Source of the DNA: Minisyncoccia bacterium
GTDB taxonomy: Bacteria; Patescibacteriota; Minisyncoccia; Phycocordibacterales; UBA9973
DNA length: 64,000 nucleotides
Direction of reading: 5' to 3'
Assembly: GCA_049287305.1 (NCBI GenBank)
Contig: JBAQFO010000009.1
Coordinates: forward strand, 108,558 to 172,557
Every line of letters begins with the position of its first letter. Positions within the stretch are counted from its first letter, which is position 1. The notes under the pieces are model-generated. The model did not search any database and was not told the origin of the DNA. It was given only the letters and a program-made list of their open reading frames with translations. Both the position numbers and the translations under genes were made by a program. Of this stretch, positions 1 through 64,000 are shown piece by piece.

Positions 1-592
1 AGTATCCGAAAACATCATGCACTAGCGCGAAAAGAACATTACCGTCTTTAATGCTATATACCAGCGCTCCGCCTTTTTTGTCTATCGGAAGTTTGGAAAT
101 ATCCACGGGTTCGTTTGCCTTTTTCTTTTTGCTTTCCTGTTCTTTGCCGGGTTCGCCTATTTCTTTGTATACGGCACCAAGGACGCCGTTGACGAATTTG
201 CCGGAGTTTTCTCCGCCGAAAGTTTTCGCAAGTTCAATAGCTTCGTTGATGGCAACCTTTGGAGGAACTTCTTTGCGGTCGCCGAACAAAAGCTCGGTAA
301 GGCCGATTCTGAGTATATTTCTGTCCACTACCGATATTTTATCTATCGGCCAGTCGGGAGCCGCCTTTTCTATAATTTCATCAATAACCCCGCGTTTTTT
401 TAGAACTTGGTCAATCAAAGAAAATACAAAAATGTCATCCTCAAAACCGGGGGCGAATTCGTTTAAATTTCTTTTCAGAACTTCCTTTATTTCTTCCGGC
501 GTAGGATTGGCGTTCTTTTTTTCATCTCCGGAGAAATCCCACTCAAAAAGCGTCTGCAGAACTATTGATCTAGAAAGGTGCCTATTTGCCAT
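1..592 (-). CDS. nusB: Transcription antitermination factor NusB, 5'-complete, C-terminally extended and running off the window start
   Basis: Manual translation of the reverse strand from ATG at 592-590 gives [20 protein letters not shown]...[31 protein letters not shown], the NusB signature. It is followed by a K-rich linker and a new domain start ([20 protein letters not shown]) with no stop before position 1. Confidence 0.8.
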
Positions 593-642
593 TGTTTAAA
601 AACAAATTACTTATTTACAAATTTGCGAAAGCGCTCTTTGGG

Positions 643-873
643 TTACTTGACTGCTTCAGCTTTCTTGGCCTTGGCTTTCTTTTGCTTCTTTTCGGTCTTT
701 TTTATCAAATCCAGAACCTTTTTGCCACGGTAAAATCCGCACTGGGAGCAAACCGTGTGTCGTCTCTTTAATGCTTTGCAATTCTCACATGCCGTAAAAC
801 TGGTGCTTTTTAGCGCATGATGCGAGCGCCTGTTTTTCGTATGCGATTTTGTATGTCTCATTCGTACTACCAT
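643..873 (-). CDS. rpmF: 50S ribosomal protein L32 with K-rich C-terminal tail
   Basis: Shows the L32 consensus pattern: basic N-terminus (MVVRMRHTKSHTKNRRSHHAL) and CENC...CSQC zinc-ribbon cysteines. Confidence 0.8.
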   Translation of the reverse strand: MVVRMRHTKSHTKNRRSHHALKSTSFTACENCKALKRRHTVCSQCGFYRGKKVLDLIKKTEKKQKKAKAKKAEAVK

Positions 874-956
874 AATCTGCTTATACTAGCATATTAAACC
901 CGAAATGCAAATCAGCCCCGTATTGCAAAGGTTAAAAATGTGATATCATTAAATAC

Positions 957-2204
957 ATGGAAAAAGACGAAATAAAGGAAGAGAGCCGAGACCATAAAAA
1001 GATAGGCCGAGAGCTGGAATTATTTACCTTTAGCGACACCGTAGGTAAAGGGCTGCCCTTGTGGCTACCAAAAGGAGCAACTGTGCGACGAGAACTTGAA
1101 CGCTTTATCGTGGACGAGGAGTTGAGGCGTGGATATCTCCATGTTCGCACTCCTGACATCGCCAAGCTTGACCTATATAAAAAATCCGGGCACTACCCTC
1201 ATTACAAAGATTCCATGTATGCGCCTATTCAGATAGACGATGAGGAGTTCATGCTCCGCCCGATGACTTGCCCGCACCATTTTGAACTTTTTCTATCTAA
1301 ACCTCATAGCTATAGAGAGCTTCCCATGCGTATTGCCGAGCTTGCCCAACTATATCGCTACGAGCAATCTGGCGAACTGATGGGACTACAAAGAGTGCGC
1401 ACCTTCTGCTTGGCTGACGCGCATATTATATGCGCGAACGAAGAACAGGCAGTAGAGGAAATCGGCAAAGCTTTGGACCTGATTGAATATGTGACTTCTG
1501 TGTTTAATTTGAAACTCGACGTTGATTATAGATACAGGTTGTCCTTGGGCGACCGAAACAATACTGAAAAGTATTATAAAAATGACGAGGCGTGGGAAAA
1601 AGGCGAAGACCTATTACGCAAATTAATGCAGAAACGCGGAAGCAAGTTTGAAGAAGCAAAAGATGAAGCTGCCTTCTACGGCCCGAAGGTGGATATTCAA
1701 ATGAAAAATGTTAATGGCAAGGAAGATACTGCTTTTACCGTTCAATACGACTTCTGCATGCCAGGAAGATTTAATCTTAACTATATAGGGGAGGACGGCA
1801 AGGACCATTTAGCTTTCGTGGTGCATCGCTCATCCATAGGAGCAATTGAGAGAATCATGGCGTTTTTAATAGAAAAATACGGAGCTGCCTTCCCTCTTTG
1901 GCTTGCGCCAGTTCAGGTAAAAGTCATCCCGGTTCGGGAAAATCATAACGAATATGCTAAGGAAGTTTATGAAATGCTTAAGGCCGAGAATATCAGAGCA
2001 GAGCTTGATACTGCGGATTCAAATCTTGGAGGAAAGGTTCGCCATGCTAAAGAAGAAAAAATGCCATATTGGGTAGTCATCGGCGACAAGGAAATAGAAG
2101 CGAAGAAAGTCACCCTGGAATCACGGGACGCCGGCCAACTTGGACAAATATCCAAAGAAGAATTAGTTTCTAAATTATTAGAAGAAATTAAAAATAAAAA
2201 ATAA
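957..2204 (+). CDS. thrS: Threonyl-tRNA synthetase, catalytic core plus anticodon-binding domain only (lacks N-terminal TGS/editing domains)
   Basis: Starts at RDHKKIGRELELF (the class II ThrRS motif-1 region) and has TCPHHF, FCLADAH and a C-terminal anticodon-binding domain. It is 415 aa against ~640 aa for canonical ThrRS. Confidence 0.9.
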   Translation: MEKDEIKEESRDHKKIGRELELFTFSDTVGKGLPLWLPKGATVRRELERFIVDEELRRGYLHVRTPDIAKLDLYKKSGHYPHYKDSMYAPIQIDDEEFMLRPMTCPHHFELFLSKPHSYRELPMRIAELAQLYRYEQSGELMGLQRVRTFCLADAHIICANEEQAVEEIGKALDLIEYVTSVFNLKLDVDYRYRLSLGDRNNTEKYYKNDEAWEKGEDLLRKLMQKRGSKFEEAKDEAAFYGPKVDIQMKNVNGKEDTAFTVQYDFCMPGRFNLNYIGEDGKDHLAFVVHRSSIGAIERIMAFLIEKYGAAFPLWLAPVQVKVIPVRENHNEYAKEVYEMLKAENIRAELDTADSNLGGKVRHAKEEKMPYWVVIGDKEIEAKKVTLESRDAGQLGQISKEELVSKLLEEIKNKK

Positions 2205-2209
2205 ATGTT

Positions 2210-2422
2210 ATGAAGAGACTCTATAAAAGCGATACGAACAAGGTTTTTGCTGGAGTTATCGGCGGAGTGGGAGAATACTTTGACATGGACCCTACTCTTC
2301 TTCGCCTTGCCTACCTGCTTATAGCCATCCTTACGGCTTTCGTTCCGGCGCTTATAGGATATCTGATTGCGGTAATTATCGTGCCAAAAAAGCCCCTGCA
2401 ACTACCAGGGTCTACGAGCTAA
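2210..2422 (+). CDS. PspC-domain membrane protein
   Basis: MKRLYKSDTNKVFAGVIGGVGEYFDMDPTLLRLAYLLIAIL matches the PspC domain consensus (RLYRS..kvi.GVcgGlaeyf..dp..vRl), followed by a TM helix. Confidence 0.7.
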   Translation: MKRLYKSDTNKVFAGVIGGVGEYFDMDPTLLRLAYLLIAILTAFVPALIGYLIAVIIVPKKPLQLPGSTS

Positions 2423-2433
2423 GTTTCAAAACT

Positions 2434-2457
2434 AAAAATCCCCCGAGGGGGATTTTT
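2434..2457. terminator. Bidirectional rho-independent terminator between convergent pspC-like and gyrB
   Basis: Perfect palindrome aaaaatccccc-gag-ggggattttt flanked by A/T runs. Confidence 0.6.
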
Positions 2458-2460
2458 AGT

Positions 2461-4545
<2,085 letters not shown>

Positions 4546-4591
4546 TTATAGCAAAAACCGGCCTTGATTACTAGTGATTTTAGTGTTTAAA

Positions 4592-4632
4592 AATAGGGCA
4601 TAAAAAGAAAGAGGAGGCCGTCGCGTAATGCG
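4592..4632 (-). terminator. Rho-independent terminator (minus strand) after the small-ORF pair in the GC island
   Basis: Reverse strand forms a 13-bp stem (one mismatch, one GU) with a taa loop, followed by a U-rich tract (ctctttcttttta). Confidence 0.5.
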
Positions 4633-4737
4633 ACAGCCTCCAGTCCCCTGATTCTATCCGACGCTATACAGCCTCGGTTGAGTCGTCGAGGAGACGACTC
4701 ATTTACCTCCCACTCGTCTGACAGGAGGAAACACAAT

Positions 4738-4916
4738 CTACAACACGCCCGAGGTTCCGTTCTTTCCAGGCGTAGGGTCGTACACCTCTGAATCCCCGGG
4801 ATTCCCGAGCCAGATCGACTCTTCCTTCTTCGTAGCCGGCTGGCCAGAAGTCATTCCTGGATAACGGCGATCAAGCGGGGAGGGAGATTCTTCGGAGTTC
4901 TCTCTGTCGGTCTTCA
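4738..4916 (-). CDS. Hypothetical small protein (59 aa, low-complexity/disordered, P/G/S/E-rich)
   Basis: MKTDRENSEESPSPLDRRYPGMTSGQPATKKEESIWLGNPGDSEVYDPTPGKNGTSGVL, preceded by a strong SD (AAGGAGAAGG-8nt-ATG). It lies in the high-GC island and is the internal-ATG version of the listed 124-aa ORF. Confidence 0.4.
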
Positions 4917-4942
4917 TGATTTTTACCTTCTCCTTGTCCTGT

Positions 4943-5449
4943 TTATGTATTGATGGGAACTGCGGCCACCCAGCGAAATCGCTGGAACAAATAATTCGCG
5001 CTGATGAGTCTCGATTCGCGGCAGTCGTCTGCGATCCAGGTCTCTGAGACCATCCTGACATCGTTCGTCCCCATTCGAACAATACAAGGCACGAGCGACA
5101 CCAATGACACATAGTGCCGTCCCAGACGTTTCGGCAAGTCGTGCTGAGTCTGACCTACCGCAAACACTATGCGGGGGTGAGCAGGCTTCAGTCCCTTGTC
5201 TTTTAGAATGTCTAGCGCTACCTCCTTTTTCCACGTCTTGGTCGTCGCAGTCTTCCGAAAACCTAGAAGATGGACATCAATCTTTTCCACTCCCTTGCGA
5301 GAAGATGAATACTGCTCTCCGGTCTGGAAAATGAAAAGTTCGGCATCGCTGTCTTCTCCTGAGAGAAAAATGGCGTCCGGCCAATCCAAGCTCCAGTTAA
5401 CTTCCACCCCCTGAAGTGTAAACTCTTGTACTGGTTTGTGCCTGTGCAA
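4943..5449 (-). CDS. Hypothetical protein (168 aa, TTG start), no family recognised
   Basis: ORF with GGGAGG 9 nt upstream of TTG. The protein (…IDVHLLGFRKTATTKTWKK…RIVFAVGQTQHDLPKRL…) is non-repetitive. The region is ~58% GC against ~40% for the flanks, and its stop lies 26 nt before the downstream small ORF. Confidence 0.4.
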   Translation of the reverse strand: MHRHKPVQEFTLQGVEVNWSLDWPDAIFLSGEDSDAELFIFQTGEQYSSSRKGVEKIDVHLLGFRKTATTKTWKKEVALDILKDKGLKPAHPRIVFAVGQTQHDLPKRLGRHYVSLVSLVPCIVRMGTNDVRMVSETWIADDCRESRLISANYLFQRFRWVAAVPINT

Positions 5450-5703
5450 GTCCCCTTACCTCCCTTTTATTTATTTGTCAAAAAACCAAATCACGTCCCC
5501 TAAAGAAAAACACCGCCTTTAGAGGGCTGGTGTTTGGGTTGTAAGTTTTGTTTTTGAGAGATTTTTACAGCGCAAATATCAGCCTTCTAAATGAGGTGTC
5601 CTTAATGACGAGGAGGGCTGTGTTTTTATTTGTTGCTGTATATTTGTTCACTTTTTTACTATAACACATTTTGAAATAAGAGAAACCTGATCTGTGGAAA
5701 AGA

Positions 5704-7554
5704 TTATCTGACTTGCCATCCGTTATTTTCGGTAATTTTTTTGGATATATTGTCCATAATTTGGTTTATTTCCGCATCGGTGAGAGTTCGATCATAAGAC
5801 TGGAAAACTATTCGGAAAGCATAGGAAATTTTGCCGTCTTTTTTAAACTCATCAAAAAGCTCGGGTCCTTTGATTACTACATCCCCCGCGTTTTCTTTTA
5901 TAACCTTTAGCACCTCTTCGCTTTTTACATTTTCAGGAACCCACACCGCCACGTCCCGAGCGATAAACGGAAACAGGGGCCAATTTTTAAAATTAATGTT
6001 AATCAACTTAAACGGAAGACCAGTTGTAACACTAAATCCGTCTATGGTTGTTGGGAAATTTCCAGTATTTGGTGCGCCTTCACTAAGATTGGAAAAACTG
6101 AAATCTTTACAAAATTCTTCAAGCTTAACTTCTTTTACTTCTTTTTTATCTCCGTAAGCTATTCGCATTTCCTCTCCGTTTTTATTGAATATGGTTCCAA
6201 TCTCAAAAACTTTAATGATGTCCCCTCCCAGGAGCGGAGCATTGGTTTGATTTAATCTTATGCTCTCTTTTAACCCATCGGTTAAATTGGTTCGCAAAAA
6301 GTTTTTATCTGACGCCGAAGCAAGGACGGACACTTCTCCGTTATTTTTAAAAGACGAGGTCATTACTTCGCTGTATCCTTCCGCCAACAGCTTATTTCTC
6401 GCCCAGACAATCTTGGCATATAGTTCATTTTGCTTCGGCTTAAAATCAACTTTTGGGATATTATTCTTTAGCCTGTCAAATCCCAAAATCCTTCCTATCT
6501 CCTCCGCGGCATCTTCTTCTATGTTAAGGTCCAGGCGCATTGTCGGCACTTTTATCTCAAACACTCCCTTCTCTTCTTTGTAGTCTATGTTGTATCTTTT
6601 CAAAATTTCTTTTATCTCCTCCGGAGAAACTTCTATGCCTAAAATTTTAGAAATTTTTTCGGTTCTGAAGGAAAGTTTTTGTATCTCTTGTTTTTTAGGA
6701 TATACATCCACAATATCTTCAAAAACCGCTTCTGGGCACATTTCAAATATGAGGGCTGACAGCTCGCGCATGCCGTAAGCAGCAAGTTCGGGAGAAAGGT
6801 CATTTTCAAAACGTTTCTTGGCGTCCGTGAAAATACTTAGTGCTTGGGCTGTTTTACGGACTGAGGTTGGGTCAAAGTTAGCGCACTCCAATATGATTTC
6901 CGTCGTGTCATTTGTCAGCTCCGCGTATTTGCCTCCTTTTATTCCGGCGATATCAAGCGGGTTGCCGTAATCATCCGCGATAATCATCATAGTATCATTT
7001 AATTCTTTCTCACCGCCGCCAAGCAAAGTAATTTTTTCTCCGTTCTCGGCATTTCTAACTTTTAGTTTTAAATCTTTTACTTTGCTTAAGTCAAAAACGT
7101 GGGCCGGCTGCCCGCAGTTGAACATCACTATATTCGTCGCATCTACTATGTTGTTTATTGAACGCTGCCCTATAGCTTCCAGGTGTTTTACTACCCACTC
7201 CGGGGATGGGCCGATTTTTACATTCCTTACTACTCGCCCCATGTATCGCCGGCATTTGGAAGTTTCTACTGTTTTAATTAATTTTGTCGGCTTGGATTCC
7301 GGAATTTTATATTTTGCCGTCGGGTCAACAAGTTTTATATTTAAAAGCGAAGCAATTTCGCGAGCAATACCCAGATGAGAAAGAAGGTCGTGAGCCCGGT
7401 TCGGCAATATTTTTATATCCAAAATAGTATCTCCATCGGAATTTTTTTCCAGGGACTCCACTTCGGCCAGATGGTAGGTAAAAATATCAGCCAGTTTCTC
7501 CGCTTCCGGCGCCTCCGGTATATACCATTTAAGCCAGTTATAAGAAATTTTCAT
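5704..7554 (-). CDS. pheT: Phenylalanyl-tRNA synthetase beta subunit (short form)
   Basis: MKISYNWLKWYIPEAPEAEKLADIFTYHLAEVESLE at the N-terminus, plus the B3/4 and B5 regions and a C-terminal FDX-ACB-like end. It sits immediately downstream of pheS. Confidence 0.9.
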   Translation of the reverse strand: MKISYNWLKWYIPEAPEAEKLADIFTYHLAEVESLEKNSDGDTILDIKILPNRAHDLLSHLGIAREIASLLNIKLVDPTAKYKIPESKPTKLIKTVETSKCRRYMGRVVRNVKIGPSPEWVVKHLEAIGQRSINNIVDATNIVMFNCGQPAHVFDLSKVKDLKLKVRNAENGEKITLLGGGEKELNDTMMIIADDYGNPLDIAGIKGGKYAELTNDTTEIILECANFDPTSVRKTAQALSIFTDAKKRFENDLSPELAAYGMRELSALIFEMCPEAVFEDIVDVYPKKQEIQKLSFRTEKISKILGIEVSPEEIKEILKRYNIDYKEEKGVFEIKVPTMRLDLNIEEDAAEEIGRILGFDRLKNNIPKVDFKPKQNELYAKIVWARNKLLAEGYSEVMTSSFKNNGEVSVLASASDKNFLRTNLTDGLKESIRLNQTNAPLLGGDIIKVFEIGTIFNKNGEEMRIAYGDKKEVKEVKLEEFCKDFSFSNLSEGAPNTGNFPTTIDGFSVTTGLPFKLININFKNWPLFPFIARDVAVWVPENVKSEEVLKVIKENAGDVVIKGPELFDEFKKDGKISYAFRIVFQSYDRTLTDAEINQIMDNISKKITENNGWQVR

Positions 7555-7557
7555 AAA

Positions 7558-8268
7558 CTAAAATTGATTGAGCCGTAAATCTCCCTGATAAAAAAGTCTC
7601 ACGTCAGGAACTCCCCATTTAATCATTGCAATACGGTCAAGCCCTCCGCCGAAAGCAAAGCCTTGGTATTTTTTAGGGTCAAGACCGATATTCCGCAAAA
7701 CATTAGGGTGCAACATCCCAGCGCCCATCATTTCCAACCATTTGCCTTTAAACTTGGCGAAGACTTCAAGTGATGGTTCCGTAAAAGGAAAGAAGCTGGG
7801 ACGGAATTCAACCTCTACGTCGTCTCCAAGCATTTTTTTATAAAAATGAGTGAGCACCCCCTTAAGGTCGGACAAGGATATGCTCTCCCCGACCATACAT
7901 CCGTCTATTTGGTAAAATTGCATTTCGTGAGTTATATCAGTTGCTTCGTTCCTGAAAACTTTCCCGACGGAAATGAATGCTGCAGGAAGTCGGCCGTCTT
8001 TCCCTGCTTGCTCCAGTGCCCGCGCCGTGACTGTGGTGGTATGTGTGCGTAAAACCTTGTTCGGTATGTCTTTAATCCAAAAAGTATCTTGCATATCGAG
8101 AGCCGGATGGTCTTTGGGGAAATTCAGAACATAGAAGTTATACCAATCGCTTTCAAGCTCGGGACCGGTAGCTATTTCAAACCCAAGGTCCGAAAACGCC
8201 TGATAAGCCTCCTGAGCCAAGAGGGAAAGCGGGTGTATCGTGCCAGACTTATTTTCTTCTTTGTTCAT
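7558..8268 (-). CDS. pheS: Phenylalanyl-tRNA synthetase alpha subunit (N-terminally truncated form, 236 aa)
   Basis: Class II core motifs are present: FPKDHPALDMQDTFWI, FRNEATDITHEMQFYQIDG, FPFTEPS, and GAGMLHPNVLRNIGLD...GFAFGGGLDRIAM. Confidence 0.85.
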   Translation of the reverse strand: MNKEENKSGTIHPLSLLAQEAYQAFSDLGFEIATGPELESDWYNFYVLNFPKDHPALDMQDTFWIKDIPNKVLRTHTTTVTARALEQAGKDGRLPAAFISVGKVFRNEATDITHEMQFYQIDGCMVGESISLSDLKGVLTHFYKKMLGDDVEVEFRPSFFPFTEPSLEVFAKFKGKWLEMMGAGMLHPNVLRNIGLDPKKYQGFAFGGGLDRIAMIKWGVPDVRLFYQGDLRLNQF

Positions 8269-8273
8269 ATACT

Positions 8274-9290
8274 TTATTCTATCAAATTCGCTTCTACTGG
8301 GCTAATTTTCCGCCCATGGCGGGACAAGACGCATCCGCCGACACAGAACGCCTTGCCTTCGTTTTCGACGAGACATTTTTCACAGTTTATAAAATGCCTG
8401 TGGCAGACAGGGTTTGCGCAGTTCACATAATTTTCCGACAAGGCTCCGCAAGTATCGCATTTGCCTACCACTTCCTGCCCGCCCGAATTTTCATTCATTC
8501 GGGTAAACTTTTCATCATCGGTATAGAATCCTGCCCGGCTTATCTGAGACGGGCCCATAGTCACTCGTCCGTCAAAGACATATAATTTTCCTTTGAAATC
8601 TTCATTCGGGTATTTTTCCATGTAACTTACTATCCCGCCGTCTAGTTGATACACATCGGTAAAGCCTTGAGTTATCAAAAACCCCGATGCCTTTTCACAG
8701 CGCACTCCTCCGGTGCAAACAGTCAGAACCGTTTTATTCTTCAAATGAGCTATCTGTTCTACCACTTTCGGCAGGTCGCGAAAATTCTCGATTGGAGGCA
8801 ATATTGAATTTTCAAAATGGCCAACCTTATGCTCATAAACGTTGCGCATGTCCACGATGTAAAATTCCCTGCCCGAATGACCGGAGTCACCTGGTCGGGC
8901 GGGTTTTTTATCTTTTATCCACGCATGAAGTTCTTCCGGCTTCAAATGTTCTCCGGTTACAATATTTGGGTCTATGTCGCAAGCCCCCAGATGGAGAGAC
9001 ACTATTTCTTTGCGAACTTTGACAGAAAGTTTGGGAAACGCCCGCCCTGTCCCCTTACTCAATTTAAAGTGAATATTTAAGAATCGGGAATCTTTCTCAA
9101 GCTCCTTTATATATTTTTGAATGTTTTCGGTGGTTCCTTCAAAAGTCGTGTTTATTCCCTCGGCAGCAATAATACATCTGCCTTTTAAGCCCAACCTAAT
9201 AGACAACTCATCCTGCCACAATCTGACCTCTTCCGGATTTTCTATGCGGACGTATTTATAGAATAGAATAATGGTGTAATCTGCTGTCAT
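8274..9290 (-). CDS. trhO: Rhodanese-domain tRNA U34 hydroxylase TrhO/YceA family (UPF0176) with C-terminal Cys-rich zinc-binding tail
   Basis: N-terminal UPF0176 domain (ILFYKYVRIENPEE...RCIIAAEGINTT), rhodanese active-site loop CTGGVRCEKAS, and a C-terminal CxxC...CxxC cluster. Confidence 0.7.
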   Translation of the reverse strand: MTADYTIILFYKYVRIENPEEVRLWQDELSIRLGLKGRCIIAAEGINTTFEGTTENIQKYIKELEKDSRFLNIHFKLSKGTGRAFPKLSVKVRKEIVSLHLGACDIDPNIVTGEHLKPEELHAWIKDKKPARPGDSGHSGREFYIVDMRNVYEHKVGHFENSILPPIENFRDLPKVVEQIAHLKNKTVLTVCTGGVRCEKASGFLITQGFTDVYQLDGGIVSYMEKYPNEDFKGKLYVFDGRVTMGPSQISRAGFYTDDEKFTRMNENSGGQEVVGKCDTCGALSENYVNCANPVCHRHFINCEKCLVENEGKAFCVGGCVLSRHGRKISPVEANLIE

Positions 9291-9467
9291 GAAAGTATCT
9301 TAACGACAAAAAGACAAAACTACAAGATTCTGTTAATATATGGACATGCATCATAAAGAAGAGGACGAGACAAAAAAAATATATTTGCTTTTGATAAGAA
9401 CAGCCATCATTTTCGCCATTATAGGTTTTTATCTTGCCTGGCTAGACAACGGCCCTGGGTTTTTGCC

Positions 9468-12452
9468 TTAAGGCTTGTATACGGCCGACATTTTGCAATA
9501 TTCGCAGACAGTTCCCTTTCCGTAAGAATTGTAATTGCAAGGTCTATCTACCCATTCGCCAGACTTTAACAAGCTTTCATAATCTCGGATATCTTTCACC
9601 AAGAGGTCTATTTGTTCTTCCCCCACATGAGTTGCGAATAGAGCGTTTTTATCGCCCTTTTTAGCTTCCAGAAATAATAGTCTGGACTCGGAAACGGTCT
9701 TGCCTTTTTCGGCTCCCTTTATTAAATAAGAGTACATCGCAAGTTGTCTCATTAAAGAAGACAACCTCCCCTCTTCATCTGTTTTTTCAATAGCGTTTTT
9801 GGTTTTAACACTTCCGGTCTTAAAATCCGTAATAACTATTTCTCCGTCAGGCATTCGCTCGGTTAAATCCAGCTTGCCATACATTAGTAGTTCCGGAAAG
9901 TCTGGGGAACGAAACTGAACGGATCTCTCAGATGTATAATCTTTTGCCAGGTCTTTGTAGTAGACTTCAATCCATCCCGCGACGGCACTCTCCGCGTCCT
10001 TGGCAAGCTTTTTAAGCTCAGTTTCACTACTCACCCCTTCCTCTACCAGTGCATTTGATATTTTTTCTTTTATAAAAGATTCTTTAGGCAGAGAACCGTT
10101 TTTCAAGATAAATTCTATAGCACCATGCACCGCTGAACCAAGCGCAAGCGACGCTCCCTTTATCTCGGGCAATTTTAAAAAATTTCGGAAATACCACTTC
10201 CACGGACATTCAAAGAAGTTATTCAAGAGAGACACCGACACCCTGCTCTCGGTATAATTATCCTTCACAAAATCTTTTATCTCTTCGAGCATGTTTTCTT
10301 CGCCCTTTTCAGAAAGAGCGGTATATATTTCCGGTCCGTTAGACAAAATTTCTTTTTCGGTATCTTCTTTTGATTTTCTCATAAAATGCGTTTCCGGCAA
10401 TTCCCGTATAATCTGCGCCAGTTCCATTTCTCCTCCTTTGTAATTTTCTTCCGCATAAGATATGTTACAAAATTCTTTAGCCCTGGTTATTGCTACATAT
10501 AGTTCTCTTTTAGTGGATTCTATGTCGCGGTCCGCCATATGCGTTTTTATTTTTTCAGGCAAGGTAAAACCATTCCGTTTCTCGGACATTACCACTTCCT
10601 CGTTCATGTGCGCAATCCATACAGCTTTATATTCCAATCCCTTTGATTTATGCAGAGTCATAACCTGTATCCCCGACCCTCCGCTAAAAGTCGCCACTCC
10701 GATATGGCTACCGTAATTTTCTAATCTTTTAAGATATTTCAGAAAGTCGGATAGTTTTTTATTTTTATTCTTCTCTTCAAATAGCAGTGCCAAATTTATA
10801 AAGCTTCTGACCACTTCCACGTTCCGCACCAACTCTTCGTGGCTTTTGGATTGTTTTATGAGAAATTCATTGCCCACGAAACTCACCGCAAAAGAAAGAT
10901 TCTCTGAAGAAAGCATATCTACCGATTCTTTTAATTTATTACCCCATTTGGCTACCGGATTTTCTCCCGCGAAAAGTCCGGCATCACTTCCATAATTTAT
11001 CAAATCTTCCGGGTTTATTTTATCGGGTTTTACGGATTTCAAAAACTTGTGCGCCAAAAAAGCTGGGACCCCGGAATATTTATCCAGTAAAGACGCGGAA
11101 ATAGATATGGAATCAAATGGATTCGCGACAATATTCAAAACATCAAGCAAACTTTGAGTTGACGATACGTCAAACAAAGAAAGGTTTTTCCCGGCTGACA
11201 CGGGCACCCCCATGTTGTGGAGAATTTCAAGCGCACTTCTAACCTGATAATTTTTCGGCACAAGAAGCGCGCATTCTTCCGGCTTCACCCCTTCTGCAAT
11301 TTTGTCTTTAAAATATAGCCCTGCTCCCAGTATCTCATCCCGAGGATAAGCATATTCCGAAAGATATATTTTATCTTCCCCTGTTGTATTGCTCAGTAAT
11401 TTTTCTTTGGTAATGGAACTTTGGAGCAAGTCGTCAGCCAAGGACAAAATTTTCTCCGTGGAACGATAATTTTCTATAAGAGTTATCAGCTTTGCCTTAC
11501 CGAAAATATGGGAAAATTCTTCAAAATAAGAAAGCGAGGCTCCTGAAAATCCGTATATGAGCTGGCGGTCATCGCCCACCACAAAAATGTTTGGTAATTC
11601 TGTTTCTTTCCAAACGGCCTTTAGAAAATTATTCTGAACATTGCTTGAATCTTGATGTTCGTCTACTAAAACATATTGATAAGCTTCATACACATCAGCA
11701 CGCACATCTTCAAATTCCTCAGCCAGTTTTACTGAATATTCCAAAATATCGTCATAGTCCATGAATCCTTCTTCTAACTTTTTAGCTTCGTATCTTCGGT
11801 AAAATTCCACAACTTCCCGCGTTCTCTCTAAAGATTCTATTCTGGTTATAATTTCTTTTTTTAATTGCCCCTTTGTGTCCCCGCGCGAAGAAATACTTTC
11901 GGGGGCGTTTGTTAGCTCGGCAATATCATTTTCCACGTGAACCAAAAGCTCTTCCGGGGTAAGTCTTTCCCTCTTTAACAGAGATATCAGGTGCTTCAAA
12001 TCATTGAAATACATTTCGGGGTTGGCCCGTGGACGAAGATGTCGCCATTCGTTATTCTGTAAAATCTCGTCAATTAAAAATACTCCTTCCGCGTCGGACA
12101 ACAGTCGTGGCATTGTCTTAAATCCTAAGTTTTCATAATGCTTCTCAACAAGCTCTATGCCGAAGCTGTGAAATGTGGAAATATGAACCTTGTCGGCAAG
12201 CGCTCCTATATATTCGCGCAGGCGATTCTTCATGGCTTTTACCCCTGAGTTCGTGAACGTCAAGCATAAAATTTCATCGGCATTATGGTCGGGCTGCTTT
12301 AAAATATTGGCAATGCGGAGAGCCAGTATTTGAGTCTTCCCGGTTCCCGGACCCGCAACAACCATAACTGGTCCGTCAATGGTATCCACAGCCTCCTTTT
12401 GAGCTTTGTTTAATTTTTTATATTCTTCGTTAAAGGTCTTTTCGGAAACCAT
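9468..12452 (-). CDS. UvrD/PcrA-family superfamily-1 DNA helicase fused to a C-terminal PD-(D/E)xK (RecB/AddA-like) nuclease domain
   Basis: Walker A (VVAGPGTGKTQIL), the helicase motifs, and a C-terminus with ...GKLDLTERMPDGEIVITDFKTG... and a terminal Cys cluster (CNYNSYGKGTVCEYC), as in AddA/AddB nuclease domains. Confidence 0.8.
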   Translation of the reverse strand: MVSEKTFNEEYKKLNKAQKEAVDTIDGPVMVVAGPGTGKTQILALRIANILKQPDHNADEILCLTFTNSGVKAMKNRLREYIGALADKVHISTFHSFGIELVEKHYENLGFKTMPRLLSDAEGVFLIDEILQNNEWRHLRPRANPEMYFNDLKHLISLLKRERLTPEELLVHVENDIAELTNAPESISSRGDTKGQLKKEIITRIESLERTREVVEFYRRYEAKKLEEGFMDYDDILEYSVKLAEEFEDVRADVYEAYQYVLVDEHQDSSNVQNNFLKAVWKETELPNIFVVGDDRQLIYGFSGASLSYFEEFSHIFGKAKLITLIENYRSTEKILSLADDLLQSSITKEKLLSNTTGEDKIYLSEYAYPRDEILGAGLYFKDKIAEGVKPEECALLVPKNYQVRSALEILHNMGVPVSAGKNLSLFDVSSTQSLLDVLNIVANPFDSISISASLLDKYSGVPAFLAHKFLKSVKPDKINPEDLINYGSDAGLFAGENPVAKWGNKLKESVDMLSSENLSFAVSFVGNEFLIKQSKSHEELVRNVEVVRSFINLALLFEEKNKNKKLSDFLKYLKRLENYGSHIGVATFSGGSGIQVMTLHKSKGLEYKAVWIAHMNEEVVMSEKRNGFTLPEKIKTHMADRDIESTKRELYVAITRAKEFCNISYAEENYKGGEMELAQIIRELPETHFMRKSKEDTEKEILSNGPEIYTALSEKGEENMLEEIKDFVKDNYTESRVSVSLLNNFFECPWKWYFRNFLKLPEIKGASLALGSAVHGAIEFILKNGSLPKESFIKEKISNALVEEGVSSETELKKLAKDAESAVAGWIEVYYKDLAKDYTSERSVQFRSPDFPELLMYGKLDLTERMPDGEIVITDFKTGSVKTKNAIEKTDEEGRLSSLMRQLAMYSYLIKGAEKGKTVSESRLLFLEAKKGDKNALFATHVGEEQIDLLVKDIRDYESLLKSGEWVDRPCNYNSYGKGTVCEYCKMSAVYKP

Positions 12453-12467
12453 AAATATATTATATAC

Positions 12468-13391
12468 CTATATCTTCTTAGGAAATATAAACGACAGGGC
12501 GATAGATGCGCATAGCGCGAACATTATTACCCCGAAAGAAACAAAGGATGAAACGTGAAGTCCAAATATTCCCGAAAGCATCTTGAGCCCGATAAACAAA
12601 AGGATGACGGCAAGCCCTTTTTGCAAATGGTGGAAACGATGCAGAACGTTTTCCAAGAGAAAAAAAAGCGCCCGAAGACCCATAATAGCGAAGATGTTGG
12701 AAGTAAAAACTACGAACAAGTTCTGAGATATGGAAAACACCGCCGGAATAGAATCAACCGCAAAAATAATATCGGTTGCTTCCACCATGAGAACAACCAT
12801 AAAGAGAGATGTAAAATAAAATTTTCCGTTTTCCATGAAAAAGAATTTGCCTCCGTGGTGGGTATCGGTAAAGGGAAATATTTTGTGGGCAAATTTTATG
12901 ATTCTATTCTTCTTGAAATCAATGTGTTCTTCTTTTTTCTGCCACAGTAACTTTACCCCCGTATAAAACAATATGGCTCCAAAAATATACAACACCCAGT
13001 GAAACTGTTCTATTATGAATGCGCCCGCCGTAATAAAAACTCCTCGGAATACTATCGCGCCCAGTATCCCCCAAAACAGCGCTTTATGATGGTATTTTTC
13101 TTCCAGTTTAAAGTAGCTGAAAATAAGCATTATCACAAAGAGGTTATCCACTGAAAGCATTTTTTCCGTGACGTATGCGCTAAAAAATTCAACGGCGGTT
13201 TGTTTGTCTATGAAAAAAAATATTAAAGCTCCGAATATAATAGAAACAGCTATCCAAAATATGGATTGATAGAGAGCAGGTTTAAATTCTATTTTATGGC
13301 TTTTTTTGTTGAAAAACCCCAAGTCTGCCACAAGGAATCCCGTGACCACCACACCGAATAAGATTGTAAGTATCGTTTGTGCTTCCATCAC
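12468..13391 (-). CDS. TerC-family integral membrane protein
   Basis: Multiple TM helices and the TerC signature EKMLSVDNLFVIMLIF. Confidence 0.75.
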   Translation of the reverse strand: MMEAQTILTILFGVVVTGFLVADLGFFNKKSHKIEFKPALYQSIFWIAVSIIFGALIFFFIDKQTAVEFFSAYVTEKMLSVDNLFVIMLIFSYFKLEEKYHHKALFWGILGAIVFRGVFITAGAFIIEQFHWVLYIFGAILFYTGVKLLWQKKEEHIDFKKNRIIKFAHKIFPFTDTHHGGKFFFMENGKFYFTSLFMVVLMVEATDIIFAVDSIPAVFSISQNLFVVFTSNIFAIMGLRALFFLLENVLHRFHHLQKGLAVILLFIGLKMLSGIFGLHVSSFVSFGVIMFALCASIALSFIFPKKI

Positions 13392-14143
13392 GACATCTTA
13401 CCAAATTTACCAACCTTTGTCCTATTAATAGAATACGCCAAAGCCGGAACTCCGACCTTCTCTCCAAGGCTATGGGCTATCCCTCGCACATATGTCCCAC
13501 TTCCGCATTTCACTTTGAAGCTTGCAATGAAATATTCTCTGGATTCACCCCCGAGAAATTTATCCCACATATTTAAAATCTCTTCCTGACGGAAATCGCC
13601 CCTAACCTTGCTTATCCTTTTATGCACATTGGCCAAAAGTTTATTGGAATTTATTTTTCTAATCTTTAAAAACTTAAGTTTTTTAACTATTATTTCTCTC
13701 GTCTGCGTCTCCACCCCCTTCCCGTCCCGGGCATATTGGAATAACGGTTTTCCTTTTACTGTTTTGGAAGAATAGGCCGGATACGCTTGCGTAAATTTCC
13801 CAATAAAAAACTTCAAATTCTTTTTGGTCAATTTCTCCAATTCTGACATTTTAATATTCTTAAGAATGTTAGAATGTGATATTTTGCCGAGGATGTCGTA
13901 GGTGTCTGTGGCAGCCCCGAATAGCACTTCAAATTCATATTCTTTATCCAAGCCCAGATACTTCTCTTTATTCTTTACTTCCTCGCCTGCAAGCACAAGC
14001 AAAACTCCGTTTGCCATCGGGTCCAGCCGACCCGCATAGGTCATTTTAGCCTCCTTGTAACCCTGGTGTTTTCGGCGAAATTCCTCCAGCGCCTCAAGTG
14101 GAGTTTCACCTTCTTTTTTATTTAGGACAATAATTTTTTTCAT
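13388..14143 (-). CDS. truB: tRNA pseudouridine(55) synthase TruB
   Basis: Catalytic-Asp motif region YAGRLDPMANGVLLVL (compare TruB HGGTLDPLATGVL) and the expected size. Overlaps the upstream TerC-family gene by 4 nt. Confidence 0.8.
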   Translation of the reverse strand: MKKIIVLNKKEGETPLEALEEFRRKHQGYKEAKMTYAGRLDPMANGVLLVLAGEEVKNKEKYLGLDKEYEFEVLFGAATDTYDILGKISHSNILKNIKMSELEKLTKKNLKFFIGKFTQAYPAYSSKTVKGKPLFQYARDGKGVETQTREIIVKKLKFLKIRKINSNKLLANVHKRISKVRGDFRQEEILNMWDKFLGGESREYFIASFKVKCGSGTYVRGIAHSLGEKVGVPALAYSINRTKVGKFGKMS

Positions 14144-14150
14144 TTACTTT

Positions 14151-14236
14151 GCGGAGGGTAGGAGATTCGAACTCCTGGTGGATTGCTCCACACACGCTTT
14201 CCAAGCGTGCGCACTAGACCGCTATGCGAACCCTCC
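14151..14236 (-). tRNA. tRNA-Ser (anticodon GGA), type II with long variable arm
   Basis: Hand-folded: acceptor GGAGGGT/ACCCTCC, anticodon stem CACGC/GCGTG with loop TTGGAAA (anticodon GGA), variable arm, T-arm AGGAG-TTCGAAT-CTCCT, discriminator G. No encoded CCA. Confidence 0.85.
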
Positions 14237-14270
14237 GTTATTACCATCTTTATACACAAACAACTAAAAG

Positions 14271-14321
14271 CGCTTTCCAAGTCTATATCCCTTCGGCACT
14301 AGACCGCTATGCGAACCCTCC
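14271..14321 (-). pseudogene. Partial duplicate of the tRNA-Ser(GGA) 5' half (acceptor 5' strand, D-arm and anticodon loop/3' stem)
   Basis: gcactagaccgctatgcgaaccctcc (14296-14321) is identical to 14211-14236 and cgctttccaag (14271-14281) is identical to 14196-14206, with 14 unrelated nt replacing the 5' anticodon-stem strand. There is no T-arm or 3' acceptor. Confidence 0.55.
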
Positions 14322-14330
14322 AAACATTAA

Positions 14331-17537
<3,207 letters not shown>

Positions 17538-17550
<13 letters not shown>

Positions 17551-18134
17551 TTAAACAACAACTCTGACAGCTCTATATCATAATTCCCGGAACCTTGCTT
17601 CCAAGAAACCGTGGAAAAAATTTTCACTTCATTGGGATTAGCGCCAGCAACATATCTTATTTTTCTAACAAAACCGGAAAGTTGCCCGGTATATCCGTAC
17701 TGCCCAGAAGTAGAGTCGTAACGAAGTTCCGGACAACCACCTGAAGGGCAAGCTTGAAAGGCTATGTCTAAAACAGGCTGGGAGTTATCGGTAAAGTTCA
17801 AGTTGTCGGCATTATAGTAACATCCCGGAGCAAGTTCGCAGGAAGCTAGATTGGTTTTAAATTCATTCCAGCCCGCGGTTGCGGATGTGGCGTGATAAAT
17901 GACGTAAGTATCTCTTTTGTTTCTTGTAAATTCTACCGCCTCTTGGGCCAAATATCCTGCCAGTATTTTCTTTTTTGCATATCCGGTATCTGAAATACCT
18001 TGGCTTAACGCCACCAAAAGTCCTAAAATGGATATTGTGAAAATTGAGATAGCCACCAATGTTTCCACCAAAGTGAAACCTTTTGTTGCTTCTCCTCCCC
18101 TATTTTTATTTTTTTGTTTAAAAAATTTATACAT
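17538..18134 (-). CDS. Type IV minor pilin (prepilin-type N-terminal cleavage/methylation domain)
   Basis: KGFTLVETLVAISIFTISILGLL is a class III signal peptide with Glu5. Confidence 0.75.
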
Positions 18135-18140
18135 GATATT

Positions 18141-18728
18141 TTAAATATCTACCGCCCGTTGCGACACGGCAGTTTGTAAATAAAAAGGGGTAGTCGCATT
18201 GTCTTTAAGTGTTATTTTTCCGGAAATTTTAATGAAGATAAGCGGTTGTTGCGTATTTCCGGGCGGAGGTTCAGCACCCAAAATAGAAAAGGAAAATTTT
18301 TCAACCTCCACCTCGGCCGGAGTAAGCGGGAAAATAGTGGCGCCGTCGGTTGATTTTTTAATAATTCCGTTTTCCACGTAATAAACCCACTGGTCAGTGT
18401 TGTCGTCCGGGTCGCCATTTTCTGCCTCAAAAGCAATCCCGACAACCCCATCTTCACAACTTCGAGCAGTAAAAGGCTGGGGAAGAGATGCTTGGTTTGC
18501 GACAAGGCAGTGATAGTTATACCCCGTTCGGAGACTTCTAGAAATGTCCTCCATCACAAAACTCAGGTTATCCATAATGGACCTCATGCCTTGGGATTTT
18601 TTGTGTAACAAGTTGGCGTTAAGCAAGGCGCCCATCCCAAGCATCACAATAATGACAAACAACGAAACAGCTATCATTGTTTCTATAATCGTATACCCGG
18701 ATTCTTTTTTTATAGTTTTTTTCGGCAT
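18141..18728 (-). CDS. Type IV minor pilin (PilW/PilV-like)
   Basis: SGYTIIETMIAVSLFVIIVML is a prepilin N-terminal motif with Glu5. Confidence 0.75.
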   Translation of the reverse strand: MPKKTIKKESGYTIIETMIAVSLFVIIVMLGMGALLNANLLHKKSQGMRSIMDNLSFVMEDISRSLRTGYNYHCLVANQASLPQPFTARSCEDGVVGIAFEAENGDPDDNTDQWVYYVENGIIKKSTDGATIFPLTPAEVEVEKFSFSILGAEPPPGNTQQPLIFIKISGKITLKDNATTPFYLQTAVSQRAVDI

Positions 18729-18734
18729 GTTAAA

Positions 18735-19346
18735 TTAATCTACTTCCACTCTTCCAGAACGATACACCTTAATCAAGGCTTGCACCCCCTTGGGAGACTC
18801 AACCGTTATCTGAACATAGTCCGCATTATTATATTTCGTACCCCCAGAAAGTAGTCCTGAGGCTAAAGTTGCAGCAGAGCCAATCCTGGAGAAACTTATC
18901 GTTAGATCTTCCAGGGCAGTGCTCGTGTTGTCCTGGAAGTGAACAGCCAATCCCTTAATGAAGTTATTTTTTGTAATGGAAACCTTGCTCAAACACTCAC
19001 TAGTGCAGTCGGTTCCTTCAAAAAAATTCTGATTGTCTAAGTCGGCGAAGTAAATAAAGCTCTTGTTGAGGGACGCAGGGTTGATATCAAAATAAACCCC
19101 ATAAGCAGGCTTCCAGGTAGCCGGTGCGCCTGAAGGAGGAATAAACCCCGAAAGGGATGATTTTTGCGCTTCTACTATTTTCAGAGCTATGTCATTTGCT
19201 AAATTATTTACATCCACCCGAGCTTGAAAATCCCCATAATTAAACATCGCAACCGTGGACACAACGGAAAAAATACTTAGAACAACGATTATCTCCACAT
19301 ACGTCATCCCCTTATTCTTTTTTAGCTTGGATACAAATATATTCAT
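18735..19346 (-). CDS. Type IV minor pilin (FimT/PilE-like). The start is set to the internal ATG that abuts the pilD stop
   Basis: ...KGMTYVEIIVVLSIFSVVSTVAM is a prepilin motif. The listed ORF start at 19391 would overlap pilD by 44 nt, so MNIFVSKLKKNKGMTYVE at 19346 is more plausible. Confidence 0.65.
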   Translation of the reverse strand: MNIFVSKLKKNKGMTYVEIIVVLSIFSVVSTVAMFNYGDFQARVDVNNLANDIALKIVEAQKSSLSGFIPPSGAPATWKPAYGVYFDINPASLNKSFIYFADLDNQNFFEGTDCTSECLSKVSITKNNFIKGLAVHFQDNTSTALEDLTISFSRIGSAATLASGLLSGGTKYNNADYVQITVESPKGVQALIKVYRSGRVEVD

Positions 19347-19347
19347 A

Positions 19348-20136
19348 TTAAAAAAGGTGCAGGTCCATAAGAAATGCGAGCAGTACTCCAAGCGCTAAAT
19401 AGGGAGCAAAAGGAATTTCGCTTTTAAATTTATAATGCTTTGAAAAAATTATAAGCAGAAGTCCTGCGACAGCACCAATCCAAAAAGCAACAATTACGCC
19501 GGAAATCGCAAGTGAAAATCCCGTCAGCCAACCCAACCCAACAAGCAGCTTCGCGTCGCCAAGCCCCATCCATCTTCCGGAAGACACAAGCCACAACAAA
19601 GCAAAGGGCGCCGCAATGAGGGGACCTGACAAAAATTGCATTAAATATGGTAGGTGGAAATATGGCAATAAATTGCCCGAATTATCAAAGAAAAACAACC
19701 CAATAAAGCCGACAATACCTAAGGTTAGGGATAGAGCATCCGGAATTATTTTATGCTTTAAGTCATAAGCGGATATCACCACCAGAAGAGAGAAGGCCAA
19801 TGTGTAGAAGGCATAAGTAACCGCAAACGCATAAGTGGAGATAAAGAAAATATCTTGAAACTTTAAAAATAAAGCGGCAAAAATAATTCCTACGGCAAGC
19901 TCCACCAGCGGGTACTGAATTGAAATTTTTGTTTTACAATTTCTACATCTCCCCAACAACCCTACATAACTAAACAGAGGAATAAGCTCAACCCAAGAAA
20001 GCTGGTTGCGACACGACATGCACGCGCTTCGTCCGCCAAAAGATTTTTTTGTATGCAACCGCAAGATTACCACATTCAAAAAACTTCCAATAATTAGACC
20101 CAGGACAAAGAAAATAAATGTAATAGCGGTAATCAT
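19348..20136 (-). CDS. pilD: Prepilin peptidase / N-methyltransferase PilD (A24 family). Start set to the internal ATG (MITAIT...)
   Basis: IIGSFLNVVILRL...CMSCRNQLSWVELIPLFSY (zinc-ribbon Cys pairs) and a multi-TM body. The ORF extends to 20190, but that would overlap pilA1. Confidence 0.8.
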   Translation of the reverse strand: MITAITFIFFVLGLIIGSFLNVVILRLHTKKSFGGRSACMSCRNQLSWVELIPLFSYVGLLGRCRNCKTKISIQYPLVELAVGIIFAALFLKFQDIFFISTYAFAVTYAFYTLAFSLLVVISAYDLKHKIIPDALSLTLGIVGFIGLFFFDNSGNLLPYFHLPYLMQFLSGPLIAAPFALLWLVSSGRWMGLGDAKLLVGLGWLTGFSLAISGVIVAFWIGAVAGLLLIIFSKHYKFKSEIPFAPYLALGVLLAFLMDLHLF

Positions 20137-20140
20137 AAAT

Positions 20141-20614
20141 TTAATTGCACAAATATGTGGCCGGGTTAATCGCTGAGCCGACGACGGCATTCACCACCTT
20201 AGCTGCTCCTCGATTGTCTACACACCATGATGTATTGGGAGTTTGGGTCAAACCCACTGCAATCGCCCAGTTGTCTTTGGAATTATAGCAAGAGTTGCCA
20301 TTTCCCCTTTTGGTGGCTTCTGTCACAGAATCTGCAACAACCTTATTTGCAGAAAACATACTGGTTCCTGAGATATTATAGGAGGGACAAACCCCGGTCA
20401 CATTGCTGCCTCCGGCAGGCAAATACGAACTTCCATTATCCAAATAGAAAATTTCCGACTGATTAACAATTGTCCGGAGGTTGGATTTTACCGCCGCGTC
20501 ATTACCTTTTCCTTTTGCGGCACTAAGCGACACTAAGACAACCGACGCCAATATCCCAATGATAGCAACAACCACCAAGAGTTCAATCAGCGTAAAACCT
20601 TTCTTTAAATTCAT
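20141..20614 (-). CDS. pilA: Type IV major pilin (PilA-like), paralog 1
   Basis: MNLKKGFTLIELLVVVAIIGILASVVL is a canonical class III leader plus N-terminal helix with Glu5. The C-terminus carries a Cys pair. Confidence 0.85.
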   Translation of the reverse strand: MNLKKGFTLIELLVVVAIIGILASVVLVSLSAAKGKGNDAAVKSNLRTIVNQSEIFYLDNGSSYLPAGGSNVTGVCPSYNISGTSMFSANKVVADSVTEATKRGNGNSCYNSKDNWAIAVGLTQTPNTSWCVDNRGAAKVVNAVVGSAINPATYLCN

Positions 20615-20673
20615 TTTATATAGATAATATTATAATAAAATTCCTCATTATATTGTAACATATTCCGCCAAAA

Positions 20674-20712
20674 CAAAAACCACTCAAAGCCATGGCTTTG
20701 AGTGGTTTTTTT
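20674..20712. terminator. Bidirectional rho-independent terminator between the pilin paralogs
   Basis: Perfect palindrome aaccactcaaagcc-atgg-ctttgagtggtt with A-run 5' and T-run 3'. Confidence 0.6.
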
Positions 20713-20732
20713 ATACACAAACTAAACACTTA

Positions 20733-21149
20733 CTAACAAGCTGTAGTGGCTGTGTTTCCTGTTCTTTCTTTGGAAGCGCCTGTTGAATCCACGCACCAAG
20801 ATTGAGCTGGAACTGTCTTCAAAGGAACAGCTGCTGCCCAAGCGGAAGTACTGTCAAGGCAAAAAGTTGCTCCACCGCTAGCTTGACCCGCTGCAGCAAG
20901 CGCTGCAAGTATATTGGTGTTCGCACATACTCCATCATAACCAACGCTGTCTGTAGGAGTTTCTACTGTATCATAAATCAATTCTGCTTGTGCGCGCATA
21001 TTGGCCAAGTTTGCTTTTACTGCAGCGTCAGCGCCTTTTGCACGCGCTGAGTTCAATGACGCAAGCACCACCGACGCCAATATCCCAATGATAGCAACAA
21101 CCACCAAGAGTTCAATCAGCGTAAAACCTTTCTTTAAATTCATTTTCAT
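20733..21149 (-). CDS. pilA: Type IV major pilin (PilA-like), paralog 2
   Basis: MKMNLKKGFTLIELLVVVAIIGILASVVLAS. The first ~26 codons are nucleotide-identical to paralog 1 and the C-terminal domain diverges. Confidence 0.85.
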   Translation of the reverse strand: MKMNLKKGFTLIELLVVVAIIGILASVVLASLNSARAKGADAAVKANLANMRAQAELIYDTVETPTDSVGYDGVCANTNILAALAAAGQASGGATFCLDSTSAWAAAVPLKTVPAQSWCVDSTGASKERTGNTATTAC

Positions 21150-21312
21150 AATAATTTTTTAATCTTTCAGCCTTTCAGGCCGAACCGCCCATTAGATTAC
21201 GGACGGAAAATAATAATAAAATTCGACTTATTTTTAATGTATTTATTATAGCATATAGCTAAAAATCCATCCGCAAGTCAGTTATCCACAGCTACCCGTA
21301 GAACTGAAAAAT

Positions 21313-22521
21313 CTAGCTAATGCTTCCAGCCATATTGTAGATAGGCATCAGAACGGAAACCAACAGCACCCCAACGCCTAATCCGAGCACAACAATCATC
21401 ACAGGCTCAATAAGGCCTACTAGAGTATCCACCGCATCATCTACTTCTCTTTTGTAAAAATCTGTCATAGTTTTCAAAATAGACCCGAGAGAGCCGGTTT
21501 CTTCTCCTACCATCACCATCTGCACCATAATAGGCGGTATGTGTTCGCTATGCTTTTCAAATGCAGCCGAAAGAGCAAGTCCAGATTTAACCCCCTCTGC
21601 CACTTCCACTAATAGATTTTTATAAACCAGACTCCCCACAACTTCTGCGGTAATGTCTATGGCTCGGACAATAGGCACACCCGAAGAAAGCATGGTGTTT
21701 AAGTTGTCTGTTATTCTGGAAAGATACAATTTCTTATATAAGTCACCAACAGCGGGCACGGAAAGTCTCAATGAGTCCAGATATACTTTCCCTTTTGGGG
21801 TTGTGGTTAATCGCCACACCCAGATAGCCAAAAGCACCAGGAAAATAAGAGCGAAAAAACCATAGTTAACAAAGAAGCTGGAAATACCAATAATTATTTT
21901 GGTAAAGAACGGCACTTCTTGTCCAGAGTCCATAATAATAGCCGCCAGTTTCGGGATGACAACGGTAAACATCAAAGTCATCACGACAAAAAAAGTAATA
22001 ACAACAAAAACTGGGTAGATGAGAGCGTTCTTGGTTTTAGAAGTGAGGGCGTATTGACGGTCTAAATATTCAGCCAAATGCAAAAAAGTTAAGTTTAATT
22101 TTCCGGTTTCTTCTCCCACCTTTACCATGTTTATGTAAAAATCAGAAAACACGTCAGGGTGTCGGGCGAGCGCGCCCGAAATGGAAACCCCGGCTTCCAA
22201 ATCATCCCCTATTTGGGTAAGCTTGCGTCCCAAGAATTTATTCTCGGTGTTTGTGGCAAGCATTGTGAAAGATTTAAGAGCCGAAACTTGCGCTTCAAAT
22301 AAAGTTGCTATTTGGCGTGACAAAACCACCACATCTTTAGCCTTTACTCTTTCAAAGAAAGACATTTGAAAGATGGATTTTTTCTCGGCTTCTTCGTTGA
22401 TAGAAAGAATCACCAGCCCTCGGCGCTGGAGTCCGCTAATGGCTATGTCTTGGTTTGGAGCGTCAATTTCTCCTTCTTTGTTTGCTCCTTCCGCGTCTAT
22501 GGCTTTGTATTTGAATAACAT
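21313..22521 (-). CDS. pilC: Type IV pilus inner-membrane platform protein PilC (GspF family)
   Basis: Duplicated GspF domains (…FSDFYINMVKVGEETGKL… and …IMVQMVMVGEETGSL…) and 3 TM segments. Confidence 0.85.
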   Translation of the reverse strand: MLFKYKAIDAEGANKEGEIDAPNQDIAISGLQRRGLVILSINEEAEKKSIFQMSFFERVKAKDVVVLSRQIATLFEAQVSALKSFTMLATNTENKFLGRKLTQIGDDLEAGVSISGALARHPDVFSDFYINMVKVGEETGKLNLTFLHLAEYLDRQYALTSKTKNALIYPVFVVITFFVVMTLMFTVVIPKLAAIIMDSGQEVPFFTKIIIGISSFFVNYGFFALIFLVLLAIWVWRLTTTPKGKVYLDSLRLSVPAVGDLYKKLYLSRITDNLNTMLSSGVPIVRAIDITAEVVGSLVYKNLLVEVAEGVKSGLALSAAFEKHSEHIPPIMVQMVMVGEETGSLGSILKTMTDFYKREVDDAVDTLVGLIEPVMIVVLGLGVGVLLVSVLMPIYNMAGSIS

Positions 22522-22532
22522 GGCAGAATAAA

Positions 22533-23591
22533 TTAAATCATCCGCTCTAACCCTTTTGGATTAAGCGAATATTGATAAGCGTTTTCAATTGAAATTTCTC
22601 CCGCCCGCACAAGTTCAAGCAGCGAATGGTTTAAGTCAACCATTCCTGACTCGGTACCGGTTTCTATAACTACATCTATTTCGTGGGTGCGTTTTTCCCT
22701 TATAAGATTGGAAACCGCGTTGTTGTTCAGCAAAAGCTCATATGCCGGCACAAGTCCGCCCGCAATCCGGGGAACAAGCCTCTGCGAAAAAATACCGAGA
22801 AGAGAAGCTGCAAGCTGAGAGCGAATCTGGTCCTGCTGGTTCCCTGGGAAGGAATCAATTATTCTATCAATGGTCTGAGAAGCGTTGTTGGTATGAAGGG
22901 TGGAAAGAACGAGGTGCCCTGTTTCCGCCGCCGTAACGGCCGTAGAAATTGTTTCGGGGGTGCGCATCTCCCCTATCATAATTACGTTCACATCTTCGCG
23001 GAAAACTTCTTTAAGAGCAGTGTGGAAATCCTTGGTGTCAATGCCCACCTCTCGCTGGTTAATTATGGATTTGTTCGCGGTGTATACATGTTCTATGGGG
23101 TCCTCAATTGTTATGATATGACGGGCTTGTTCATTGTTTATCAAGTTAACCATTGAAGAAAGAGTTGTGGATTTTCCTTGCCCCACGGGTCCTACAACCA
23201 AGAAAAACCCCTGCTTCTTGCGAGCCAGCTCCGCCAGTATGGGCGGTAAGCGCAACTCAGTCATTGACTGCACTTTGGGAACCAACCGAAAAACAATGTT
23301 TATCAAACCTTTTTGAAAAAACGCATTCCCTCGCAATCTCGCCTCTCCGCGAAAATCATAAGAAAAATCGGCGTCAAAGTTTTCTTTAAAGCTTTCAATT
23401 TTCTTTTCACTTAAAATTTCTGACAAGAATCCCAGCACGTCTTCTTGAGTCAGCACCGGGTGCTTCGCAAGGCTTATAAGCTCTCCTGATACCCTTATGG
23501 AAGGAACCCGTCCAGCGCCCAAGTGGAGGTCTGAGCCGTTTTCTCGTATTACATTTAAAATAAGTTCTTCAAGATTTTTTTTATAGTCCAT
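22533..23591 (-). CDS. pilT: Type IV pilus retraction ATPase PilT
   Basis: N-terminal SDLHLGAGRVPSIRVSGEL, Walker A VVGPVGQGKSTT, Asp box, Walker B IMIGEMR and His box at a PilT-like length (352 aa). Confidence 0.85.
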   Translation of the reverse strand: MDYKKNLEELILNVIRENGSDLHLGAGRVPSIRVSGELISLAKHPVLTQEDVLGFLSEILSEKKIESFKENFDADFSYDFRGEARLRGNAFFQKGLINIVFRLVPKVQSMTELRLPPILAELARKKQGFFLVVGPVGQGKSTTLSSMVNLINNEQARHIITIEDPIEHVYTANKSIINQREVGIDTKDFHTALKEVFREDVNVIMIGEMRTPETISTAVTAAETGHLVLSTLHTNNASQTIDRIIDSFPGNQQDQIRSQLAASLLGIFSQRLVPRIAGGLVPAYELLLNNNAVSNLIREKRTHEIDVVIETGTESGMVDLNHSLLELVRAGEISIENAYQYSLNPKGLERMI

Positions 23592-23595
23592 GGAT

Positions 23596-24006
23596 TTAAA
23601 TATTTACTTTAGGTGCACCTGTTTTATTTTCTAAAATTTTTACTACCTGCGCTATCACTTCAGCGGGAGTGGAATTTGCTTTGACAATATACCCGGCAAC
23701 CCCAAGTCTCCCCCCCTCTTCTACGTCTTTTGGTTCGCTTTTATTGGACAAAATTACTTTCATGCAATTCGGACACAACTTTTCATCATTCATTTTTTGC
23801 ATTGCTTCAAACCCGTTCATCTCTGGCATAATTATATCCATTAATAAAAGATCCGGAGAAAGTCCATTTTTTAATTTATCTAACGCATGAATTCCGCTCG
23901 TAGCCGTATAAACCTCAAAATTATTTTGGCTGAACTTGAGCGCATACATGTCCAAGAGGAAGTTGTCGTCATCAACTATTAAAATTTTTTTCTTATCTTT
24001 GTCCAT
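23596..24006 (-). CDS. Single-domain CheY-like response regulator (receiver only)
   Basis: KILIVDDDNFLLDMY...DLLLMDIIMPEMNGFEAM...K is the receiver fold with the phospho-acceptor Asp context. It sits between pilT and pilB. Confidence 0.75.
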   Translation of the reverse strand: MDKDKKKILIVDDDNFLLDMYALKFSQNNFEVYTATSGIHALDKLKNGLSPDLLLMDIIMPEMNGFEAMQKMNDEKLCPNCMKVILSNKSEPKDVEEGGRLGVAGYIVKANSTPAEVIAQVVKILENKTGAPKVNI

Positions 24007-24068
24007 ATTTTTTGAGTGAGGCCTAATTGATTATACTACAAAACAGGCTCTATGGCACACCAGGCGCG

Positions 24069-25811
24069 TTATTCGTTTTCGTTGTTGAAATTATAAACTT
24101 CAGTAAATGGAATCAATCCTTGCAGAGATTTAAATATGGCGTCTTCCCTCATCATAAGCATGCCATTTTTTCTAGCAACTTTATAAATTTCAGTGTTTAC
24201 GGGATTTTTCAATATTACTGATTGCATTTCCTTGTCCACCTTGAACATTTCAAAGACGGCAATACGTCCTCGGGTGCCGGACGGGCATTCCGCCGACGGA
24301 ACTATTTCATACATTTTGTCCCCTATTTTTGGTTTAAATTTTTCCGGTAAATCTTTTATCTGCTCCTCAACCTGAGTTCTAACGCTTTCGTCTATTGGAA
24401 CTTCTTTCCGACATGCCGGATAGGTCATGCGCGCCAAGCGTTGAGCGATAGATACTATAAGGGTCGGGGCTATTAAATATGGGTCAACGCCCATATCCAC
24501 CAGGCGCGGAATGGCTCCCACGGCGCTATTGGTGTGAAGCGTGGAAAGAACGAGATGACCAGTAAGGGCAGCCTGAATAGCGAGCTGCGCGGTTTCTTTA
24601 TCGCGAATCTCTCCCACCATTATAATATCCGGGTCCTGTCTTAAGATAGACCGGAGTCCCGAAGCAAAAGTGTATCCTATTTCCGGCATCATTTGCGATT
24701 GGTTTATATCAGGCATGTGATATTCCACTGGGTCTTCCAAAGAAACTATGTTGCTGCTTTCTTTGTCAAGCTCATTCATCATGGAATACAGAGTGGTTGA
24801 TTTACCTGAACCCGTAGGTCCGGTAATCAAAATAAGCCCATAAGGTCTTCTTATAGCCTCTCTTAGTATGTTTAAATTAATCTCCGACAAACCAAGTTGG
24901 TCTATAGGTTTAACTCCTTTTTCCGAATCCAATATTCGCATCACAACTTTTTCTCCGTAATATGCAGGCATAGTAGATACGCGAAAATCTATTTTATGGC
25001 CGTCAATGTTGGCACTGAAAGACCCGTCTTGCGGTTTTCGTTTTTCATCAAGCCGGAGTTTTGCCAGTATTTTTACGCGGGCCACAATTCCCCCATACAC
25101 GTTCGGGGGCAAGACTATGGTTGTATGCAGCATACCGTCCACCCGAAAACGCACTTTAACTTTTTCCCCCGTATGTTCTATGTGTATATCAGATGCATTT
25201 CCTTCTATGGCTGTGCGCAGAATAACAGCCACAATCTTTATTACCGGAGCGTCTTCAACTATTTTTTGCTCCTCCCCGGGTTTAACGTTTTTTATTTCCT
25301 TACTGAGATTCTCCTCGCTTAAATTCTTAACATCAGAAAGTTCTTCTTGGGTGATTTCGTCCAAAGCTTCTTCGACTTGGTTGCCTATGCCTCTATAAGT
25401 TTGCATTACGCTGTCGTAGTCGGTCTTTGAAATTAGAAACACTTTAAAAGGAATGCCGATTTTATTTGAAATAAATTGAAGAGCATCCATCGCTTGGAGA
25501 TTTTCCGGGTCCATGACGCCAACTTCCAAAACTCCGTCTTTCAACTCTATGGGCGCAAAATGGTAATGCATAGCCGAATCCTCAGAAATATATTTCAATA
25601 CGTCAAAAGACATTCCTTGAACATCTAGTTTTTTCGTTGGAATACCTAAATATTGCCCCTTTACTTCAAGAAGTTTTTCTTCCGGAATTCCCAGCTCAAC
25701 AAGAACCCCATCTATGTCTCCAGCATAATCCTGCTTTGCGCGATTTTTAATTTCTCCTATTTGGCTTTGGTTGATTATGCCTTTTTTTGCTAATTCTTCT
25801 AAAAAACTCAT
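24069..25811 (-). CDS. pilB: Type IV pilus assembly ATPase PilB (GspE family)
   Basis: N-terminal GspE-N domains, Walker A LITGPTGSGKSTTLY, Walker B IIMVGEIRD, a tetracysteine motif and a 580-aa length. Confidence 0.85.
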   Translation of the reverse strand: MSFLEELAKKGIINQSQIGEIKNRAKQDYAGDIDGVLVELGIPEEKLLEVKGQYLGIPTKKLDVQGMSFDVLKYISEDSAMHYHFAPIELKDGVLEVGVMDPENLQAMDALQFISNKIGIPFKVFLISKTDYDSVMQTYRGIGNQVEEALDEITQEELSDVKNLSEENLSKEIKNVKPGEEQKIVEDAPVIKIVAVILRTAIEGNASDIHIEHTGEKVKVRFRVDGMLHTTIVLPPNVYGGIVARVKILAKLRLDEKRKPQDGSFSANIDGHKIDFRVSTMPAYYGEKVVMRILDSEKGVKPIDQLGLSEINLNILREAIRRPYGLILITGPTGSGKSTTLYSMMNELDKESSNIVSLEDPVEYHMPDINQSQMMPEIGYTFASGLRSILRQDPDIIMVGEIRDKETAQLAIQAALTGHLVLSTLHTNSAVGAIPRLVDMGVDPYLIAPTLIVSIAQRLARMTYPACRKEVPIDESVRTQVEEQIKDLPEKFKPKIGDKMYEIVPSAECPSGTRGRIAVFEMFKVDKEMQSVILKNPVNTEIYKVARKNGMLMMREDAIFKSLQGLIPFTEVYNFNNENE

Positions 25812-25831
25812 AGTTATATTTCAATCTTAAC

Positions 25832-26578
25832 TTAAGGAGTAACTGTAAACTGCCAGCTGCTGGTACTCTTACCTTTGCTGTTTGTTACAAAAAAACTATA
25901 TACTCCTTGCTTCACTGCCTCAGGTTTAGTTAGGCCGAGGGGCGTAACAGATGAAGGAACAGTAAAGACAATGGAACTGCCGTCAGTAGAGTTTATGTTT
26001 TGTATAGGTGATGATTTAAAGCTTACTTTATTGCCAGACTGGCTAAAACCAGAACCGTTGATAGTTACTACCGTTCCGACTGGTCCGGTTAAAGGCGTAA
26101 CAGATGTAATGCTTAGGGGGTCATTAAAATAATTCACGGGTGGATTATTAGTAGAAGGAGGAGCCGTTGGAGGAGAAGGTTCTGTAGGAAGATTGGTTAA
26201 AAGAGGGTCCAAAGAAACCTCCTCCTTATCAGAACCAATCGGTGCAAAAGGGTTCGGCCTTCCCTCTGTTCCGTCAGGCACTAGAACAATACTTGAGTCA
26301 CGAAGACTATTCCAAGCCGTATCCGCAAAAATAGAATCATCCAACTTTATATTTCTCACGCTTAACAACAACGTCAGAAATTCTTGAGCCACAAGGTTTT
26401 GCGTGTTATCTAAAGCTCCTACCGCATTGGTTCCGCCAACATCAGGTAAATTGGAAGACGGCGAAGACGTTACCAGGTTGGTGTCGGGAGCTTCGGGTTT
26501 CTGCACAAAGAATATATATATCAGCACGAAAACCGCTGCAATTGAGACAAATATTATAATGTTTCTAATTTTTGGCAT
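25832..26578 (-). CDS. Membrane-anchored protein with P/T-rich linker and C-terminal IPT/TIG (Ig-like) domain, sitting at the PilP position
   Basis: Single N-terminal TM (IIIFVSIAAVFVLIYIFF), a PSPPTAPPSTNNPP linker, and SITSVTPLTGPVGTVVTINGSGFS...VSF...FTVP, the IPT/TIG pattern. Confidence 0.5.
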   Translation of the reverse strand: MPKIRNIIIFVSIAAVFVLIYIFFVQKPEAPDTNLVTSSPSSNLPDVGGTNAVGALDNTQNLVAQEFLTLLLSVRNIKLDDSIFADTAWNSLRDSSIVLVPDGTEGRPNPFAPIGSDKEEVSLDPLLTNLPTEPSPPTAPPSTNNPPVNYFNDPLSITSVTPLTGPVGTVVTINGSGFSQSGNKVSFKSSPIQNINSTDGSSIVFTVPSSVTPLGLTKPEAVKQGVYSFFVTNSKGKSTSSWQFTVTP

Positions 26579-26604
26579 TTGTTTATCTTAAATGTCTCTC
26601 AATT

Positions 26605-27207
26605 TTAATTCTTCAACCAATAAGTCTTAATGGTAAAGGTGTAATTATATGTATCCGAAGACGGGGCTACCCCAAGCCCAATGGATGGAGCCGTTTTGGA
26701 GGAAAAAACAATGGAGGATATATCTACTATGCGAAGATTGCTTTCCAAGTCTCTCGTGAAATTAATAAAATTATCGTAGCTTCCCGAAGTTGAGAATTCC
26801 AAATCGAAAACTCCGAAGTCTTTATTGGCGTGTTTTGGCGTCCCCCCGGGCAAGACTCCCTGTGGTTTCGTTGGGTCAGTTACTTTTGTTTCTGTGTTGT
26901 ATTTAACGTCTTTTAGACTCATGCCATAAGGCGCGGCTATCTGTTCTATTTCTAGAATCAAGCGAATATTGTCAACGTTTTGTGGTAGAAACCTTGTTAA
27001 TTTATTCAAGTTTTCAGGGTTTATGGAGTTGAACTTAGCTGTCAATTTATCTCGTTCGCTTTCCAGCATCTTTGAATTGCCAAGTGCTTCGTTATAAGAT
27101 GCAACTTCCGCGTTCAGCACCTTTATTTCATTGAAAATAGGATTTGCGAACACGAAAAAAACAGCTATCGCGATTCCTATTAAAATAATCGGCATTATGA
27201 ATTTCAT
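26605..27207 (-). CDS. pilO: PilO-like pilus assembly protein
   Basis: N-terminal TM, coiled-coil region, PilO-like C-terminal domain and its position after pilN. Confidence 0.6.
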   Translation of the reverse strand: MKFIMPIILIGIAIAVFFVFANPIFNEIKVLNAEVASYNEALGNSKMLESERDKLTAKFNSINPENLNKLTRFLPQNVDNIRLILEIEQIAAPYGMSLKDVKYNTETKVTDPTKPQGVLPGGTPKHANKDFGVFDLEFSTSGSYDNFINFTRDLESNLRIVDISSIVFSSKTAPSIGLGVAPSSDTYNYTFTIKTYWLKN

Positions 27208-27212
27208 AAACT

Positions 27213-27809
27213 TTAAATATCTGCTGAAATCGTTTGTTTGTAATTAACAAAATTTGAATCAACGGAAAAATCCAAATCAAAAACAACATTGCCGTCATTG
27301 TCCAGCGTTAAGTTTGAAAAAATCGGGTCAATCATGTTTTTGTTTTGAGCGAAAATATCTGACTGCAGAGCTATAGAACGATATCCGACCGCTACTCCGG
27401 ACATTTGGACAGAAACAACGGAATCTTGGTCGTCTTCCAAAGTGTAGGTAAACCTGGTGAAGCCCACCGTCTTCATGGTTGTTTTTTCAAGCAATTCAAA
27501 AATAGGAGTTATGGAAATGTGATTTGCTAAAATTTCACTGGAGGCGCGGAGTCTTTTGTCTAAAACTTGAAGCTCTGAAATCTTGGAGGGCTCAAAGCGG
27601 TTCTGCGCCAAAGTTAAATCATTTTCCATTTTCGCGATTCTCTTCGCCGCAATTCCTTTGTAAAAATAAAGCCCACCGGAAGCAAGTAAAACAGTAAACA
27701 AAAGCAGTAAAGATATGATGAGCAAAAGGCTGACGGGACGCGACGAAGTATCACGTTCCTTGATGATAGGTTTTTTAGGTATAAATGATGTTTGAAAATT
27801 TTGCTCCAT
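27213..27809 (-). CDS. pilN: PilN-like pilus assembly protein
   Basis: Single TM (LLLIISLLLLFTVLLASGGLYFY) followed by a coiled coil, positioned after pilM. Confidence 0.6.
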   Translation of the reverse strand: MEQNFQTSFIPKKPIIKERDTSSRPVSLLLIISLLLLFTVLLASGGLYFYKGIAAKRIAKMENDLTLAQNRFEPSKISELQVLDKRLRASSEILANHISITPIFELLEKTTMKTVGFTRFTYTLEDDQDSVVSVQMSGVAVGYRSIALQSDIFAQNKNMIDPIFSNLTLDNDGNVVFDLDFSVDSNFVNYKQTISADI

Positions 27810-27842
27810 TTTCCTTGTTCAATACTTATTACATTATCGCAC

Positions 27843-28970
27843 TTATTGTAATTTTCGCAATGCCAAACCGAGAGCAACGGCAAATTCGGGGCCCATAGAT
27901 AGAAGAACCTTCTCCAGGAAAGCCGGAGCCTCAACTTTGGAAAACGGACGCCCCGTCTCAATCTCGGCGCGGAAGTTATTTGCCGCCACTTCCTTTAGGC
28001 CTTTTAGGAGAGCTCCCCCTCCGGTGAATATTACCTTGCTGATAGTTCTGTCATTTCTCTTTTCGTATCCTAATAATACATTATTTGTTTCTGAAAAGAT
28101 ATAATCTATGTGCACTTTTATGATATCCGCCAAGGTTTTTTCCGCAGGATTCCCAAAAAGACCAAAATCCTTTTTCATTTTCTCGGCGTCGGCAAAAGGG
28201 ATGCTTAGTGATTTGGAAATGGAGTTAGTTATGTCAGCTCCTCCTCGGTCTATGGTGTGATAACCTTTGACCATGCCAAACTCCACGATAGAAAGTTTGG
28301 TGCGTGAAGCTCCAAAATCCATCAAGAGAACCGGAGAGAGTTCGTGTTCAAAATTCGCGCGAATGGAAGAAAATATTTCAATTTCAAAAAAAGCAGGTGT
28401 TAAGTCGCACTGCGACAGAATGGAACGCTGTTTCCCTACCGCTTCGTTTTGCGTAGCGACGACCAGCACATTTATTTTGTCCACAGGAACTAGTGGCAAA
28501 TCCGGATTGTTCATTTCCTCAAAAGACTGTTCTCGTTTTGGAAGCACGAAATAGTCTATGGACACCTCGGTGATAGGAACCGGAATATATTTGCGGGCTT
28601 CCGTGGGAACTATGGACGCTATTTCGTCTTCACTTATTTGCGCCGGCAGGTCAATAATGAAAATTAAACTTGATTGGATGGGAACAGAAAGAGCCACGTT
28701 CTGCCCTGTTACGCCGGATTGTTTTAGGACTTCCTTGAGAGCAAGAGCGGATTTTTCCACCGACAGATTAGTGGCCTGTCCGGCTTCAATATCCGCATAA
28801 GGGCCAAGCGCTATGGCTCCGTATGTCTCCAGCACCGCCTTGCCTCCTTTTCTTTTGATTTCCACTACCTTTATGGATGAAGACCCAATATCAATTCCAA
28901 TAGCGGAATCCGATGCTCCCCCTCCCGCCTTATTAAAACCTGAAAAAATATTTTTTAGCAAATTACTCAT
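27843..28970 (-). CDS. pilM: PilM, actin-like ATPase of the type IV pilus alignment complex
   Basis: IGIDIGSSSIKVVEI... is the actin/FtsA-like fold, and the gene is the first in the pilMNO run. Confidence 0.8.
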   Translation of the reverse strand: MSNLLKNIFSGFNKAGGGASDSAIGIDIGSSSIKVVEIKRKGGKAVLETYGAIALGPYADIEAGQATNLSVEKSALALKEVLKQSGVTGQNVALSVPIQSSLIFIIDLPAQISEDEIASIVPTEARKYIPVPITEVSIDYFVLPKREQSFEEMNNPDLPLVPVDKINVLVVATQNEAVGKQRSILSQCDLTPAFFEIEIFSSIRANFEHELSPVLLMDFGASRTKLSIVEFGMVKGYHTIDRGGADITNSISKSLSIPFADAEKMKKDFGLFGNPAEKTLADIIKVHIDYIFSETNNVLLGYEKRNDRTISKVIFTGGGALLKGLKEVAANNFRAEIETGRPFSKVEAPAFLEKVLLSMGPEFAVALGLALRKLQ

Positions 28971-29008
28971 TGAAATTTATGATAGAATACTTTCTAAGTA
29001 TAACATAT

Positions 29009-29680
29009 ATGCGTTTTTTAGACACCATACTGGAAATAGTTTTCCCGGGAAAATGTCTGGTGTGCGACAAAAGAGGAGCAGATTTATGTTTTTCGTGCCT
29101 TTCGGCATCCCCTCCCGCCCTGCGCGAAAGCCCCGCCTGGATTTTTCCGCTGTTTGATTATCGTCATCCCCCTATTAAAAAATCCCTATGGTGCCTAAAA
29201 TATAAAGGCAGGAAAAAACTGGCCGGGGTATTTGCGGAAGTTATTTATGACCACATTATGGAAGAGTTGTCGGAGTTAAGTATTCTTCAAAACTTTACCG
29301 AACCCATTTTAATCCCCATCCCGCTTTCTCCAGGGAGATGTCGCGAGCGTGGCTTCAACCAGGCAGAGCTAATTTGTAAAGAATTAATAAAGATAGATAC
29401 CATGCGTAATATCGGAGAAACTAAAGGAAGTTTACGCCTAGAGGAAAATATTTTAATCAAGCCTAAAGACACGGAACATCAAGCCCACATAAAAGACCGC
29501 GTCTTGCGGTTAAAAAATATCTCAGGCTCGTTTGTCGTCAGAGTCCCAACCGCGATAAAAGACAAAAACATAATTTTAATAGATGACATCCTGACTACGG
29601 GGGCTACGCTCGGTGAAGCGAAAAAAGTTTTGAAACTTGCTGGGGCAAGGAAAATCATAGCTTTTACCATAGCGCATTGA
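29009..29680 (+). CDS. comFC: ComF-family competence protein (ComFC, zinc-ribbon plus phosphoribosyltransferase domain), divergent from pilM
   Basis: CLVC...CFSC zinc ribbon and the C-terminal PRTase signature IILIDDILTTGATLGEAKKVL. The open frame begins with TTG at 28970 and the first strong ATG is 29009 (MRFLDT...). Confidence 0.75.
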   Translation: MRFLDTILEIVFPGKCLVCDKRGADLCFSCLSASPPALRESPAWIFPLFDYRHPPIKKSLWCLKYKGRKKLAGVFAEVIYDHIMEELSELSILQNFTEPILIPIPLSPGRCRERGFNQAELICKELIKIDTMRNIGETKGSLRLEENILIKPKDTEHQAHIKDRVLRLKNISGSFVVRVPTAIKDKNIILIDDILTTGATLGEAKKVLKLAGARKIIAFTIAH

Positions 29681-30336
29681 AAAAATTCTTTGTTTGTTGT
29701 TATAATCAAAGTTATATTATGGAATTTGCAACCAACCTCTGGCCGTATGTTTCCGAAAATCCGTATTTTTTTCTTTTTATGGGAATGCTCTTCGGAGGAG
29801 AAACCTTTCTTTTGCCGGCTGTTTACTTGGCAACCAGGGGAACCCTTTTCTTTCCCTCTATTGTTCTTCTGTCGGGTCTGGCAACTTTAATCTCTGACAG
29901 TGCCTGGTATTTCATCGGACGTTTTTTGCCTTTGGAAAAAATACTGTTGTGGAAAACATTTTTAAAAAAACGAGAGGTATCTCTGAAAATATTCGAGGGG
30001 TTTAAAAATCACAGTCGCAAGCTTTTATATATTTCAAAATTCGTTTATGGCACAAGAACCTTGGTTCAGGTTCTCGCGGGAACCATTAGGATGCCTTTTG
30101 TTACCTATTCTATCGTAAATTTGGCCGGCATAATGAGTTATCTTCTGGTGATTTCAACTACGGCTATTTTAACTAAAAAGAGTCTGGCTTCTTTCGGACA
30201 GATATCCTACAATGAATATGTTTCAGCTTTCGTATTTATTCTTGTAATCGGTATTGTTCATATATGCCTGAAAAAATGGCTCGGCAAAAAATTTATAGCG
30301 TCGTCATCCCAGCCTGGAATGAAGAACGAACAATAA
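29677..30336 (+). CDS. DedA / SNARE-associated (VTT domain) family membrane protein
   Basis: LFGGETFLLPAVYLATRG...ISDSAWYFIGRF is the DedA-type pattern with multiple TMs. The likely start is MEFATN at 29719. Confidence 0.6.
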   Translation: MKKFFVCCYNQSYIMEFATNLWPYVSENPYFFLFMGMLFGGETFLLPAVYLATRGTLFFPSIVLLSGLATLISDSAWYFIGRFLPLEKILLWKTFLKKREVSLKIFEGFKNHSRKLLYISKFVYGTRTLVQVLAGTIRMPFVTYSIVNLAGIMSYLLVISTTAILTKKSLASFGQISYNEYVSAFVFILVIGIVHICLKKWLGKKFIASSSQPGMKNEQ

Positions 30337-30992
30337 AAGACGTTGTGGAAGTATTTATGGCGCATCCTTGGTGTCATGAAGTCATTGTTGTTTCCGACGG
30401 ATCTACGGATAAAACAGGAGAGGTGGCGCGAGGAGCCGGAGCTATCGTGATAGAACTCCCGCAAAACGAAGGGAAAGGAGAAGCCATGGACAAAGGAATC
30501 GCTGTCGCGAAGACCGATATAATTTTTTTCTCTGACGCGGATATCTTGGGATTAACCCCTGAAATAATTTCCAGCATCGCGGAGCCTGTGTTGGATGGCA
30601 GATATGCAATGTCTATGGGAATTCAAGGCCAATCAATCTACTGGTTAAATCGTATTTTGCATTTTTTCCCCCTGATTGGAGGGCAAAGAGTCGTTACTAA
30701 AGAACTTTGGTATGCAGTGCCAAAGAAGTTTCGCACCCGTTTTCAAATAGAAACTGCGCTAAATTATTACAGTAAAAAGTTCGGGAAAACAGCTCATTTT
30801 ACCCTCTTCCCCGACATGAGACAGGTAAAAAAGGAAACTAAATACGGATTCCTGCGAGGGTTTTGGATGCGGATAAAAATGTTTGCCGAGATATTTTTTG
30901 TTTCTGTGCGCCTATATGTTTTTGACCGGCTATTTACCGCAATTAAAATCAAGCCTCAAAATCTAAAAATTATTGCCAAATATCCCAAATAG
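30276..30992 (+). CDS. Family 2 glycosyltransferase (GT-A fold; Dpm1/GpgS-like)
   Basis: IPAWNEERTI...VIVVSDGSTDKT...FSDADI is the GT2 DxD-type pattern. It overlaps the 3' end of the DedA gene by about 60 nt. Confidence 0.7.
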   Translation: MARQKIYSVVIPAWNEERTIKDVVEVFMAHPWCHEVIVVSDGSTDKTGEVARGAGAIVIELPQNEGKGEAMDKGIAVAKTDIIFFSDADILGLTPEIISSIAEPVLDGRYAMSMGIQGQSIYWLNRILHFFPLIGGQRVVTKELWYAVPKKFRTRFQIETALNYYSKKFGKTAHFTLFPDMRQVKKETKYGFLRGFWMRIKMFAEIFFVSVRLYVFDRLFTAIKIKPQNLKIIAKYPK

Positions 30993-32199
30993 CTCCGGCT
31001 ATGTTCTTTGGTTTTCCCTCCAGAGCGTAGTAGTGCAAGTCAATGAATGGCAGAGTATTGCACTCAATAATCCCCCACTTTTGCGAATCTGATGCTACCG
31101 CCGGGTCGGGAACAATGCAATCAAAACCGATAACAGGCAAATTAACCGCCCTTGCCGCTTCTTCCAAAATTGGGATAAAGCTTGGGTGAAGTTCATCCAG
31201 CATCTCTTTCGTTAAGCCTCCAAAAAGCCTTCCGGTGCGGTGGGTAAGCGACAAGCGAACCCCTGCCGGCACGACATCTTCCATTTTAAAACCCGAACGT
31301 AAAACGTAATTTTTTAATTCTTCGTTGACTAATACTTTCTCCACCCTCTCCGGACGATTGGAATCTTTTTCGGCGATAAGTTCCTCCAACGTTTTTTCTC
31401 CGTCTCCCACAACGAAAGGAGTGGCTCCTCTGTAAAAACCCATCAATTTCCCTTTTACGAATGTGGCTCGGCATACATATCCTTCCAAATGTTCCTCTGC
31501 CACCAACTGCGCGCAGATTTGCTTGGCTATACCAATCCCGGCTTTGAACTCAGAAATGTTGCGGATATTTGTAACGGTATGCCTTCCCCTAGACCCAACT
31601 CGCGGCTTCACTATTATCGGAGTTTTGAATTTTGAAAATATCTGCTCCGTTTTATTAAGAGAAAAAACGCTAAATTCTACATATTCGGGAACCGGGATGT
31701 TTTTTTTAATAAATTCCTGTTTTAGCACGAACTTATCATCCCAATTTTCTACCATATTTAAATCCTTCATGGGAATAGGTAAACTATTAAAGTAAACGGA
31801 TTTCCCGCGGAGCTTGGCGCGATACATGTCCGTGGTTTTGCCAAACATTATCAAATGTTTCATATCTATCCCCCGCCTCCGAGCCTCCTCCCAAATAACC
31901 CGAGAGCGGAAAGTTCTAGCACTATCTATATCGTCCGACAATTTGGCCAGCCGAAAAAATAACAGGATATTAAAAAAAGAAAACAAAAGCCAATCAACAA
32001 AATCTTTCAAGAAATCGGGCGCATGCCTGGTCACCCCCATTATGTGGTCGTCAACGGCCATAGACACCAGGCTGGAAAAGTAAAAAAGTCGGTGGTTAAT
32101 GGGCGCGTCCCCGCAATAAACGCAGGGGCTTTTTTTTCGGCTGGGTTCAGTATTTGTTTTGGAATTTTTTTTCATAAAGGCAAAGAGACAGCCCAGCAT
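30970..32199 (-). CDS. ATP-grasp domain protein (cyanophycin-synthetase N-terminal / RimK-like ligase fold) with N-terminal hydrophobic region
   Basis: IIVKPRVGSRGRHT...GIIECNTLPF... shows ATP-grasp B/C subdomain patterns. The N-terminal ~120 aa are unassigned. Confidence 0.55.
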   Translation of the reverse strand: MLGCLFAFMKKNSKTNTEPSRKKSPCVYCGDAPINHRLFYFSSLVSMAVDDHIMGVTRHAPDFLKDFVDWLLFSFFNILLFFRLAKLSDDIDSARTFRSRVIWEEARRRGIDMKHLIMFGKTTDMYRAKLRGKSVYFNSLPIPMKDLNMVENWDDKFVLKQEFIKKNIPVPEYVEFSVFSLNKTEQIFSKFKTPIIVKPRVGSRGRHTVTNIRNISEFKAGIGIAKQICAQLVAEEHLEGYVCRATFVKGKLMGFYRGATPFVVGDGEKTLEELIAEKDSNRPERVEKVLVNEELKNYVLRSGFKMEDVVPAGVRLSLTHRTGRLFGGLTKEMLDELHPSFIPILEEAARAVNLPVIGFDCIVPDPAVASDSQKWGIIECNTLPFIDLHYYALEGKPKNIAGAIWDIWQ

Positions 32200-32298
32200 A
32201 AATGACAGACTGTCTCTTTTAGAACGAGAAAAACATTTTAGTGTCCTCCGATCATAGTATTATTAGAGTTGAAAATTTACTAATATACGACCTCAATA

Positions 32299-32328
32299 AT
32301 TATACCATAGCTAGTTTGGTTTAAACAA
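32299..32328 (-). promoter_or_regulatory. Sigma70-like promoter (TTGTTT-18nt-TGgTATAAT) for the ATP-grasp gene, inside the 3' end of the NUDIX gene
   Basis: Reverse strand reads TTGTTTaaaccaaactagctatggTATAAT, with an extended -10 TG. Confidence 0.35.
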
Positions 32329-32901
32329 TTCCTCCAGCTTCTTCCTCTTTTCCTGGTCATATTTAGCTTCCAAAAGCTGGGGAACTATTTCTTGCTCTAC
32401 AAAGCGACTTTCCTTGTTGGTTGCCATCTGGATTAACTCATCTAAGGTTACCGACAATAGCTCTATTTTTTCTCCTCCATCCAGGTTCATCTCGGAAACC
32501 TTTTTTAAACCCTTAGCTATGAATACATATACGGGCCAATCGGTCTTCGGAATAGAGTTCTGGGCGTGCCATAGAATATATTCTTCTGCTTCGTATCCGC
32601 TCTCTTCAAGAAGTTCCCGCTTGGCGGCATCCAAGACATCTTCTCCGTCATCTACTCCTCCCCCCGTAGCCCCAATAAATGGGCGCTTCCCTGGCTGTTC
32701 TTGTTGGGTAAGAATTATTTTGCCGTCAGGGAGAACAGGGAAAACCGTTACGGTATCTCGGCGCCTTAATCCTTAAAAAATAGTCCTCGCCCCATCGTAA
32801 AGCTCTTGCTCCCAATGATACACATCAAATACAACTCCTCGAAAAACTCTTTTTGCGTCGGGAGGAATCGGCTGATTGGGTTCTGGGCGATTTATTTCCA
32901 T
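32311..32901 (-). pseudogene. NUDIX hydrolase interrupted by an in-frame TAA at codon 43
   Basis: Reverse-strand ATG at 32901 gives MEINRPEPNQPIPPDAKRVFRGVVFDVYHWEQELYDGARTIF-TAA-GLRRRDTVTVFPVLPDGKIILTQQEQPGKRPFIGATGGGVDDGEDVLDAAKRELLEESGY... (NUDIX box) in the same frame. The ORF finder reports only the downstream 107 aa. Confidence 0.6.
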
Positions 32902-32907
32902 ATTATT

Positions 32908-33276
32908 TTAATTTTTTTCTTTTAAAATATCCCTGATTTCGGTTAACAGTTTTTCTTGCTTATTTTCTTCTTCGGCTTTGGCTTCTTCTTCTTTCTTTTT
33001 AAACCTATTGATAAATTTCACTATCAAGAAAATGAAAAAGGCGATAATCAAGAAATCTACCGCGGACTTTATGAAGTTTCCTATAAGCACTGGACCTATC
33101 TTCCACTCGCTAAAACTTGCGACACTTAAGAATGGCGTCAGCGCTGGAAAAATTATGTCATTTACCAACGAAGAAACTATCTTCTGGAACGATGCTCCGA
33201 TAGCAAGACCCACGGCAAGGTCTATGACATTCCCCTTAACCGCAAATTCTTTAAATTCCTTCAAAAAGTTGGACAT
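32908..33276 (-). CDS. mscL: Large-conductance mechanosensitive channel MscL
   Basis: MSNFLKEFKEFAVKGNVIDLAVGLAIGASFQKIVSSLV is a near-canonical MscL N-terminus, with 2 TMs. Confidence 0.9.
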   Translation of the reverse strand: MSNFLKEFKEFAVKGNVIDLAVGLAIGASFQKIVSSLVNDIIFPALTPFLSVASFSEWKIGPVLIGNFIKSAVDFLIIAFFIFLIVKFINRFKKKEEEAKAEEENKQEKLLTEIRDILKEKN

Positions 33277-33294
33277 GTCTGTATTATAGCACTT

Positions 33295-33384
<90 letters not shown>

Positions 33385-33454
33385 AAGGCTTGGGAGAGTA
33401 TACCAGAAAAATGGAAAAATGGCTGAAATATGTTAGAGTTATTAAGTTATTTAC

Positions 33455-33545
33455 GGAGCCGTGTCAGAGTGGTCTAACGTACCTCTTTGCTAAAGAGGCA
33501 GGGGCTTTATACCCCCTCGCGAGTTCGAATCTCGCCGGCTCCGCA
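33455..33545 (+). tRNA. tRNA-Ser (anticodon GCU), type II
   Basis: Acceptor GGAGCCG/CGGCTCC, anticodon stem CCTCT/AGAGG with loop TTGCTAA, long variable arm, T-arm GCGAG-TTCGAAT-CTCGC, discriminator G. Confidence 0.85.
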
Positions 33546-33644
33546 AAATTCAAAATCGGAAGACGTTGATGCCTTTTTTAATGTTACTTTTTTCTTCTTC
33601 ATTTAATTTATTCGTAATATTGTTACTATATTAACAACGAAATT

Positions 33645-35375
33645 TTACCCAAAGGTAAAAGTAAATGCTTGTAATCCAGCCTTAGGTATCACAATCTTGA
33701 GAGTGTGTTTCCCATAATCTGTATCTTGTATAAGCGGATAGAGTGTCTCGTCTTTGATAATTACTTTTTTTACAAATACATTGTCTTTGTAAATTTCGAC
33801 TTCAACACCCTGTGATGACCCCGCTGTAATATACACATTTTTTGCTTCGTAATTAAACACAACACTTCCAGTAGTTTTATTTTCGGCATATTCGGAAGTT
33901 ATATCCCATGTACCACCAAGGTATAGCTTATTAGAAGATATAGTTGATGGAGGGGAGAAAACTTGCTCACCTGAAATACCATTTTTGCCATTTGCGAGTA
34001 AGCTATTTCGTGCTGATCCAAAATATATTTCAGGACTTTTTACTTTGCTAAATTCCACAACTGTCACACTTTCTGGTTTGGATGTATTTGAGGACACCTC
34101 CAAATTCACATTTAACCTATCCGCTCTTTCTTTTAATGCTTTTTGTATCTCACCCTCTGTTTCTTTGTATTGACCCTCTCCTGCGTGATCGTAGACAATA
34201 TATCCATCTATGTCTATAAGATACTTCCGAGGCCAGTATTGATTCTTATATGCCTGCCATGTAGAGAAATCATTATCGAGTACAACAGGATATTTTATAT
34301 CAAATTCTTTTACAGCTTTTTCTACATTCTTTTGAACTTTTTCAAAAGAAAATTCTGGAGTATGCAGCCCGATAATGACAAGCCCCTCATCTTCATATTC
34401 TTTATACCACTCGTTTAGATACGGAATAGTGCGTTGACAATTGATACAGCTATACGTCCAAATATCTAATAGCACAACTTTTTTATCCTTGAATTCACTT
34501 ATAGTTATTGGTAGATTATTTGTATTTACTAAACCGTCGGGAGTGCTAATGTCTGGCGCTAAAGTAAATTTTTTGCTTTTCTGTTCAAGTGTTAAGTAAG
34601 TATTTTCACTTGTGCCTGAGGAGTTATTTATGCTTGTATCATTTTTATCTTTTTTTTCTAACAATATTTGCTCAATTTTGGTAACGTCTAAAAATCCCGC
34701 ATCAAGAAGACTGATTTGGAGTTTCTTGTCATACCCAGAAATAATAGCAACTGCTACTAAAATAAAAATGCCACCGAAAATCTTTTTAAACCAGCCTCTC
34801 GGATCTGAAACTTTTCCAACTCTTGCCATAATGCGTTCACCTAAAACAGCAACCACAATAAGTGCAAGTGATAAACCTAAAACATAAGTAAAAAGATAAA
34901 TAACTCCCAAGAAAAACGATACGGGTAGGACTGTGGCTAGAATGACAAAGTATGTCGGGCTACAGGCAGAAAATATAGGTCCAAGCGATGCGCCAATTAT
35001 GGCATCCCCCAAAATACTATTCTTTTGGTATCCTTGTGACAAAACCCTGTTTGACTTTAGAGATAGCATATTTGCAAAAGAAAATCTTTCCCAGATGCTT
35101 GGGAAAATCATAGTGACGCCAAAGAAGAATATAATCCCGCCGGAAATCCATTTCCAGAAATCTTGTGGAATATCAATCAATAAAGAACTTGCTTTAAGGA
35201 TAAGAGTAAAGAGTATGACAGAAATCCCAAGCGCCGTCACAACCACAAATAACCTTCTCCTGTTCGGGCTAGTATCTGTAATTGAATGCCCAACAATAAC
35301 AGGAAGCAACGGTAGAATACACGGTGCAAGCACCGTCAGTACCCCAGCGATAAATGAAATCAGGAGAAGCAACAT
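33645..35375 (-). CDS. DsbD/CcdA-family thiol:disulfide interchange membrane protein fused to a C-terminal thioredoxin-like (TlpA/redoxin) domain
   Basis: Multi-TM N-terminal half with paired Cys (LAPCILP...ACSP) and a C-terminal thioredoxin fold with WTYSCINCQRTIP (CxxC). Confidence 0.7.
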   Translation of the reverse strand: MLLLLISFIAGVLTVLAPCILPLLPVIVGHSITDTSPNRRRLFVVVTALGISVILFTLILKASSLLIDIPQDFWKWISGGIIFFFGVTMIFPSIWERFSFANMLSLKSNRVLSQGYQKNSILGDAIIGASLGPIFSACSPTYFVILATVLPVSFFLGVIYLFTYVLGLSLALIVVAVLGERIMARVGKVSDPRGWFKKIFGGIFILVAVAIISGYDKKLQISLLDAGFLDVTKIEQILLEKKDKNDTSINNSSGTSENTYLTLEQKSKKFTLAPDISTPDGLVNTNNLPITISEFKDKKVVLLDIWTYSCINCQRTIPYLNEWYKEYEDEGLVIIGLHTPEFSFEKVQKNVEKAVKEFDIKYPVVLDNDFSTWQAYKNQYWPRKYLIDIDGYIVYDHAGEGQYKETEGEIQKALKERADRLNVNLEVSSNTSKPESVTVVEFSKVKSPEIYFGSARNSLLANGKNGISGEQVFSPPSTISSNKLYLGGTWDITSEYAENKTTGSVVFNYEAKNVYITAGSSQGVEVEIYKDNVFVKKVIIKDETLYPLIQDTDYGKHTLKIVIPKAGLQAFTFTFG

Positions 35376-35376
35376 A

Positions 35377-36240
35377 TTATTTTACTTCAGATACAAGAGC
35401 AGAAAGAGTTGGACTACCACTCCATTTCTTAATCATATTTCCATCCTTGTCAACTTGCACAAATGTATGCTGATAAGTAACACCGTACTTTTGCTTGAGC
35501 GCAGTAGCGGTATCATAATTAATATCAAGAATAGTGAGGTTCGAAGGAATTTGGGAGAGATTAGCTTTAATATCAGAGTCTACTGCTCGACATGTCGGGC
35601 ACCAACTTGCTCGGAAAAATAAAACTACATCATTAGTAGTAGAAGCTAACATAACTTTCTCTGATGCATAAGATTCATACGAACCGGCTTTCATCATTGT
35701 GTCGCTCTTTTCCATCATGCTTGTCGCCTCTTTTCCTATCATTGCTCCAAAAAAATCTTTGGGCAGATTCCCGCCAGAAACGAAAGTTTTTACTTCGTCT
35801 TTTGATTTATGCACCATCACAGTTAGGGGCAACTTTTCACCCAATGTTTCCAGCGAGACATCAAGAATCGTCTCTGCCTTGCCGTTCACAACTGCACTTA
35901 AAGGATATACGATCGCACCCGGCGCTGAATATTCGCCTACATGAATATGGGATGGCTGAGGAACACCAGTAACACTTCCGGAAACTTCAACCATAACCTT
36001 TGTCTTTCCACTCATCTCGGAGAAAGTGGCCTTACCTGCCTGCCCTGAAGCATTTAACGCACTCAATGTCACCACTATATCTTTTTTCATCATGGACTGG
36101 TCATCTTCCACCACCACCTGTTGTTCCATTTTTTCCTTCTCCATAATTACATCATTTTTGTTACTCATCGATGAATAGATTCCACTTATCACAACTACCA
36201 ACGCTATAATACCAATAACAATTCCAGTGCTTTTACTCAT
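35377..36240 (-). CDS. Membrane-anchored thioredoxin-domain protein with a possible CHRD-like domain upstream of it
   Basis: N-terminal TM, a middle segment PSHIHVGEYSAPGAIVYPL (possibly CHRD-like, weak), and a C-terminal thioredoxin motif FFRASWCPTCRAV. Confidence 0.55.
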   Translation of the reverse strand: MSKSTGIVIGIIALVVVISGIYSSMSNKNDVIMEKEKMEQQVVVEDDQSMMKKDIVVTLSALNASGQAGKATFSEMSGKTKVMVEVSGSVTGVPQPSHIHVGEYSAPGAIVYPLSAVVNGKAETILDVSLETLGEKLPLTVMVHKSKDEVKTFVSGGNLPKDFFGAMIGKEATSMMEKSDTMMKAGSYESYASEKVMLASTTNDVVLFFRASWCPTCRAVDSDIKANLSQIPSNLTILDINYDTATALKQKYGVTYQHTFVQVDKDGNMIKKWSGSPTLSALVSEVK

Positions 36241-36290
36241 AAAATAATAAGTTAATTAATAATGATAATAAACAAAGTCTACACAATAAC

Positions 36291-36324
36291 AAAACGAATG
36301 TAAAGTCTGCTTTACATTCGTTTT
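36291..36324. terminator. Perfect 13-bp-stem palindrome (bidirectional terminator-like) carrying the ATGTAAAG-N4-CTTTACAT motif
   Basis: aacgaatgtaaag-tctg-ctttacattcgtt flanked by an A-run and a T-run. It shares both 8-mer half-sites with the XRE operator at 36931-36954. Confidence 0.5.
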
Positions 36325-36339
36325 GTGGATAACTATATT

Positions 36340-36726
36340 TTAGAGGTTTTTATCGCTCCAAATTCTGGTAGTAATTTTAACAATTATAATAACTATTAAG
36401 GCAATAACTAACCAAGGATCTACAGAATGGGAATAACCTTGAGTAACAATACCCAACATGAGTATTGTTGATCCAGCCAGAAATGCATTTCGTCCAGCGA
36501 GCGAGCGATGAAGACTATCTCGTTCATCAAATATTTTTTCTCTCAAAATAAAATTCGCGAATATACCAAAAAGTACAAGTGCGAAGGCAAGCATAATCAT
36601 AACTATCATGTCTGGCATCCAAAAGTGAAAAGGGTTTAAAAGAAGTATAGCTATCACAATAAGGAAAATAGTTACTATTATTTCCGTTATATTATTTTTC
36701 ATAAGATATTTTAAATATTTTTTCAA
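36340..36726 (-). CDS. Hypothetical small multi-TM membrane protein, overlapping and co-oriented with the XRE regulator gene
   Basis: Three predicted hydrophobic helices. Its start overlaps the XRE gene by about 35 nt, so the pair probably forms a two-gene module. Confidence 0.5.
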   Translation of the reverse strand: MKKYLKYLMKNNITEIIVTIFLIVIAILLLNPFHFWMPDMIVMIMLAFALVLFGIFANFILREKIFDERDSLHRSLAGRNAFLAGSTILMLGIVTQGYSHSVDPWLVIALIVIIIVKITTRIWSDKNL

Positions 36727-36910
36727 CCGGCGTTTTAAAAAAGCTGGCGATTTTTATTGCTAATAAAACTGAAGGGGTATAATGCCCCTTCTCTAAGGCA
36801 ACAATGGTTTGACGACTGACATCAACATTAGAAGCCAGGTTTTCCTGGGTTACTCCTGTACGTAAACGTAATGCCTCAACTTCATTTTTAATATATTCTC
36901 GCATTAACAT
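36692..36910 (-). CDS. XRE-family (Cro/C1-type) helix-turn-helix transcriptional regulator
   Basis: LRTGVTQENLASNVDVSRQTIVALEKGHYTPSVLLAIKIASFF is the canonical HTH_XRE; the protein is 72 aa. Confidence 0.8.
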   Translation of the reverse strand: MLMREYIKNEVEALRLRTGVTQENLASNVDVSRQTIVALEKGHYTPSVLLAIKIASFFKTPVEKIFKISYEK

Positions 36911-36930
36911 TATTATACATACTAAACGTG

Positions 36931-36954
36931 TTATGTAAAGTTATCTTTACATAA
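36931..36954. promoter_or_regulatory. Palindromic operator (TTATGTAAAG-ttat-CTTTACATAA) upstream of the XRE gene
   Basis: 10-bp perfect inverted repeat with a 4-nt spacer, 20-45 nt upstream of the XRE start and next to a TATAAT element (reverse strand 36912-36917). Confidence 0.5.
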
Positions 36955-37080
36955 GTAAGCCCTGAAGTATTTGAACTAAATGACTAGGTCATATTTTATC
37001 AGGTGACTCGGACGGTTCGTATATTGGAACCTCCATCCCAAAAAGCGTGCGGTAGATTGCATGTTTTTTTATTATTGTTG

Positions 37081-37470
37081 TTATTTTTTTCTTTTTATTG
37101 CCTTGGTTCCGGTTGTAGCTTTCTTTACTTTCTTGACTGCCTTAACTGTTTTGCCTGAAATTTCTTTCCATTCCCCTTTCAATTTTTTAGCTATAGCCTT
37201 GATATCTTCCCCGTGAAGCTCGTACTGCTTGGCATAATTTTCTGAAATCATATCAACCGCTTTGTTGTAAACCGGCATACTTACCTCTTTGGCTTTTTTT
37301 ACTTCTTTTTGCACTTCGTTTTTTATTTTAGACACCAGTGCCTTCGCTTTCTTTTGATGCGCTTTTCTGTTGGGCCCGAGCAAATAATACGCTCCCGCGC
37401 CAATCACAGCTGCGCCTGCCGTTGCGACCGCCATCCCCTTCCTGGACACTTTTTTGTTATCTTTTTTCAT
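37081..37470 (-). CDS. YtxH-like (DUF948-type) Lys-rich small protein
   Basis: N-terminal GMAVATAGAAVIGAGAYYLLGPNRK Gly-zipper helix followed by a K/E-rich coiled coil. Confidence 0.45.
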   Translation of the reverse strand: MKKDNKKVSRKGMAVATAGAAVIGAGAYYLLGPNRKAHQKKAKALVSKIKNEVQKEVKKAKEVSMPVYNKAVDMISENYAKQYELHGEDIKAIAKKLKGEWKEISGKTVKAVKKVKKATTGTKAIKRKK

Positions 37471-37500
37471 AATATATATTTATTAAAACTTAAAATGTTT

Positions 37501-37761
37501 TTAATTTCTACGACGAGCCTTCTTTTTCCTAAACAAGAAATTCCATGCGACACTGTCCTTCATTTCTTCAAACATTTCTTTGGTAATGTCTCCAACTCTG
37601 TTCACGTCTTTTTCTATGTTATCTATTATCCGAGAAAATGTTTTGGTGACGCGGATAAGGTAATACAACAATATCCCCACCAATATCCATAGCACCACGA
37701 AGCTAATAGATGATATTAAAAAGAAAATCTCCGATTGTGAAAGTGTTCCCATAAAATCCAT
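37501..37761 (-). CDS. Small membrane-anchored protein with TM plus coiled coil and basic C-terminal tail. Start set to the internal ATG MDFMG
   Basis: FFLISSISFVVLWILVGILLYYLI TM helix. The longer listed ORF start (37848) would overlap the recG 5' region. Confidence 0.4.
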   Translation of the reverse strand: MDFMGTLSQSEIFFLISSISFVVLWILVGILLYYLIRVTKTFSRIIDNIEKDVNRVGDITKEMFEEMKDSVAWNFLFRKKKARRRN

Positions 37762-37780
37762 TATACCATATACTAGGCAT

Positions 37781-39943
37781 ATGAATATAGACGCTCGCCT
37801 GGACGCAACATTACGCCTGGACGCAAACCAGAAGAAGGCTTTGGCCAAGCTCCGGATAGTAACCGTGGAAGATTTACTTTTTCATTTTCCTGTCAGATAC
37901 AGCGACATGAGTATCGTAAAGAACATTGCCGAGCTTGTTCCCGGAGACGTAGCCACGGTATATGGAAAAGTTTCCAAGCTTAAAACTAAGAAAGCTTTCC
38001 GTTCAAAAATTCCCATGGGCGAAGGCGAAATAGAAGACCTATCAGGAAAAATAAAAATCACCTGGTTCAATCAGGCCTATCTTGCCAAAATGATAAAAAA
38101 CGGAGAAAACGTGAAGTTGACCGGCAAAATAACGGCAGGTAAAAACGGCATCTATCTTGCTAATCCTGAGTTTGAAAAATCTCCCGATATGCCAATAGAC
38201 GCTCATGATACCCTTTTCAAAAAAGAAGGTTTACCGAATAGCGGTTTCTCTTATCCGGTCTACGCCGAAACCCGCGGTATTACTTCAAAATGGTTTTATC
38301 ACGCAATTGAGAAAATACTGAAAGATAAAATCCTGGACAGTGTGGTAGATTACATTCCCGAAGAAATTCTTAAGAAATATCACCTCCCTACTCTGAAAAC
38401 CGCCCTTATCTGGATACACAAACCGAAAAATAAAAACGACGCGGAGAGTGCCCGCAAAAGATTCGCTTTTGAAGAAGTGTTTTGTATCCAGCTTGAGCGC
38501 CAGCACGATAAATTTGAATACAAAAAAAATAAATCTTTTCAAATAAAGCCGAAAGAGGAGGACGTGGAAGAATTTTTAAAAAGATTCCCTTTTAACCCCA
38601 CCAAGGCTCAAGAAAAATCTATCTCCACCATTTTGAAGGATATGGGAGAAAATTATCCCATGTCCCGGCTTCTTGAAGGAGATGTGGGGTCGGGCAAGAC
38701 AGCGGTCGCCGCCACAGCAAGCTATGTAGCCGTAAAGCAAAGACCTGTCGGCCAGGATTTTGGCAATCTACAAGTAGCCTATATGGCGCCCACGGAAATC
38801 CTAGCCACTCAGCATTTTGAGTCCTTTATCCAGTATTTCAAACATCTGCCAATTAACATCGGCCTCATTACAGGAAGCGGGTGCAGGAAGTTCCCATCAA
38901 AAATAAATCCGAACGGATGGACAGACATTTCCCGAGCTCAACTCTTAAAGTGGACAGCCGAGGGTGTTGTCCCGATTCTTATTGGCACGCATGCTTTAAT
39001 CCAAAAAACAGTCAAGTTTAAAAACCTGGCTTTGGTAGTAATTGACGAACAGCACCGCTTCGGCACGGCCCAGCGACGAAAGCTTGTGCGAAAAGACGGG
39101 CTTGCTCCGCATCTTCTGTCTATGACTGCTACCCCCATACCGAGAACTTTGGCACTTACCATATATGGAGACTTGGACCTTTCTCTCTTGGATGAAATGC
39201 CAGCCGGAAGAAAACAAATCATTACGGAAATTATTACCCCCGACAAAAGAGAGCCTACCTACGAGCAAATAAGAAAAGAGCTGGCGGTAGGCAGACAGTT
39301 ATATGTTATCTGCCCCAGGATAAACGAACCCGACCCCGAAAAAGAACTCGCCCTCAACGTCAAATCGGTAATGGCGGAAGCAAAACGCTTGAAAAAAGAA
39401 GTATTTCAAGAATACGAAATCGGAGTTCTTCATTCCAAGATGAGCAAAGATAAAAAAGAAGGCGTCATGGAAGAGTTTACTTCGGGAAAAATAAATATCT
39501 TGTGCGCCACTTCCGTGATAGAAGTAGGGGTAAACGTTCCAAATGCGACCATAATCATAATTGAGGGCGCTGAGCGTTTCGGACTGGCCCAGCTTCACCA
39601 GCTCCGCGGGCGGGTCATTCGTAGCTCGCATCAAGCCTACTGCTACGTATTCGCCGACGCAAAGACTGAAAAAACAATGAGCCGCCTGAAGGCTTTGAAA
39701 ACCGCCAAGAACGGTTTTGAGCTTGCAGAGCTTGACCTTACCCTGCGTGGCGCGGGCGAGCTCGGAGGCACTAAACAATGGGGCATCACCGACCTTGGGA
39801 TGGAAGCAATAAAAAATATAAAGATGGTAGAAGCGGCCCGGACTGAAGCTGAAGCAATGATAGGAAAAGATCCCGAACTTTCAAGATATCCCCTACTGAA
39901 GAAAAAAGTCAGCTCCCGGGCAGACGAATTTCATTTTGAATAA
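37781..39943 (+). CDS. recG: ATP-dependent DNA helicase RecG
   Basis: N-terminal wedge/OB region, Walker A DVGSGKTAVA, DEQH box (LVVIDEQHRFG), and helicase motifs IV-VI (QLHQLRGRVIRS). Confidence 0.9.
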   Translation: MNIDARLDATLRLDANQKKALAKLRIVTVEDLLFHFPVRYSDMSIVKNIAELVPGDVATVYGKVSKLKTKKAFRSKIPMGEGEIEDLSGKIKITWFNQAYLAKMIKNGENVKLTGKITAGKNGIYLANPEFEKSPDMPIDAHDTLFKKEGLPNSGFSYPVYAETRGITSKWFYHAIEKILKDKILDSVVDYIPEEILKKYHLPTLKTALIWIHKPKNKNDAESARKRFAFEEVFCIQLERQHDKFEYKKNKSFQIKPKEEDVEEFLKRFPFNPTKAQEKSISTILKDMGENYPMSRLLEGDVGSGKTAVAATASYVAVKQRPVGQDFGNLQVAYMAPTEILATQHFESFIQYFKHLPINIGLITGSGCRKFPSKINPNGWTDISRAQLLKWTAEGVVPILIGTHALIQKTVKFKNLALVVIDEQHRFGTAQRRKLVRKDGLAPHLLSMTATPIPRTLALTIYGDLDLSLLDEMPAGRKQIITEIITPDKREPTYEQIRKELAVGRQLYVICPRINEPDPEKELALNVKSVMAEAKRLKKEVFQEYEIGVLHSKMSKDKKEGVMEEFTSGKINILCATSVIEVGVNVPNATIIIIEGAERFGLAQLHQLRGRVIRSSHQAYCYVFADAKTEKTMSRLKALKTAKNGFELAELDLTLRGAGELGGTKQWGITDLGMEAIKNIKMVEAARTEAEAMIGKDPELSRYPLLKKKVSSRADEFHFE

Positions 39944-40638
39944 TTAAAATCTATCTTTATTCCTAGTTTTTTATAGTAATTCAAATGATGACTTATCACG
40001 ACCAAAACTTCATCGTGGGCTTTCTTGTGGCCACTTTCCTTTAATACGTTAAGCAGCCGGCAGGCGGTCCGAACAGAGGTTCTTTCAACAATTTTTTTAA
40101 CTGACTCTTTGTTTTCACTTAACCCTTCTGCAAATACTAACGCAAAATGATTTCCCTGAATCGTATCGATTAACTTAGACACTAAAGCTTCTAATTTGGT
40201 TATTTTTTCTATAGGCTTTTCAAAATCCTGGAAATAACCTCGGAGTTTGCGGGAAGTTTTAAAAGGAAGAAATTTTGTTATTCTTTCTATTTCTTTTTGC
40301 TCCAAAAGATGCTTGTTTATGCCATCTCCATTTATTTGCCTAAATTGAGAAATATCTCCAATAAAAGTTTCTCCCATGTCATGACTCCACACCCGCTCGT
40401 AAATCTCTCTGGTATCCACTAACGCTCTGAGTGCCGGGCAGACATCCTGGAGAGTTAGCCAGAATCCTATACATGCCCACTGGTGAGCCAAGATGGATTC
40501 ATTCTTTCCTGCTATAATATTTTTTTGCATCCATGGAACCCCTCCCCAGCGATAAGACCAGTTACCTTCATAATTGTCCGCCATAAATTTATAAATGGTG
40601 TTGAGAGATTTATTGAGTTGAGAATTTACTTTTTTCAT
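39931..40638 (-). CDS. HD-domain phosphohydrolase (YfbR-like 5'-deoxynucleotidase family)
   Basis: H...HD....E..GD pattern: ILAHQWACIGFWL...VWSHDMGETFIGDIS. Confidence 0.55.
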   Translation of the reverse strand: MKKVNSQLNKSLNTIYKFMADNYEGNWSYRWGGVPWMQKNIIAGKNESILAHQWACIGFWLTLQDVCPALRALVDTREIYERVWSHDMGETFIGDISQFRQINGDGINKHLLEQKEIERITKFLPFKTSRKLRGYFQDFEKPIEKITKLEALVSKLIDTIQGNHFALVFAEGLSENKESVKKIVERTSVRTACRLLNVLKESGHKKAHDEVLVVISHHLNYYKKLGIKIDFNYSK

Positions 40639-41195
40639 TATTTATAGTCAGGCTTGGGTTCTTCTTTCCCCTCAAGGTGGCTTGCTATCCTTGCCAGTGC
40701 GTATAGCAAGCTTGAAAGCCTGTTGAGATACGCCAGAGTATCAGCGCTCACGGATATCTTTCCTTCTTCTTTGGCGGCAATAACCCTTCTCTCCGCTCGG
40801 CGAGCCAAGGTCCTGGTTATATCAAGCACGGCGCCATCTTTGGTTGCGCCGCTTATGAAGAAATTTTTTATCGGCGGAAGGATTTTTTCTATTCCGTCCA
40901 CTATATTTTCTACTCTGGTTATTTTTTCTTTATCAATAGAAAGGTTAGCCCCAGCCACTTCGGCTTGCACAATAAATAAATTTTGTTGCACTTCTAGAAT
41001 AAGTTCCCCAAATTCAAGTTTCCCTTCTCCTGTTTCAAAATATTTTCCGGTAGTTCTGGCTCTCGCCAGTCCCAAAAAAGAGTTGGCTTCATCAAGCGAG
41101 CCAAGCGCTTCCGCCACAATAGAACTTTTAGAAATGCGCTGGTCGCACCCAAAAGTCTTTGTAGTTCCACTATCTCCTTTTCTAGTGTAGAGCAT
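40638..41195 (-). CDS. pduO: ATP:cob(I)alamin adenosyltransferase, PduO type
   Basis: MLYTRKGDSGTT...(PduO/MMAB N-terminus TKTGDKGETSL-like) and a helical bundle with a conserved RRAER region. Confidence 0.8.
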   Translation of the reverse strand: MLYTRKGDSGTTKTFGCDQRISKSSIVAEALGSLDEANSFLGLARARTTGKYFETGEGKLEFGELILEVQQNLFIVQAEVAGANLSIDKEKITRVENIVDGIEKILPPIKNFFISGATKDGAVLDITRTLARRAERRVIAAKEEGKISVSADTLAYLNRLSSLLYALARIASHLEGKEEPKPDYK

Positions 41196-41329
41196 ATTAA
41201 TATTTTAGCATAAACTCTTCGCGGACGTATTTTTTAGAATGCCTTGCGCAGGCTGACGAGCCGAGCAGTTCGCTGGGATAGCAATCCCAGACAGGTTGCA
41301 TTATAAAAAATATGCCAAGAAGAGTTGGG

Positions 41330-43636
41330 TTAGATTTCGCAAACTCCAGAGACACAAGCGAATTCTTTGGCACCGGTAGTGTTGTCCATTGCTTCGTATT
41401 GAGAAAGCTTGGAAAAATCTATTTTACCGATAGCCCGAGCCCGTTTTTCATATTCTTCCTTGGTGATAGCTTCGTAGGGAGCAAGTTTGTACACATGCTC
41501 GGAGCGCGGAAGAAAAGAAAGTCCTCCTATCCAATCCCAGTTTTCGTATACGAAGTTGCCTACCGCAATCCACTCATCCGGGCCCACATAAATTGTCGCT
41601 GAAGGGTTGTGTTCCACGAAGTGCTCTTTAAGCCTTTTCCATTCTTTCATAAGGTCAAGCGCCGATACTTCATCTTTAAAGATCGCTCCAGGTGGCGCCT
41701 TAACCGGAAATTCCAATACAAAGGTAGTAGCTGTTGCTTCGGTCTGGCCATTTTCCGGCACGCAAGGAACTCCTTGGTCGCGGGCCATCTGAAGGAGCGT
41801 GTCGGTGTGGGAAATTCGCACACGACGTATAAAGTAAGGAGCAAACCAAGGGTGCATTCCGGAACCTACTCCCAAAAGTTGGCCGGAATTTCCATGAGGC
41901 TTTACGCAAGTTATTGCGGTGGAAGGATTTATGCCGAAGCGCTTTGCGTATTTTTTGTTGGTTTCAACAGAGTCCGCTTTTAATGTATCCAGCATTTTAT
42001 CATTTCTGATGATAGGGTTGTCGTAATATCCTGTAAGAGATACGCCGAGCAGTCTTTCTTCTTCACAGTTCTCTTTCCATTTCTTGGAAAGGTATCCGAA
42101 GTTGGTAAGTGTGGACTGGTAAGTTCCGAGCAATGTCGCCAACTCCATCTTTCTCTTGAGAGTCGCCGCGGTATCTTTAGGTCGAATAACTATGCTTGTC
42201 AAATTACAAAATTGTTTGGAACGCAAATAAATTTCTCCGCATGGATTGAGCCCCATCTGTCTTTCATCTTTTATCGCCGCCCATCTTCGCGCAGGCACTT
42301 GTTTTTCCAAGCCAGCTCGATTGAAAATTCCTCTTTCGCCTGATTTGGATTTCACCAACGCTGTCCACTCATCCAAAAATTCTTCAGCTCCAGGCTTAGC
42401 ATTGTAAACCGCGGAATTGTTTGCCATTGAACGCTGGTCTTCGGTCAAATAAAATTGTCCCTTCTTCGCGTCTCGCATTTCGGTATCTTCCAGTTCGGAG
42501 AGAGAGATAAGAGCGCTTCTTCGCACGCCTCCAGCGACAACAATCATTCCAATTTTACAGATGACATCATGCATGTCTATATTGGAAAGGCGTCGTCCTT
42601 GTTTTGCTAAAATTTTTCTTTTCGCAAACTCCATCAAGTCTATCAGCGGTTGCGGTCCTGAAGCTTTTCCTCCGGCTGTTTCCAATCTTGAACCCGCCGG
42701 TCGAATTTGAGAATAATCAAACACCATGTCTCTCCCATCAAACCACGCGGTAAGACCCATAACGAAGGCGTCTGCCCATCCTTCTTTACTGTCTACAACC
42801 AGATGAGTAGCTGGCTTTTCTTTTGTTTGTTTTTTTATTTGCGGAAACTGCTGAACATTTTCCCACTCTACGGCAAAACCAAGTCCCGCTCCGCACATTG
42901 ATATATACATTATTTCACCCAAGTCCTGAGGGCAGGTTGGAGCAATATATGAGCAGTTGTATGCCCAAACGTTGGATTGTCGGCATGCCTTGCCGGAAGA
43001 CCACAGAAGCCTCATGGAAGGACAGATATCTTGATTAAGTATAGCTTGCTTCACTTCCTCGTATTCTTTGGCTGTAAGCTTATTCCCAAGGTTTTCCTTC
43101 ATGTAGTCCATGTAACGCTCTATGGTCTCTATCCAGGTTTCGCGGCGGCCAAGCTCAGGCACCCAGCGGGAGTAAAATTGATAGAAGATATATTCAGAGT
43201 ATGGGCTGGAAAAATACTTACTGGATTCTTCCACCGCCGCCCGAACAGATTCGGAAACGGGACCAAAGGTAGCCCTTAGCTCTGAGCGCTTGTTTCTGTA
43301 TAAAATATATTTTTTCGCGGTGTCGGTAAAACCATCTTTCATTAATTCTTTTTCCACGAAATCCTGCACTGACTCCACGGTCGGCAAAAATTTTGCTCCT
43401 TTGTTTGTGTTTATAAGTTCCGTGCGTAATCCAAGAAGTGTTTTAAAAACATTGTTCGCAACTTTTTGCGCCGCTTCTTCTCCTCCCTCACCTGTCACCT
43501 CAAAAGCTTTGAAAACTGCGCGAGCGACTCTTTCTAACTCAAAAGGAACGACTTCTCCCGTTCGTCTTCGGATTGTTTTTATTTTCGCCAAGTCGCTTTT
43601 TGAAATTTTCTCGCTCGCTTTTGTTTTTGTTTTCAT
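41330..43636 (-). CDS. nrdJ: Adenosylcobalamin-dependent (class II) ribonucleotide reductase NrdJ with N-terminal ATP-cone
   Basis: ATP-cone (IRRRTGEVVPFELERVARAV), RNR active-site region NPCGEIYLRSKQFCNLTS, and C-terminal Cys pairs. Co-operonic with the pduO-type adenosyltransferase. Confidence 0.85.
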   Translation of the reverse strand: MKTKTKASEKISKSDLAKIKTIRRRTGEVVPFELERVARAVFKAFEVTGEGGEEAAQKVANNVFKTLLGLRTELINTNKGAKFLPTVESVQDFVEKELMKDGFTDTAKKYILYRNKRSELRATFGPVSESVRAAVEESSKYFSSPYSEYIFYQFYSRWVPELGRRETWIETIERYMDYMKENLGNKLTAKEYEEVKQAILNQDICPSMRLLWSSGKACRQSNVWAYNCSYIAPTCPQDLGEIMYISMCGAGLGFAVEWENVQQFPQIKKQTKEKPATHLVVDSKEGWADAFVMGLTAWFDGRDMVFDYSQIRPAGSRLETAGGKASGPQPLIDLMEFAKRKILAKQGRRLSNIDMHDVICKIGMIVVAGGVRRSALISLSELEDTEMRDAKKGQFYLTEDQRSMANNSAVYNAKPGAEEFLDEWTALVKSKSGERGIFNRAGLEKQVPARRWAAIKDERQMGLNPCGEIYLRSKQFCNLTSIVIRPKDTAATLKRKMELATLLGTYQSTLTNFGYLSKKWKENCEEERLLGVSLTGYYDNPIIRNDKMLDTLKADSVETNKKYAKRFGINPSTAITCVKPHGNSGQLLGVGSGMHPWFAPYFIRRVRISHTDTLLQMARDQGVPCVPENGQTEATATTFVLEFPVKAPPGAIFKDEVSALDLMKEWKRLKEHFVEHNPSATIYVGPDEWIAVGNFVYENWDWIGGLSFLPRSEHVYKLAPYEAITKEEYEKRARAIGKIDFSKLSQYEAMDNTTGAKEFACVSGVCEI

Positions 43637-43641
43637 AAGAT

Positions 43642-44220
43642 TTAAATTGTTTTAGGGTTAAGGTTGCTAATGGGAGTCAGAGATTCTTTCTTCTTATCTA
43701 TTGGTATGTGAATCTTCTTTTTAATTAAGAAATTATAAATTCCGGGAGACAGCACGTAGGCGAAGGTAATGTTGCCTAAGAGATGTAGCGCAGTGAAAGG
43801 AATTTGTCCGGCAAGCGCTTGTGTAAAAGATTGATTGAAGAAAATTGGTCCCACCGTAAGCCCCGTAATGGCGTCAAAAAATAAAGTTCCCATGATAGCG
43901 AACTTTACATAGCTCCATTTATTCGTGTTTTGTTTCTTAAAATAGCTTGCTGCCCATAAACCAAGAAGCCCATACGCCCCCGCAGTAAAGACTGTGTGCA
44001 CTCCAAGCGTCCCGGTTACCAAATCATAAATAAAAATACTCAAGGCTCCGAAGGAAAATCCGAAAATTGCTCCGTAGGCGCGGCTCATAGGCATGGCGGA
44101 TGCCAAGATAGGCTCAATGTTGGGAGCGCGCATCGGAATTAGGCGAACAAGAAGACAAAAAACCAACAGAAGGAGAAATTTTGGAGAAAAATTTAGATAA
44201 TTTTTTTTGCTTTTTTGCAT
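43642..44220 (-). CDS. Small 5-6 TM membrane protein, ECF-transporter S-component-like. Co-operonic with nrdJ and pduO, so a candidate cobalamin uptake component
   Basis: 192 aa, hydrophobic throughout, stop 5 nt upstream of the nrdJ start. Family assignment is inferred from context only. Confidence 0.35.
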   Translation of the reverse strand: MQKSKKNYLNFSPKFLLLLVFCLLVRLIPMRAPNIEPILASAMPMSRAYGAIFGFSFGALSIFIYDLVTGTLGVHTVFTAGAYGLLGLWAASYFKKQNTNKWSYVKFAIMGTLFFDAITGLTVGPIFFNQSFTQALAGQIPFTALHLLGNITFAYVLSPGIYNFLIKKKIHIPIDKKKESLTPISNLNPKTI

Positions 44221-44411
44221 GGGTTTATAATCATATCAGAAACGGAATGTTCCGCAACCGTTCAGTCATTATACACGACCCTTCCTTTGGAAAGTAAGTG
44301 GATAACCCGTATTTTTTGCCAAATTTCGCAAAAGAAAACACCGAAAAACAGAAGACAAGAGGTGATTTTTCTGAGCCAGTATTTATAAGCTCCTTATGAG
44401 ACAAAAAAGTG

Positions 44412-44485
44412 TCCGTCCTCTTGGATTCGAACCAAGGACCCCAGAGGTATAAGCTCTGTGCTCTAACCAACTGAGCTAAGGACGG
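44412..44485 (-). tRNA. tRNA-Ile (anticodon UAU)
   Basis: Hand-folded 74-nt cloverleaf: acceptor CCGTCCT/AGGACGG, D-arm GCTC-AGTTGGTTA-GAGC, anticodon stem CAGAG/CTCTG with loop CTTATAC (UAU), V-loop GGGTC, T-arm CTTGG-TTCGAAT-CCAAG, discriminator A. Resembles Ile2-type tRNAs. Confidence 0.8.
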
Positions 44486-44542
44486 GTCAGCTGACAACAA
44501 GACTACAATATCTTATTTCGACGATAAATTCAACCGAAAAAA

Positions 44543-46468
44543 TTACTTGACTCCTTGCGGTGGCGCCACTAAATCTTTCTTCTTTAGAAGTATTCCGTGA
44601 GCAACCAGTATTTTTTCGTATTCGTCTTGCTCTATGGTTTCCACTTCTATTAGTTTATGGGCTATGGCAGTAAAGGCTTTTTTGTGTTCATTCAGAACTT
44701 TTTCCGCGGACTTAAGTCCGTCATTGATAATTCGCGAAACTTCTCCGTCTACCTTGGTTGCCAAGTTTTCAGAAAGTTCTTTTTCCGGAATATCGCCGTA
44801 TTGAGCCCGTCCAGGAGAATCTGCCAGCGCAATCGGGCCAATAAGATCGGACATTCCCCATCTTGTCACCATCGCCCGGGCTAGGTTGGTCGCAACTTGC
44901 AAATCGCTTGATGGTCCCGTTGTTATGTCTCCGAAAATCATCTGCTCCGCAACATATCCACCAAGCGACATCGCGATGTCATCTATAAATTCTTTTTTGG
45001 ATTGCAATCTTTTTTCTTCAAGCGGAAGTTTGAGTGTGTATCCGCCGGCGTTGCCTCGAGAAATAATTGAAACTTTGTGAACTGGGTCGGCGTAAGGAAG
45101 GACAGACGCTACGATGGCGTGTCCGGCTTCGTGATAAGCGGTAATTTCTTTTTCTTTCTTTGAAAGCAGGTGGCTCTTTCTCTCGGGTCCAAGCATAACT
45201 TTTTCTATCGCCCGGATAAGGTCAAACTGAAAAACTTTTTTCCTGTTCTCTCGTGCCGCAAGTATCGCACCTTCATTCATAAGAGAATATAAATCCGCGC
45301 CGGAGAATCCCGGAGTTCTCTCGGCGATTAATTTCAAATTAATATCTTCGGCGAGCGGTTTTTTGAGCGCGTGAATATTCAATATCGCTTCACGGTCGGA
45401 ACGGTCCGGTAAATCAAGAATCACTTTTCTGTCAAAGCGACCCGGACGCACAAGCGCGGGGTCTAGAACATCGGGCCTGTTGGTCGCCGCCATAACTATA
45501 ACTTTATCGTTCGGTTCAAAGCCGTCCATCTCCACCAATATTTGGTTTAATGTTTGTTCCCGCTCATCGTTCCCTCCGCCGAATCCTCCCCCGCGAGTGC
45601 GTCCTATGGCGTCTATTTCATCCACGAATATGATTGCGGGTGCCGCTCTTTTGGCCATTTTGAAAAGATCTCGCACCCTGGATGCTCCTACTCCCACAAA
45701 CATTTCCACAAATTCGCTTCCAGATAAGTGGAAAAATGGCACAGAGGCTTCTCCTGCTACCGCCCGGGCAAGCAAAGTCTTCCCCGTTCCCGGCGCGCCG
45801 GTAAGCATTACTCCTTTTGGAATTCTGGCTCCAATATCTAAAAATTTCTTGGGACTCTTCAGAAAATCCACAATTTCTTTTAGTTCTTCCTTCGCCTCCT
45901 TGCATCCGGCAACATCTTTGAAAGTTACCTTGTTGTTCTTGTCGTTGGGGTCAGTGATGCGCGCTTTGGACTGGCCGAAGGTGAACGCCTGCATCCCTGC
46001 TCCTTTGACCTGTCGGGACAAATACCAGAAAAATAAAAGTATGAAGACTATGGGCAGAAGAAACGGCAAGATATTCACCAACCAGAAAGTAAAGCCGCTT
46101 TCGTTTTTTATTTGTATCTCGGTTTCTGCAAGAGCTTCCGGCTTCACACCGTAGTTAAAGAGCGTTTGAGACAATGCGGAGTTAACTTCTTTTTTGGTTG
46201 TTTTTATTTCTTCATTTTTATAAGTTACCGTGAGCTTGTCTCCTTCCACTAAAATGCTTTTAACTTCCCCCGCTGAAACATTCTGGGCAAGTTCGGAAAT
46301 GGCGATTTCGGGAATTTCTTTCTTGTCTCCGGATATCATCAAATAAAATGCCGTAATGAGCATGAAGAAAACCACAGCCCCTAAAATGTTGTTGCTGAAC
46401 TTTGTCTGCTTCGGAAGCTTTTTCCCCTTTCTTTCGGGCTCTTTTTGATTAAGAAAATTTAAATCCAT
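44543..46468 (-). CDS. ftsH: ATP-dependent zinc metalloprotease FtsH
   Basis: Two N-terminal TMs, AAA module ([25 protein letters not shown], second region of homology), and protease HEAGHAIV. Confidence 0.9.
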
Positions 46469-46666
46469 AGGGGCAATAATAGCACAAAAAACACCAAATG
46501 TGAAATTGGTTTTTATTCTTTCTATTTAAATAATCTACAAACCTATAAAAATAAGATTTTGGAAAAATGACGGCAACGGAACCATTCCAAAATAACCAGC
46601 AACAAGGTAAACGATTACCAAAACTATAATAATTAATAAATATTTCATATCAAATATTATACTACT

Positions 46667-46683
46667 TTTGTGGAGATGGGGGA
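46667..46683. repeat. 17-nt direct repeat ttgtggagatgggggaa. The second copy (46822-46838) is the 3' terminus of the tmRNA gene
   Basis: Exact 17/17 identity at 46667-46683 and 46822-46838, spacing 155 bp. The intervening segment holds the ssrA terminator hairpin. Confidence 0.7.
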
Positions 46684-46785
46684 ACGAGCTACAAATATTT
46701 TTCTGCTGAAAAATTTCGCAGCCCCACCTCAGTCGCCTTCGCTCCCTCCGGCTATTCGATTTCCCTCTTATTTCTACCGGCAACG

Positions 46786-46820
46786 CAAAATAAAACTGCC
46801 ATTTAGGCAGTTTTATTTTG
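46786..46820 (-). terminator. Rho-independent terminator immediately 3' of the tmRNA gene
   Basis: aaaactgcc-attta-ggcagtttt hairpin with flanking A/T runs. Confidence 0.6.
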
Positions 46821-46824
46821 ATTG

Positions 46825-47223
46825 TGGAGATGGGGGAAATCGAATCCCCGTGCAGAAGGTTTTTGTAAGGACGTCTACATGTTTAGCGCGCTTTTTGTTT
46901 TAAATTAAAAAATTATGAAACGCGCCAAATATTTTTTAATCGATTCTCTTTGTTTCGGAAGAAAGCCGAGACATTCTTTTTCCTATCCCGATTATGTTAT
47001 GCCCGCTCTTGTATATCGGAAGTCCACAAGAGAGACACGAGCTTACGCTAAAGCGGAAACTCGAGCAAAAGCGAAATCATTCATACCGAAGTATGGAGAG
47101 ACTGCGACTCTTACCTTGGAAGCTAATTTTGCAATTAAGCTATTGAACGACTTTTTACGAGATTACGTTCATGCTCGACATGCACCGATGACAAAAGGCC
47201 AACTGTCTATGCCTTGCATCCCC
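46825..47223 (-). ncRNA. ssrA: tmRNA (ssrA), about 399 nt, directly downstream of smpB
   Basis: Reverse strand starts GGGGAUGCAAGG... and ends ...GGGGAUUCGAUUUCCCCCAUCUCCA: a tRNA-like acceptor (GGGGAUG pairs with CAUCUCC, with G3-U as in E. coli), T-arm GGGGA-UUCGAUU-UCCCC and discriminator A. It has an internal GGUGCAUG and an exact CUCGUAAAAAG block as in E. coli tmRNA, and a tag-like reading frame ending ...AFARVSALA-UAA (stop at 47045-47043). Confidence 0.8.
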
Positions 47224-47245
47224 ATATTTTTTTCTCAATGTTCGT

Positions 47246-47692
47246 TTATCTCTCTTTGTATTCCCTTCGGAGTTCTCTGTCCGTTTCACGTTTTTTTATC
47301 GTGTCCCGTTTATCAAATTTTTTCTTGCCTTTGACTAAAGCAATTTCCACTTTTATCTTTCTGCCTTTATTATACACTGAAATTGGCACTATTGTCAAAC
47401 TCTTGTTTTTTTCACTCCCCGTAAGCTCGTTTATTTCTTTCTTGGTCAAGAGCAACTTCCGGTTGCGAAGCGGGTCATAGTCGCTCGGAGCATTTTTGGC
47501 CTGATATGGCGGAATATTTGCGTTAATTATATACGCTTCTCCCCCGCGAATAATGACAAAAGCCCCCTCAAGAGATACCTGCCCGCCCCGAACGGATTTC
47601 ACCTCCGTGCCCAAAAGCTCAATACCTGTTTCGTATTTTTCCAAGATTTCATAGTTAAATCGCGCCTTCCTGTTTTCAGCGTAAATCGCCAT
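47246..47692 (-). CDS. smpB: SsrA-binding protein SmpB
   Basis: MAIYAENRKARFNYEILEKYETGIELLGTEVKSVRGG... is a near-canonical SmpB. Confidence 0.9.
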   Translation of the reverse strand: MAIYAENRKARFNYEILEKYETGIELLGTEVKSVRGGQVSLEGAFVIIRGGEAYIINANIPPYQAKNAPSDYDPLRNRKLLLTKKEINELTGSEKNKSLTIVPISVYNKGRKIKVEIALVKGKKKFDKRDTIKKRETDRELRREYKER

Positions 47693-47765
47693 AATTACAT
47701 ATTATCATATGTGTTGACTTTAGCCTTCAAATACGCTATTATCCCCTGGTAGTCATAGGCTTTAA

Positions 47766-48287
47766 TTGCCTTACTTATATCAATTGCGCGAAAGAATAAA
47801 CAACCAAATACGGGCTAAGGAACTTCGGGTCCTGGACAGCGAAAACAAAAATCTAGGTGTTTTAAGTATCAGAGATGCTCTGGAAATGGCACAGAGTAAG
47901 GGTTTGGACTTAATTGAAATATCCCCGAACGGCAACCCCCCTATAGCCAAGTTGATGGATTTCGGCAAGTATCAGTATGAGGCCAATAAAAAATTAAAGA
48001 AGGCAAAAGCGGGCGCAAACAAGACAGAGACCAAGTCAATCCAGATAAAGATAGGCACCGGAGACCATGACCTGGAATTAAAGGCAAAAACGGCATCCAA
48101 GTGGATAAAGGAAGGCCACAGGATAAAAGTAGAACTCTTTCTTGCCGGACGAGCCAAATACATGGATGAGAAATTTTTAAGGGAGCGATTGGACAGAGTG
48201 CTTCATTTGATTACCGAAGATTATAAGGTTTCAGATAATTATAAAAAGGGTCCGAAAGGTTTGACTATAACAATAGAAAAAAAATAA
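47766..48287 (+). CDS. infC: Translation initiation factor IF-3 (start codon uncertain, non-ATG)
   Basis: INNQIRAKELRVLDSENKNLGVLSIRDALEMAQSKGLDLIEISPNGNPPIAKLMDFGKYQYE is the IF3 N- and C-domains. The frame opens with TTG; infC commonly uses atypical starts. Confidence 0.85.
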   Translation: MPYLYQLRERINNQIRAKELRVLDSENKNLGVLSIRDALEMAQSKGLDLIEISPNGNPPIAKLMDFGKYQYEANKKLKKAKAGANKTETKSIQIKIGTGDHDLELKAKTASKWIKEGHRIKVELFLAGRAKYMDEKFLRERLDRVLHLITEDYKVSDNYKKGPKGLTITIEKK

Positions 48288-48288
48288 C

Positions 48289-48483
48289 ATGAAAGGAATG
48301 AAGACAAACAAATCATATAGTAAGAGACTGAAGCTTACCAAGAACGGCAAGATTCTTTCTCGCAAGGCAGGATTCAACCATTTTAATGCAAAGCAGTCGC
48401 GAAACGCACAGCTTGCAGGTCGCAAGGGAACAAACTTTGTTATCAAGAACAAGCCAAAGAGTCACCTCTTGCCGTTTTCCTAA
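48289..48483 (+). CDS. rpmI: 50S ribosomal protein L35
   Basis: MKGMKTNKSYSKRLKLTKNGKIL... is the L35 basic N-terminus, in the infC-rpmI-rplT arrangement. Confidence 0.85.
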   Translation: MKGMKTNKSYSKRLKLTKNGKILSRKAGFNHFNAKQSRNAQLAGRKGTNFVIKNKPKSHLLPFS

Positions 48484-48522
48484 TTTATACTGAATTTATT
48501 AATCGTAGTAATTTAAAATAAT

Positions 48523-48873
48523 ATGACAAGAGTAAAAAAGGGAGTTCACGCGTTAAAGAGGAGAAGGAGCGTTTTAAAGCAGACTAAGGGAATGCGCCAC
48601 GGCCGAAGCACTAAAGAACGTCAGGCAAAAGACGCGCTCTTGCATGCCGGAAATTATTCTTTCGCTCACCGAAAAGACAAGAAGTCGCATAACAGAAAAC
48701 TTTGGAATATAAAAATAAACGCTGGTTCGCGAGAGCTCGGAATGACTTATTCCAAGCTGATAGACGCGCTTAAAAAGAAAAACATTATGCTGGACAGAAA
48801 GATAATGTCGGACTTTGCCGAACACCACCCGGAAACTTTCGCCAGAATTTTGGAAGCTGTTAAAGTTAAATGA
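48523..48873 (+). CDS. rplT: 50S ribosomal protein L20
   Basis: MTRVKKGVHALKRRRSVLKQTKGMRHGRS... is canonical L20. Confidence 0.9.
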   Translation: MTRVKKGVHALKRRRSVLKQTKGMRHGRSTKERQAKDALLHAGNYSFAHRKDKKSHNRKLWNIKINAGSRELGMTYSKLIDALKKKNIMLDRKIMSDFAEHHPETFARILEAVKVK

Positions 48874-48908
48874 AAAAATAAAACCCCTCGTCTGAGGGGT
48901 TTTATTTT
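48874..48908. terminator. Bidirectional rho-independent terminator after rplT
   Basis: aaaacccctc-gtct-gaggggtttt is a perfect 10-bp stem with A/T flanks. Confidence 0.65.
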
Positions 48909-49554
48909 AGTGCGCTACTGGTGGTTTTACTATTTTATATTCTTCTACTTTGTCTTTGTTTATGAGCGTAATTATGTCTTCGAGCAATTTCTTTGGGTCG
49001 TCTCCGCTTACAATCTTCGCGTTGGGACGATGCCCTTTGGCAACGATATCCTTCAGCTGGTTGCCCATTTCCCATGGCCCTTCAAAAATACCTATGGGCT
49101 TCCCGTCTTCAAAAGCAACGGTAAATTCATGAATTGTGCCCACTCGCCCACAGCCGCAGATGACGGCATCAGACGAACGAGTAAGCAGTATGTCACGCCC
49201 CGGATAGCCAAACCCGGTATAAATAACCAAATCCATATAGTCCAAAGGAAGCTTGTATGTTTCCACATGCTCCCGTTCCGAAGCTGCCGGTGAAATGCCT
49301 ATGGAGATACCTCCTTCTTCTTTTACTCCCATAGCTACCCAAAGAGGAAACCCGGTCGTTGCTCCGGTAACAAGTATTGCTCCTTGGCGGGCTATTTCAC
49401 GGCCAAGTTCTTTCGCCTTGTCTAGCGCACCTACTCCGCAATGCCCCGTCTCAGCTGCGCCAGAGACGCATATTTTTATTTGACTGTGTCCATGTTTCTC
49501 GGGAAAATTTGAAAAATCCATTGCTTCGGTATTGTAACAGAAATAATCTAACAC
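48907..49554 (-). CDS. Rossmann-fold SLOG/LOG-family protein (TIGR00725-like)
   Basis: KICVSGAAETGHCGVGALDKAKELGREIARQGAILVTGATTGFP and a later GFGYPGRDILL; LOG/SLOG-like glycine-rich nucleotide-binding loops. Confidence 0.45.
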   Translation of the reverse strand: MLDYFCYNTEAMDFSNFPEKHGHSQIKICVSGAAETGHCGVGALDKAKELGREIARQGAILVTGATTGFPLWVAMGVKEEGGISIGISPAASEREHVETYKLPLDYMDLVIYTGFGYPGRDILLTRSSDAVICGCGRVGTIHEFTVAFEDGKPIGIFEGPWEMGNQLKDIVAKGHRPNAKIVSGDDPKKLLEDIITLINKDKVEEYKIVKPPVAH

Positions 49555-50912
49555 TCCAAATTTACCACATCTCCCTGCTCCGGCGCTGAAGCTTCAATCC
49601 CTAAATTGTCTCTGAGCTTCTGAACTAAAAACATAGAAGACTTGGGTTCTCCCATAACCACAAAAACTTTTTTAAGCGACTCTTGCATGTCCTGAACAAA
49701 ATTAAGCAGTCCGTCGGAATCTTTATGTCCGGAATATCCGAAAATAGTAACTACGTGGGCTCGGACAGGAACCTCTTCTCCGGTAATCCGAACTTTGGTT
49801 AACCCTTCCTGTATCAAACGCCCCGGTGTTCCCACGGATTGGTATCCAGTCAAAAGCAAGGTGTTATTCGGGTCCGGCAAGTAATGTCTCTCATGATGCA
49901 CCACGCGTCCCCCGGTAGACATTCCGCTTCCAGCTATAACTATCTTTGGTCCTGGAACATCGGCGATAAGTTTGGATTCATCGGATTTTAAAGTGTTATG
50001 CAACCCCGGGAAATCAAACAAATATGGTCCGGAGGATATGGCCTTTTGCGCGGTTTCGTTTAAATAATTTTTATATTGCTTAAAGACATCGGTCAGCCGT
50101 ATGGCAAGAGGAGAGTCAAAGAATATAGGCATAATCGGAATTCGGTTGCCTTCCAAGAGCGCATCTAATTCAAAAAGTAGCTCCTGCGAGCGCTCCAGGG
50201 AAAACGTGGGAATTATCAGAGTCCCCTTTCTTTTATGGTTATCTTGGATTACTTCAGCCAACAGCCTACGGCGGTCATCTCGGGATTCGTGATTCCTATC
50301 TCCATAAACTGACTCCATTATCAGATAATCAACCTCCGTTACTTTTTCCGTGTCGGGAAGAAGCGGAGAAGGACTGTTCCCCAAGTCTCCAGTAAAGAGT
50401 ATTTTCTTTCCGTTGTAAACAAACTGGACCATTGCTGACCCCAAAATATGCCCCGCATTAAAAAAACTGACTTCTACTTCGGGAGTAATATTAATTTTTT
50501 CGTGATAATCAAATCCCTGCCACAGAGACATGATTAATTTTACATTTTCCGGAGAATAAATTTTATCCAGCCCCAACTCCGTATTTTTGGAAAGAATCCC
50601 CGCCGTATCCTCAAGCATTGGCAATGCCAGCCCCCTTGTTGGAAGAGTGGAATAAATTTTCCCCCTAAATCCCTCGTGGACAAGTTTCGGAATCCTGCCC
50701 AAGTGGTCCACGTGCCCATGAGTAATAAAAAGAATATCTATTTCTTTCGCGTCGTATGAAAAAGGCTCCCAGTTTATATCGTCCGCTATTTTTGTTCCTT
50801 GAGTAAGTCCGCAGTCTACTAGAATTTTTTTTCCATCAATTTCTAAAAGAAAATTAGACCCCGTTACATATCCTGCTCCTCCATAAAATGTTATCTTAGC
50901 GTTTTTTTTCAT
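49548..50912 (-). CDS. Metallo-beta-lactamase / beta-CASP family ribonuclease (RNase J / CPSF-like)
   Basis: HxHxDH motif (ITHGHVDHLGRIP), downstream beta-CASP motifs, 454 aa. Confidence 0.7.
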   Translation of the reverse strand: MKKNAKITFYGGAGYVTGSNFLLEIDGKKILVDCGLTQGTKIADDINWEPFSYDAKEIDILFITHGHVDHLGRIPKLVHEGFRGKIYSTLPTRGLALPMLEDTAGILSKNTELGLDKIYSPENVKLIMSLWQGFDYHEKINITPEVEVSFFNAGHILGSAMVQFVYNGKKILFTGDLGNSPSPLLPDTEKVTEVDYLIMESVYGDRNHESRDDRRRLLAEVIQDNHKRKGTLIIPTFSLERSQELLFELDALLEGNRIPIMPIFFDSPLAIRLTDVFKQYKNYLNETAQKAISSGPYLFDFPGLHNTLKSDESKLIADVPGPKIVIAGSGMSTGGRVVHHERHYLPDPNNTLLLTGYQSVGTPGRLIQEGLTKVRITGEEVPVRAHVVTIFGYSGHKDSDGLLNFVQDMQESLKKVFVVMGEPKSSMFLVQKLRDNLGIEASAPEQGDVVNLEC

Positions 50913-50917
50913 TCGTC

Positions 50918-51346
50918 TTATTGTATCTTAAATACCTGTTTCGGCACAATCTTTCTAATCGCATAAATAAGAGCACAAGCTCCGCCAGCAAGGTCTATTA
51001 ATATGTCCGAGACAGTATCAATCATACTGAATGCTTCCCGCCCTATAGTATTAAATGTAAGAAACTCCCCTGCTTCCCACGATATTCCAACCAATAAAAC
51101 GAACAAAAGAGCGTAAAGTAGAGTTTGCTTGTTCAGGTCTTGAATCGCTCGTCTTACAAATGGCATCCGCACTACCCCAAAGAACCATATAAAAAACATC
51201 CCCACCCAAAAACCACCCAAGAAATGCACAAATATATCAAACCACCAGATAGAATAATACCAGTAAAATTTTTGCACCAGAATATCAAGCACCCACATAA
51301 AAAGAGCAAGGTAAATTATGGGTTTAAAAAGTTGTTTCCTGTCCAT
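50918..51346 (-). CDS. Hypothetical multi-TM membrane protein (W/F-rich)
   Basis: Four predicted TM helices; no family recognised. Confidence 0.4.
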   Translation of the reverse strand: MDRKQLFKPIIYLALFMWVLDILVQKFYWYYSIWWFDIFVHFLGGFWVGMFFIWFFGVVRMPFVRRAIQDLNKQTLLYALLFVLLVGISWEAGEFLTFNTIGREAFSMIDTVSDILIDLAGGACALIYAIRKIVPKQVFKIQ

Positions 51347-51623
51347 CCCTCCATTTTACCATTTTGATAAGAAAAAATCCGCATTGGCGCGGAGTTCTTC
51401 TTAGGACTATCTCAGAAATATTACCATAGCTATATGCTAAGTGGGTGTTAGACGCGATTAACCAAGGTTAAACTCGATCGAAACTCCCATAAATTAGTGT
51501 TCTAGGTAATAATCGGAAATAACCCTACTGAAAGTATACTCCCCTCTTAAAATTTTGCAATATAGACGAATTTCTTTTTTCGTTTCGGAATTATGTAGCC
51601 TACTTTTTTAATCAATTTCCATA

Positions 51624-52184
51624 CTATTTATCTGTTCCGGTTTTGAAACTCAAATTTGGAGGTGTAACTTTGTTTTGTTCGGCACCATATTGGCTTTGTA
51701 TTTTTTGTGTTACAGGATCTTTTAGTTCCGCAAAAACCATCATAGCAACAGGGTCTTTATATTTTAATCGAATCCTTAAATTCCCGACATTTTTTATTTC
51801 TAGCACAACCACATGAGGAGCCTCAAAGGTTCCATCCGCAATTGATGCGGTTATATGTGTCGTTATGCCAAGTCGAGCAACAGTACTCCTGCCGTCTAAA
51901 ATAGCCAATATATTTGCTGGTGTTTGTATTGCTTCATAGGTGGCTCCAAGAATAAACCCGCCTGGTTCTAGGTAGAACTCTTCTTTTGTTAAATCTATTT
52001 CCTGGTAAGTAGGGCTTTGTGTGCCACTTATCTCAACAGTCTGGTTTGGTTCCGGGACCAGAATATCTTTCGCAAGATGAATTCTTATTCCAACCGGCCG
52101 GATATTTTTCTTATCAAATTCCGGCCTTATTATAAGTGTCCCGTCATCTATATATTTCTCAATTGTTTGATGTGATAAAAACAT
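51624..52184 (-). CDS. dcd: dCTP deaminase (dUTPase superfamily)
   Basis: MFLSHQTIEKYIDDGTLIIRP...GIRIHLAKD and the dUTPase-fold motifs (GRSTVARLGI). Confidence 0.8.
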   Translation of the reverse strand: MFLSHQTIEKYIDDGTLIIRPEFDKKNIRPVGIRIHLAKDILVPEPNQTVEISGTQSPTYQEIDLTKEEFYLEPGGFILGATYEAIQTPANILAILDGRSTVARLGITTHITASIADGTFEAPHVVVLEIKNVGNLRIRLKYKDPVAMMVFAELKDPVTQKIQSQYGAEQNKVTPPNLSFKTGTDK

Positions 52185-52206
52185 AGAATTTTTTTAAAAT
52201 TATAAT

Positions 52207-52767
52207 TTATTTTACTCCAAATTTTTGATAAATTTCATGGAGCATAATGTCGTATTTATGGTTCACCAAAAGGTCCTCTTTGGCAACACCCAGAGTTTCC
52301 AGAAAATCACAGAGCTCGTCCTGTATTTTTTTCCTGTCTTCGGAATTCTCGTTGGTGGTAATTTTTTCGGCTTCAATAAAGTCGCCCAGGTCTTTGACGT
52401 CATCCAAGACGATTTCCATATCTTGAAACTTTGTCTTTAATCTTTTTTTATCAACTATTATTGTTTCTCTCCACTTAAGAAGCTTGAGAATTCCAATCAT
52501 CATTTCTCCATCCGTAATTTCAAGCTCCCTTTCTATGGAATCCTGCCTGCCAGACTGAGAAATTTTTAGGGTAAAAAAATATTTGTCGTTTTGATTTCTA
52601 ACACGCAACACCGGAGTGGTGAGAGGCGGGGGGAAAGGAACGCCCTCCGGGATAAAGATATGGTCTATCTGATTAAGCTCAGAAGAAAAAGAGCAGCCCA
52701 TGTCTTCCAGCTTCTTTTTTATTTCCTCTTTATTTTTTAAATTGGCCTTGATTTCAACTTCGTACAT
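52207..52767 (-). CDS. CYTH-domain protein (class IV adenylyl cyclase / triphosphatase fold)
   Basis: MYEVEIKANL N-terminal ExExK signature and a later RVRNQNDKYFFTLK. Confidence 0.65.
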   Translation of the reverse strand: MYEVEIKANLKNKEEIKKKLEDMGCSFSSELNQIDHIFIPEGVPFPPPLTTPVLRVRNQNDKYFFTLKISQSGRQDSIERELEITDGEMMIGILKLLKWRETIIVDKKRLKTKFQDMEIVLDDVKDLGDFIEAEKITTNENSEDRKKIQDELCDFLETLGVAKEDLLVNHKYDIMLHEIYQKFGVK

Positions 52768-52780
52768 AGTGGCATATTAA

Positions 52781-52806
52781 CACAAAAGCCCCCTAGAGGG
52801 CTTTTT
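52781..52806. terminator. Rho-independent terminator after ndk (bidirectional)
   Basis: aagcccc-ctagag-gggctt hairpin followed by a T-run on both strands. Confidence 0.55.
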
Positions 52807-52809
52807 ATT

Positions 52810-53394
52810 CTATTCGTCTACTCCGAAACGCTTGTAGTCGTAAGTTTTTCCTTCACCAAACCAGTGTTTTATTTCGTGTTCTGCTTCTTCTGGGGTCTCC
52901 GAACAGTGAATTATATTCATAACTGCTCTTTTTTCCTTGTTAGCCAGCGCGGGAGAATCTATGGAAAAGTCTCCGCGAATGGTGCCTACAGCGGCAAGGT
53001 ATGGCATGGTTTCTCCCGCGATTTTCCTGACTACATCAACCGCGTGTATCCCCTGCACAACTATCTTCACCAAAGGAGAAGTTTTCATGTAGTCAATAAG
53101 CCATTTGCGAATTTCAGGACCGATAACAGCAGCGTCCATAGTGCCAAAGTCCAACATCGCGTCATACCCGTATTTCTCGTAGGTAGAAAGAGTTTTTTTG
53201 CCGAGTCTGGTAATCCACTCTTCGTTTTTGGGATAATGATTGTCTAAAAGTTCATGGGAAGGCTGAAACATTTCCAGCGCCACAATTTTCAAGTCACGCT
53301 TCTCAAACCGCGCGATTATTTCTCCGGTTAGTCCTTTACGAACCCCGTCCGGCTTTATCATTACATACGTTTTTTCTTCTTTTGGCTGCTTCAT
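52810..53394 (-). CDS. ndk: Nucleoside diphosphate kinase (with insertions; 194 aa)
   Basis: TYVMIKPDGVRKGLTGEIIARFEKRDLKIVALEM is the NDK N-terminus, and the active-site His region (NIIHCSETPEEAEHEIKHWF) is present. Confidence 0.8.
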   Translation of the reverse strand: MKQPKEEKTYVMIKPDGVRKGLTGEIIARFEKRDLKIVALEMFQPSHELLDNHYPKNEEWITRLGKKTLSTYEKYGYDAMLDFGTMDAAVIGPEIRKWLIDYMKTSPLVKIVVQGIHAVDVVRKIAGETMPYLAAVGTIRGDFSIDSPALANKEKRAVMNIIHCSETPEEAEHEIKHWFGEGKTYDYKRFGVDE

Positions 53395-53416
53395 AAATAT
53401 TATTTATTTCTTTTAA

Positions 53417-53800
53417 TTAAATTTGTAAATTTTCTATCATTCCTTCTATTCTGGCAACCTTGTCTCTAAAATTCATCCAGGCAATTTTCTTAGTCATCTC
53501 CACATTACTGTCACCGGCACTTCTCATTTTTTCTATTGTGCGTAAATCTTTTATCCATTTTTTATATGCCGCCTGCAGTTCATCCTTTATTTTCTTGTCC
53601 GTCGGTATTTGTTTATTTTTAAAAATTGTTTCAGCTTTTGCTTTTAATTCTTGTTCTAACTCTTTCAGTTTTAACCTTAGCTCGTCGGGGTCTTGAGGCA
53701 ATTCTGGTCTTGGCTCAGGATTCTCTTCCTCCGGGGAACTTTTCTTTGGTTCCACGGTCGGACCAGTAATACCAGAAGGCCATTTTTCTCCTGTGTTCAT
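53417..53800 (-). CDS. Hypothetical coiled-coil protein with Pro/Glu-rich N-terminus
   Basis: No family recognised; it sits immediately downstream of the HerA-like ATPase gene. Confidence 0.4.
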   Translation of the reverse strand: MNTGEKWPSGITGPTVEPKKSSPEEENPEPRPELPQDPDELRLKLKELEQELKAKAETIFKNKQIPTDKKIKDELQAAYKKWIKDLRTIEKMRSAGDSNVEMTKKIAWMNFRDKVARIEGMIENLQI

Positions 53801-53845
53801 AAGCCTTATTCTATCAGAAAAAATCTGCTTTGTAAAATTTTGTTT

Positions 53846-56608
53846 TTATTCCATTGAGGTGTATCGCGCCATGATTTCCGCCTCTACTTCTTCTCGGTCT
53901 CGGCCGAATTTTACGTAGGAAAGTTCTTTGAGACTGTCTACGATATCCATGTTCCCCTTCTCGGCATCCAAAGTTCTTAAATTAAAGGGCTTTGTAGGTT
54001 GGCCGTTAACCAACATGCTCATGTAAGCTTCGCGGTTATTGAGTTTGGTAATATCGTGCGCAGAAAACTGCGGTTTGAACTTTGGTTCTAAGAACGTAGC
54101 GTCTTCTGTTCCCACTCGGAACACTGCCATAGACCCAACGTTACCGAAAACTGCGTTTTTGATATTCTCTTCAAGTTGAGTTATATATTGGTGCGCAATG
54201 TTAAGAGACAGTCTGTATTTTCTCGCTTCAGACAAAATAGAAGCGATGGAGTCGGTAGTAACGTTTTGGAATTCGTCAATGTATAAGTAGAAATCATTCA
54301 TTGGCTTGCCGAACATGTCTACTCTGGACAAAGCCGCCATTTGGATTTTACCTACCAGCACAAGACCGATTAAATTAGCGTTTATATCACCAAGTCTCCC
54401 TTTTGAAAGATTAACAAGCAATATTTTTTTCTCGTCCATAATCTTTCGGAAATTGAAAACCGAATTTTGCTGAAGCACTACCGGCCGCATGATGTCGTTG
54501 GAAATAAAGTTATCAAATTTGGATGAGATATAAGGCACGAAGTTCGCAAGCGACTGGTCCCCTGTCGTCTGCTCGGCAGAAATCCAAAATTGCTTAATAA
54601 TGGGATTCTTGCATTTTGCTAATTTCATATCCCGAAATTCTTTATCGCCAAGGACACGAGTAATTTCAAGCAAAGTAGAACCGGATTCTGGGTCTTCCAT
54701 CACCAAGAAGGCGCTGTTTCGGAAATATTGTTCAAACATGGCGCCTCCTCCAACCTTCATGTCAAAAAGCTTGTTGAAAATTCCCATCATTTCGTTAACT
54801 ACGAAAGTTTTCTGCTCCGGATATTTCGGGTCGTATTCAAGCATGTTTAGCCCCATTGGACGCGCCGTGTAAGCAGGGTCAAAATATATGACATCATCAA
54901 TTCGTTCTTTGGGAATACGGGAAAGTATTGTCTGAATATCGGTGCCGTGCGGGTCAATGTAGCAGCATCCATCGCCGTTTTTTATATCCTGGGTAATCAT
55001 GTTGAGCATAATGTTGGTCTTACCGGTTCCGGTCTGACCTATCACATACATATGTCGCATTCTGTCTTCGCGAGCCAGATGTATCTCGGTATCCCGCCCA
55101 CGGTAACTGTTTATTCCCAAAACTATACCTTCCTGCCCCATTTCAATAGGGGCCGGAGCAATCCCCGCCTTGGCTTCTTTAAGCTGAGGCTGGCTGCCAA
55201 TTCCAATCGGGAAATGAAACACCGAGGCCAGTTCCTTTAAATTCATCGGTAAGGCTTTATCGGAAGCGAATGTTCGGAAAGAGAAGTCGTGAAAAAGTTT
55301 CTTCAAACCACTTCCATTTACCTGTTCAAAAATCAAGGAATTGCTGGCTGCTTCGGAGAATTGATTAAAGGACGACTCTATCTCCTTTAAAATTCCTTCC
55401 GCGCGTTCCTTGGTTTCTCCGGAGGCAATTACCCGGATGTTGGCTTTCATTATTGTGCTTTTTATTTTATTGCCAATTTTCTCCACTGCCCCTTCATCCA
55501 CCGCGCGTCGTCCCTTCATGTTTTTATCTGTTTTTTCAACTTCCGGTTTTCCTCCGAAAATCAAATCCTTACTTACCTTGGTGAGGGCTCTGTGAAATTT
55601 GTAGAAGTTATCCGCGGCATGTTTTACGGCCATACCGTCCTTAACATCATCCAAAATGATGTGAAACTCATTTATAAATTTATCTCCTGCGGGAGCGATA
55701 ACGAACTGGATGGCTGCGCCTTCCCCTGTCTTTTGGAGCTTGGAAAACACGTTCAAAATCACATTCATCGGGTCGTGTTCTATATTGTCGTATGTTTTGA
55801 GCGGCATCACGGCTCTTTCGGTAAATGAAGCGTATGCTCCCACCGAACCGCCATTTTCATTAAAAATATTATAGTCATCGGTAGCTTCGCGAATTTTCGC
55901 ATTATGATAGAAGGCGGAAATTTGTTTTTCAAAAAGAGATGTGTATTTATTGGGAATAGCCGCGTATATCACCACTTCGTCGTTTTGGTTTCCCAAAGCC
56001 ACCTCAAGAGTGAAGTAATTTTCTTCTTTATTCGCTTTTCCTTCCGAGATAGACTGCATCCCGGCGTAAAACTGCTCCATGGCGCCGATGAATTCTTTAA
56101 AGTTTTTTGATTTGTCAGCTTCATCTTCCGGCGGAGGGAGAGTTATTTCAAAAAGAGTCATATTTAAAGCTTTATAAACAGGATTGCCTTCTTTAAAATC
56201 TGATATGACCTGCCCCGTTTTCAAATATTGAACTAGAAGCCGATGGAAGTCATCGTCTATGTGCGCGCTATTCATTGCCTCTACCACGGAAAGAGCGTTG
56301 CGAATTCCCTTGGTTATAACTATGCCCAAAAGTTCTTCCATTACACTATCGTGGGGCTCTGGTTTAAGAGCCAATACTATGTTTTCCGTATCGTTTGCAC
56401 TCAAAACATTGTCTGTGTGAAGAACTTGCTCCGTTGGAATATTCTTATATTCCCCGATAACCTCCTCTGCCGCTTTTTCGGTGGCGTGTTCTACATGCCC
56501 GATTTTTATGAGTTCTTCTTCCTTTGATTTAACATGCGCGCGTAAATAATCCAACTCCTCTTCAGGAGTCTTAAATCTCGGCATTTCTTTAAAGAATGAC
56601 GGTTCCAT
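53846..56608 (-). CDS. HerA/DUF87 (FtsK-HerA superfamily, VirB4/TraD-related) P-loop ATPase with a ~500-aa unrecognised N-terminal domain
   Basis: Walker A VIGQTGTGKTN followed by the HerA-type IDPHG motif, Walker B LYIDEFQN, a C-terminal region like T4SS/HerA DNA-translocase C-domains, and no TM segments. The N-terminal 1-500 has no recognisable motif. Confidence 0.6.
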   Translation of the reverse strand: MEPSFFKEMPRFKTPEEELDYLRAHVKSKEEELIKIGHVEHATEKAAEEVIGEYKNIPTEQVLHTDNVLSANDTENIVLALKPEPHDSVMEELLGIVITKGIRNALSVVEAMNSAHIDDDFHRLLVQYLKTGQVISDFKEGNPVYKALNMTLFEITLPPPEDEADKSKNFKEFIGAMEQFYAGMQSISEGKANKEENYFTLEVALGNQNDEVVIYAAIPNKYTSLFEKQISAFYHNAKIREATDDYNIFNENGGSVGAYASFTERAVMPLKTYDNIEHDPMNVILNVFSKLQKTGEGAAIQFVIAPAGDKFINEFHIILDDVKDGMAVKHAADNFYKFHRALTKVSKDLIFGGKPEVEKTDKNMKGRRAVDEGAVEKIGNKIKSTIMKANIRVIASGETKERAEGILKEIESSFNQFSEAASNSLIFEQVNGSGLKKLFHDFSFRTFASDKALPMNLKELASVFHFPIGIGSQPQLKEAKAGIAPAPIEMGQEGIVLGINSYRGRDTEIHLAREDRMRHMYVIGQTGTGKTNIMLNMITQDIKNGDGCCYIDPHGTDIQTILSRIPKERIDDVIYFDPAYTARPMGLNMLEYDPKYPEQKTFVVNEMMGIFNKLFDMKVGGGAMFEQYFRNSAFLVMEDPESGSTLLEITRVLGDKEFRDMKLAKCKNPIIKQFWISAEQTTGDQSLANFVPYISSKFDNFISNDIMRPVVLQQNSVFNFRKIMDEKKILLVNLSKGRLGDINANLIGLVLVGKIQMAALSRVDMFGKPMNDFYLYIDEFQNVTTDSIASILSEARKYRLSLNIAHQYITQLEENIKNAVFGNVGSMAVFRVGTEDATFLEPKFKPQFSAHDITKLNNREAYMSMLVNGQPTKPFNLRTLDAEKGNMDIVDSLKELSYVKFGRDREEVEAEIMARYTSME

Positions 56609-56628
56609 TGATATAATAATAACACAAA

Positions 56629-56736
56629 AAAGGCAATAATTAATAAATTAAGAGACTTGGGAGCGCGACGGCGCAAGCACGAGGAATTTTTTAACAAAAA
56701 AATATCCGTGCTCTTAATTTATTAATTATTGCCTTT
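56629..56736. repeat. 26-bp perfect inverted repeat (aaaggcaataattaataaattaagag / ctcttaatttattaattattgccttt) around a 56-nt GC-richer spacer; the right arm overlaps the map stop codon
   Basis: Arms at 56629-56654 and 56711-56736 are exact reverse complements. The spacer contains the gcgc-gacg-gcgc mini-hairpin. On the minus strand the structure is followed by a U-run. Confidence 0.7.
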
Positions 56737-57507
56737 GATGGTTAGAATCTCGGGTTCGCCATCCGTAATCAAAATTGTGTGTTCAAAATGGGCGCTCTTT
56801 TTCTCGTCAGCGGTGCGGATGGTATATCCATCGTTGTCTATGGTTACATGCTTGGTCCCCATGTTTAGCATTGGCTCTAGCGCCACAATCATCCCGGAAA
56901 CAAGTTTCGCTCCGGTTCCCCTTTTGCCAAAGTTTGGAATATACGGGTCTTCGTGGATTGCCTTTCCCACACCGTGTCCGGACAAAACTTCCACAATCCC
57001 GTATTTTGGATTTTTAACTCTGCGAACATGGCTTTCTATGGCATATCCTATGTCTCCCACCGTGTTGCCAGCCCTGGCGGCATCTATCCCGGCATGTAGG
57101 GCTTCCAGGGTCGTTTCCAAAAGTTTAGCGTCTGCGGAACTAATCTTGCCCACCGGCACCGTAAGCGCCATGTCAGTAAAAAGACCTTTATGCTTTACCC
57201 CTAAATCTATTGAAACAATATCTCCTTCTTTTAATATTTTATTTTTGCGAGGAATTCCGTGAACCACCTCGTCGTTGACCGAAACACACAAAGACGCCGG
57301 AAATGGCTTGCTTGCTCCCTCCGGCTGATAGTTCAAAAAAGCCGGGGTATCTCCCATCCCTCTTATTAATTCTTCGGCATACGCATCCAAATCTTTGGTG
57401 GATATTCCGGGAGCAACTTTTTCTTTTACCTTATGGAGCACGGTAGCCAGATGTTTTCCTCCTTGGCGGATTATTTCAATTTCTTGCGGTGTTTTAATTA
57501 TTATCAT
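56722..57507 (-). CDS. map: Methionine aminopeptidase type I
   Basis: MIIIKTPQEIEIIRQGGKHLA..., metal-ligand residues in DIVSIDLG...HGVGKAIHE...E contexts. Confidence 0.9.
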   Translation of the reverse strand: MIIIKTPQEIEIIRQGGKHLATVLHKVKEKVAPGISTKDLDAYAEELIRGMGDTPAFLNYQPEGASKPFPASLCVSVNDEVVHGIPRKNKILKEGDIVSIDLGVKHKGLFTDMALTVPVGKISSADAKLLETTLEALHAGIDAARAGNTVGDIGYAIESHVRRVKNPKYGIVEVLSGHGVGKAIHEDPYIPNFGKRGTGAKLVSGMIVALEPMLNMGTKHVTIDNDGYTIRTADEKKSAHFEHTILITDGEPEILTIKGNN

Positions 57508-57508
57508 T

Positions 57509-58195
57509 TTAAGATATTATTGTGCCAGAAAATTTTTCTCCGTTTAAACATTTTGCCAAATTATCTATCGGTTTGCCATTCATTATCATGACACTGATAC
57601 CGCCTTCTTCCGCTGCTTTTGACGCAATAGGGTCAAAAGGAGTGCTCAATCCAGCCGAAGTCCACTCTTTTGGAATTAGATTCCGATAGTCTGGCCAAGA
57701 AATTGTCTCAAGTTTCTTGGCGTTAGAATTTAACTTAGGGTCAGAATCGTAAACGTGGTCTATGTTGGATAGGTTTATTATCTTTTTTGCCCCAACGGTC
57801 TTTGCGGCCAAGACCGCATCAAAGTCAGAGCTATGACCAGGCTCAAGCGCGCCACCTATTACAATCGGCTTATTCAAAGGAAAAGGCTTTGATAGGTCAG
57901 TAATTACCTTACTTAAGGCTTGTTCGTTGAAAACCACCCGCAACAACTCGGCATTCAAGTTGTTTGTGGCAATTCCTATCCAGTCCAGATTTTCTTTTGA
58001 AGCGGGGGTAATTTCGTTGGCGGTATTTTGATAGTTCCTGCAAGTCCTCCCTCCTCCGGTAATGATTACAAATTTTCTTCCTGAAGATACGTGGTTAAGT
58101 ATCAAGTTTTTAAATTCTTTCAGAAAATTTATATCCAAGCTGTCAGGAACAATCATAGACCCCCCAAGTGAAATAATTATTGTTTCTTCTGTCAT
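57509..58195 (-). CDS. pyrH: Amino-acid-kinase family protein, archaeal-type UMP kinase-like
   Basis: IIISLGGSMI...FVIITGGGRTCRNY...IVIGGALEPGHSSDFDAVLAAKTVGAKKIINLSNIDHVYDSDP matches the archaeal PyrH pattern (GG..R.Y / GG..PG.S.D / TNVDGVY..DP). Confidence 0.55.
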   Translation of the reverse strand: MTEETIIISLGGSMIVPDSLDINFLKEFKNLILNHVSSGRKFVIITGGGRTCRNYQNTANEITPASKENLDWIGIATNNLNAELLRVVFNEQALSKVITDLSKPFPLNKPIVIGGALEPGHSSDFDAVLAAKTVGAKKIINLSNIDHVYDSDPKLNSNAKKLETISWPDYRNLIPKEWTSAGLSTPFDPIASKAAEEGGISVMIMNGKPIDNLAKCLNGEKFSGTIIS

Positions 58196-58198
58196 ATA

Positions 58199-58783
58199 CT
58201 AAAATCCAAGAGCCTTAATTATATCTTTATGAACATTTTCTATCGGTTGTTCGCCGTTTATTTCAACAAAGTTATATCCAGGTCGGTTGCGAAAATATTC
58301 AACAGCGGGAAGAACATCTTTTTCATACCAAGCAAGTCTGTTTTTTATTTTCTCGGGTGTGTCATCGGCTCTTCTACGCTCCATCATTCTGGTATATGAC
58401 CAATCTTCAGATACATTTATCAAAACTATGTTTGGTTTTTCTATTTTGTAAAAATCAAACGCAGAGTCCAAGGCTACGGATTCTTCCATTCTTCGGCACA
58501 CTCCATCTAAAACCATATCCTCTGTTCCAGAATAGTTTTTCACCAAAAGTTCTGTCCAAATCCAAATCGGCAAAAAAACAGGAATGAGTCCGCCTTCTTT
58601 TAGTATTTCCCCAACGAGCTTGGCGGAATAATTATTCGTTTTCATAAACTCTCTGAACTGGCTGCCTGTTTCTGTATACAGCACTTCCCTTGACTGCGCC
58701 CTCAAAACATCAGCTAAAAGCTTGGCTTGGGTTCCTTTTCCGCATCCAGATCGTCCAAAAAAAACAACTGCTCGTGAATTCAT
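58199..58783 (-). CDS. adk: Adenylate kinase
   Basis: P-loop GRSGCGKGTQA, the LID region and the conserved position after secY. Confidence 0.85.
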   Translation of the reverse strand: MNSRAVVFFGRSGCGKGTQAKLLADVLRAQSREVLYTETGSQFREFMKTNNYSAKLVGEILKEGGLIPVFLPIWIWTELLVKNYSGTEDMVLDGVCRRMEESVALDSAFDFYKIEKPNIVLINVSEDWSYTRMMERRRADDTPEKIKNRLAWYEKDVLPAVEYFRNRPGYNFVEINGEQPIENVHKDIIKALGF

Positions 58784-58820
58784 GTAACTACAATATATGT
58801 TTTTTGCTTAAAAATCAAGG

Positions 58821-60092
58821 TTAGTATTCCCTCATTGAAACCTGAGCATCTACTTTTTTCATTAGGTCTAGAACTACGGAAACAACGATAAGCACTGATG
58901 TTCCGCCAAGTGCAAGAGATGCGATACCTGTCAGGTATTGCATTATAAGAGGCAAAACTGCGATAAACCCGAGGAACAATGCTCCTACGAGTGTTATACG
59001 GGTCAAAACCTTGGAAATGTATTCTGATGTGGATGGACCCGGACGAATTCCAGGAATGAATGCTCCATTCTTCTGTAAATTTTTAGAGAGAGCTTCAGGG
59101 TCGAAAGTCACGGCTGTGTAGAAGTAAGTGAAAAGAAAAACAAAGCCGAAATACAGCACCGCGTATAGCAGGCTTGTCTGTGAAAAGGACAGGAGAACGG
59201 AAGAAATTTTAACCAGCGCAGGCTGAGTAAAGCGCGCTAGAAACGTCCCTATCATTTGCGGAAAGAGCAAGATTGAGAGCGCAAATATGATTGGGATAAC
59301 TCCCGCTTGGTTAACACGAAGAGGAAGATAGGTAGATCCTCCGCCGAACATTTTTGCGCCTCGGACTTGCTTTGCGTAGGTTACCGGAATAGGACGCTCT
59401 GCTTCGGTCACGAGAACAATCCCCGCGATAACAAGAGCTCCTGCCACAACAAACCCCAAATAAAGAGGCACTTGAGAAACGTCAAAAGTGAAAGCTAGTT
59501 CGCTTACAGTGGCAGGAAGACGTGATACGATACCAGCGAAAATTATCAGAGATACTCCGTTACCGATTCCAAATTCAGATACCAGCTCACCTATCCACAT
59601 GAGCAGAACAGAGCCGGCTATAACTATAAGCAGATTCACAATTCGGTCAAAAGAAGTCAGGTTAAACAAAATTCCCTGTTGTTCAAGAATATATAAAAGG
59701 CTGAATCCCTGCACCGCGGCAAGCGGAACAGTAAGCAATCGTGAATATTGAGCAAATCTTTTTCTGCCTGCTTCTCCTTCCTCGCTGTATGCGCGCTTTA
59801 AAGCAGGAACCATCATGGTCAAAAGCTGCATGATAATAGACCCTGTAATATAAGGTCCTACTCCGAGCATTATAATAGAAAGGTTGGAAAGACCTCCTCC
59901 GGAAAATATATTCAATATGCCGAAAAATTGGTTGTTGGACAAAAATCTTGAAAGCGCCACGGTGTCTATCCCTGGGATTGGAATAGCGGAAAGCAATCTG
60001 AATACAATTAAAGCAAAAAGAACAAACATGACTCTCTTCCTGAGCCCCGCATCTGTCCAGATTAGTTTTAATTTATGAAGAAAATTTTGCAT
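58821..60092 (-). CDS. secY: Preprotein translocase subunit SecY
   Basis: 10-TM protein of 423 aa between rplO and adk, with SecY plug/hinge region patterns. Confidence 0.9.
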   Translation of the reverse strand: MQNFLHKLKLIWTDAGLRKRVMFVLFALIVFRLLSAIPIPGIDTVALSRFLSNNQFFGILNIFSGGGLSNLSIIMLGVGPYITGSIIMQLLTMMVPALKRAYSEEGEAGRKRFAQYSRLLTVPLAAVQGFSLLYILEQQGILFNLTSFDRIVNLLIVIAGSVLLMWIGELVSEFGIGNGVSLIIFAGIVSRLPATVSELAFTFDVSQVPLYLGFVVAGALVIAGIVLVTEAERPIPVTYAKQVRGAKMFGGGSTYLPLRVNQAGVIPIIFALSILLFPQMIGTFLARFTQPALVKISSVLLSFSQTSLLYAVLYFGFVFLFTYFYTAVTFDPEALSKNLQKNGAFIPGIRPGPSTSEYISKVLTRITLVGALFLGFIAVLPLIMQYLTGIASLALGGTSVLIVVSVVLDLMKKVDAQVSMREY

Positions 60093-60119
60093 TGCTTTAC
60101 TTTATTTTATTTGAAAGAG

Positions 60120-60422
60120 TTATCTAACCAGAATTTTTTTACCTTTTACCCCGAGACGCTTTCGGATTTCAGAAAACTTTTCGCCCTTGGAAGCCAGCTT
60201 GTCTTTTTCCACCATAAGGACTTTTTGAATGGACTTGAACTGATACCCCCTGTTCTTGGGCAGTTTTTTAATGATATCACGAAGTTCCGGGCGGCGTTTG
60301 TTCCCGGCCCGAGCTGTCTGCCCCTTGCCTCCTCGGCCGGAGGTTTTGGCATGTTTGCCTCCTCGGCCAACCAGCCTGTCTCCTTTGTTTTTATGAACTC
60401 TTTTTAAATTATGTATCTGCAT
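60120..60422 (-). CDS. rplO: 50S ribosomal protein L15 (short form)
   Basis: G/R/K-rich N-terminus GRGGKHAKTSGRGGKGQTARAG, positioned upstream of secY. Confidence 0.85.
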   Translation of the reverse strand: MQIHNLKRVHKNKGDRLVGRGGKHAKTSGRGGKGQTARAGNKRRPELRDIIKKLPKNRGYQFKSIQKVLMVEKDKLASKGEKFSEIRKRLGVKGKKILVR

Positions 60423-60434
60423 ATCTTTTGTTTA

Positions 60435-61001
60435 TTATTTTATTTCTTCGGGTGTAACCACGACCTCTTTGTTGGCAACTACGGTTGTTTCCGGAGCTGC
60501 TTTTGTGTATTTGGAAGAAATTTGCGAAAGAGCCGCCATAACTGCCTTGGCGTTGTTTAGTTTATTTTTGCTGTTAGACAATATTTTACCGGTAATATCT
60601 TTCATCCCCGATAGCTTGATTATGTCTCGAATAACGGAGCCAGCAACAAGTCCTCTTCCTTTGTTGGGCAAAAGCATAATGCTTGAGCTTGAGAATTTTG
60701 CGGAAAGTTCGTGAGGGATAGACATAGTCTTGGAAAGATTTAGTTTCACCATGTTTTTCTTCGCGTTTCTGAGAGCTTTGTTAATAGCGAGAGCTGTGTC
60801 TCCCGCTTTCCCCAAACCTAATCCCACACTGCCTTTCTTGTCTCCAGCCACAAGGGCCACGCTAAAAGAAAAACGGCGCCCTCCTGCCACGACACGAGTT
60901 ACTCTTCGTATATCCAATATCTTCTGGTCAAACTCCGGCTTTACTCTGTTGAAAGAGGATGAGCGGCGTCCAGTATTCTTTTTTTCAATTCTTTTTTCCA
61001 T
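60435..61001 (-). CDS. rpsE: 30S ribosomal protein S5
   Basis: dsRBD-like N-domain (RVTRVVAGGRRFSFSVALVAGDKKGSVGLGLGKA) and the S5 C-domain. Confidence 0.9.
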   Translation of the reverse strand: MEKRIEKKNTGRRSSSFNRVKPEFDQKILDIRRVTRVVAGGRRFSFSVALVAGDKKGSVGLGLGKAGDTALAINKALRNAKKNMVKLNLSKTMSIPHELSAKFSSSSIMLLPNKGRGLVAGSVIRDIIKLSGMKDITGKILSNSKNKLNNAKAVMAALSQISSKYTKAAPETTVVANKEVVVTPEEIK

Positions 61002-61018
61002 ACAAAATAAATCTATAA

Positions 61019-61360
61019 TTAAAATTCCAAACCGGAAGCCCTCGCTTCGTCAGCTACTAATTTGATTCTTCCCGTGTATTTGAATCCGTTTCGGTCAAAA
61101 ACAACTTGCTTGATTTTTTCCTTGAGGCAAGCTGCTCCGATCATTTTACCCACTTCTTTGGCGCGTTCTGTTTTGGTCCCTTTTGTTATTTTCACGTCAT
61201 TTGCTTGGGCCACGGTCTTGCCTGTCTGGTCGTTGATAACCTGAGCGTAAATAAATTTATTAGAGCGAAAAACGGTAAGACGTGGGCGCGCTTCGGTGCC
61301 GGAAATTTTTACCCTTATCTTTTTCTTTAATCTTATTCTTTTGTTCTGTTTCTTAATCAT
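61019..61360 (-). CDS. rplR: 50S ribosomal protein L18
   Basis: RPRLTVFRSNKFIYAQVINDQTGKTVAQA... is canonical L18. Confidence 0.9.
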   Translation of the reverse strand: MIKKQNKRIRLKKKIRVKISGTEARPRLTVFRSNKFIYAQVINDQTGKTVAQANDVKITKGTKTERAKEVGKMIGAACLKEKIKQVVFDRNGFKYTGRIKLVADEARASGLEF

Positions 61361-61380
61361 ATTTTTGTTTTATCGTAGCC

Positions 61381-61914
61381 CTAAACTGTTTTCTTGCCTT
61401 GTTTGCGTCTTATTACTTCGCCTTCATATCGCATTCCTTTTCCTTTGTATGGCTCAGGCTTCTTGAGCGCGCGAACCATAGCGGTAAAGCTACCGACTAA
61501 TTCCTTATCAATACCGGTAATGGTTATGTTGTTTTTCTCGGCGGTAGCGGTGAGGCCCTCGGGGATGGGAACAATAACAGGATGAGAAAACCCGAGCGCA
61601 AAATGCAATTCTTTACCTTTGACTTCGGACTTAAATCCCACTCCTTCCAAAATTAATTTCTTCTGATAAGGCTCTACCACTCCCTTTATCATGTTCACGA
61701 TATGGGAAGCGTAAGTGCCCCAAAGTGATTTGGAGAATTTATCGTTTCTCTTAATATTTAAAGTTACGTTTTTTTCTCCCACGGCAATCGTAATATCGTC
61801 CCTGAAAATTTTACTGATTGTTCCTTTTGGTCCGGTCACCGACAAAGTAGTCCCGTTTTGTGTGACTTTTACTCCGGCTGGTATTAATATTTCTTGTTTT
61901 CCTATTCTTGACAT
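61381..61914 (-). CDS. rplF: 50S ribosomal protein L6 (start set to internal ATG MSRIGKQ)
   Basis: MSRIGKQEILIPAGVKVT...; duplicated L6 alpha/beta domains. Confidence 0.9.
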   Translation of the reverse strand: MSRIGKQEILIPAGVKVTQNGTTLSVTGPKGTISKIFRDDITIAVGEKNVTLNIKRNDKFSKSLWGTYASHIVNMIKGVVEPYQKKLILEGVGFKSEVKGKELHFALGFSHPVIVPIPEGLTATAEKNNITITGIDKELVGSFTAMVRALKKPEPYKGKGMRYEGEVIRRKQGKKTV

Positions 61915-61930
61915 AATATTTTTATTTAAA

Positions 61931-62317
61931 CTACCAAAGTCGGAATAGCGCCTCCCCTCCCACCTGCTCCTTGCGGGCTTCTTTGCCTGATAAAATTCCT
62001 TTCGGTGTTGAAAGAACAAGGAGTCCGGTGCCGTTTCTGACAGAGTGAATATCTTTCATACCGAAATATACGCGCCTAGATTGCTTTGATATTCTTTCAA
62101 CTTCGGTGATTCTGGGTTTGTTGTCTACATACAAAAGTCCTACTTCCAATACGGGCTGTCCCTTTTTTATTTTTTTGGAAACTTCTCCCACGTATCCCGC
62201 TTTTTTTAAACATTCACCTATAGCGTTCTTCATCTTAGAATACGGAATAGCTACAGACTCTTTGCCTGCCAAGCTTCCATTCTTCATTATTATTATCATG
62301 TTTGAAATTGAGTCCAT
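61931..62317 (-). CDS. rpsH: 30S ribosomal protein S8
   Basis: S8 fold signature ...GVVGEVSKK...LLVLSTPKGILSGKEARKEQVGGEAL. Confidence 0.85.
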   Translation of the reverse strand: MDSISNMIIIMKNGSLAGKESVAIPYSKMKNAIGECLKKAGYVGEVSKKIKKGQPVLEVGLLYVDNKPRITEVERISKQSRRVYFGMKDIHSVRNGTGLLVLSTPKGILSGKEARKEQVGGEALFRLW

Positions 62318-62323
62318 ATATTT

Positions 62324-62509
62324 TTACCAGCTTGATTTTCTAACTCCCGGAAGCATCCCTTCGTTTGCTAATTCACGGAAACAAATACGACAAATGCCGA
62401 AGTCTCTCATAAAAGCATTTCCCCTTCCACAGCGAAAACATCGATTTTTCTGTCGAGTTGAGAACTTGGGTGTTTTTTTGCTTCGTGCTATAACTGATGT
62501 TTTTGCCAT
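62324..62509 (-). CDS. rpsN: 30S ribosomal protein S14, Zn-binding type (S14-Z)
   Basis: 61 aa with CFRCGR...CRIC zinc ribbon. Confidence 0.9.
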
Positions 62510-62675
62510 AAATAAATATTGCCCATTTATAGGTGATATCTTGTGTAATTTCTTAAAATCTCGCAGAGACCTTAAGGAGAAACACAGATCAAACCTAAAC
62601 CTTAGGACCTTTTCATACTAGCAGATTAGGCTAAAGTAGTCAAACTCAAAAAACTCTCTGTCACAGCTAACCAGA

Positions 62676-63317
62676 TTACAATAAATCTCGCTCTAATTGT
62701 GGTTCTCGATCTTCTTCTTTGAGTAGAACTGCATCTTTCTTTGCTCTACGTTCTACGAACTCTTGAACTGCGGTAATTTCATAATACTTATTAAAAAGCT
62801 TTTGAGCCAATTCCTGGCTTATTGGCTTCCCATCTGCAATCCCCCCAACAACACCACGTATAGATTGCCTTCTTTTCCCTAACTCGGAGTCGTGTGCCAA
62901 AAGTGTCGGTCTTTCACCCCGCCAATCAAATTCTATCTTAATAGCATGCTTAGGGGTAACTTTCTCTGGATTATTTGGGTCTACTTTACCTAATACTTTA
63001 CCCTCTAGAAAACCTTTGCCCTCTTCTCCTACTTCAGCTCCCGTGATACGTAATTGTATTCGTGGCAAATCTTCCACAGACAGTTCTGCTTCCTCTAAAA
63101 ATCCAGGTATTCTGCGTTTACCCTCGCCGGTACCGAATAGTAGAGCATAAGAGGACCTTTCGCGGAAACTAGACATTTTAGCTTGAACTGGCGTTAATTT
63201 TTCTTCTCCAAGCTCGTCACGCTTTTTTTGTTCTTCTTGTCTTGCTGCTGCTAAGGCAGCTTCGGCAGCTATAGCTGCTTCCGATTTACCTAGTTGTGAA
63301 GATTCCATTGATGACAT
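62676..63317 (-). CDS. Hypothetical protein (213 aa, Ala/Glu-rich N-terminus), sitting where rplE would be expected upstream of rpsN
   Basis: No ribosomal-protein signature; no family recognised. Confidence 0.4.
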   Translation of the reverse strand: MSSMESSQLGKSEAAIAAEAALAAARQEEQKKRDELGEEKLTPVQAKMSSFRERSSYALLFGTGEGKRRIPGFLEEAELSVEDLPRIQLRITGAEVGEEGKGFLEGKVLGKVDPNNPEKVTPKHAIKIEFDWRGERPTLLAHDSELGKRRQSIRGVVGGIADGKPISQELAQKLFNKYYEITAVQEFVERRAKKDAVLLKEEDREPQLERDLL

Positions 63318-63438
63318 ATTTGTACGCTGATAATTAATAATCTGGAAGTTTTACAGAGGCTTGCCAATCTCTTGAGATATATTGACTTGTTTATTGCTTA
63401 CATAATTCTAACCCTTAAATTATAGAAGTCAAGCAATC

Positions 63439-63466
63439 AAAAAATCCCCTTTCGGGGATTTTTTGA
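63439..63466. terminator. Bidirectional rho-independent terminator
   Basis: aaaaatcccc-tttc-ggggattttt is a perfect palindrome. Confidence 0.65.
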
Positions 63467-63573
63467 TTGACGATTTTTATTTCCCTCGGCCATAGCCTAC
63501 TGGCGAGGCTTCTTGCTGTCTTCTTCTTTCTTGAAAGGAATTCAAAAGACAGGCTTCTCTTTTAGATTTAAAT

Positions 63574-64000
63574 TTAAATACAACTACCCCCTTTGGTAAT
63601 AATTCCATTGCTGTTCGTGCCGTAATGAAAAAATACCGAGGGAAGAGCGTTGCTGCCGTTACCACATGAACGGGAGCCGTCGTTGCTCTGGGCAAAATGC
63701 GCCTGATTCTCCATGCGAAACACTATCATATACCACTGCTGAGAAGTTTGCCCCGGAGACCTGTATCCACTTGAATAATATGAATATGTATACCCTCCGT
63801 TATATCCGCAGCAAGCATTATTCGTCGGGTCAACGGGAAGTGCCGGAATATATGGTCTCAGGGCGTTCGCCAGGGCATTTGTTTGCCAAGTCGCATCCAC
63901 GCTATGAATCCAGCTTACTTGGGGATAATAACCAAAATTGGAATAATACAACTCTATGGCGGTTTGAAAAGACCTGATGTCAGAAAGTCGCTTGGCGTCC
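63574..64000 (-). CDS. Type IV pilin-like protein, 3' part (N-terminus lies beyond the window end)
   Basis: Reverse-strand frame is open to the window edge. It reads ...DAKRLSDIRSFQTAIELYYSNFGYYP..., the conserved segment after the pilin N-terminal helix, and the C-terminal domain has Cys pairs (CCGYNGG...C...C). Confidence 0.6.
   Translation of the reverse strand, partial: DAKRLSDIRSFQTAIELYYSNFGYYPQVSWIHSVDATWQTNALANALRPYIPALPVDPTNNACCGYNGGYTYSYYSSGYRSPGQTSQQWYMIVFRMENQAHFAQSNDGSRSCGNGSNALPSVFFHYGTNSNGIITKGGSCI

What the first reader, a model, noticed from the sequence alone, without database searches (positions are those of the whole stretch)
4640..5460. An ~0.8 kb high-GC island (~58% vs ~40% genome) between gyrB and pheT with two SD-led ORFs of unknown function
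Base composition changes abruptly (60-mers at 4741-4860 are 57-62% GC; typical flanking 60-mers are about 37-42%). The island contains a 168-aa ORF (TTG start with GGGAGG 9 nt upstream) and a 59-aa P/G/S/E-rich ORF (AAGGAGAAGG-8nt-ATG) separated by 26 nt. It is closed by a hairpin terminator (4592-4632) and preceded by a TTGACA element at about 5480. Neither protein matches a family I recognise. GC excess in an AT-rich genome is also how structured RNAs stand out, and all six frames are open here, so coding status itself needs to be tested. I looked for RNase P, tmRNA and group II D5 motifs and did not find them. Whether protein-coding or RNA, it looks like a laterally acquired or otherwise unusual insertion in a conserved housekeeping neighbourhood.
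Basis: seen in the sequence. Interest (0 to 1): 0.6.

Follow-up and report, generated by a model that had tools for sequence, protein, structure and literature searches.

The report
Attenuator-led lectin-fold gene cassette
The GC-rich stretch between pheT and gyrB is an accessory gene cassette in a tiny symbiotic-type bacterium: a real gene for a lectin-like binding protein plus an unverified mini-gene, sitting behind a previously undescribed family of leader-peptide "amino-acid starvation switches".

Summary
Window 4640-5460 is 52.3% GC, not about 58%, against 41.9% for the window. It is still the richest 821-bp stretch in the 64 kb.

The body of the island is protein-coding, not a structured RNA. 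ORF1 (168 aa, 4943-5449, minus strand) has dN/dS of about 0.10 against a 70%-identical relative. With 46 remote homologues it models at pLDDT 95 as a C-type-lectin-like fold. Its unannotated Patescibacteria family includes a proven diversity-generating retroelement (DGR) target. Here there is no RT, Avd or template repeat in 64 kb, and the region equivalent to the variable repeat is the best-conserved part. I read ORF1 as a fixed, DGR-less member. ORF2 (59 aa) is an unverified ORFan.

The main surprise lies just upstream, at 5502-5666. It holds an extended -10 box, a leaderless 28-codon leader ORF, and mutually exclusive antiterminator and terminator hairpins, both supported by covariation. 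I found about 80 copies in related genomes and metagenomes. Where the downstream gene is recognisable, the leader codons match it: FFF before pheA-type genes, LLL before leuA, PVPP before proBCA, and K/T before asd.

pheT-gyrB is a variable insertion hot spot across 57 related species. The regulation itself is inferred, not shown.

The parts
5658..5666 (-). Extended -10 promoter, TGTTATAGT. It lies 6 nt upstream of the leader start codon, so the transcript would be leaderless.
   Evidence: A TGnTAnnnT box sits at the same offset (57-76 nt before the hairpin) in most of 65 copies. The same box-plus-start arrangement precedes thrS, pheS, gyrB and at least 7 other genes of the window. No transcript data are available.
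5565..5651 (-). Leader ORF of 28 codons: (GTG)M-NKYTATNKNTALLVIKDTSFRRLIFAL-stop. The candidate sensor codons are A-L-L-V-I. The stop codon lies inside the 5' arm of the antiterminator.
   Evidence: 55 of 66 copies are open from the start next to the -10 box to one of three stops (TAA 40, TGA 10, TAG 5). All three stops lie in the antiterminator 5' arm. Most of the other 11 are artefacts of my start picking. The middle codons track the downstream pathway in other copies.
5519..5590 (-). Long imperfect hairpin, read as the antiterminator. The outer stem is TTAGAAGGCTG/CAGCCCTCTAA and the inner stems are TTTG/CAAA and TGTAA/TTACA.
   Evidence: In the 11-bp outer stem, 9 pairs show changes on both sides and 93% of cells are paired, against 32-51% when the partner is slid. 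RNAalifold gives the same structure. Folding energy is -15.3 kcal/mol. The covariance model R1 scores it at 95.7 bits.
5502..5535 (-). Intrinsic terminator, AAACACCAGCC...GGCGGTGTTT followed by TTTTCTTT. Its 5' arm reuses the 3' arm of the antiterminator, so the two structures exclude each other.
   Evidence: In the 10-bp stem, 8 pairs show changes on both sides and 86% of cells are paired, against 34-53% when slid. Folding energy is -12.0 kcal/mol.
5447..5464 (-). Shine-Dalgarno GGGAGG, a 9-nt spacer and the TTG start of ORF1.
   Evidence: The SD and the TTG are both conserved in the relative L001. The N-terminal 14 residues are conserved and form the first beta-strand of the model. This favours the 168-aa start over the 154-aa start in the NCBI annotation.
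4943..5449 (-). ORF1, 168 aa. It is a C-type-lectin-like fold protein of an unannotated Patescibacteria family that includes DGR variable proteins.
4738..4917 (-). ORF2, 59 aa, rich in P/G/S/E, with SD AAGGAGAAGG at 4926-4935. Its coding status is unproven.
   Evidence: The only database hit is an identical copy. L001 has a 61-aa ORF at the same place but with an unrelated sequence. Codon usage in frame (-4.10) is better than in the other two frames (-4.73, -4.40). A 28-nt tail encoding KNGT(S/Q)GVL-stop is shared with an unrelated ORF in L003.
4602..4641 (-). Intrinsic terminator that closes the cassette: a 12-bp GC-rich stem followed by TCTTTCTTTT.
   Evidence: Found by the terminator scan. 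It is conserved, with base changes, in L001. It is followed at 4545-4553 by gyrB's own extended -10 box, TGCTATAAT.

Best explanation
The island is a small accessory transcription unit (about 4602-5666, minus strand). It sits in a variable insertion hot spot between pheT and gyrB of a Nomurabacteria-like Patescibacterium (CPR).

**Proposed mechanism**
1. Transcription starts at an extended -10 promoter and gives a leaderless RNA.
2. The first 28 codons of that RNA are a leader peptide.
3. If the ribosome runs to the leader's stop codon, it covers the 5' arm of a long hairpin. The 3' arm is then free to form an intrinsic terminator, and ORF1 is not transcribed.
4. If the ribosome stalls at the sensor codons (here A-L-L-V-I) because charged tRNA is scarce, the long hairpin forms. 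It blocks the terminator, and RNA polymerase reads into ORF1 and ORF2.

**What the cassette encodes**
- ORF1 is a genuine protein with a C-type-lectin-like, ligand-binding fold.
- It belongs to a small CPR family, some of whose members are hypermutated by diversity-generating retroelements.
- This copy belongs to a sub-lineage whose C-terminal binding region is fixed rather than diversified.
- ORF2 may be a small disordered protein, or may not be a gene at all.

**Origin:** the GC excess marks the cargo as compositionally foreign to the host.

**Shown:** ORF1 is coding; the fold; family membership; the alternative RNA structures, with covariation; the open leader frames; the synteny hot spot.

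**Inferred:** the transcription start; attenuation by tRNA charging; control of ORF1 by the attenuator; the ligand; lateral origin.
For: **ORF1 is a coding gene**
- dN/dS is 0.10 and third-position changes are in excess.

**Fold and family**
- The model has pLDDT 94.9.
- There are 45 relatives.
- A relative in L085 lies next to bAvd and an RT. It has a 116-nt VR/TR pair in which all 10 mismatches fall at TR adenines.
- Another relative also lies next to an RT and Avd.
- Published work says that DGR targets in CPR are small, lack recognisable domains and carry C-Lec variable regions (PMC8144416).

**This copy is fixed, not diversified**
- There is no RT, Avd or TR in the window.
- Residues 123-168 are 89% identical to the orthologue, against 66% for residues 1-122. 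In the wider family the C-terminus is the most variable region.

**Attenuator**
- The 95-nt element is found in 24 related species and on 41 metagenome contigs.
- Both stems covary, and they share a strand.
- The promoter box and the start codon are conserved.
- 55 of 66 leaders are open and end inside the antiterminator arm.
- Leaderless gene starts are common in this genome.
- Leader codons match the downstream genes, confirmed by Pfam:
  - FFF before CM_2+PDT and before PDT
  - LLL before LeuA
  - SPVPP before ProB or ProC, at five loci
  - KK..TT.T before Asd
- No promoter is predicted between the terminator and ORF1.

**Hot spot and foreignness**
- The spacer ranges from 22 to 5216 bp in 57 species, with unrelated cargo that is often GC-richer than the host.
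- ORF1 and ORF2 are 3-5 SD above the host in GC and GC3.
Against: - There are no transcript or ribosome data. The start site, the leaderless GUG initiation and the read-through are all inferred.
- The window's leader has no clean homopolymeric codon run, and its cargo is not a biosynthetic gene. What the switch would sense, and why, is unclear here.
- Many copies precede ORFan mini-proteins. The match between codons and pathway rests on only about 10 loci and 4-5 independent cases.
- The inner stems and loops of the hairpin are almost invariant without covariation. That hints at a further, unexplained constraint, such as a bound factor.
- Only 2 of 9 family members examined have an RT next door. 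One of those two has no detectable TR.
- The cassette also exists in a relative with saturated synonymous divergence (dS about 1.8) and still-elevated GC. 'Recent transfer' is therefore not established, and no mobility genes or att sites were seen.
Confidence: 0.6

Rival explanations
1. The conserved upstream element is an independent small gene, and not a switch for ORF1. It could encode a small hydrophobic peptide (type-I-toxin-like or membrane peptide). It could also be a terminated small RNA that acts in trans. On this reading ORF1 and ORF2 are expressed from their own unrecognised promoter.
For: - The peptide has a hydrophobic core and a conserved C-terminus, RRLIFAL.
- Every copy ends in its own terminator.
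- Most copies precede unrelated ORFans rather than biosynthetic genes.
- Attenuator-derived RNAs with trans functions are known (PMC6614838).
- TTGACA lies between the terminator and ORF1.
Against: - 15 of 66 copies read the same conserved nucleotides in other frames and end at TGA or TAG. The conserved C-terminal peptide is therefore a by-product of the RNA sequence.
- The variable middle codons track the downstream pathway: Phe, Leu, Pro, Lys/Thr.
- The terminator and antiterminator share a strand, and both covary.
- TTGACA has no -10 partner.
Confidence: 0.2
2. ORF1 is an active DGR variable protein. Its retroelement (RT, Avd, TR) lies elsewhere in the genome, outside the 64-kb window.
For: - ORF1 belongs to a family with a proven DGR target, and a second member lies next to an RT.
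- It has the C-Lec fold.
- DGRs are enriched in CPR (PMC8144416).
Against: - There is no RT, Avd or TR in 64 kb.
- The VR-equivalent region is 89% identical to an orthologue whose synonymous sites are saturated. It is the best-conserved part of the protein.
- The sub-lineage has lost the family's C-terminal WFAF(V)RE motif.
Confidence: 0.1
3. The GC-rich island, or at least its ORF2 part (4640-4940), is a structured non-coding RNA.
For: - GC is highest there, at 57-62%.
- The fold z-score is -2.8 in the window and -2.9 in L001.
- ORF2 has no homologues.
Against: - No Rfam family matches, even at E<=10.
- The window and L001 share no alignable sequence or structure there apart from the terminator.
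- The z-scores include the strong terminator and local hairpins.
- ORF1 is certainly coding.
- In-frame codon usage of ORF2 is better than in the other frames.
Confidence: 0.04
4. The cassette is old, vertically inherited DNA, not foreign DNA. Attenuators at these sites once controlled amino-acid biosynthesis operons. Genome reduction removed those operons, and the present small ORFs are remnants or later fill-ins. On this reading the GC excess reflects protein constraints.
For: - Some relatives still carry asd, chorismate mutase, pheA, an aminotransferase or pro genes behind the same attenuators at the same sites.
- The cassette is shared with a relative at a dS of about 1.8.
- No mobility genes were found.
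Against: - ORF1 is under purifying selection and belongs to a family scattered at unrelated loci in other Parcubacteria.
- It is absent from the 57 species with the same synteny.
- GC3, which is largely free of protein constraint, is 3.5 to more than 5 SD above the host.
- The ORF2 region has no similarity to any biosynthetic gene in the related loci.
Confidence: 0.15

Closest known systems
Ribosome-mediated (leader-peptide) transcription attenuators of amino-acid operons: trpL, pheL, hisL, leuL, thrL and ilvL in Proteobacteria, and leader peptides in Actinobacteria (PMC3082878, PMC1262725)
   Same: - A short upstream ORF whose codon runs name the amino acid made by the downstream genes.
- Overlapping antiterminator and terminator hairpins, and a U-rich tail.
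- An upstream segment (AAACACAGCCCTC) that resembles the 3' arm, as in the classic four-segment 1:2 / 2:3 / 3:4 layout.
   Different: - The leader has no Shine-Dalgarno sequence; its start codon follows the -10 box directly.
- One conserved scaffold (promoter, MNKN... start, hairpin, terminator) is reused at many loci, and only the middle codons are exchanged.
- All three reading frames stop inside the antiterminator arm.
- Most copies, including this one, precede ORFan or accessory genes rather than biosynthetic operons.
- The hosts are Patescibacteria. I found no report of attenuation in that group in the held library.
Leaderless polycysteine short ORFs that act as cysteine-responsive attenuators in mycobacteria (bioRxiv 10.1101/834739)
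   Same: - A leaderless short ORF is the first cistron of the transcript.
- Its codon content senses amino-acid supply and sets expression of the downstream genes.
- AUG or GUG sits at the 5' end. Several copies here also carry Cys-containing leaders (..IICPS....CCS..).
   Different: - The copies here have an explicit intrinsic terminator and antiterminator pair supported by covariation.
- They form a family with many different sensor codons.
- The phylum is different.
- Nothing here has been tested experimentally.
DGR variable proteins with a C-type-lectin fold (Mtd, TvpA, and CPR clade-2 targets; PMC8144416)
   Same: - C-Lec-like fold.
- Small size, with no signal peptide and no recognisable domain, as reported for CPR targets.
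- One homologue has a textbook VR/TR pair with adenine-specific changes next to Avd and an RT.
   Different: - This copy has no RT, Avd or TR within 64 kb.
- Its VR-equivalent region is conserved rather than hypervariable.
- Sequence profiles do not match FGE-sulfatase, DUF1566 or any other Pfam C-Lec family.
Genomic islets at conserved intergenic hot spots
   Same: - Flanking housekeeping genes are conserved while the contents vary between species.
- The cargo has atypical GC and codon usage.
   Different: - There is no integrase, transposase, tRNA target or flanking direct repeats.
- The recurring boundary feature is a regulatory RNA module, not an att site.

Membership tests
Leader-peptide transcription attenuator | A short translatable ORF lies directly upstream of the regulated genes. 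| tested here: met
   The window has a 28-codon ORF at 5565-5651. In 55 of 66 copies the frame is open from the start next to the -10 box to a stop in the hairpin arm. Translation itself has not been shown.
Leader-peptide transcription attenuator | Mutually exclusive antiterminator and terminator structures share a strand. | tested here: met
   The outer stem shows changes on both sides in 9 of 11 pairs, and the terminator stem in 8 of 10. The two share CAAACACCAGCC.
Leader-peptide transcription attenuator | Regulatory codons correspond to the amino acid made by the downstream genes. | tested here: inconclusive
   This is met in other copies: FFF before CM_2/PDT, LLL before LeuA, SPVPP before ProB/ProC, K/T before Asd. 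In the window the leader reads ..TALLVIK.. and the cargo is a lectin-fold ORFan, so no pathway is available to compare.
Leader-peptide transcription attenuator | Read-through increases when the cognate charged tRNA is limiting. | not testable with these tools
   This needs reporter assays, term-seq or Ribo-seq.
DGR variable (target) protein | A C-type-lectin-type fold carries the variable region at the C-terminus. | tested here: met
DGR variable (target) protein | A VR in the gene is matched by a TR that differs at adenines. | tested here: not met
   No repeat of ORF1 occurs in the 64-kb window. The feature is met in the homologue in L085. The rest of the genome could not be searched.
DGR variable (target) protein | A reverse transcriptase (with or without Avd) lies in the locus. 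| tested here: not met
   tblastn with the L085 RT and Avd found nothing in the window. Two of 9 relatives examined have them next door.
DGR variable (target) protein | The VR is hypervariable between close relatives. | tested here: not met
   Residues 123-168 are 89% identical to P0002, against 66% for the scaffold.
Known structured RNA (Rfam 15) | A covariance-model match at or near the gathering score. | tested here: not met
   Only a tmRNA and tRNAs elsewhere in the window reach gathering score. In 4500-5750 the best matches are chance hairpin hits far below gathering score.
Laterally acquired genomic islet | Atypical composition, and absence from close relatives that share the synteny. 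| tested here: met
   GC and GC3 are 3-5 SD above the host. ORF1 is absent from 57 syntenic species.
Laterally acquired genomic islet | Mobility genes or att repeats lie at the borders. | tested here: not met
   No integrase or transposase ORFs are present, and no flanking direct repeats.
Anti-phage defence or toxin-antitoxin pair | A match to known defence or TA protein models. | tested here: not met
   PADLOC, PHROGs, Pfam and NCBIfam gave no hits for ORF1 or ORF2.

The most novel reading that the evidence does not exclude
Patescibacteria of the Nomurabacteria type carry a modular family of leaderless leader-peptide attenuators: one conserved scaffold with exchangeable sensor codons.

These act as amino-acid-supply switches for two kinds of gene. 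One is the few biosynthetic genes these reduced genomes retain. The other is a fast-turning-over pool of accessory cargo at fixed intergenic hot spots: Cys-rich mini-proteins, acidic peptides, and DGR-type lectin-fold binders such as ORF1.

For an organism that depends on a host for amino acids, this would be a starvation-triggered programme of host interaction or scavenging. The attenuator and its cargo may move as a cassette.
Probability: 0.3. Interest if true: 0.8.

Novelty: new variant of a known kind. Interest (0 to 1): 0.62.

Why it matters
**A possible sensing route in CPR bacteria.** CPR/Patescibacteria have tiny genomes and few known regulators, and they depend on hosts for amino acids. 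How they sense supply is essentially unknown. A widespread attenuator family that is easy to recognise would give a direct, testable read-out of which amino acids they monitor. It would also show which unknown genes they switch on when supply fails.

**A handle on an unannotated protein family.** The work attaches a fold and an evolutionary context to a family with no annotation. The fold is C-Lec and the context is DGR targets. It also shows that such binders can persist without their retroelement.

**Practical points for annotation**
- The 28-codon leader and the attenuator RNA are missing from current annotation.
- They are also missing from Rfam.
- ORF1's start codon is mis-called in the NCBI record (154 aa instead of 168 aa).

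Tried and rejected
**Family and structure searches that gave nothing**
- Pfam, NCBIfam, PHROGs and PADLOC on ORF1 and ORF2 gave no hits. Pfam and PHROGs on all 46 family members gave nothing relevant.
- PDB sequence searches with the single protein and with the profile gave only noise.
- A two-sequence AlphaFold model was useless, at pLDDT 38. The 46-sequence model replaced it.
- Foldseek against the PDB and against viral models was not significant. The afdb50 library was unavailable.

**Searches for a DGR**
- A 138-nt direct repeat at 20480/21009 looked like a VR/TR pair. It is the shared N-terminus of two pilin paralogues.
- A sensitive search for a TR next to the RT-adjacent relative in L216 was negative.
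- Three relatives on long contigs have no repeats within 5 kb on either side.

**Readings of the upstream element that I dropped**
- I first read it as a riboswitch-like ON switch.
- I then considered an integron attC-like or MITE-like recombination site, a bidirectional terminator, and a small-RNA gene.
- I dropped these once the conserved promoter box, the in-frame leader ORF and the link between codons and pathway appeared.
- Seven pattern hits in viral contigs were chance matches; none scored with the model.

**Other dead ends**
- TTGACA as the ORF1 promoter: it has no -10 partner.
- ORF2 homologues: none. The second contig, L219, is identical DNA, so it offered no SNPs for a coding test.
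- Six-frame comparison of the ORF2 region with all fetched loci found only a marginal 28-nt tail match in L003.
- My automated count of U-runs after the terminators was unreliable, because the folds ran into downstream hairpins. I rely on the alignment and covariation instead.
Full report
**1. Where the window comes from and what lies around the finding**

The window is essentially identical to contig JBAQNI010000012.1 of a Minisyncoccia (Patescibacteria/CPR) metagenome-assembled genome, GCA_049303715.1. The finding lies on the minus strand between pheS-pheT (7558-8268 and 5704-7554) and gyrB (2461-4536).

**2. Checking the observation**

- TTG start at 5447-5449, with GGGAGG 9 nt upstream.
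- AAGGAGAAGG, then 8 nt, then the ATG of the 59-aa ORF.
- Terminator at 4602-4641.
- TTGACA at 5476-5481.

The composition claim is real but inflated.
- Window 4640-5460 is 52.3% GC, against 41.9% for the window. It is not about 58%.
- It is the highest of all 821-bp windows in the 64 kb.
- ORF1 has 50.9% GC and 57.4% GC3. ORF2 has 56.7% and 65%.
- These values are 3.2-3.5 SD and more than 5 SD above 36 long host ORFs, whose means are 42.5% GC and 42.1% GC3.
- Both ORFs have unusually poor host-type codon usage, but each scores better in its own frame than out of frame.

**3. Coding or RNA?**

Rfam finds nothing in the island at gathering score, and nothing meaningful at E<=10.

A search of 5.8 billion protein clusters found two proteins related to ORF1.
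- One is the NCBI call for the same gene. It is 154 aa because it starts at an internal codon.
- The other, P0002, is 70% identical. It lies on a 1-kb contig, L001.

Aligning the two DNAs codon by codon gives 32, 23 and 84 differences at codon positions 1, 2 and 3. dN is 0.19, dS is about 1.8, and dN/dS is about 0.10. ORF1 is therefore a real gene under purifying selection.

The Shine-Dalgarno sequence, the TTG start and the first 14 residues are conserved. They form the first strand of the model. The 168-aa reading is therefore the right one.

Downstream of ORF1 the two loci do not align, apart from the terminator. L001 has a 61-aa ORF in the place of ORF2, but its sequence is unrelated.
- ORF2 has no homologue other than an identical copy. 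The contig that carries that copy is 100% identical DNA, so no substitution test is possible.
- Fold z-scores of -2.8 and -2.9 for this stretch include the terminator, and no conserved structure backs them up.
- ORF2 remains unverified. I found no support for a structured RNA there.

**4. What ORF1 is**

A full HMMER scan of 1.84 billion representative proteins with the two-sequence profile found 45 remote relatives of 150-230 aa. None of them matches any relevant Pfam, PHROG or PDB sequence family.

With these relatives as the alignment, AlphaFold2 gives a confident model with pLDDT 94.9 and pTM 0.90.

- Foldseek found nothing significant. The fold assignment is therefore moderate on structure alone.

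Genomic context strengthens it.
- The relative P0052 (locus L085) lies next to bAvd and a reverse transcriptase.
- Its last 116 nt are repeated 469 nt downstream at 91% identity.
- All ten mismatches fall where the downstream copy has adenine. This is the signature of a diversity-generating retroelement.
- A second relative also lies next to an RT and Avd. I could not find its template repeat.
- Seven other relatives are solitary genes between housekeeping genes of Parcubacteria.
- This fits the published picture that DGR targets in CPR are small, lack recognisable domains and carry C-Lec variable regions (PMC8144416).

In the window there is no RT, no Avd and no repeat of ORF1.

The region equivalent to the variable repeat (residues 123-168) is 89% identical between ORF1 and P0002, against 66% for the rest of the protein. 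Across the wider family this region is the most variable. I conclude that ORF1 is a fixed, DGR-less member of a family of DGR-type binding proteins. A remote DGR elsewhere in the genome cannot be excluded.

**5. The neighbourhood is an insertion hot spot**

Using pheT as a probe, I fetched 80 related species genomes.
- In 57 of them pheT is followed by gyrB on the same strand.
- The spacer is at most 252 bp in 28 species, and 369-5216 bp in 29 species.
- The longer spacers hold unrelated ORFs that are often GC-richer than their host.
- None encodes a relative of ORF1, by tblastn or by the family profile.

**6. The unexpected part: a conserved element upstream of ORF1**

A sensitive DNA comparison showed that about 95 nt just upstream of ORF1 (window 5499-5593) is 75-90% identical in more than 20 of these species. 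That is more conserved than the pheT protein itself. The element sometimes occurs twice per spacer.

Twenty-seven copies align into two structures.
- The first is a long hairpin. Its 11-bp outer stem has 9 pairs with changes on both sides.
- The second is a downstream terminator stem of 10 bp, with 8 such pairs, followed by a U-rich tract.
- The terminator's 5' arm is the 3' arm of the long hairpin. The two structures therefore exclude each other.

A covariance model (R1) found more copies.
- It found 32 copies in the genome loci. Some lie at a second site, between the uvrD-like helicase gene and the rhodanese gene.
- It confirmed 46 copies on metagenome contigs that a pattern scan had recovered.
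- It confirmed none of the viral contig hits.

Rfam has no such family. I found no paper on leader-peptide attenuation in these bacteria in the held library.

**7. It is a leader-peptide attenuator**

About 60-75 nt before the hairpin, most copies have an extended -10 box (TGnTATAAT). A GTG or ATG follows it after 5-9 nt.

From that start codon a frame of 17-32 codons runs into the hairpin.
- It ends at TAA in 40 copies, at TGA in 10 and at TAG in 5. All three stops are embedded in the 5' arm.
- Most of the remaining 11 copies are cases where my script picked the ATG in AATGTGA instead of the GTG.

The same promoter-then-start arrangement precedes thrS, pheS, gyrB and at least seven other genes in the window. 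Leaderless messages are therefore normal for this organism.

The ends of the peptides are conserved: MNKN... at the start and ...RRLIFAL at the end. The C-terminal conservation reflects the RNA sequence, because copies in other frames keep the same nucleotides.

The middle of the peptide varies, and it matches the downstream gene wherever that gene is recognisable.

| Leader middle | Downstream gene(s) | Loci |
|---|---|---|
| NVFFFS | chorismate mutase + prephenate dehydratase | 1 |
| NVFFFS | prephenate dehydratase | 1 |
| AISLLLSL | 2-isopropylmalate synthase | 1 |
| SPVPP | proB-proC-proA or proC | 5 |
| VVKKVTTKT | aspartate-semialdehyde dehydrogenase | 1 |

This is the logic of the classical trp, phe, leu and thr attenuators (PMC3082878, PMC1262725). 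The start is leaderless, as in the mycobacterial polycysteine short ORFs (10.1101/834739).

Most copies, however, precede small ORFan proteins. These include Cys-rich mini-proteins and acidic or proline-rich peptides.

**8. The window's copy**

The parts lie as follows.

| Part | Coordinates | Note |
|---|---|---|
| Extended -10 box | 5658-5666 | TGTTATAGT |
| Leader ORF | 5565-5651 | (GTG)MNKYTATNKNTALLVIKDTSFRRLIFAL* |
| Antiterminator hairpin | 5519-5590 | -15.3 kcal/mol |
| Terminator | 5502-5535 | -12.0 kcal/mol |

- The A-L-L-V-I codons end 14 nt before the hairpin begins. That geometry would let a stalled ribosome leave the hairpin free.
- A segment inside the leader, AAACACAGCCCTC, is nearly a repeat of the 3' arm. 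This gives the classic four-segment layout.
- No promoter is predicted between the terminator and ORF1.
- The most economical reading is that ORF1, and ORF2 if it is real, are transcribed by read-through and switched on when branched-chain aminoacyl-tRNAs run low. This step is inference. Nothing here measures transcription.

**9. Origin of the GC excess**

- Family members occur in GC-richer Parcubacteria, such as GWA2_50_10.
- The cargo in many relatives' spacers is also GC-richer than the host.
- GC3 is the most deviant measure.

These points favour a foreign origin for the cargo. Against a recent transfer, the cassette is shared with a relative at saturated synonymous divergence, and it carries no mobility genes. 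The rival view is that these sites once held attenuator-controlled biosynthetic operons that were lost during genome reduction. That view explains the attenuators well, but it does not explain ORF1.

**10. Verdict**

The finding is a real compositional island and a real gene. It is not a structured RNA.
- Taken alone, ORF1 is a new member of a known kind: a C-Lec binding protein of the type targeted by DGRs in CPR.
- The attenuator in front of it is a new variant of a known mechanism. I could find no description of it in Rfam or in the held literature. It is the more interesting result.
- Overall confidence in the composite explanation is about 0.6.
- The weakest links are the lack of expression data and the unclear meaning of a starvation switch in front of a lectin-fold ORFan.

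Noticed in passing
window 4537-5703; loci L003-L082: The pheT-gyrB spacer is a hot spot of variable content. It is 22-252 bp in 28 related species and 369-5216 bp in 29 others, with unrelated ORFs. L003 carries a 5.2-kb block of about ten small Zn-ribbon-like ORFs.
   Followed up: partly
window 957, 4536, 8268, 13388, 41195, 44220, 46468, 49521, 52767, 56608 (gene starts): Many genes, including thrS, gyrB and pheS, have an extended -10 box (TGnTAnnnT) 5-9 nt before the ATG and no Shine-Dalgarno sequence. Leaderless mRNAs appear to be common in this genome.
   Followed up: partly
L003 2368-2450, L023 2256-2342, L007 1060-1147, L035 2710-2802, L038 3168-3258: A divergent sub-type of the attenuator has leaders of the form ...SPVPP...WVVGFCA*. 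It sits between the uvrD-like helicase gene and proBCA or proC. The window has neither these pro genes nor an attenuator at the equivalent site (9290-9468).
   Followed up: partly
L014, L133, L139, L150, L112; L117, L126, L135; L134, L118 (downstream of attenuator copies): Families of mini-proteins recur behind attenuators. One group shares '..LPCGCKR..', another shares '..FTCxxCG..SAQxC..', and a third consists of acidic, proline-rich peptides ending GYG(Y/H)GV*. None has a Pfam match.
   Followed up: partly
window 4738-4800 and L003 11248-11313: ORF2 and an unrelated 151-aa ORF in the nearest relative's spacer end with the same tail, KNGT(S/Q)GVL-stop. The shared stretch is about 28 nt with 22 of 27 bases identical. 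This may be chance or a short shared module.
   Followed up: partly
L131 about 1892-2150 and L001 618-803: The 61-aa ORF that takes the place of ORF2 in L001 begins MMHYPYDPQDPSDEAQQYFENRRL... It resembles an 85-aa ORF behind another attenuator copy in L131, which begins MIYYPFDPNDPSEEATKYFEARRL... Some of these mini-ORFs therefore form real families.
   Followed up: no
window 20141-20614 and 20733-21149 (minus strand): Two adjacent type IV pilin-like paralogues share a 138-nt N-terminal repeat that encodes MNLKKGFTLIELLVVVAIIGILASVVL. They lie within a pilus and secretion gene cluster at about 18-26 kb.
   Followed up: yes
window 5519-5590 and alignment A7: The inner stems and internal loops of the antiterminator (AUAUUUGCGCUGUAA / UUACAACCCAAACAC) are almost invariant across species, with no covariation. 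That is more than base-pairing alone requires. An extra constraint, such as a bound factor or three-way pairing, is unexplained.
   Followed up: no
L216 906-3512: A family member lies next to bAvd and an RT, but no template repeat matching its 3' end occurs within 2.5 kb on either strand.
   Followed up: partly
window 3101-3300: A 200-nt stretch inside gyrB reaches 60% GC, as high as the island at that scale. It lies in a conserved coding region.
   Followed up: no
window 46822-47223: A tmRNA gene (110.8 bits) lies on the minus strand. tRNA genes lie at 14152, 33298, 33455 and 44412.
   Followed up: no

What the first reader, a model, noticed from the sequence alone, without database searches (positions are those of the whole stretch)
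32311..32901. NUDIX hydrolase gene with a single in-frame TAA at codon 43 (otherwise intact, same frame on both sides)
Hand translation of the minus strand gives a continuous NUDIX protein (…WEQELYDGARTIF*GLRRRDTVTVFPVLPDGKIIL…GGGVDDGEDVLDAAKRELLEESGY…) broken only by TAA at 32775-32773. The position would be a Glu/Gln in homologs, so a single G/C-to-T change explains it. It is either a very recent nonsense mutation, a sequencing error or a stop-codon readthrough site. The downstream 154 codons are still clean, which argues against old decay. A sigma70-like promoter for the neighbouring ATP-grasp gene is embedded in its 3' end.
Basis: seen in the sequence. Interest (0 to 1): 0.5.

Follow-up and report, generated by a model that had tools for sequence, protein, structure and literature searches.

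The report
Recently inactivated NUDIX gene (nonsense mutation)
A nucleotide-sugar-cleaving (NUDIX) enzyme gene in a tiny uncultured Patescibacteria bacterium has been switched off by a single real G-to-T change that makes a stop codon, and close relatives have deleted the same gene, so this is ordinary gene loss caught at an early stage.

Summary
The minus-strand frame 32901-32311 encodes a 196-codon NUDIX protein broken only by TAA at 32775-32773 (codon 43). The protein is an ADP-ribose/ADP-sugar pyrophosphatase-like enzyme (NudF/NUDT5 type) with a perfect Nudix box.

Codon 43 is Glu in 120 of 120 homologous proteins and in 68 of 68 homologous DNA loci (GAA or GAG). The lesion is therefore one G>T change, GAA>TAA.

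The stop is not an assembly slip. Two per-run Logan assemblies (SRR28062869 and SRR28062879) are 100% identical to the window and both carry TAA.

It is not a recoding site either:
- TAA ends 46 of 63 long ORFs in the window.
- No homologue examined has a stop at this codon.
- The context (UAA, U before, G after) is unfavourable.
- There is no nearby RNA structure and no usable restart codon.

The gene shows no other decay, so the event is young. Among relatives that keep the MscL-[NUDIX]-ATP-grasp gene order, one has the gene intact. One has deleted it, keeping only its last 20 nt plus the conserved promoter -10. A third lacks it at this position.

Verdict: a young nonsense pseudogene in a clade that is repeatedly losing this gene. 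Ordinary, low interest.

The parts
32311..32901 (-). Whole NUDIX (ADP-sugar pyrophosphatase-like) reading frame: 42 codons, TAA, 153 codons, TAG
32773..32775 (-). In-frame ochre codon TAA at codon 43. It replaces an invariant Glu (GAA/GAG in all homologues) and extends a T5 run to T6.
   Evidence: The same base is present in Logan contigs L090 and L093.
32776..32901 (-). The 42 codons that can still be translated: the N-terminal segment, ending at Phe42. Phe42 aligns with the base-stacking Trp46 of human NUDT5.
32314..32772 (-). Untranslated remainder: 153 intact codons holding the whole Nudix fold. The first in-frame ATG/GTG/TTG is TTG at 32634, inside the Nudix box.
32593..32661 (-). Nudix box GGVDDGEDVLDAAKRELLEESGY (GX5EX7REUXEEXGU, residues 81-103). 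It is intact and is the only one in the 64-kb window.
32908..33276 (-). Upstream gene mscL. Its stop lies 6 nt before the NUDIX ATG, so the two are probably co-transcribed. The same order is seen in relative L096.
32297..32330 (-). 34-nt block: the last 6 NUDIX codons, TAG, and the extended -10 TGGTATAAT. It is 100% identical in relative L088/L089, which has deleted the rest of NUDIX against a flanking identity of about 75%.
30970..32175 (-). Downstream ATP-grasp gene (cyanophycin-synthase-like). The NCBI-annotated 401-aa form starts at ATG 32175. It served as the anchor for finding the source lineage and the syntenic relatives.

Best explanation
This is a genuine, evolutionarily young nonsense allele. 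In a Minisyncoccia (Patescibacteria/Parcubacteria) population, one G>T transversion turned the invariant Glu43 codon GAA into TAA in a NudF/NUDT5-type ADP-sugar pyrophosphatase gene. Ribosomes stop after 42 residues, at the aromatic residue of the base-recognition motif F-E-x3-R. The whole Nudix catalytic fold is therefore not made, and the gene is a null pseudogene. It has had no time to gather further lesions. It belongs to a pattern of repeated loss of this gene at the MscL-NUDIX-ATP-grasp locus in the clade.

Shown: the sequence facts, the invariance of Glu43, the reproducibility of the TAA, and the deletion in the sister lineage.

Inferred: the loss of function, and that the gene is dispensable for this organism.
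For: 1. Glu at codon 43 in 120/120 homologous proteins and 68/68 DNA loci, 39 GAA and 29 GAG. The nearest contexts read ACT ATT TTT GAA; the window reads ACT ATT TTT TAA.
2. Logan per-run contigs L090 (SRR28062869, 3931 bp) and L093 (SRR28062879, 1020 bp) are 100% identical to the window and both carry TAA.
3. The surrounding assembly is clean. 27 neighbouring ORFs were scanned against Pfam. The 22 with a hit showed no sign of truncation, though some matches are partial or weak, and 5 had no hit. The gaps hold small genes, tRNAs or tmRNA.
4. There is no sign of long relaxed constraint:
   - 3 of 89 deviations at columns conserved at 95% or more, against 1.14 +/- 1.64 in homologues.
   - The N- and C-terminal parts are equally conserved.
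   - Against the syntenic orthologue in L096, NUDIX is 69.7% identical, compared with MscL 78.5%, ATP-grasp 72.8% and GT2 67.4%.
5. State of the gene in relatives sharing the gene order:
   - L096 has an intact 195-aa NUDIX between MscL and ATP-grasp.
   - L094/L095 have an intact NUDIX next to ATP-grasp.
   - L088/L089, the nearest relative (ATP-grasp 80% identical), has window 32912-32331 replaced by 17 nt but keeps the last 20 nt of NUDIX.
   - The P0125 contig has only 195 nt between MscL and ATP-grasp.
   - The identity matrix groups (window, L088) and (L096, P0125), which implies independent losses.
6. Other decayed copies exist in the family: L011 has an in-frame TAA at invariant Gln67, and L029 keeps only a fragment.
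Against: - No read pile-up could be inspected, so a minority intact allele or a strongly systematic miscall cannot be formally excluded.
- The G>T change sits directly after a T5 run. This is the pattern of Illumina 'post-homopolymer' errors (PMC8002175).
- The MAG and the Logan contigs may derive from overlapping read sets.
- Loss of function is inferred, not measured.
- Only 64 kb of the genome was visible, so a second NUDIX copy or a suppressor tRNA elsewhere is not excluded.
- The grouping of relatives rests on pairwise identity, not on a phylogeny.
Confidence: 0.85

Rival explanations
1. Sequencing or consensus error: the true codon is GAA and the gene is intact. The T would be a systematic post-homopolymer miscall after TTTTT.
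For: The change extends a T5 run to T6, the known Illumina post-homopolymer substitution pattern (PMC8002175). The gene is otherwise perfect.
Against: The same TAA appears in the window and in two per-run assemblies made with a different assembler, so T must be the majority base in both runs. The post-homopolymer error affects a small share of reads and only one read direction. No other broken gene was seen among 27 neighbouring ORFs. The gene is demonstrably dispensable in sister lineages.
Confidence: 0.07
2. Functional recoding: the UAA is read through by a near-cognate tRNA or by an ochre-suppressor tRNA encoded elsewhere, giving a low dose of full-length enzyme.
For: The downstream 153 codons are intact. 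Low-level translation past in-frame stops has been reported for Salmonella pseudogenes (PMC9122581). Only 64 kb of the genome could be checked for suppressor tRNAs.
Against: - TAA terminates 46 of 63 long ORFs here.
- No homologue examined has a stop at this codon.
- In Salmonella, readthrough mostly involved UAG, with C enriched at positions -1 and +4 and U found in 0% of cases at -1. Here the site is UAA with U at -1 and G at +4.
- There is no RNA structure (z = +1.05).
- The four tRNAs in the window have anticodons GGA, ACU, GCU and UAU.
- The usual near-cognate insertions at a UAA codon (Gln, Tyr or Lys, from general knowledge rather than any call here) would replace a Glu that is invariant in 120/120 homologues.
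Confidence: 0.04
3. Split gene: the 42-aa N-terminal peptide and a separately initiated C-terminal Nudix domain are both made and assemble into an active enzyme.
For: The stop lies at the boundary between the N-terminal segment and the Pfam NUDIX domain, which starts at residue 47. AAGGA, a Shine-Dalgarno-like motif, overlaps and follows the stop.
Against: There is no ATG/GTG/TTG in frame until TTG at 32634 (codon 90), which lies inside the Nudix box. The +1 frame hits TAA after two codons and the -1 frame stops after 15 codons (read). All 120 homologues are single polypeptides of about 195 aa.
Confidence: 0.02

Closest known systems
Bacterial ADP-ribose pyrophosphatase NudF (Bacillus 9JAX/8WV3/8ZR8; Bdellovibrio 5C7Q)
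   Same: Best solved relatives (E=1e-16 with the family profile). The alignment covers both the N-terminal segment and the Nudix fold (residues 16-182). Same length of about 185-195 aa and the same Nudix box. The stop aligns with the Glu of the R-E-I-V motif.
   Different: Sequence identity is low. NCBIfam equivalog cut-offs are not reached (NudE 41 bits against 169). The substrate is untested. The window copy is interrupted by TAA. It also has Gly where the family has Arg at residue 82, the first variable position of the Nudix box.
Human NUDT5 (ADP-sugar pyrophosphatase)
   Same: Profile alignment (95.5% probability) puts window F42-X43-x3-R47 onto NUDT5 W46-E47-x3-R51. In NUDT5, W46 stacks on the base, the E47 main chain hydrogen-bonds to it, and R51 contacts the base and sugar (PMC3203587).
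   Different: Distant relative: only residues 37-106 align. The aromatic residue is Phe, not Trp. NUDT5 carries extra insertions.
Unitary bacterial pseudogenes made by a single nonsense mutation (for example in Salmonella Typhi and Paratyphi A, PMC9122581)
   Same: One in-frame stop in a gene that is intact in relatives, and the rest of the frame is still clean.
   Different: Here the organism is an uncultured Patescibacteria MAG. The stop is UAA made by a G>T transversion, whereas the Salmonella cases were mostly C>T or G>A transitions. Sister lineages have already deleted the gene.
Programmed stop-codon readthrough or stop-codon reassignment
   Same: An in-frame stop followed by an intact, homologous reading frame.
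   Different: No conservation of the stop in homologues, no stimulatory context or structure, and TAA is the normal terminator of the genome.

Membership tests
NUDIX hydrolase superfamily (PF00293) | Nudix box GX5EX7REUXEEXGU within a Pfam NUDIX domain match above the gathering score | tested here: met
   Pfam 53.6 bits against a cut-off of 21.1. The box GGVDDGEDVLDAAKRELLEESGY lies at residues 81-103.
NUDIX hydrolase superfamily (PF00293) | Uninterrupted reading frame that allows the domain to be translated | tested here: not met
   TAA at codon 43, upstream of the domain. The next in-frame start falls inside the Nudix box.
ADP-ribose/ADP-sugar pyrophosphatase (NudF/NudE/NUDT5 type) | Full-length similarity to solved ADPRases, including the N-terminal segment | tested here: met
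   Residues 16-182 align to 8ZR8, 9JAX and 5C7Q at E about 1e-16.
ADP-ribose/ADP-sugar pyrophosphatase (NudF/NudE/NUDT5 type) | Base-recognition motif: aromatic-Glu-x3-Arg | tested here: inconclusive
   F42 and R47 are present and invariant in the family. The Glu position is the TAA codon.
ADP-ribose/ADP-sugar pyrophosphatase (NudF/NudE/NUDT5 type) | NCBIfam equivalog score (NudE PRK11762; YffH/AdpP TIGR00052) | tested here: not met
   41 bits against 169, and 12.4 bits against 79.6. It works like an ADPRase by homology but cannot be filed as an equivalog.
ADP-ribose/ADP-sugar pyrophosphatase (NudF/NudE/NUDT5 type) | Hydrolysis of ADP-ribose or ADP-sugars | not testable with these tools
   An enzymatic assay is needed.
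Programmed readthrough / stop reassignment | Stop codon conserved at the site in orthologues | tested here: not met
   0/120 proteins and 0/68 loci have a stop at this codon; all have Glu.
Programmed readthrough / stop reassignment | The stop codon is not used as the normal terminator, or a cognate suppressor tRNA is present | tested here: not met
   46 of 63 long ORFs end in TAA. No UUA-anticodon tRNA is in the window. The rest of the genome was not visible.
Programmed readthrough / stop reassignment | Leaky context or stimulatory RNA structure | tested here: not met
   The site reads U-UAA-G. The fold z-score is +1.05. Compare the contexts reported in PMC9122581.
Unitary pseudogene by nonsense mutation | Disabling lesion relative to intact syntenic orthologues | tested here: met
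   L096 has MscL, an intact 195-aa NUDIX and ATP-grasp. The window has the same order with TAA.
Unitary pseudogene by nonsense mutation | The lesion is real in the DNA of the population, not an artefact | tested here: met
   TAA is present in two per-run Logan assemblies, each 100% identical to the window. Allele frequencies at read level were not testable.
Unitary pseudogene by nonsense mutation | Absence of functional product | not testable with these tools
   Proteomics or a reporter assay is needed.

The most novel reading that the evidence does not exclude
The UAA is tolerated because a small amount of full-length enzyme is still made, by leaky readthrough or by an ochre-suppressor tRNA encoded outside the window. 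On this reading, the recurrent interruptions of this family (this TAA, and the TAA at Gln67 in L011) would reflect selected down-tuning of an ADP-sugar pyrophosphatase in Patescibacteria rather than simple loss.
Probability: 0.03. Interest if true: 0.55.

Novelty: already known. Interest (0 to 1): 0.14.

Why it matters
It matters little beyond annotation. The locus should be labelled a NUDIX pseudogene with an internal stop, not two small ORFs, and the 107-aa fragment called by gene finders is spurious. It is a tidy snapshot of reductive evolution in an ultra-small bacterium. Within one small clade the same gene is intact in one genome, hit by a nonsense mutation in another, and cleanly deleted in a third, while the promoter overlapping its 3' end is preserved. 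If the unlikely readthrough reading were true, it would be a rare bacterial case of UAA recoding.

Tried and rejected
- Exact-protein look-ups of MscL, of the 42-aa ORF and of P0121 found nothing.
- Scans of genome contigs and metagenome contigs with the NUDIX protein found only relatives at 71% identity or less, and no same-species sequence.
- The viral-contig scan gave only distant NUDIX proteins.
- My early conclusion of 'no synteny' was wrong for the nearest relatives. It was revised after I used the ATP-grasp neighbour as the anchor.
- Genome-wide TAA reassignment is rejected.
- Relaxed-selection tests gave no signal.
- No RNA structure surrounds the stop.
- Frameshift rescue is rejected. 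Both sides of the stop are in the same frame, and the +1 and -1 frames terminate after 2 and 15 codons (read).
- Reinitiation is rejected. The next in-frame start is at codon 90.
- There is no second Nudix box in the window.
- Rfam found nothing in the ATP-grasp leader or in the 4540-4940 gap.
- No tRNA-Ser and no suppressor tRNA was found in relatives' loci.
- A literature search for Patescibacteria plus Nudix gave nothing relevant.

Full report
**Observation.** On the minus strand, ATG at 32901 opens a frame of 42 codons. It is followed by TAA at 32775-32773, then 153 more sense codons in the same frame, then TAG at 32313-32311. The translated frame matches Pfam NUDIX (E=3e-14, residues 47-165). 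It aligns to solved ADP-ribose pyrophosphatases from residue 17 to 188, straight across the stop (profile search). The Nudix box GGVDDGEDVLDAAKRELLEESGY (residues 81-103, window 32661-32593) fits GX5EX7REUXEEXGU exactly and is the only such box in the window.

**What the gene is.** 1348 database proteins match at E<=1e-10. Those that carry a source name are from Patescibacteria/Parcubacteria. The 120 listed are about 195 aa long, and the best is about 72% identical. The family is strongly conserved, with 76% mean column identity among 33 members.

NCBIfam equivalog thresholds (NudE, YffH/AdpP) are not reached. I therefore call it NudF/NUDT5-like by homology, with the substrate untested. A profile alignment to human NUDT5 places window F42-[stop]43-x3-R47 on W46-E47-x3-R51. 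In NUDT5 those residues stack on and hydrogen-bond the nucleobase (PMC3203587). Translation therefore ends inside the base-recognition motif and before the entire catalytic fold.

**The lesion.** Codon 43 is Glu in 120/120 homologous proteins. It is Glu in 68/68 homologous DNA loci, 39 GAA and 29 GAG, down to 31% identity. The closest contexts read ACT ATT TTT GAA. The window reads ACT ATT TTT TAA. This is one G>T transversion that lengthens a T5 run to T6.

**Recoding is not supported.**
- TAA terminates 46 of 63 long ORFs in the window.
- The four tRNAs in the window have anticodons GGA, ACU, GCU and UAU.
- No homologue examined has a stop at this codon.
- The 141 nt around the stop fold no better than shuffles (z=+1.05).
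- The context U-UAA-G is the opposite of what accompanied readthrough of Salmonella pseudogenes, which was mostly UAG with C at -1 and +4 and never U at -1 (PMC9122581).
- The next in-frame start codon is TTG at 32634, in the middle of the Nudix box.
- The +1 and -1 frames close after 2 and 15 codons (read).

**Error or real?** Searches with the NUDIX protein itself found no same-species sequence. Searching with the downstream ATP-grasp protein found a 100% identical NCBI protein from a 'Minisyncoccia bacterium' MAG (P0121, MFZ2149836.1/MFZ3030080.1). It also found a cluster member present in Logan per-run assemblies.

Contig L090 (SRR28062869, 3931 bp) equals window 33322-29392. Contig L093 (SRR28062879, 1020 bp) equals window 33322-32303. 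Both match without a single mismatch, and both carry TAA at codon 43. The T is thus the assembled base in two runs with a different assembler.

The change matches the Illumina 'post-homopolymer' error pattern (PMC8002175). That is a per-read, one-direction error and should not win the consensus three times. The same context also favours real polymerase misalignment mutations; this point rests on established knowledge and was not tested here. The rest of the window looks clean. 27 neighbouring ORFs were scanned against Pfam. The 22 with a hit showed no sign of truncation, though some matches are partial or weak, and 5 had no hit. The larger gaps contain small genes, tRNAs or tmRNA.

**Age.** The gene shows no further decay. 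It deviates at 3 of 89 columns that are at least 95% conserved, against 1.14 +/- 1.64 for its homologues. The N-terminal and C-terminal parts are equally conserved relative to the family (ratios 0.85 and 0.90). Against the syntenic orthologue in L096, NUDIX is 69.7% identical. The flanking genes are in the same range: MscL 78.5%, ATP-grasp 72.8%, GT2 67.4%. The mutation is therefore young.

**Evolutionary context.** The gene order MscL - NUDIX - ATP-grasp - GT2 - VTT - PRTase - PilM is shared with L096, where NUDIX is intact at 195 aa. L094/L095 also have an intact NUDIX directly upstream of ATP-grasp.

The nearest relative by ATP-grasp identity (80%), L088/L089, has the same order but no NUDIX. 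Window 32912-32331 (582 nt) is replaced there by 17 nt. The next 34 nt are 100% identical to window 32330-32297, against about 75% identity in the flanks. That block comprises the last six NUDIX codons, TAG, and TGGTATAAT. The remnant encodes the family's conserved C-terminal ELFKP motif, so it derives from a deleted NUDIX gene.

A fourth relative (the P0125 contig) has only 195 nt between MscL and ATP-grasp. Pairwise identities group (window, L088) and (L096, P0125). This implies two independent deletions plus the window's nonsense mutation. The grouping rests on identity, not on a tree. Elsewhere in the family, L011 has an in-frame TAA at invariant Gln67, and L029 retains only residues 55-124. 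The gene is thus repeatedly lost.

**Promoter remark.** The extended -10 TGGTATAAT (32307-32299) lies after the NUDIX stop codon, with the TATAAT hexamer starting 7 nt after it. Only a weak -35-like TTGTTT (32328-32323) lies within the coding sequence. The consensus scan did not report it. However, the TGnTATAAT is invariant in four relatives and sits at a fixed distance from a conserved leader. It also survived the deletion in L088, which supports function. The neighbour is an ATP-grasp enzyme by similarity to cyanophycin synthase structures (E=1e-22). Pfam matches are sub-threshold.

**Verdict.** This is a real, young nonsense pseudogene of an ADP-sugar-pyrophosphatase-like NUDIX gene in a Minisyncoccia genome, in a clade that is losing this gene. 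The mechanism is premature termination at codon 43, before the catalytic domain. My estimates are: genuine nonsense allele about 0.85, sequencing error about 0.07, functional readthrough about 0.04, split gene about 0.02. This is a known kind of feature and of low interest.

Noticed in passing
window 32173-32307 (-): Between the conserved extended -10 (32307-32299) and the ATP-grasp start (ATG 32175-32173) lies a leader conserved in four relatives. It has GGAGG (32249-32245), then a mini-ORF ATG TTT TTC TCG TTC TAA (32236-32219, MFFSF*). The relatives have MFSL*, MFCLF* and MFVLF*. The mini-ORF's stop abuts a terminator-like hairpin, AAAGAGACAG...CTGTCTCTTT (32219-32182), which shows one compensatory G-C to A-U change in L096 and is followed by a T-rich tail. 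This looks like a leader-peptide attenuator or a small RNA. Rfam has no match. The 409-aa ORF start at 32199 lies in the hairpin loop; NCBI's 401-aa start at 32175 is more likely.
   Followed up: partly
window 33298-33384 (-): A type-II (long variable arm) tRNA-Ser whose anticodon loop reads UUACUAA, so the anticodon is ACU with A34. ARAGORN and Rfam (57 bits) both call it. It sits 70 nt from a divergently oriented, sequence-dissimilar tRNA-Ser(GCU) at 33455-33544 (+). To my knowledge an A34 tRNA for the two-codon AGY box is unusual. It is not an ochre suppressor. Both Logan contigs start at 33322, inside this gene, so they do not cover its anticodon.
   Followed up: partly
window 44411-44485 (-); also L020 4375-4450: tRNA-Ile with anticodon UAU, which reads AUA directly rather than through a modified CAU tRNA. 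It is present in the window and in a related Patescibacteria locus.
   Followed up: no
window 4540-4940 (-): A 400-nt stretch with no convincing coding ORF, in the most GC-rich 2-kb bin of the window. It folds better than shuffles (z=-2.58) and ends in a strong GC hairpin followed by a T-run. No Rfam family matches it. It may be an unclassified structured RNA.
   Followed up: partly
L011 5001-5429 (CAYOUH010000012.1): A 59%-identical orthologue in a 57% GC MAG carries its own in-frame TAA at the invariant Gln67 (GAA TAA CAA CAG, where the family has E-Q-E-Q). It is otherwise open to the contig end. This is a second lone-TAA copy in the family.
   Followed up: partly
L029 about 5001-5210 (JAYSTI010000008.1, Lloydbacteria MAG): Only residues 55-124 of the NUDIX protein, including the Nudix box, are recognisable (74% identity). 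The flanks have no homology, so this is a gene fragment.
   Followed up: partly
L092 1-1190 (ENA GROS21 scaffold_43800): The ATP-grasp orthologue matches in two overlapping pieces and is called as 321-, 77- and 94-aa genes. This suggests a frameshift or an assembly error in that contig.
   Followed up: no
window 17538-28970 (-): A complete type IV pilus gene cluster lies next to the locus: PilM, PilO-like, a TIG-domain protein, PilB-like and PilT-like ATPases, PilC, prepilin peptidase and N-methyl pilins. The PilM side of the cluster is syntenic in relatives.
   Followed up: no

What the first reader, a model, noticed from the sequence alone, without database searches (positions are those of the whole stretch)
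36291..36954. XRE regulator - small membrane protein cassette bracketed by two copies of the same palindrome ATGTAAAG-N4-CTTTACAT
The 20-bp palindrome occurs at 36933-36952 (in the promoter region of the XRE gene, overlapping a TATAAT element) and again at 36298-36317 (inside a perfect 13-bp-stem hairpin just past the membrane-protein gene). Identical half-sites and spacing at both ends of a 0.64-kb two-gene unit suggest the HTH protein binds at both sites, which would allow autoregulation plus a downstream roadblock or looping. Alternatively the unit is a small mobile or phage-derived cassette delimited by inverted-repeat ends. XRE paired with a tiny multi-TM protein is also a recurring regulatory architecture that senses membrane signals.
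Basis: seen in the sequence. Interest (0 to 1): 0.5.

Follow-up and report, generated by a model that had tools for sequence, protein, structure and literature searches.

The report
Repressor operon with two shared operators
A small DNA-binding repressor and its membrane partner, conserved across many ultra-small (Patescibacteria) bacteria, appear to use one palindromic DNA site twice: once to control their own promoter and once to control the neighbouring operon for repairing oxidised proteins outside the cell.

Summary
ATGTAAAG-N4-CTTTACAT occurs exactly twice in 64 kb (36298-36317 and 36933-36952), with 0 of 100 shuffles giving two matches. Two details were off. The hairpin stem is 17 bp, not 13. 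The upstream palindrome overlaps the -35 box, not the TATAAT.

In 81 loci from different Patescibacteria, 68 have the site over the -35 of the regulator's promoter. 76 have a second site just after the membrane-protein gene, and 68 of those are the perfect 20-mer. That second site is the -35 of a conserved promoter (TTTACA-17-TATACT). In 65 of 68 loci this promoter drives a membrane-anchored thioredoxin, a CcdA/DsbD-type reductase or MsrB. Its flanks co-vary as a hairpin, so it probably also terminates the regulator operon.

The regulator is 43% identical to CylR2 of Enterococcus, which works with the membrane protein CylR1. The cyl operator has a near-identical half-site that also serves as a -35.

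My best reading is a CylR1/CylR2-like, phosphorelay-free repressor/membrane-sensor pair that controls itself and an envelope redox-repair operon. It is not a mobile cassette and not a generic terminator. Binding, the direction of regulation and the signal are all inferred. A conserved DnaA-box-like motif beside the second site is unexplained.

The parts
36933..36952 (.). Operator O1: palindrome ATGTAAAG-TTAT-CTTTACAT in the regulator's own promoter
   Evidence: Exact match. An equivalent site with at most 2 mismatches in the 12 core positions lies 46-72 nt upstream of the XRE start in 68 of 81 loci.
36912..36939 (-). Promoter P_xre: -35 TTTACA (36939..36934, inside O1's half-site), 16-nt spacer, -10 TATAAT (36917..36912)
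   Evidence: The promoter scan scores it 11 of 12. The same -35/-10 arrangement is seen in relatives. The -10 lies 7 nt from the ATG at 36904, which suggests a leaderless mRNA (inference).
36692..36904 (-). XRE/CylR2-like repressor gene (70 aa from the second ATG; the ORF also opens at 36910)
   Evidence: HTH_3 E=1.8e-11. Most of the listed homologues are 70 aa. It is 43% identical to CylR2, and the family profile hits PDB 1utx at E=6e-18.
36340..36702 (-). 120-aa four-helix membrane partner; its start overlaps the XRE stop by 11 nt
   Evidence: ORF. The same 120-aa gene was called on the source contig, with a weak PF09946 hit. The same overlap is present in most loci. Invariant residues include N23 P24 W28 M29 P30 and D59-E60-R61. 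The AF2 model has 4 helices at low confidence.
36324..36332 (-). Conserved motif TTATCCACA, identical to the DnaA-box consensus, 6 nt 5' of O2
   Evidence: Exact match. At most 1 mismatch at a nearly fixed offset (-13 to -16, plus one locus at -24) in 49 of 76 loci. Background is 223 such hits in 583 kb on both strands. Function not established.
36289..36326 (-). 17-bp-stem hairpin with O2 at its core, followed by a T-rich tail: probable terminator of the XRE-membrane operon
   Evidence: Terminator scan. Fold energy -23.8 kcal/mol, z=-6.6. The stem extension outside the invariant core shows compensatory changes in 75 sequences. This extension is specific to the transcribed downstream site.
36298..36317 (.). 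Operator O2: palindrome ATGTAAAG-TCTG-CTTTACAT (plus strand)
   Evidence: Exact match. A site is present 560-665 nt after the XRE start in 76 of 81 loci, and 68 of these are the perfect 20-mer. Nearly 100% invariant per position.
36276..36304 (-). Promoter P_trx: -35 TTTACA (36304..36299, inside O2's half-site), 17-nt spacer, -10 TAGACT (36281..36276)
   Evidence: Promoter scan scores it 9 of 12. In relatives the hexamer at this exact position is TATACT in 43 loci and TATAAT in 7, of 76.
35377..36240 (-). Target gene 1: membrane-anchored, Met-rich thioredoxin-like protein (287 aa)
   Evidence: Thioredoxin E=3.3e-10. The first gene after O2 is thioredoxin-like in 56 of 68 loci. The CxxC cysteines are nearly invariant.
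33645..35375 (-). Target gene 2: CcdA/DsbD-type membrane reductase fused to redoxin domains (576 aa)
   Evidence: DsbD_TM, Redoxin and Thioredoxin_10 domains. A homologue is found in 69 of 80 loci, downstream of the XRE gene in 67 of them.

Best explanation
The locus encodes a two-protein regulator without a phosphorelay. One protein is a 70-aa CylR2-like XRE repressor. The other is a co-translated 120-aa four-helix membrane protein. The repressor dimer recognises ATGTAAAG-N4-CTTTACAT. At both sites the right half-site contains the -35 hexamer TTTACA, so bound repressor would keep RNA polymerase off. O1 would give negative autoregulation of the regulator operon. O2 would repress the adjacent operon for a membrane-anchored Met-rich thioredoxin and a CcdA/DsbD-type reductase. 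In other genomes the same operator also precedes Msr genes, a Met-rich secreted protein and a glutaredoxin-like gene. Because O2 lies at the 3' end of the regulator transcript, its palindrome has been extended into a hairpin that terminates that transcript. One 38-bp element is therefore terminator, operator and -35 box at once. By analogy with CylR1/CylR2, the membrane partner senses an envelope signal and relieves repression. The regulon points to oxidative or copper damage as that signal. The partner's invariant outward Met/His/Trp loops are candidate sensors, and its invariant cytoplasmic DER loop is a candidate contact for the repressor. Shown here: the sites, their positions in conserved promoters, the hairpin co-variation, the gene content and the homology to CylR2. 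Inferred: binding, repression rather than activation, the partner's role and the signal.
For: The motif occurs only twice in the window. Both copies overlap promoter-like -35 boxes with correct spacing to -10 boxes. O1 is conserved in 68 of 81 loci and O2 in 76 of 81, across species-level Patescibacteria genomes whose regulators are 66-86% identical. O2 positions are about 100% invariant, while the loop and flanks vary. TATACT or TATAAT sits exactly 17 nt after TTTACA in 50 of 76 loci. The gene after O2 is Trx, DsbD_TM or MsrB in 65 of 68 loci. Extra operators precede a membrane-anchored Msr-like gene (L029) and a Met-rich secreted protein plus a glutaredoxin-like gene (L010, L015). In L010 and L015 the operator lies just downstream of an extended -10, which fits repression only. 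The promoters are near-consensus and should not need an activator. The recognition helix SRQT(I/V) is invariant, as is the operator. CylR2 is the closest solved relative. It represses PLys and needs the membrane protein CylR1 for induction (PMC3709268). The cyl inverted repeat TTGTCAAGTG-T-CACTTGACAA has the half-site TGTCAAG, compared with TGTAAAG here, and its TTGACA also lies 17 nt from a TAATAT. In metagenomes, 59 of 120 contigs carrying the exact 20-mer have an ORF matching the CylR2-like XRE profile nearby (three of these are doubtful over-extended, Hsp20-like ORFs); none of 74 viral contigs does. The hairpin extension shows compensatory pairs (covariation score 0.264 against 0.093 in shuffles, 0 of 500 reaching it; slid controls at most 0.123). 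The extension is present at O2 but not at the untranscribed O1 (mean contiguous extension 4.7 versus 1.0 bp).
Against: There is no binding, expression or transcript-end data for any of these uncultured organisms. The palindrome centre lies near -38.5, which is also the position of class II activators. The membrane partner is not demonstrably homologous to CylR1 (hhalign probability 0.9%). It has no significant Pfam hit in my own scan. About a quarter of O2 hairpins have almost no stem extension, so termination cannot be universal. The half-site spacing differs by 1 bp from the cyl operator. The signal is guessed from regulon content alone. The covariation statistics do not correct for shared ancestry.
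Confidence: 0.65

Rival explanations
1. The XRE protein binds both sites but acts as a class II-type activator. It would contact RNA polymerase from a site centred near -38.5 and switch on itself and the redox operon.
For: The operator centre lies about -38.5 from the predicted start sites, close to the -41.5 position typical of class II activators (general knowledge).
Against: The half-site is itself a good -35 (TTTACA). In variants it drifts towards the perfect TTGACA, and the -10 boxes are near-consensus. Such promoters should be strong without help, and sigma and the regulator would compete for the same bases. In L010 and L015 a third operator covers roughly +1 to +20, just after an extended -10, which fits only repression. 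The homologue CylR2 is a repressor.
Confidence: 0.12
2. A regulator other than the adjacent XRE recognises the palindrome, and its adjacency to the XRE-membrane pair is incidental co-location.
For: Nothing has tested binding. The conserved TTATCCACA next to O2 shows that at least one further factor may act at this promoter.
Against: The motif sits in the XRE's own promoter in 68 of 81 loci. The same 20-mer lies next to CylR2-like XRE genes in unrelated contigs of 28-72% GC, with different partner proteins and gene orders. None of 74 viral occurrences has one. The half-site resembles that of the homologous CylR2 operator.
Confidence: 0.08
3. The downstream palindrome is simply an intrinsic terminator, and the similarity of the two palindromes is chance or reflects -35 boxes only.
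For: It scores as a terminator and folds well. Both copies contain TTTACA.
Against: A terminator stem needs complementarity, not a fixed sequence. Here 16 stem positions are about 100% invariant across 75 species, while the neighbouring stem pairs change freely in a compensatory way. The motif recurs at an untranscribed site (O1). It occurs only twice in 64 kb.
Confidence: 0.03
4. The two-gene unit is a small mobile or phage-derived cassette delimited by inverted-repeat ends.
For: Identical 20-mers bracket a 0.64-kb unit.
Against: Each end is a palindrome in itself, not one arm of a terminal inverted repeat. No transposase or integrase is nearby. The pair stays joined to Trx (60 of 80 loci) and DsbD (69 of 80 loci, downstream of the pair in 67), while the upstream flank (RecG, p129, DUF948) is shared by 0 of 80. 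There is no phage or plasmid DNA match, and no XRE lies next to the motif in viral contigs.
Confidence: 0.02
5. In addition to -35 occlusion, repressor bound at O2 acts as a roadblock to read-through from P_xre, or O1 and O2 are bridged by a DNA loop.
For: O2 lies at the end of the regulator transcript. O1-O2 distances cluster at 642-646 and 655-657 bp.
Against: A roadblock is possible, but the hairpin makes it unnecessary. For looping, the protein is a single 70-aa HTH domain with no evident tetramerisation module. The apparent phasing (Rayleigh p=0.017 at 10.5 bp) comes from clusters of related genomes and is not independent evidence.
Confidence: 0.1

Closest known systems
CylR2/CylR1 regulator of the Enterococcus faecalis cytolysin operon (PDB 1UTX; Haas et al. 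2002 and Rumpel et al. 2004, as summarised in PMC3709268)
   Same: Both regulators are a single ~66-70-aa HTH_3 domain. They are 43% identical, with the same recognition-helix residues VSRQTI. Both are co-transcribed with a small multi-helix membrane protein. Both palindromic operators have a half-site (TGTCAAG in cyl, TGTAAAG here) that doubles as the -35 of the regulated promoter. Both partners have a juxtamembrane K-x-x-D-E-R motif. Neither has kinase or receiver domains.
   Different: The gene order is reversed: XRE first here, cylR1 first in cyl. The partner here has 4 helices and 120 aa, against 3 helices and 94 aa, and homology is not detectable. The half-site spacing is 1 bp shorter. 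The promoters are in tandem with two separate operators, rather than one shared operator between divergent promoters. The target is an envelope thiol-redox/Msr module rather than a lantibiotic toxin. The signal cannot be CylLS''.
YoaS-YozG-type operons (DUF2975 membrane protein plus Cro/C1-like HTH) with upstream inverted repeats (bioRxiv 10.64898/2026.09.15.751765)
   Same: A small XRE/Cro-like repressor is paired with a small multi-TM protein of unknown function, and inverted repeats upstream are proposed as autoregulatory operators.
   Different: That report describes sequence-diverse repeats and only an upstream site. Here the operator is sequence-invariant across a clade and recurs in other phyla. 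A second operator controls a defined target operon. DUF2975 gives only a non-significant hit (E=4).
Extracytoplasmic CcdA-thioredoxin-Msr repair systems, such as Streptococcus pneumoniae CcdA-Etrx-MsrAB2 and Salmonella ScsBCD (from my own knowledge, not checked here)
   Same: The target genes encode a CcdA/DsbD-type membrane electron conduit plus a membrane-anchored thioredoxin. Msr genes carry the same operator in some genomes.
   Different: As far as I recall, those systems are controlled by other regulators. The Met-rich linker and the CHRD-like insert (sub-threshold) are particular to this clade. Function here rests on domain content only.
Lambdoid and 434 Cro/cI-type operators overlapping promoter elements
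   Same: A small HTH dimer binds a palindrome that overlaps a core promoter hexamer and autoregulates.
   Different: There is no phage context. A membrane partner is present. The operator is embedded in a terminator stem.

Membership tests
CylR2-type XRE repressor | Single ~66-aa HTH_3 domain with significant sequence similarity to CylR2 | tested here: met
   The family profile hits 1utx at E=6.1e-18. Pairwise identity is 43% over 65 aa, E=3e-18. HTH_3 E=1.8e-11.
CylR2-type XRE repressor | An inverted-repeat operator overlaps the -35 of the regulated promoter | tested here: met
   This is shown in silico only. TTTACA lies inside both palindromes, with 16-17-nt spacers to -10 boxes. The cyl locus has the same geometry. 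Physical binding cannot be tested with these tools.
CylR2-type XRE repressor | Same operator sequence and spacing as the cyl IR1 | tested here: inconclusive
   The half-site matches at 7 of 9 positions ((T/A)TGT(C/A)AAGT), but the half-sites are 1 bp closer here.
CylR2-type XRE repressor | Co-transcribed with a small membrane protein needed for signal response | tested here: met
   The adjacent membrane gene overlaps the XRE stop by 11 nt, in the window and in most relatives. Whether it is needed for signalling cannot be tested here.
CylR1 membrane partner | Detectable sequence homology to CylR1 | tested here: not met
   hhalign probability is 0.9% (E=0.06), and only 25 columns around the DER motif align.
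CylR1 membrane partner | Three predicted transmembrane helices, ~94 aa | tested here: not met
   The protein here is 120 aa with four helices (4-21, 32-58, 66-90, 96-119) in a low-confidence AF2 model.
CylR1 membrane partner | Juxtamembrane basic-x-x-D-E-R motif | tested here: met
   CylR1 has SKKDERILY. The protein here has REKxxDERD with D59-E60-R61 invariant. 31 of 41 partner ORFs next to CylR2-like genes have DE[RFLQ]. This motif is my own observation, not a published family criterion.
DUF2178 (PF09946) | Pfam HMM match at or above the gathering score | tested here: inconclusive
   A precomputed weak PF09946 hit exists for this protein and for about two thirds of its homologues. My hmmscan of Pfam-A listed no PF09946 hit even at E<=10.
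Intrinsic (Rho-independent) terminator | Stable stem-loop followed by a T/U-rich tail at the 3' end of a transcription unit | tested here: met
   17-bp stem with 5 G-C pairs and tail TATTGTGT. -23.8 kcal/mol, z=-6.6. The T-run at +23..+26 is 72-87% conserved. Compensatory changes occur in the stem extension. Actual termination is untested.
Mobile element with terminal inverted repeats | Transposase or integrase, target-site duplication, variable insertion context for the two-gene unit | tested here: not met
   Neighbouring genes are housekeeping genes. The unit is always followed by Trx/DsbD. No phage or plasmid DNA similarity.
DnaA box | 9-mer matching TTATCCACA (consensus recalled from the E. 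coli and B. subtilis literature) | tested here: met
   Exact match at 36324-36332. At most 1 mismatch at a nearly fixed offset in 49 of 76 loci.
DnaA box | Bound by DnaA; usually occurs in clusters | not testable with these tools
   There is a single box per locus and no cluster nearby. No binding data exist.

The most novel reading that the evidence does not exclude
This may be the first defined regulon of Paceibacteria-type CPR bacteria. A kinase-free transmembrane signalling pair would work as follows. The membrane partner's invariant outward Met/His/Trp loops sense oxidant or copper damage, and its cytoplasmic DER loop captures or releases a CylR2-like repressor. That switches on an extracytoplasmic thioredoxin/CcdA/Msr repair module. 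The same operator (TGTAAAG-N4-CTTTACA) and the same DE(R) partner motif would be the common grammar of a very large, cross-phylum family that includes CylR1/CylR2. This would give a general answer to how CylR1-type proteins signal. In addition, a conserved single DnaA box at about -60 would tie expression of the repair operon to the replication initiator.
Probability: 0.2. Interest if true: 0.7.

Novelty: new variant of a known kind. Interest (0 to 1): 0.5.

Why it matters
Almost nothing is known about gene regulation in Patescibacteria (CPR). These bacteria have tiny genomes and few regulators, and are mostly uncultured. Here comparative genomics alone yields several things. It gives a regulator, its operator and two promoters. 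It gives a compact terminator/operator/-35 element and a coherent target set of envelope thiol-redox and methionine-sulfoxide repair genes. At least 441 species-level genomes carry the regulator.

The system is also a distant, simpler relative of CylR1/CylR2, whose signal-transduction mechanism has stayed unresolved since 2002. The shared operator half-site and the shared juxtamembrane DE(R) motif give concrete residues and bases to mutate. If the membrane partner proves to be an oxidant or metal sensor, this would define a widespread class of one-step transmembrane signalling that does not use phosphorylation.

Tried and rejected
- Rfam scan of 35900-37300: only sub-threshold chance hits (mir-3327, CrcZ, Spy1186876). 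No known RNA family.
- Antisense promoter from O2 (TTTACA-17-TATATT at 36311-36339 on the plus strand): the -10 is not conserved in relatives on inspection. Rejected.
- Terminator-like hairpin inside the XRE ORF (36771-36791): only the window has 7 pairs; relatives have 2-6. Chance.
- Looping: the O1-O2 distance phasing gave Rayleigh p=0.017 at 10.5 bp, but this is driven by clusters of related genomes. Not usable.
- Homology of the membrane protein to CylR1: not supported.
- Pfam and NCBIfam naming of the membrane protein: no significant hit.
- AF2 model of the membrane protein: pLDDT 66. This is too weak for a fold search, so none was run.
- Specificity co-variation between recognition helix and operator: uninformative, because both are invariant.
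- Literature: no paper mentions DUF2178 or PDB 9K3W. Nothing on this regulon in Patescibacteria. Rumpel et al. 2004 (PMC517608) is not held, so I read the cyl operator directly from a plasmid record.
- Phage and plasmid DNA similarity: none.
- Mobile-cassette reading: rejected on synteny.
Full report
**Observation.** ATGTAAAG-N4-CTTTACAT occurs at 36298-36317 and 36933-36952 and nowhere else in the 64-kb window, even allowing two mismatches. The expected number is 0.05, and 0 of 100 shuffles gave two matches. Four of the five CTTTACAT octamers in the window belong to these two sites.

Both bracketed genes are on the minus strand. One is an HTH_3/XRE ORF (36910..36692; Pfam E=1.8e-11). The other is a membrane ORF ending at 36340, whose ATG at 36702 overlaps the XRE stop by 11 nt.

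Three details need correcting:
- The hairpin stem is a perfect 17 bp (36289-36305 / 36310-36326), not 13 bp.
- The upstream palindrome overlaps the -35 hexamer, not the TATAAT. The promoter scan gives TTTACA (36939..36934), a 16-nt spacer and TATAAT (36917..36912), an 11 of 12 match.
- Most homologues are 70 aa (about 80% of the 120 best hits). The true start is therefore probably the ATG at 36904, 7 nt after the -10, which suggests a leaderless mRNA (inference).

**Source and relatives.** The XRE protein is identical to one annotated in a Minisyncoccia (Patescibacteria) MAG. A scan of one genome per GTDB species found 441 stretches encoding a relative. I fetched the 80 best, all Patescibacteria-type MAGs, with 66-86% identity to the window protein.

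**Upstream site (O1).** In most relatives, (A/T)GTAAAG-N4-CTTTACA(T) lies 46-72 nt before the XRE start. Its right half supplies the -35 (TTTACA, or TTGACA in variants), followed by about 17 nt and a TATAAT-like box. Counting the window, 68 of 81 loci have such a site with at most 2 mismatches in 12 core positions. Only 5 of these are the perfect 20-mer.

**Downstream site (O2).** A second site lies 560-665 nt after the XRE start, just past the membrane gene, in 76 of 81 loci. It is the perfect 20-mer in 68 of them. In a position profile of 75 loci, the sixteen specified bases are 95-100% invariant (fourteen of them ≥99%). The four central bases are much less constrained: the outer two show a T/A preference (80% and 63%) and the inner two vary freely. 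I selected sites using the inner 12 bases. The outer AT...AT were not part of the selection and are still about 100% conserved.

**O2 is a promoter.**
- Exactly 17 nt after the TTTACA of O2's right half-site there is a conserved -10: TATACT in 43 loci and TATAAT in 7, of 76. The window has TAGACT at 36281..36276.
- A same-strand ORF starts about 70-90 nt after the site in most loci.
- Of 68 such ORFs, 56 match Thioredoxin, 8 match DsbD_TM and 1 matches SelR/MsrB.
- In the window these genes are a 287-aa membrane-anchored Met-rich thioredoxin (35377-36240) and a 576-aa DsbD_TM-redoxin fusion (33645-35375).
- By tblastn, a Trx homologue is found in 60 of 80 loci, always downstream of the pair, and a DsbD homologue in 69 of 80, downstream in 67. 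The window's upstream neighbours (RecG, a 129-aa protein, a DUF948 protein) are present in 0 of 80.

The conserved unit is therefore four genes: XRE, membrane protein, Trx and DsbD. The second palindrome is the operator/-35 of the target operon, not a cassette boundary.

**O2 is also a hairpin.**
- Outside the invariant 20-mer, the flanks pair: aaaacag/ctgtttt, aaaacga/tcgtttt, ccctcc/ggaggg, gagccag/ctggctc.
- On 75 sequences, the four pairs next to the core show 18-33 two-sided compensatory changes each. The covariation score is 0.264 against 0.093 in shuffles (0 of 500 reach it). Slid controls give at most 0.123.
- The extension is specific to the transcribed site. Mean contiguous extension is 4.7 bp at O2 and 1.0 bp at O1.
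- A T-run follows the stem and is 72-87% conserved.
- In the window the element scores as a terminator and folds at -23.8 kcal/mol, z=-6.6.

I read this as the terminator of the XRE-membrane transcript, built around the operator. It is not universal, because about a quarter of loci have little or no extension. The statistics do not correct for shared ancestry.

**Further operators.** In L029 a perfect core site overlaps the -35 of a promoter for a 394-aa membrane-anchored protein with the MsrA GCFW motif, next to msrA and msrB genes. In L010 and L015 a third perfect site lies immediately after an extended -10 (TGcTATAGT), upstream of a Met-rich secreted protein and a glutaredoxin-like gene. 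That position (about +1 to +20) fits repression only. The regulon content points to repair of oxidised proteins outside the cytoplasm.

**Closest known system.**
- A profile of the XRE family hits PDB 1utx (CylR2) at E=6e-18, and an unpublished 65-aa PbsX-family structure, 9k3w, at E=9e-19.
- The window protein is 43% identical to CylR2 over 65 aa, and both share VSRQTI in the recognition helix.
- CylR2 represses the cytolysin promoter PLys. Induction requires CylR1, a predicted three-helix membrane protein. How the signal passes between them is unknown (PMC3709268).
- I read the cyl promoter from an E. faecalis plasmid. The inverted repeat is TTGTCAAGTG-T-CACTTGACAA. Its TTGACA lies 17 nt from a TAATAT, reading towards cylL.
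- The half-site TGTCAAG differs from TGTAAAG at one base, and the half-sites are 1 bp further apart than here.
- The logic is the same in both: the operator half-site is the -35.

**The membrane partner.**
- It is 120 aa and strongly conserved. Invariant residues include N23, P24, W28, M29, P30, E55, D59-E60-R61, G70, R71 and W97.
- AF2 gives four helices at low confidence, pLDDT 66.
- By the positive-inside rule (inference), the loops NPFHFWMPDMM and GYSHSVDPW face outward. The basic loop REKxxDERDxxHRxLAGRNAF faces the cytoplasm.
- Precomputed annotations give a weak PF09946 (DUF2178) hit. My own hmmscan found no significant family, and NCBIfam found none.
- Homology to CylR1 is not supported (hhalign probability 0.9%). 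The only aligned segment is the shared K-x-x-DER motif.

**The motif outside this clade.**
- 59 of them have an ORF matching the CylR2-like XRE profile nearby; three of these are doubtful (over-extended, Hsp20-like ORFs). 14 have the Patescibacteria arrangement. 19 have the site directly upstream of the XRE. 21 have the order site, membrane-protein ORF, XRE. These contigs range from 28% to 72% GC.
- Of 41 multi-helix ORFs adjacent to these XRE genes, 31 carry a juxtamembrane DE[RFLQ] motif.
- As a control, 74 viral contigs carry the 20-mer and none has such an XRE within 1.2 kb.
- The operator therefore belongs to a broad family of CylR2-like regulators with membrane partners.
- A 2026 preprint notes inverted repeats upstream of the analogous YoaS-YozG operons. 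I found no paper on DUF2178 or on this regulon.

**Mechanism.** Shown here: two conserved sites, each overlapping a -35; near-consensus promoters; a co-varying hairpin at O2; a coherent target set; and homology to a known repressor.

Inferred: the 70-aa protein binds as a dimer and represses by -35 occlusion. O1 sets the repressor's own level. O1 is usually imperfect and so probably weaker, although in this window it is perfect. O2 keeps the redox operon off. The hairpin stops P_xre transcripts from reading into the target operon. The membrane partner relieves repression on an envelope signal, plausibly oxidative or copper stress, given the Trx/CcdA/Msr and Met-rich targets and the partner's invariant outward Met and His residues. 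I put about 0.65 on this overall picture, more on binding and repression and less on the partner's role and the signal.

**Rivals.**
- Activation from -38.5: possible but disfavoured (strong promoters, the +1 operator in L010/L015, and the repressor homologue).
- Another protein binds the site: disfavoured by the cross-phylum association with XRE genes.
- Plain terminator: excluded by sequence invariance beside a freely co-varying stem.
- Mobile cassette: excluded by synteny and by the absence of mobile-element genes or phage/plasmid similarity.
- Looping: no support, since the phasing test is confounded by relatedness.

**Unexplained.** TTATCCACA, identical to the DnaA-box consensus as I recall it, lies 6 nt 5' of O2 (36324-36332, minus strand). 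It is present with at most 1 mismatch at a nearly fixed offset in 49 of 76 loci. The background for such 9-mers is 223 in 583 kb on both strands. It sits about -63 to -55 from the predicted P_trx start. It could be a DnaA site or the site of another factor. I could not test this.

**Verdict.** The second palindrome is better explained as the operator/-35 of a conserved envelope redox-repair operon that also serves as the stem of the regulator operon's terminator. The system is a new variant of the CylR2/CylR1 type of repressor/membrane-partner pair. It is widespread in Patescibacteria and not described in the literature I could search.

Noticed in passing
window 36324-36332 (minus strand): TTATCCACA, identical to the DnaA-box consensus, lies 6 nt 5' of the downstream palindrome. 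It is conserved with at most 1 mismatch at a nearly fixed offset in 49 of 76 related loci. Its role is unknown: a DnaA site, another factor's site, or something else.
   Followed up: partly
window 36904-36917 (minus strand): The -10 TATAAT of the regulator's promoter ends 7 nt before the ATG at 36904, which implies a leaderless mRNA. The same 7-nt spacing is seen in L003, L004, L005, L007 and L025, and most homologues are 70 aa.
   Followed up: partly
window 35377-36240 (minus strand): The target thioredoxin has an N-terminal membrane anchor and a Met-rich linker. In this genome it also has an extra ~130-aa insert with an HIH motif, which gives a sub-threshold CHRD hit (E=0.018). Most relatives are 160-200 aa and lack the insert.
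   Followed up: partly
window 36771-36791 (minus strand, inside the XRE ORF): A terminator-like hairpin (7-bp stem, 5 G-C pairs, T-rich tail) lies inside the regulator's coding sequence. Relatives have only 2-6 of the 7 pairs at the same position, so it looks like chance.
   Followed up: yes
window 36311-36339 (plus strand): A promoter-like site TTTACA-17-TATATT reads antisense into the membrane gene from the other half of O2. The -10 is not conserved in related loci.
   Followed up: partly
L029 about 2326; L010 about 6635; L015 about 2773: Additional operator copies occur in other genomes. One is upstream of a membrane-anchored MsrA-like gene next to msrA and msrB. Others are upstream of a Met-rich secreted protein plus a glutaredoxin-like gene, placed just after an extended -10.
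   Followed up: partly
L093-L203 (metagenome contigs; e.g. L116, L126, L157, L175, L188, L193): The same exact 20-mer lies upstream of CylR2-like XRE genes in contigs of 28-72% GC. These have diverse multi-helix partner proteins in either gene order. 31 of 41 partners carry a juxtamembrane DE[RFLQ] motif, like the KKDER of CylR1.
   Followed up: partly
L042 about 4600 and 4896: In this genome the downstream element is duplicated, with perfect 20-mers at +600 and +895 from the XRE start. Only the second copy carries the TTATCCAC motif, the -10 and the Trx gene.
   Followed up: no
window 37040-37069: A terminator-like hairpin lies between the upstream 129-aa gene and the regulator's promoter. 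This suggests the XRE operon is a separate transcription unit.
   Followed up: no
window 40638-43636 (minus strand): A class II (B12-dependent) ribonucleotide reductase with an ATP-cone sits next to a cobalamin adenosyltransferase, a few kb from the locus. This is context only.
   Followed up: no
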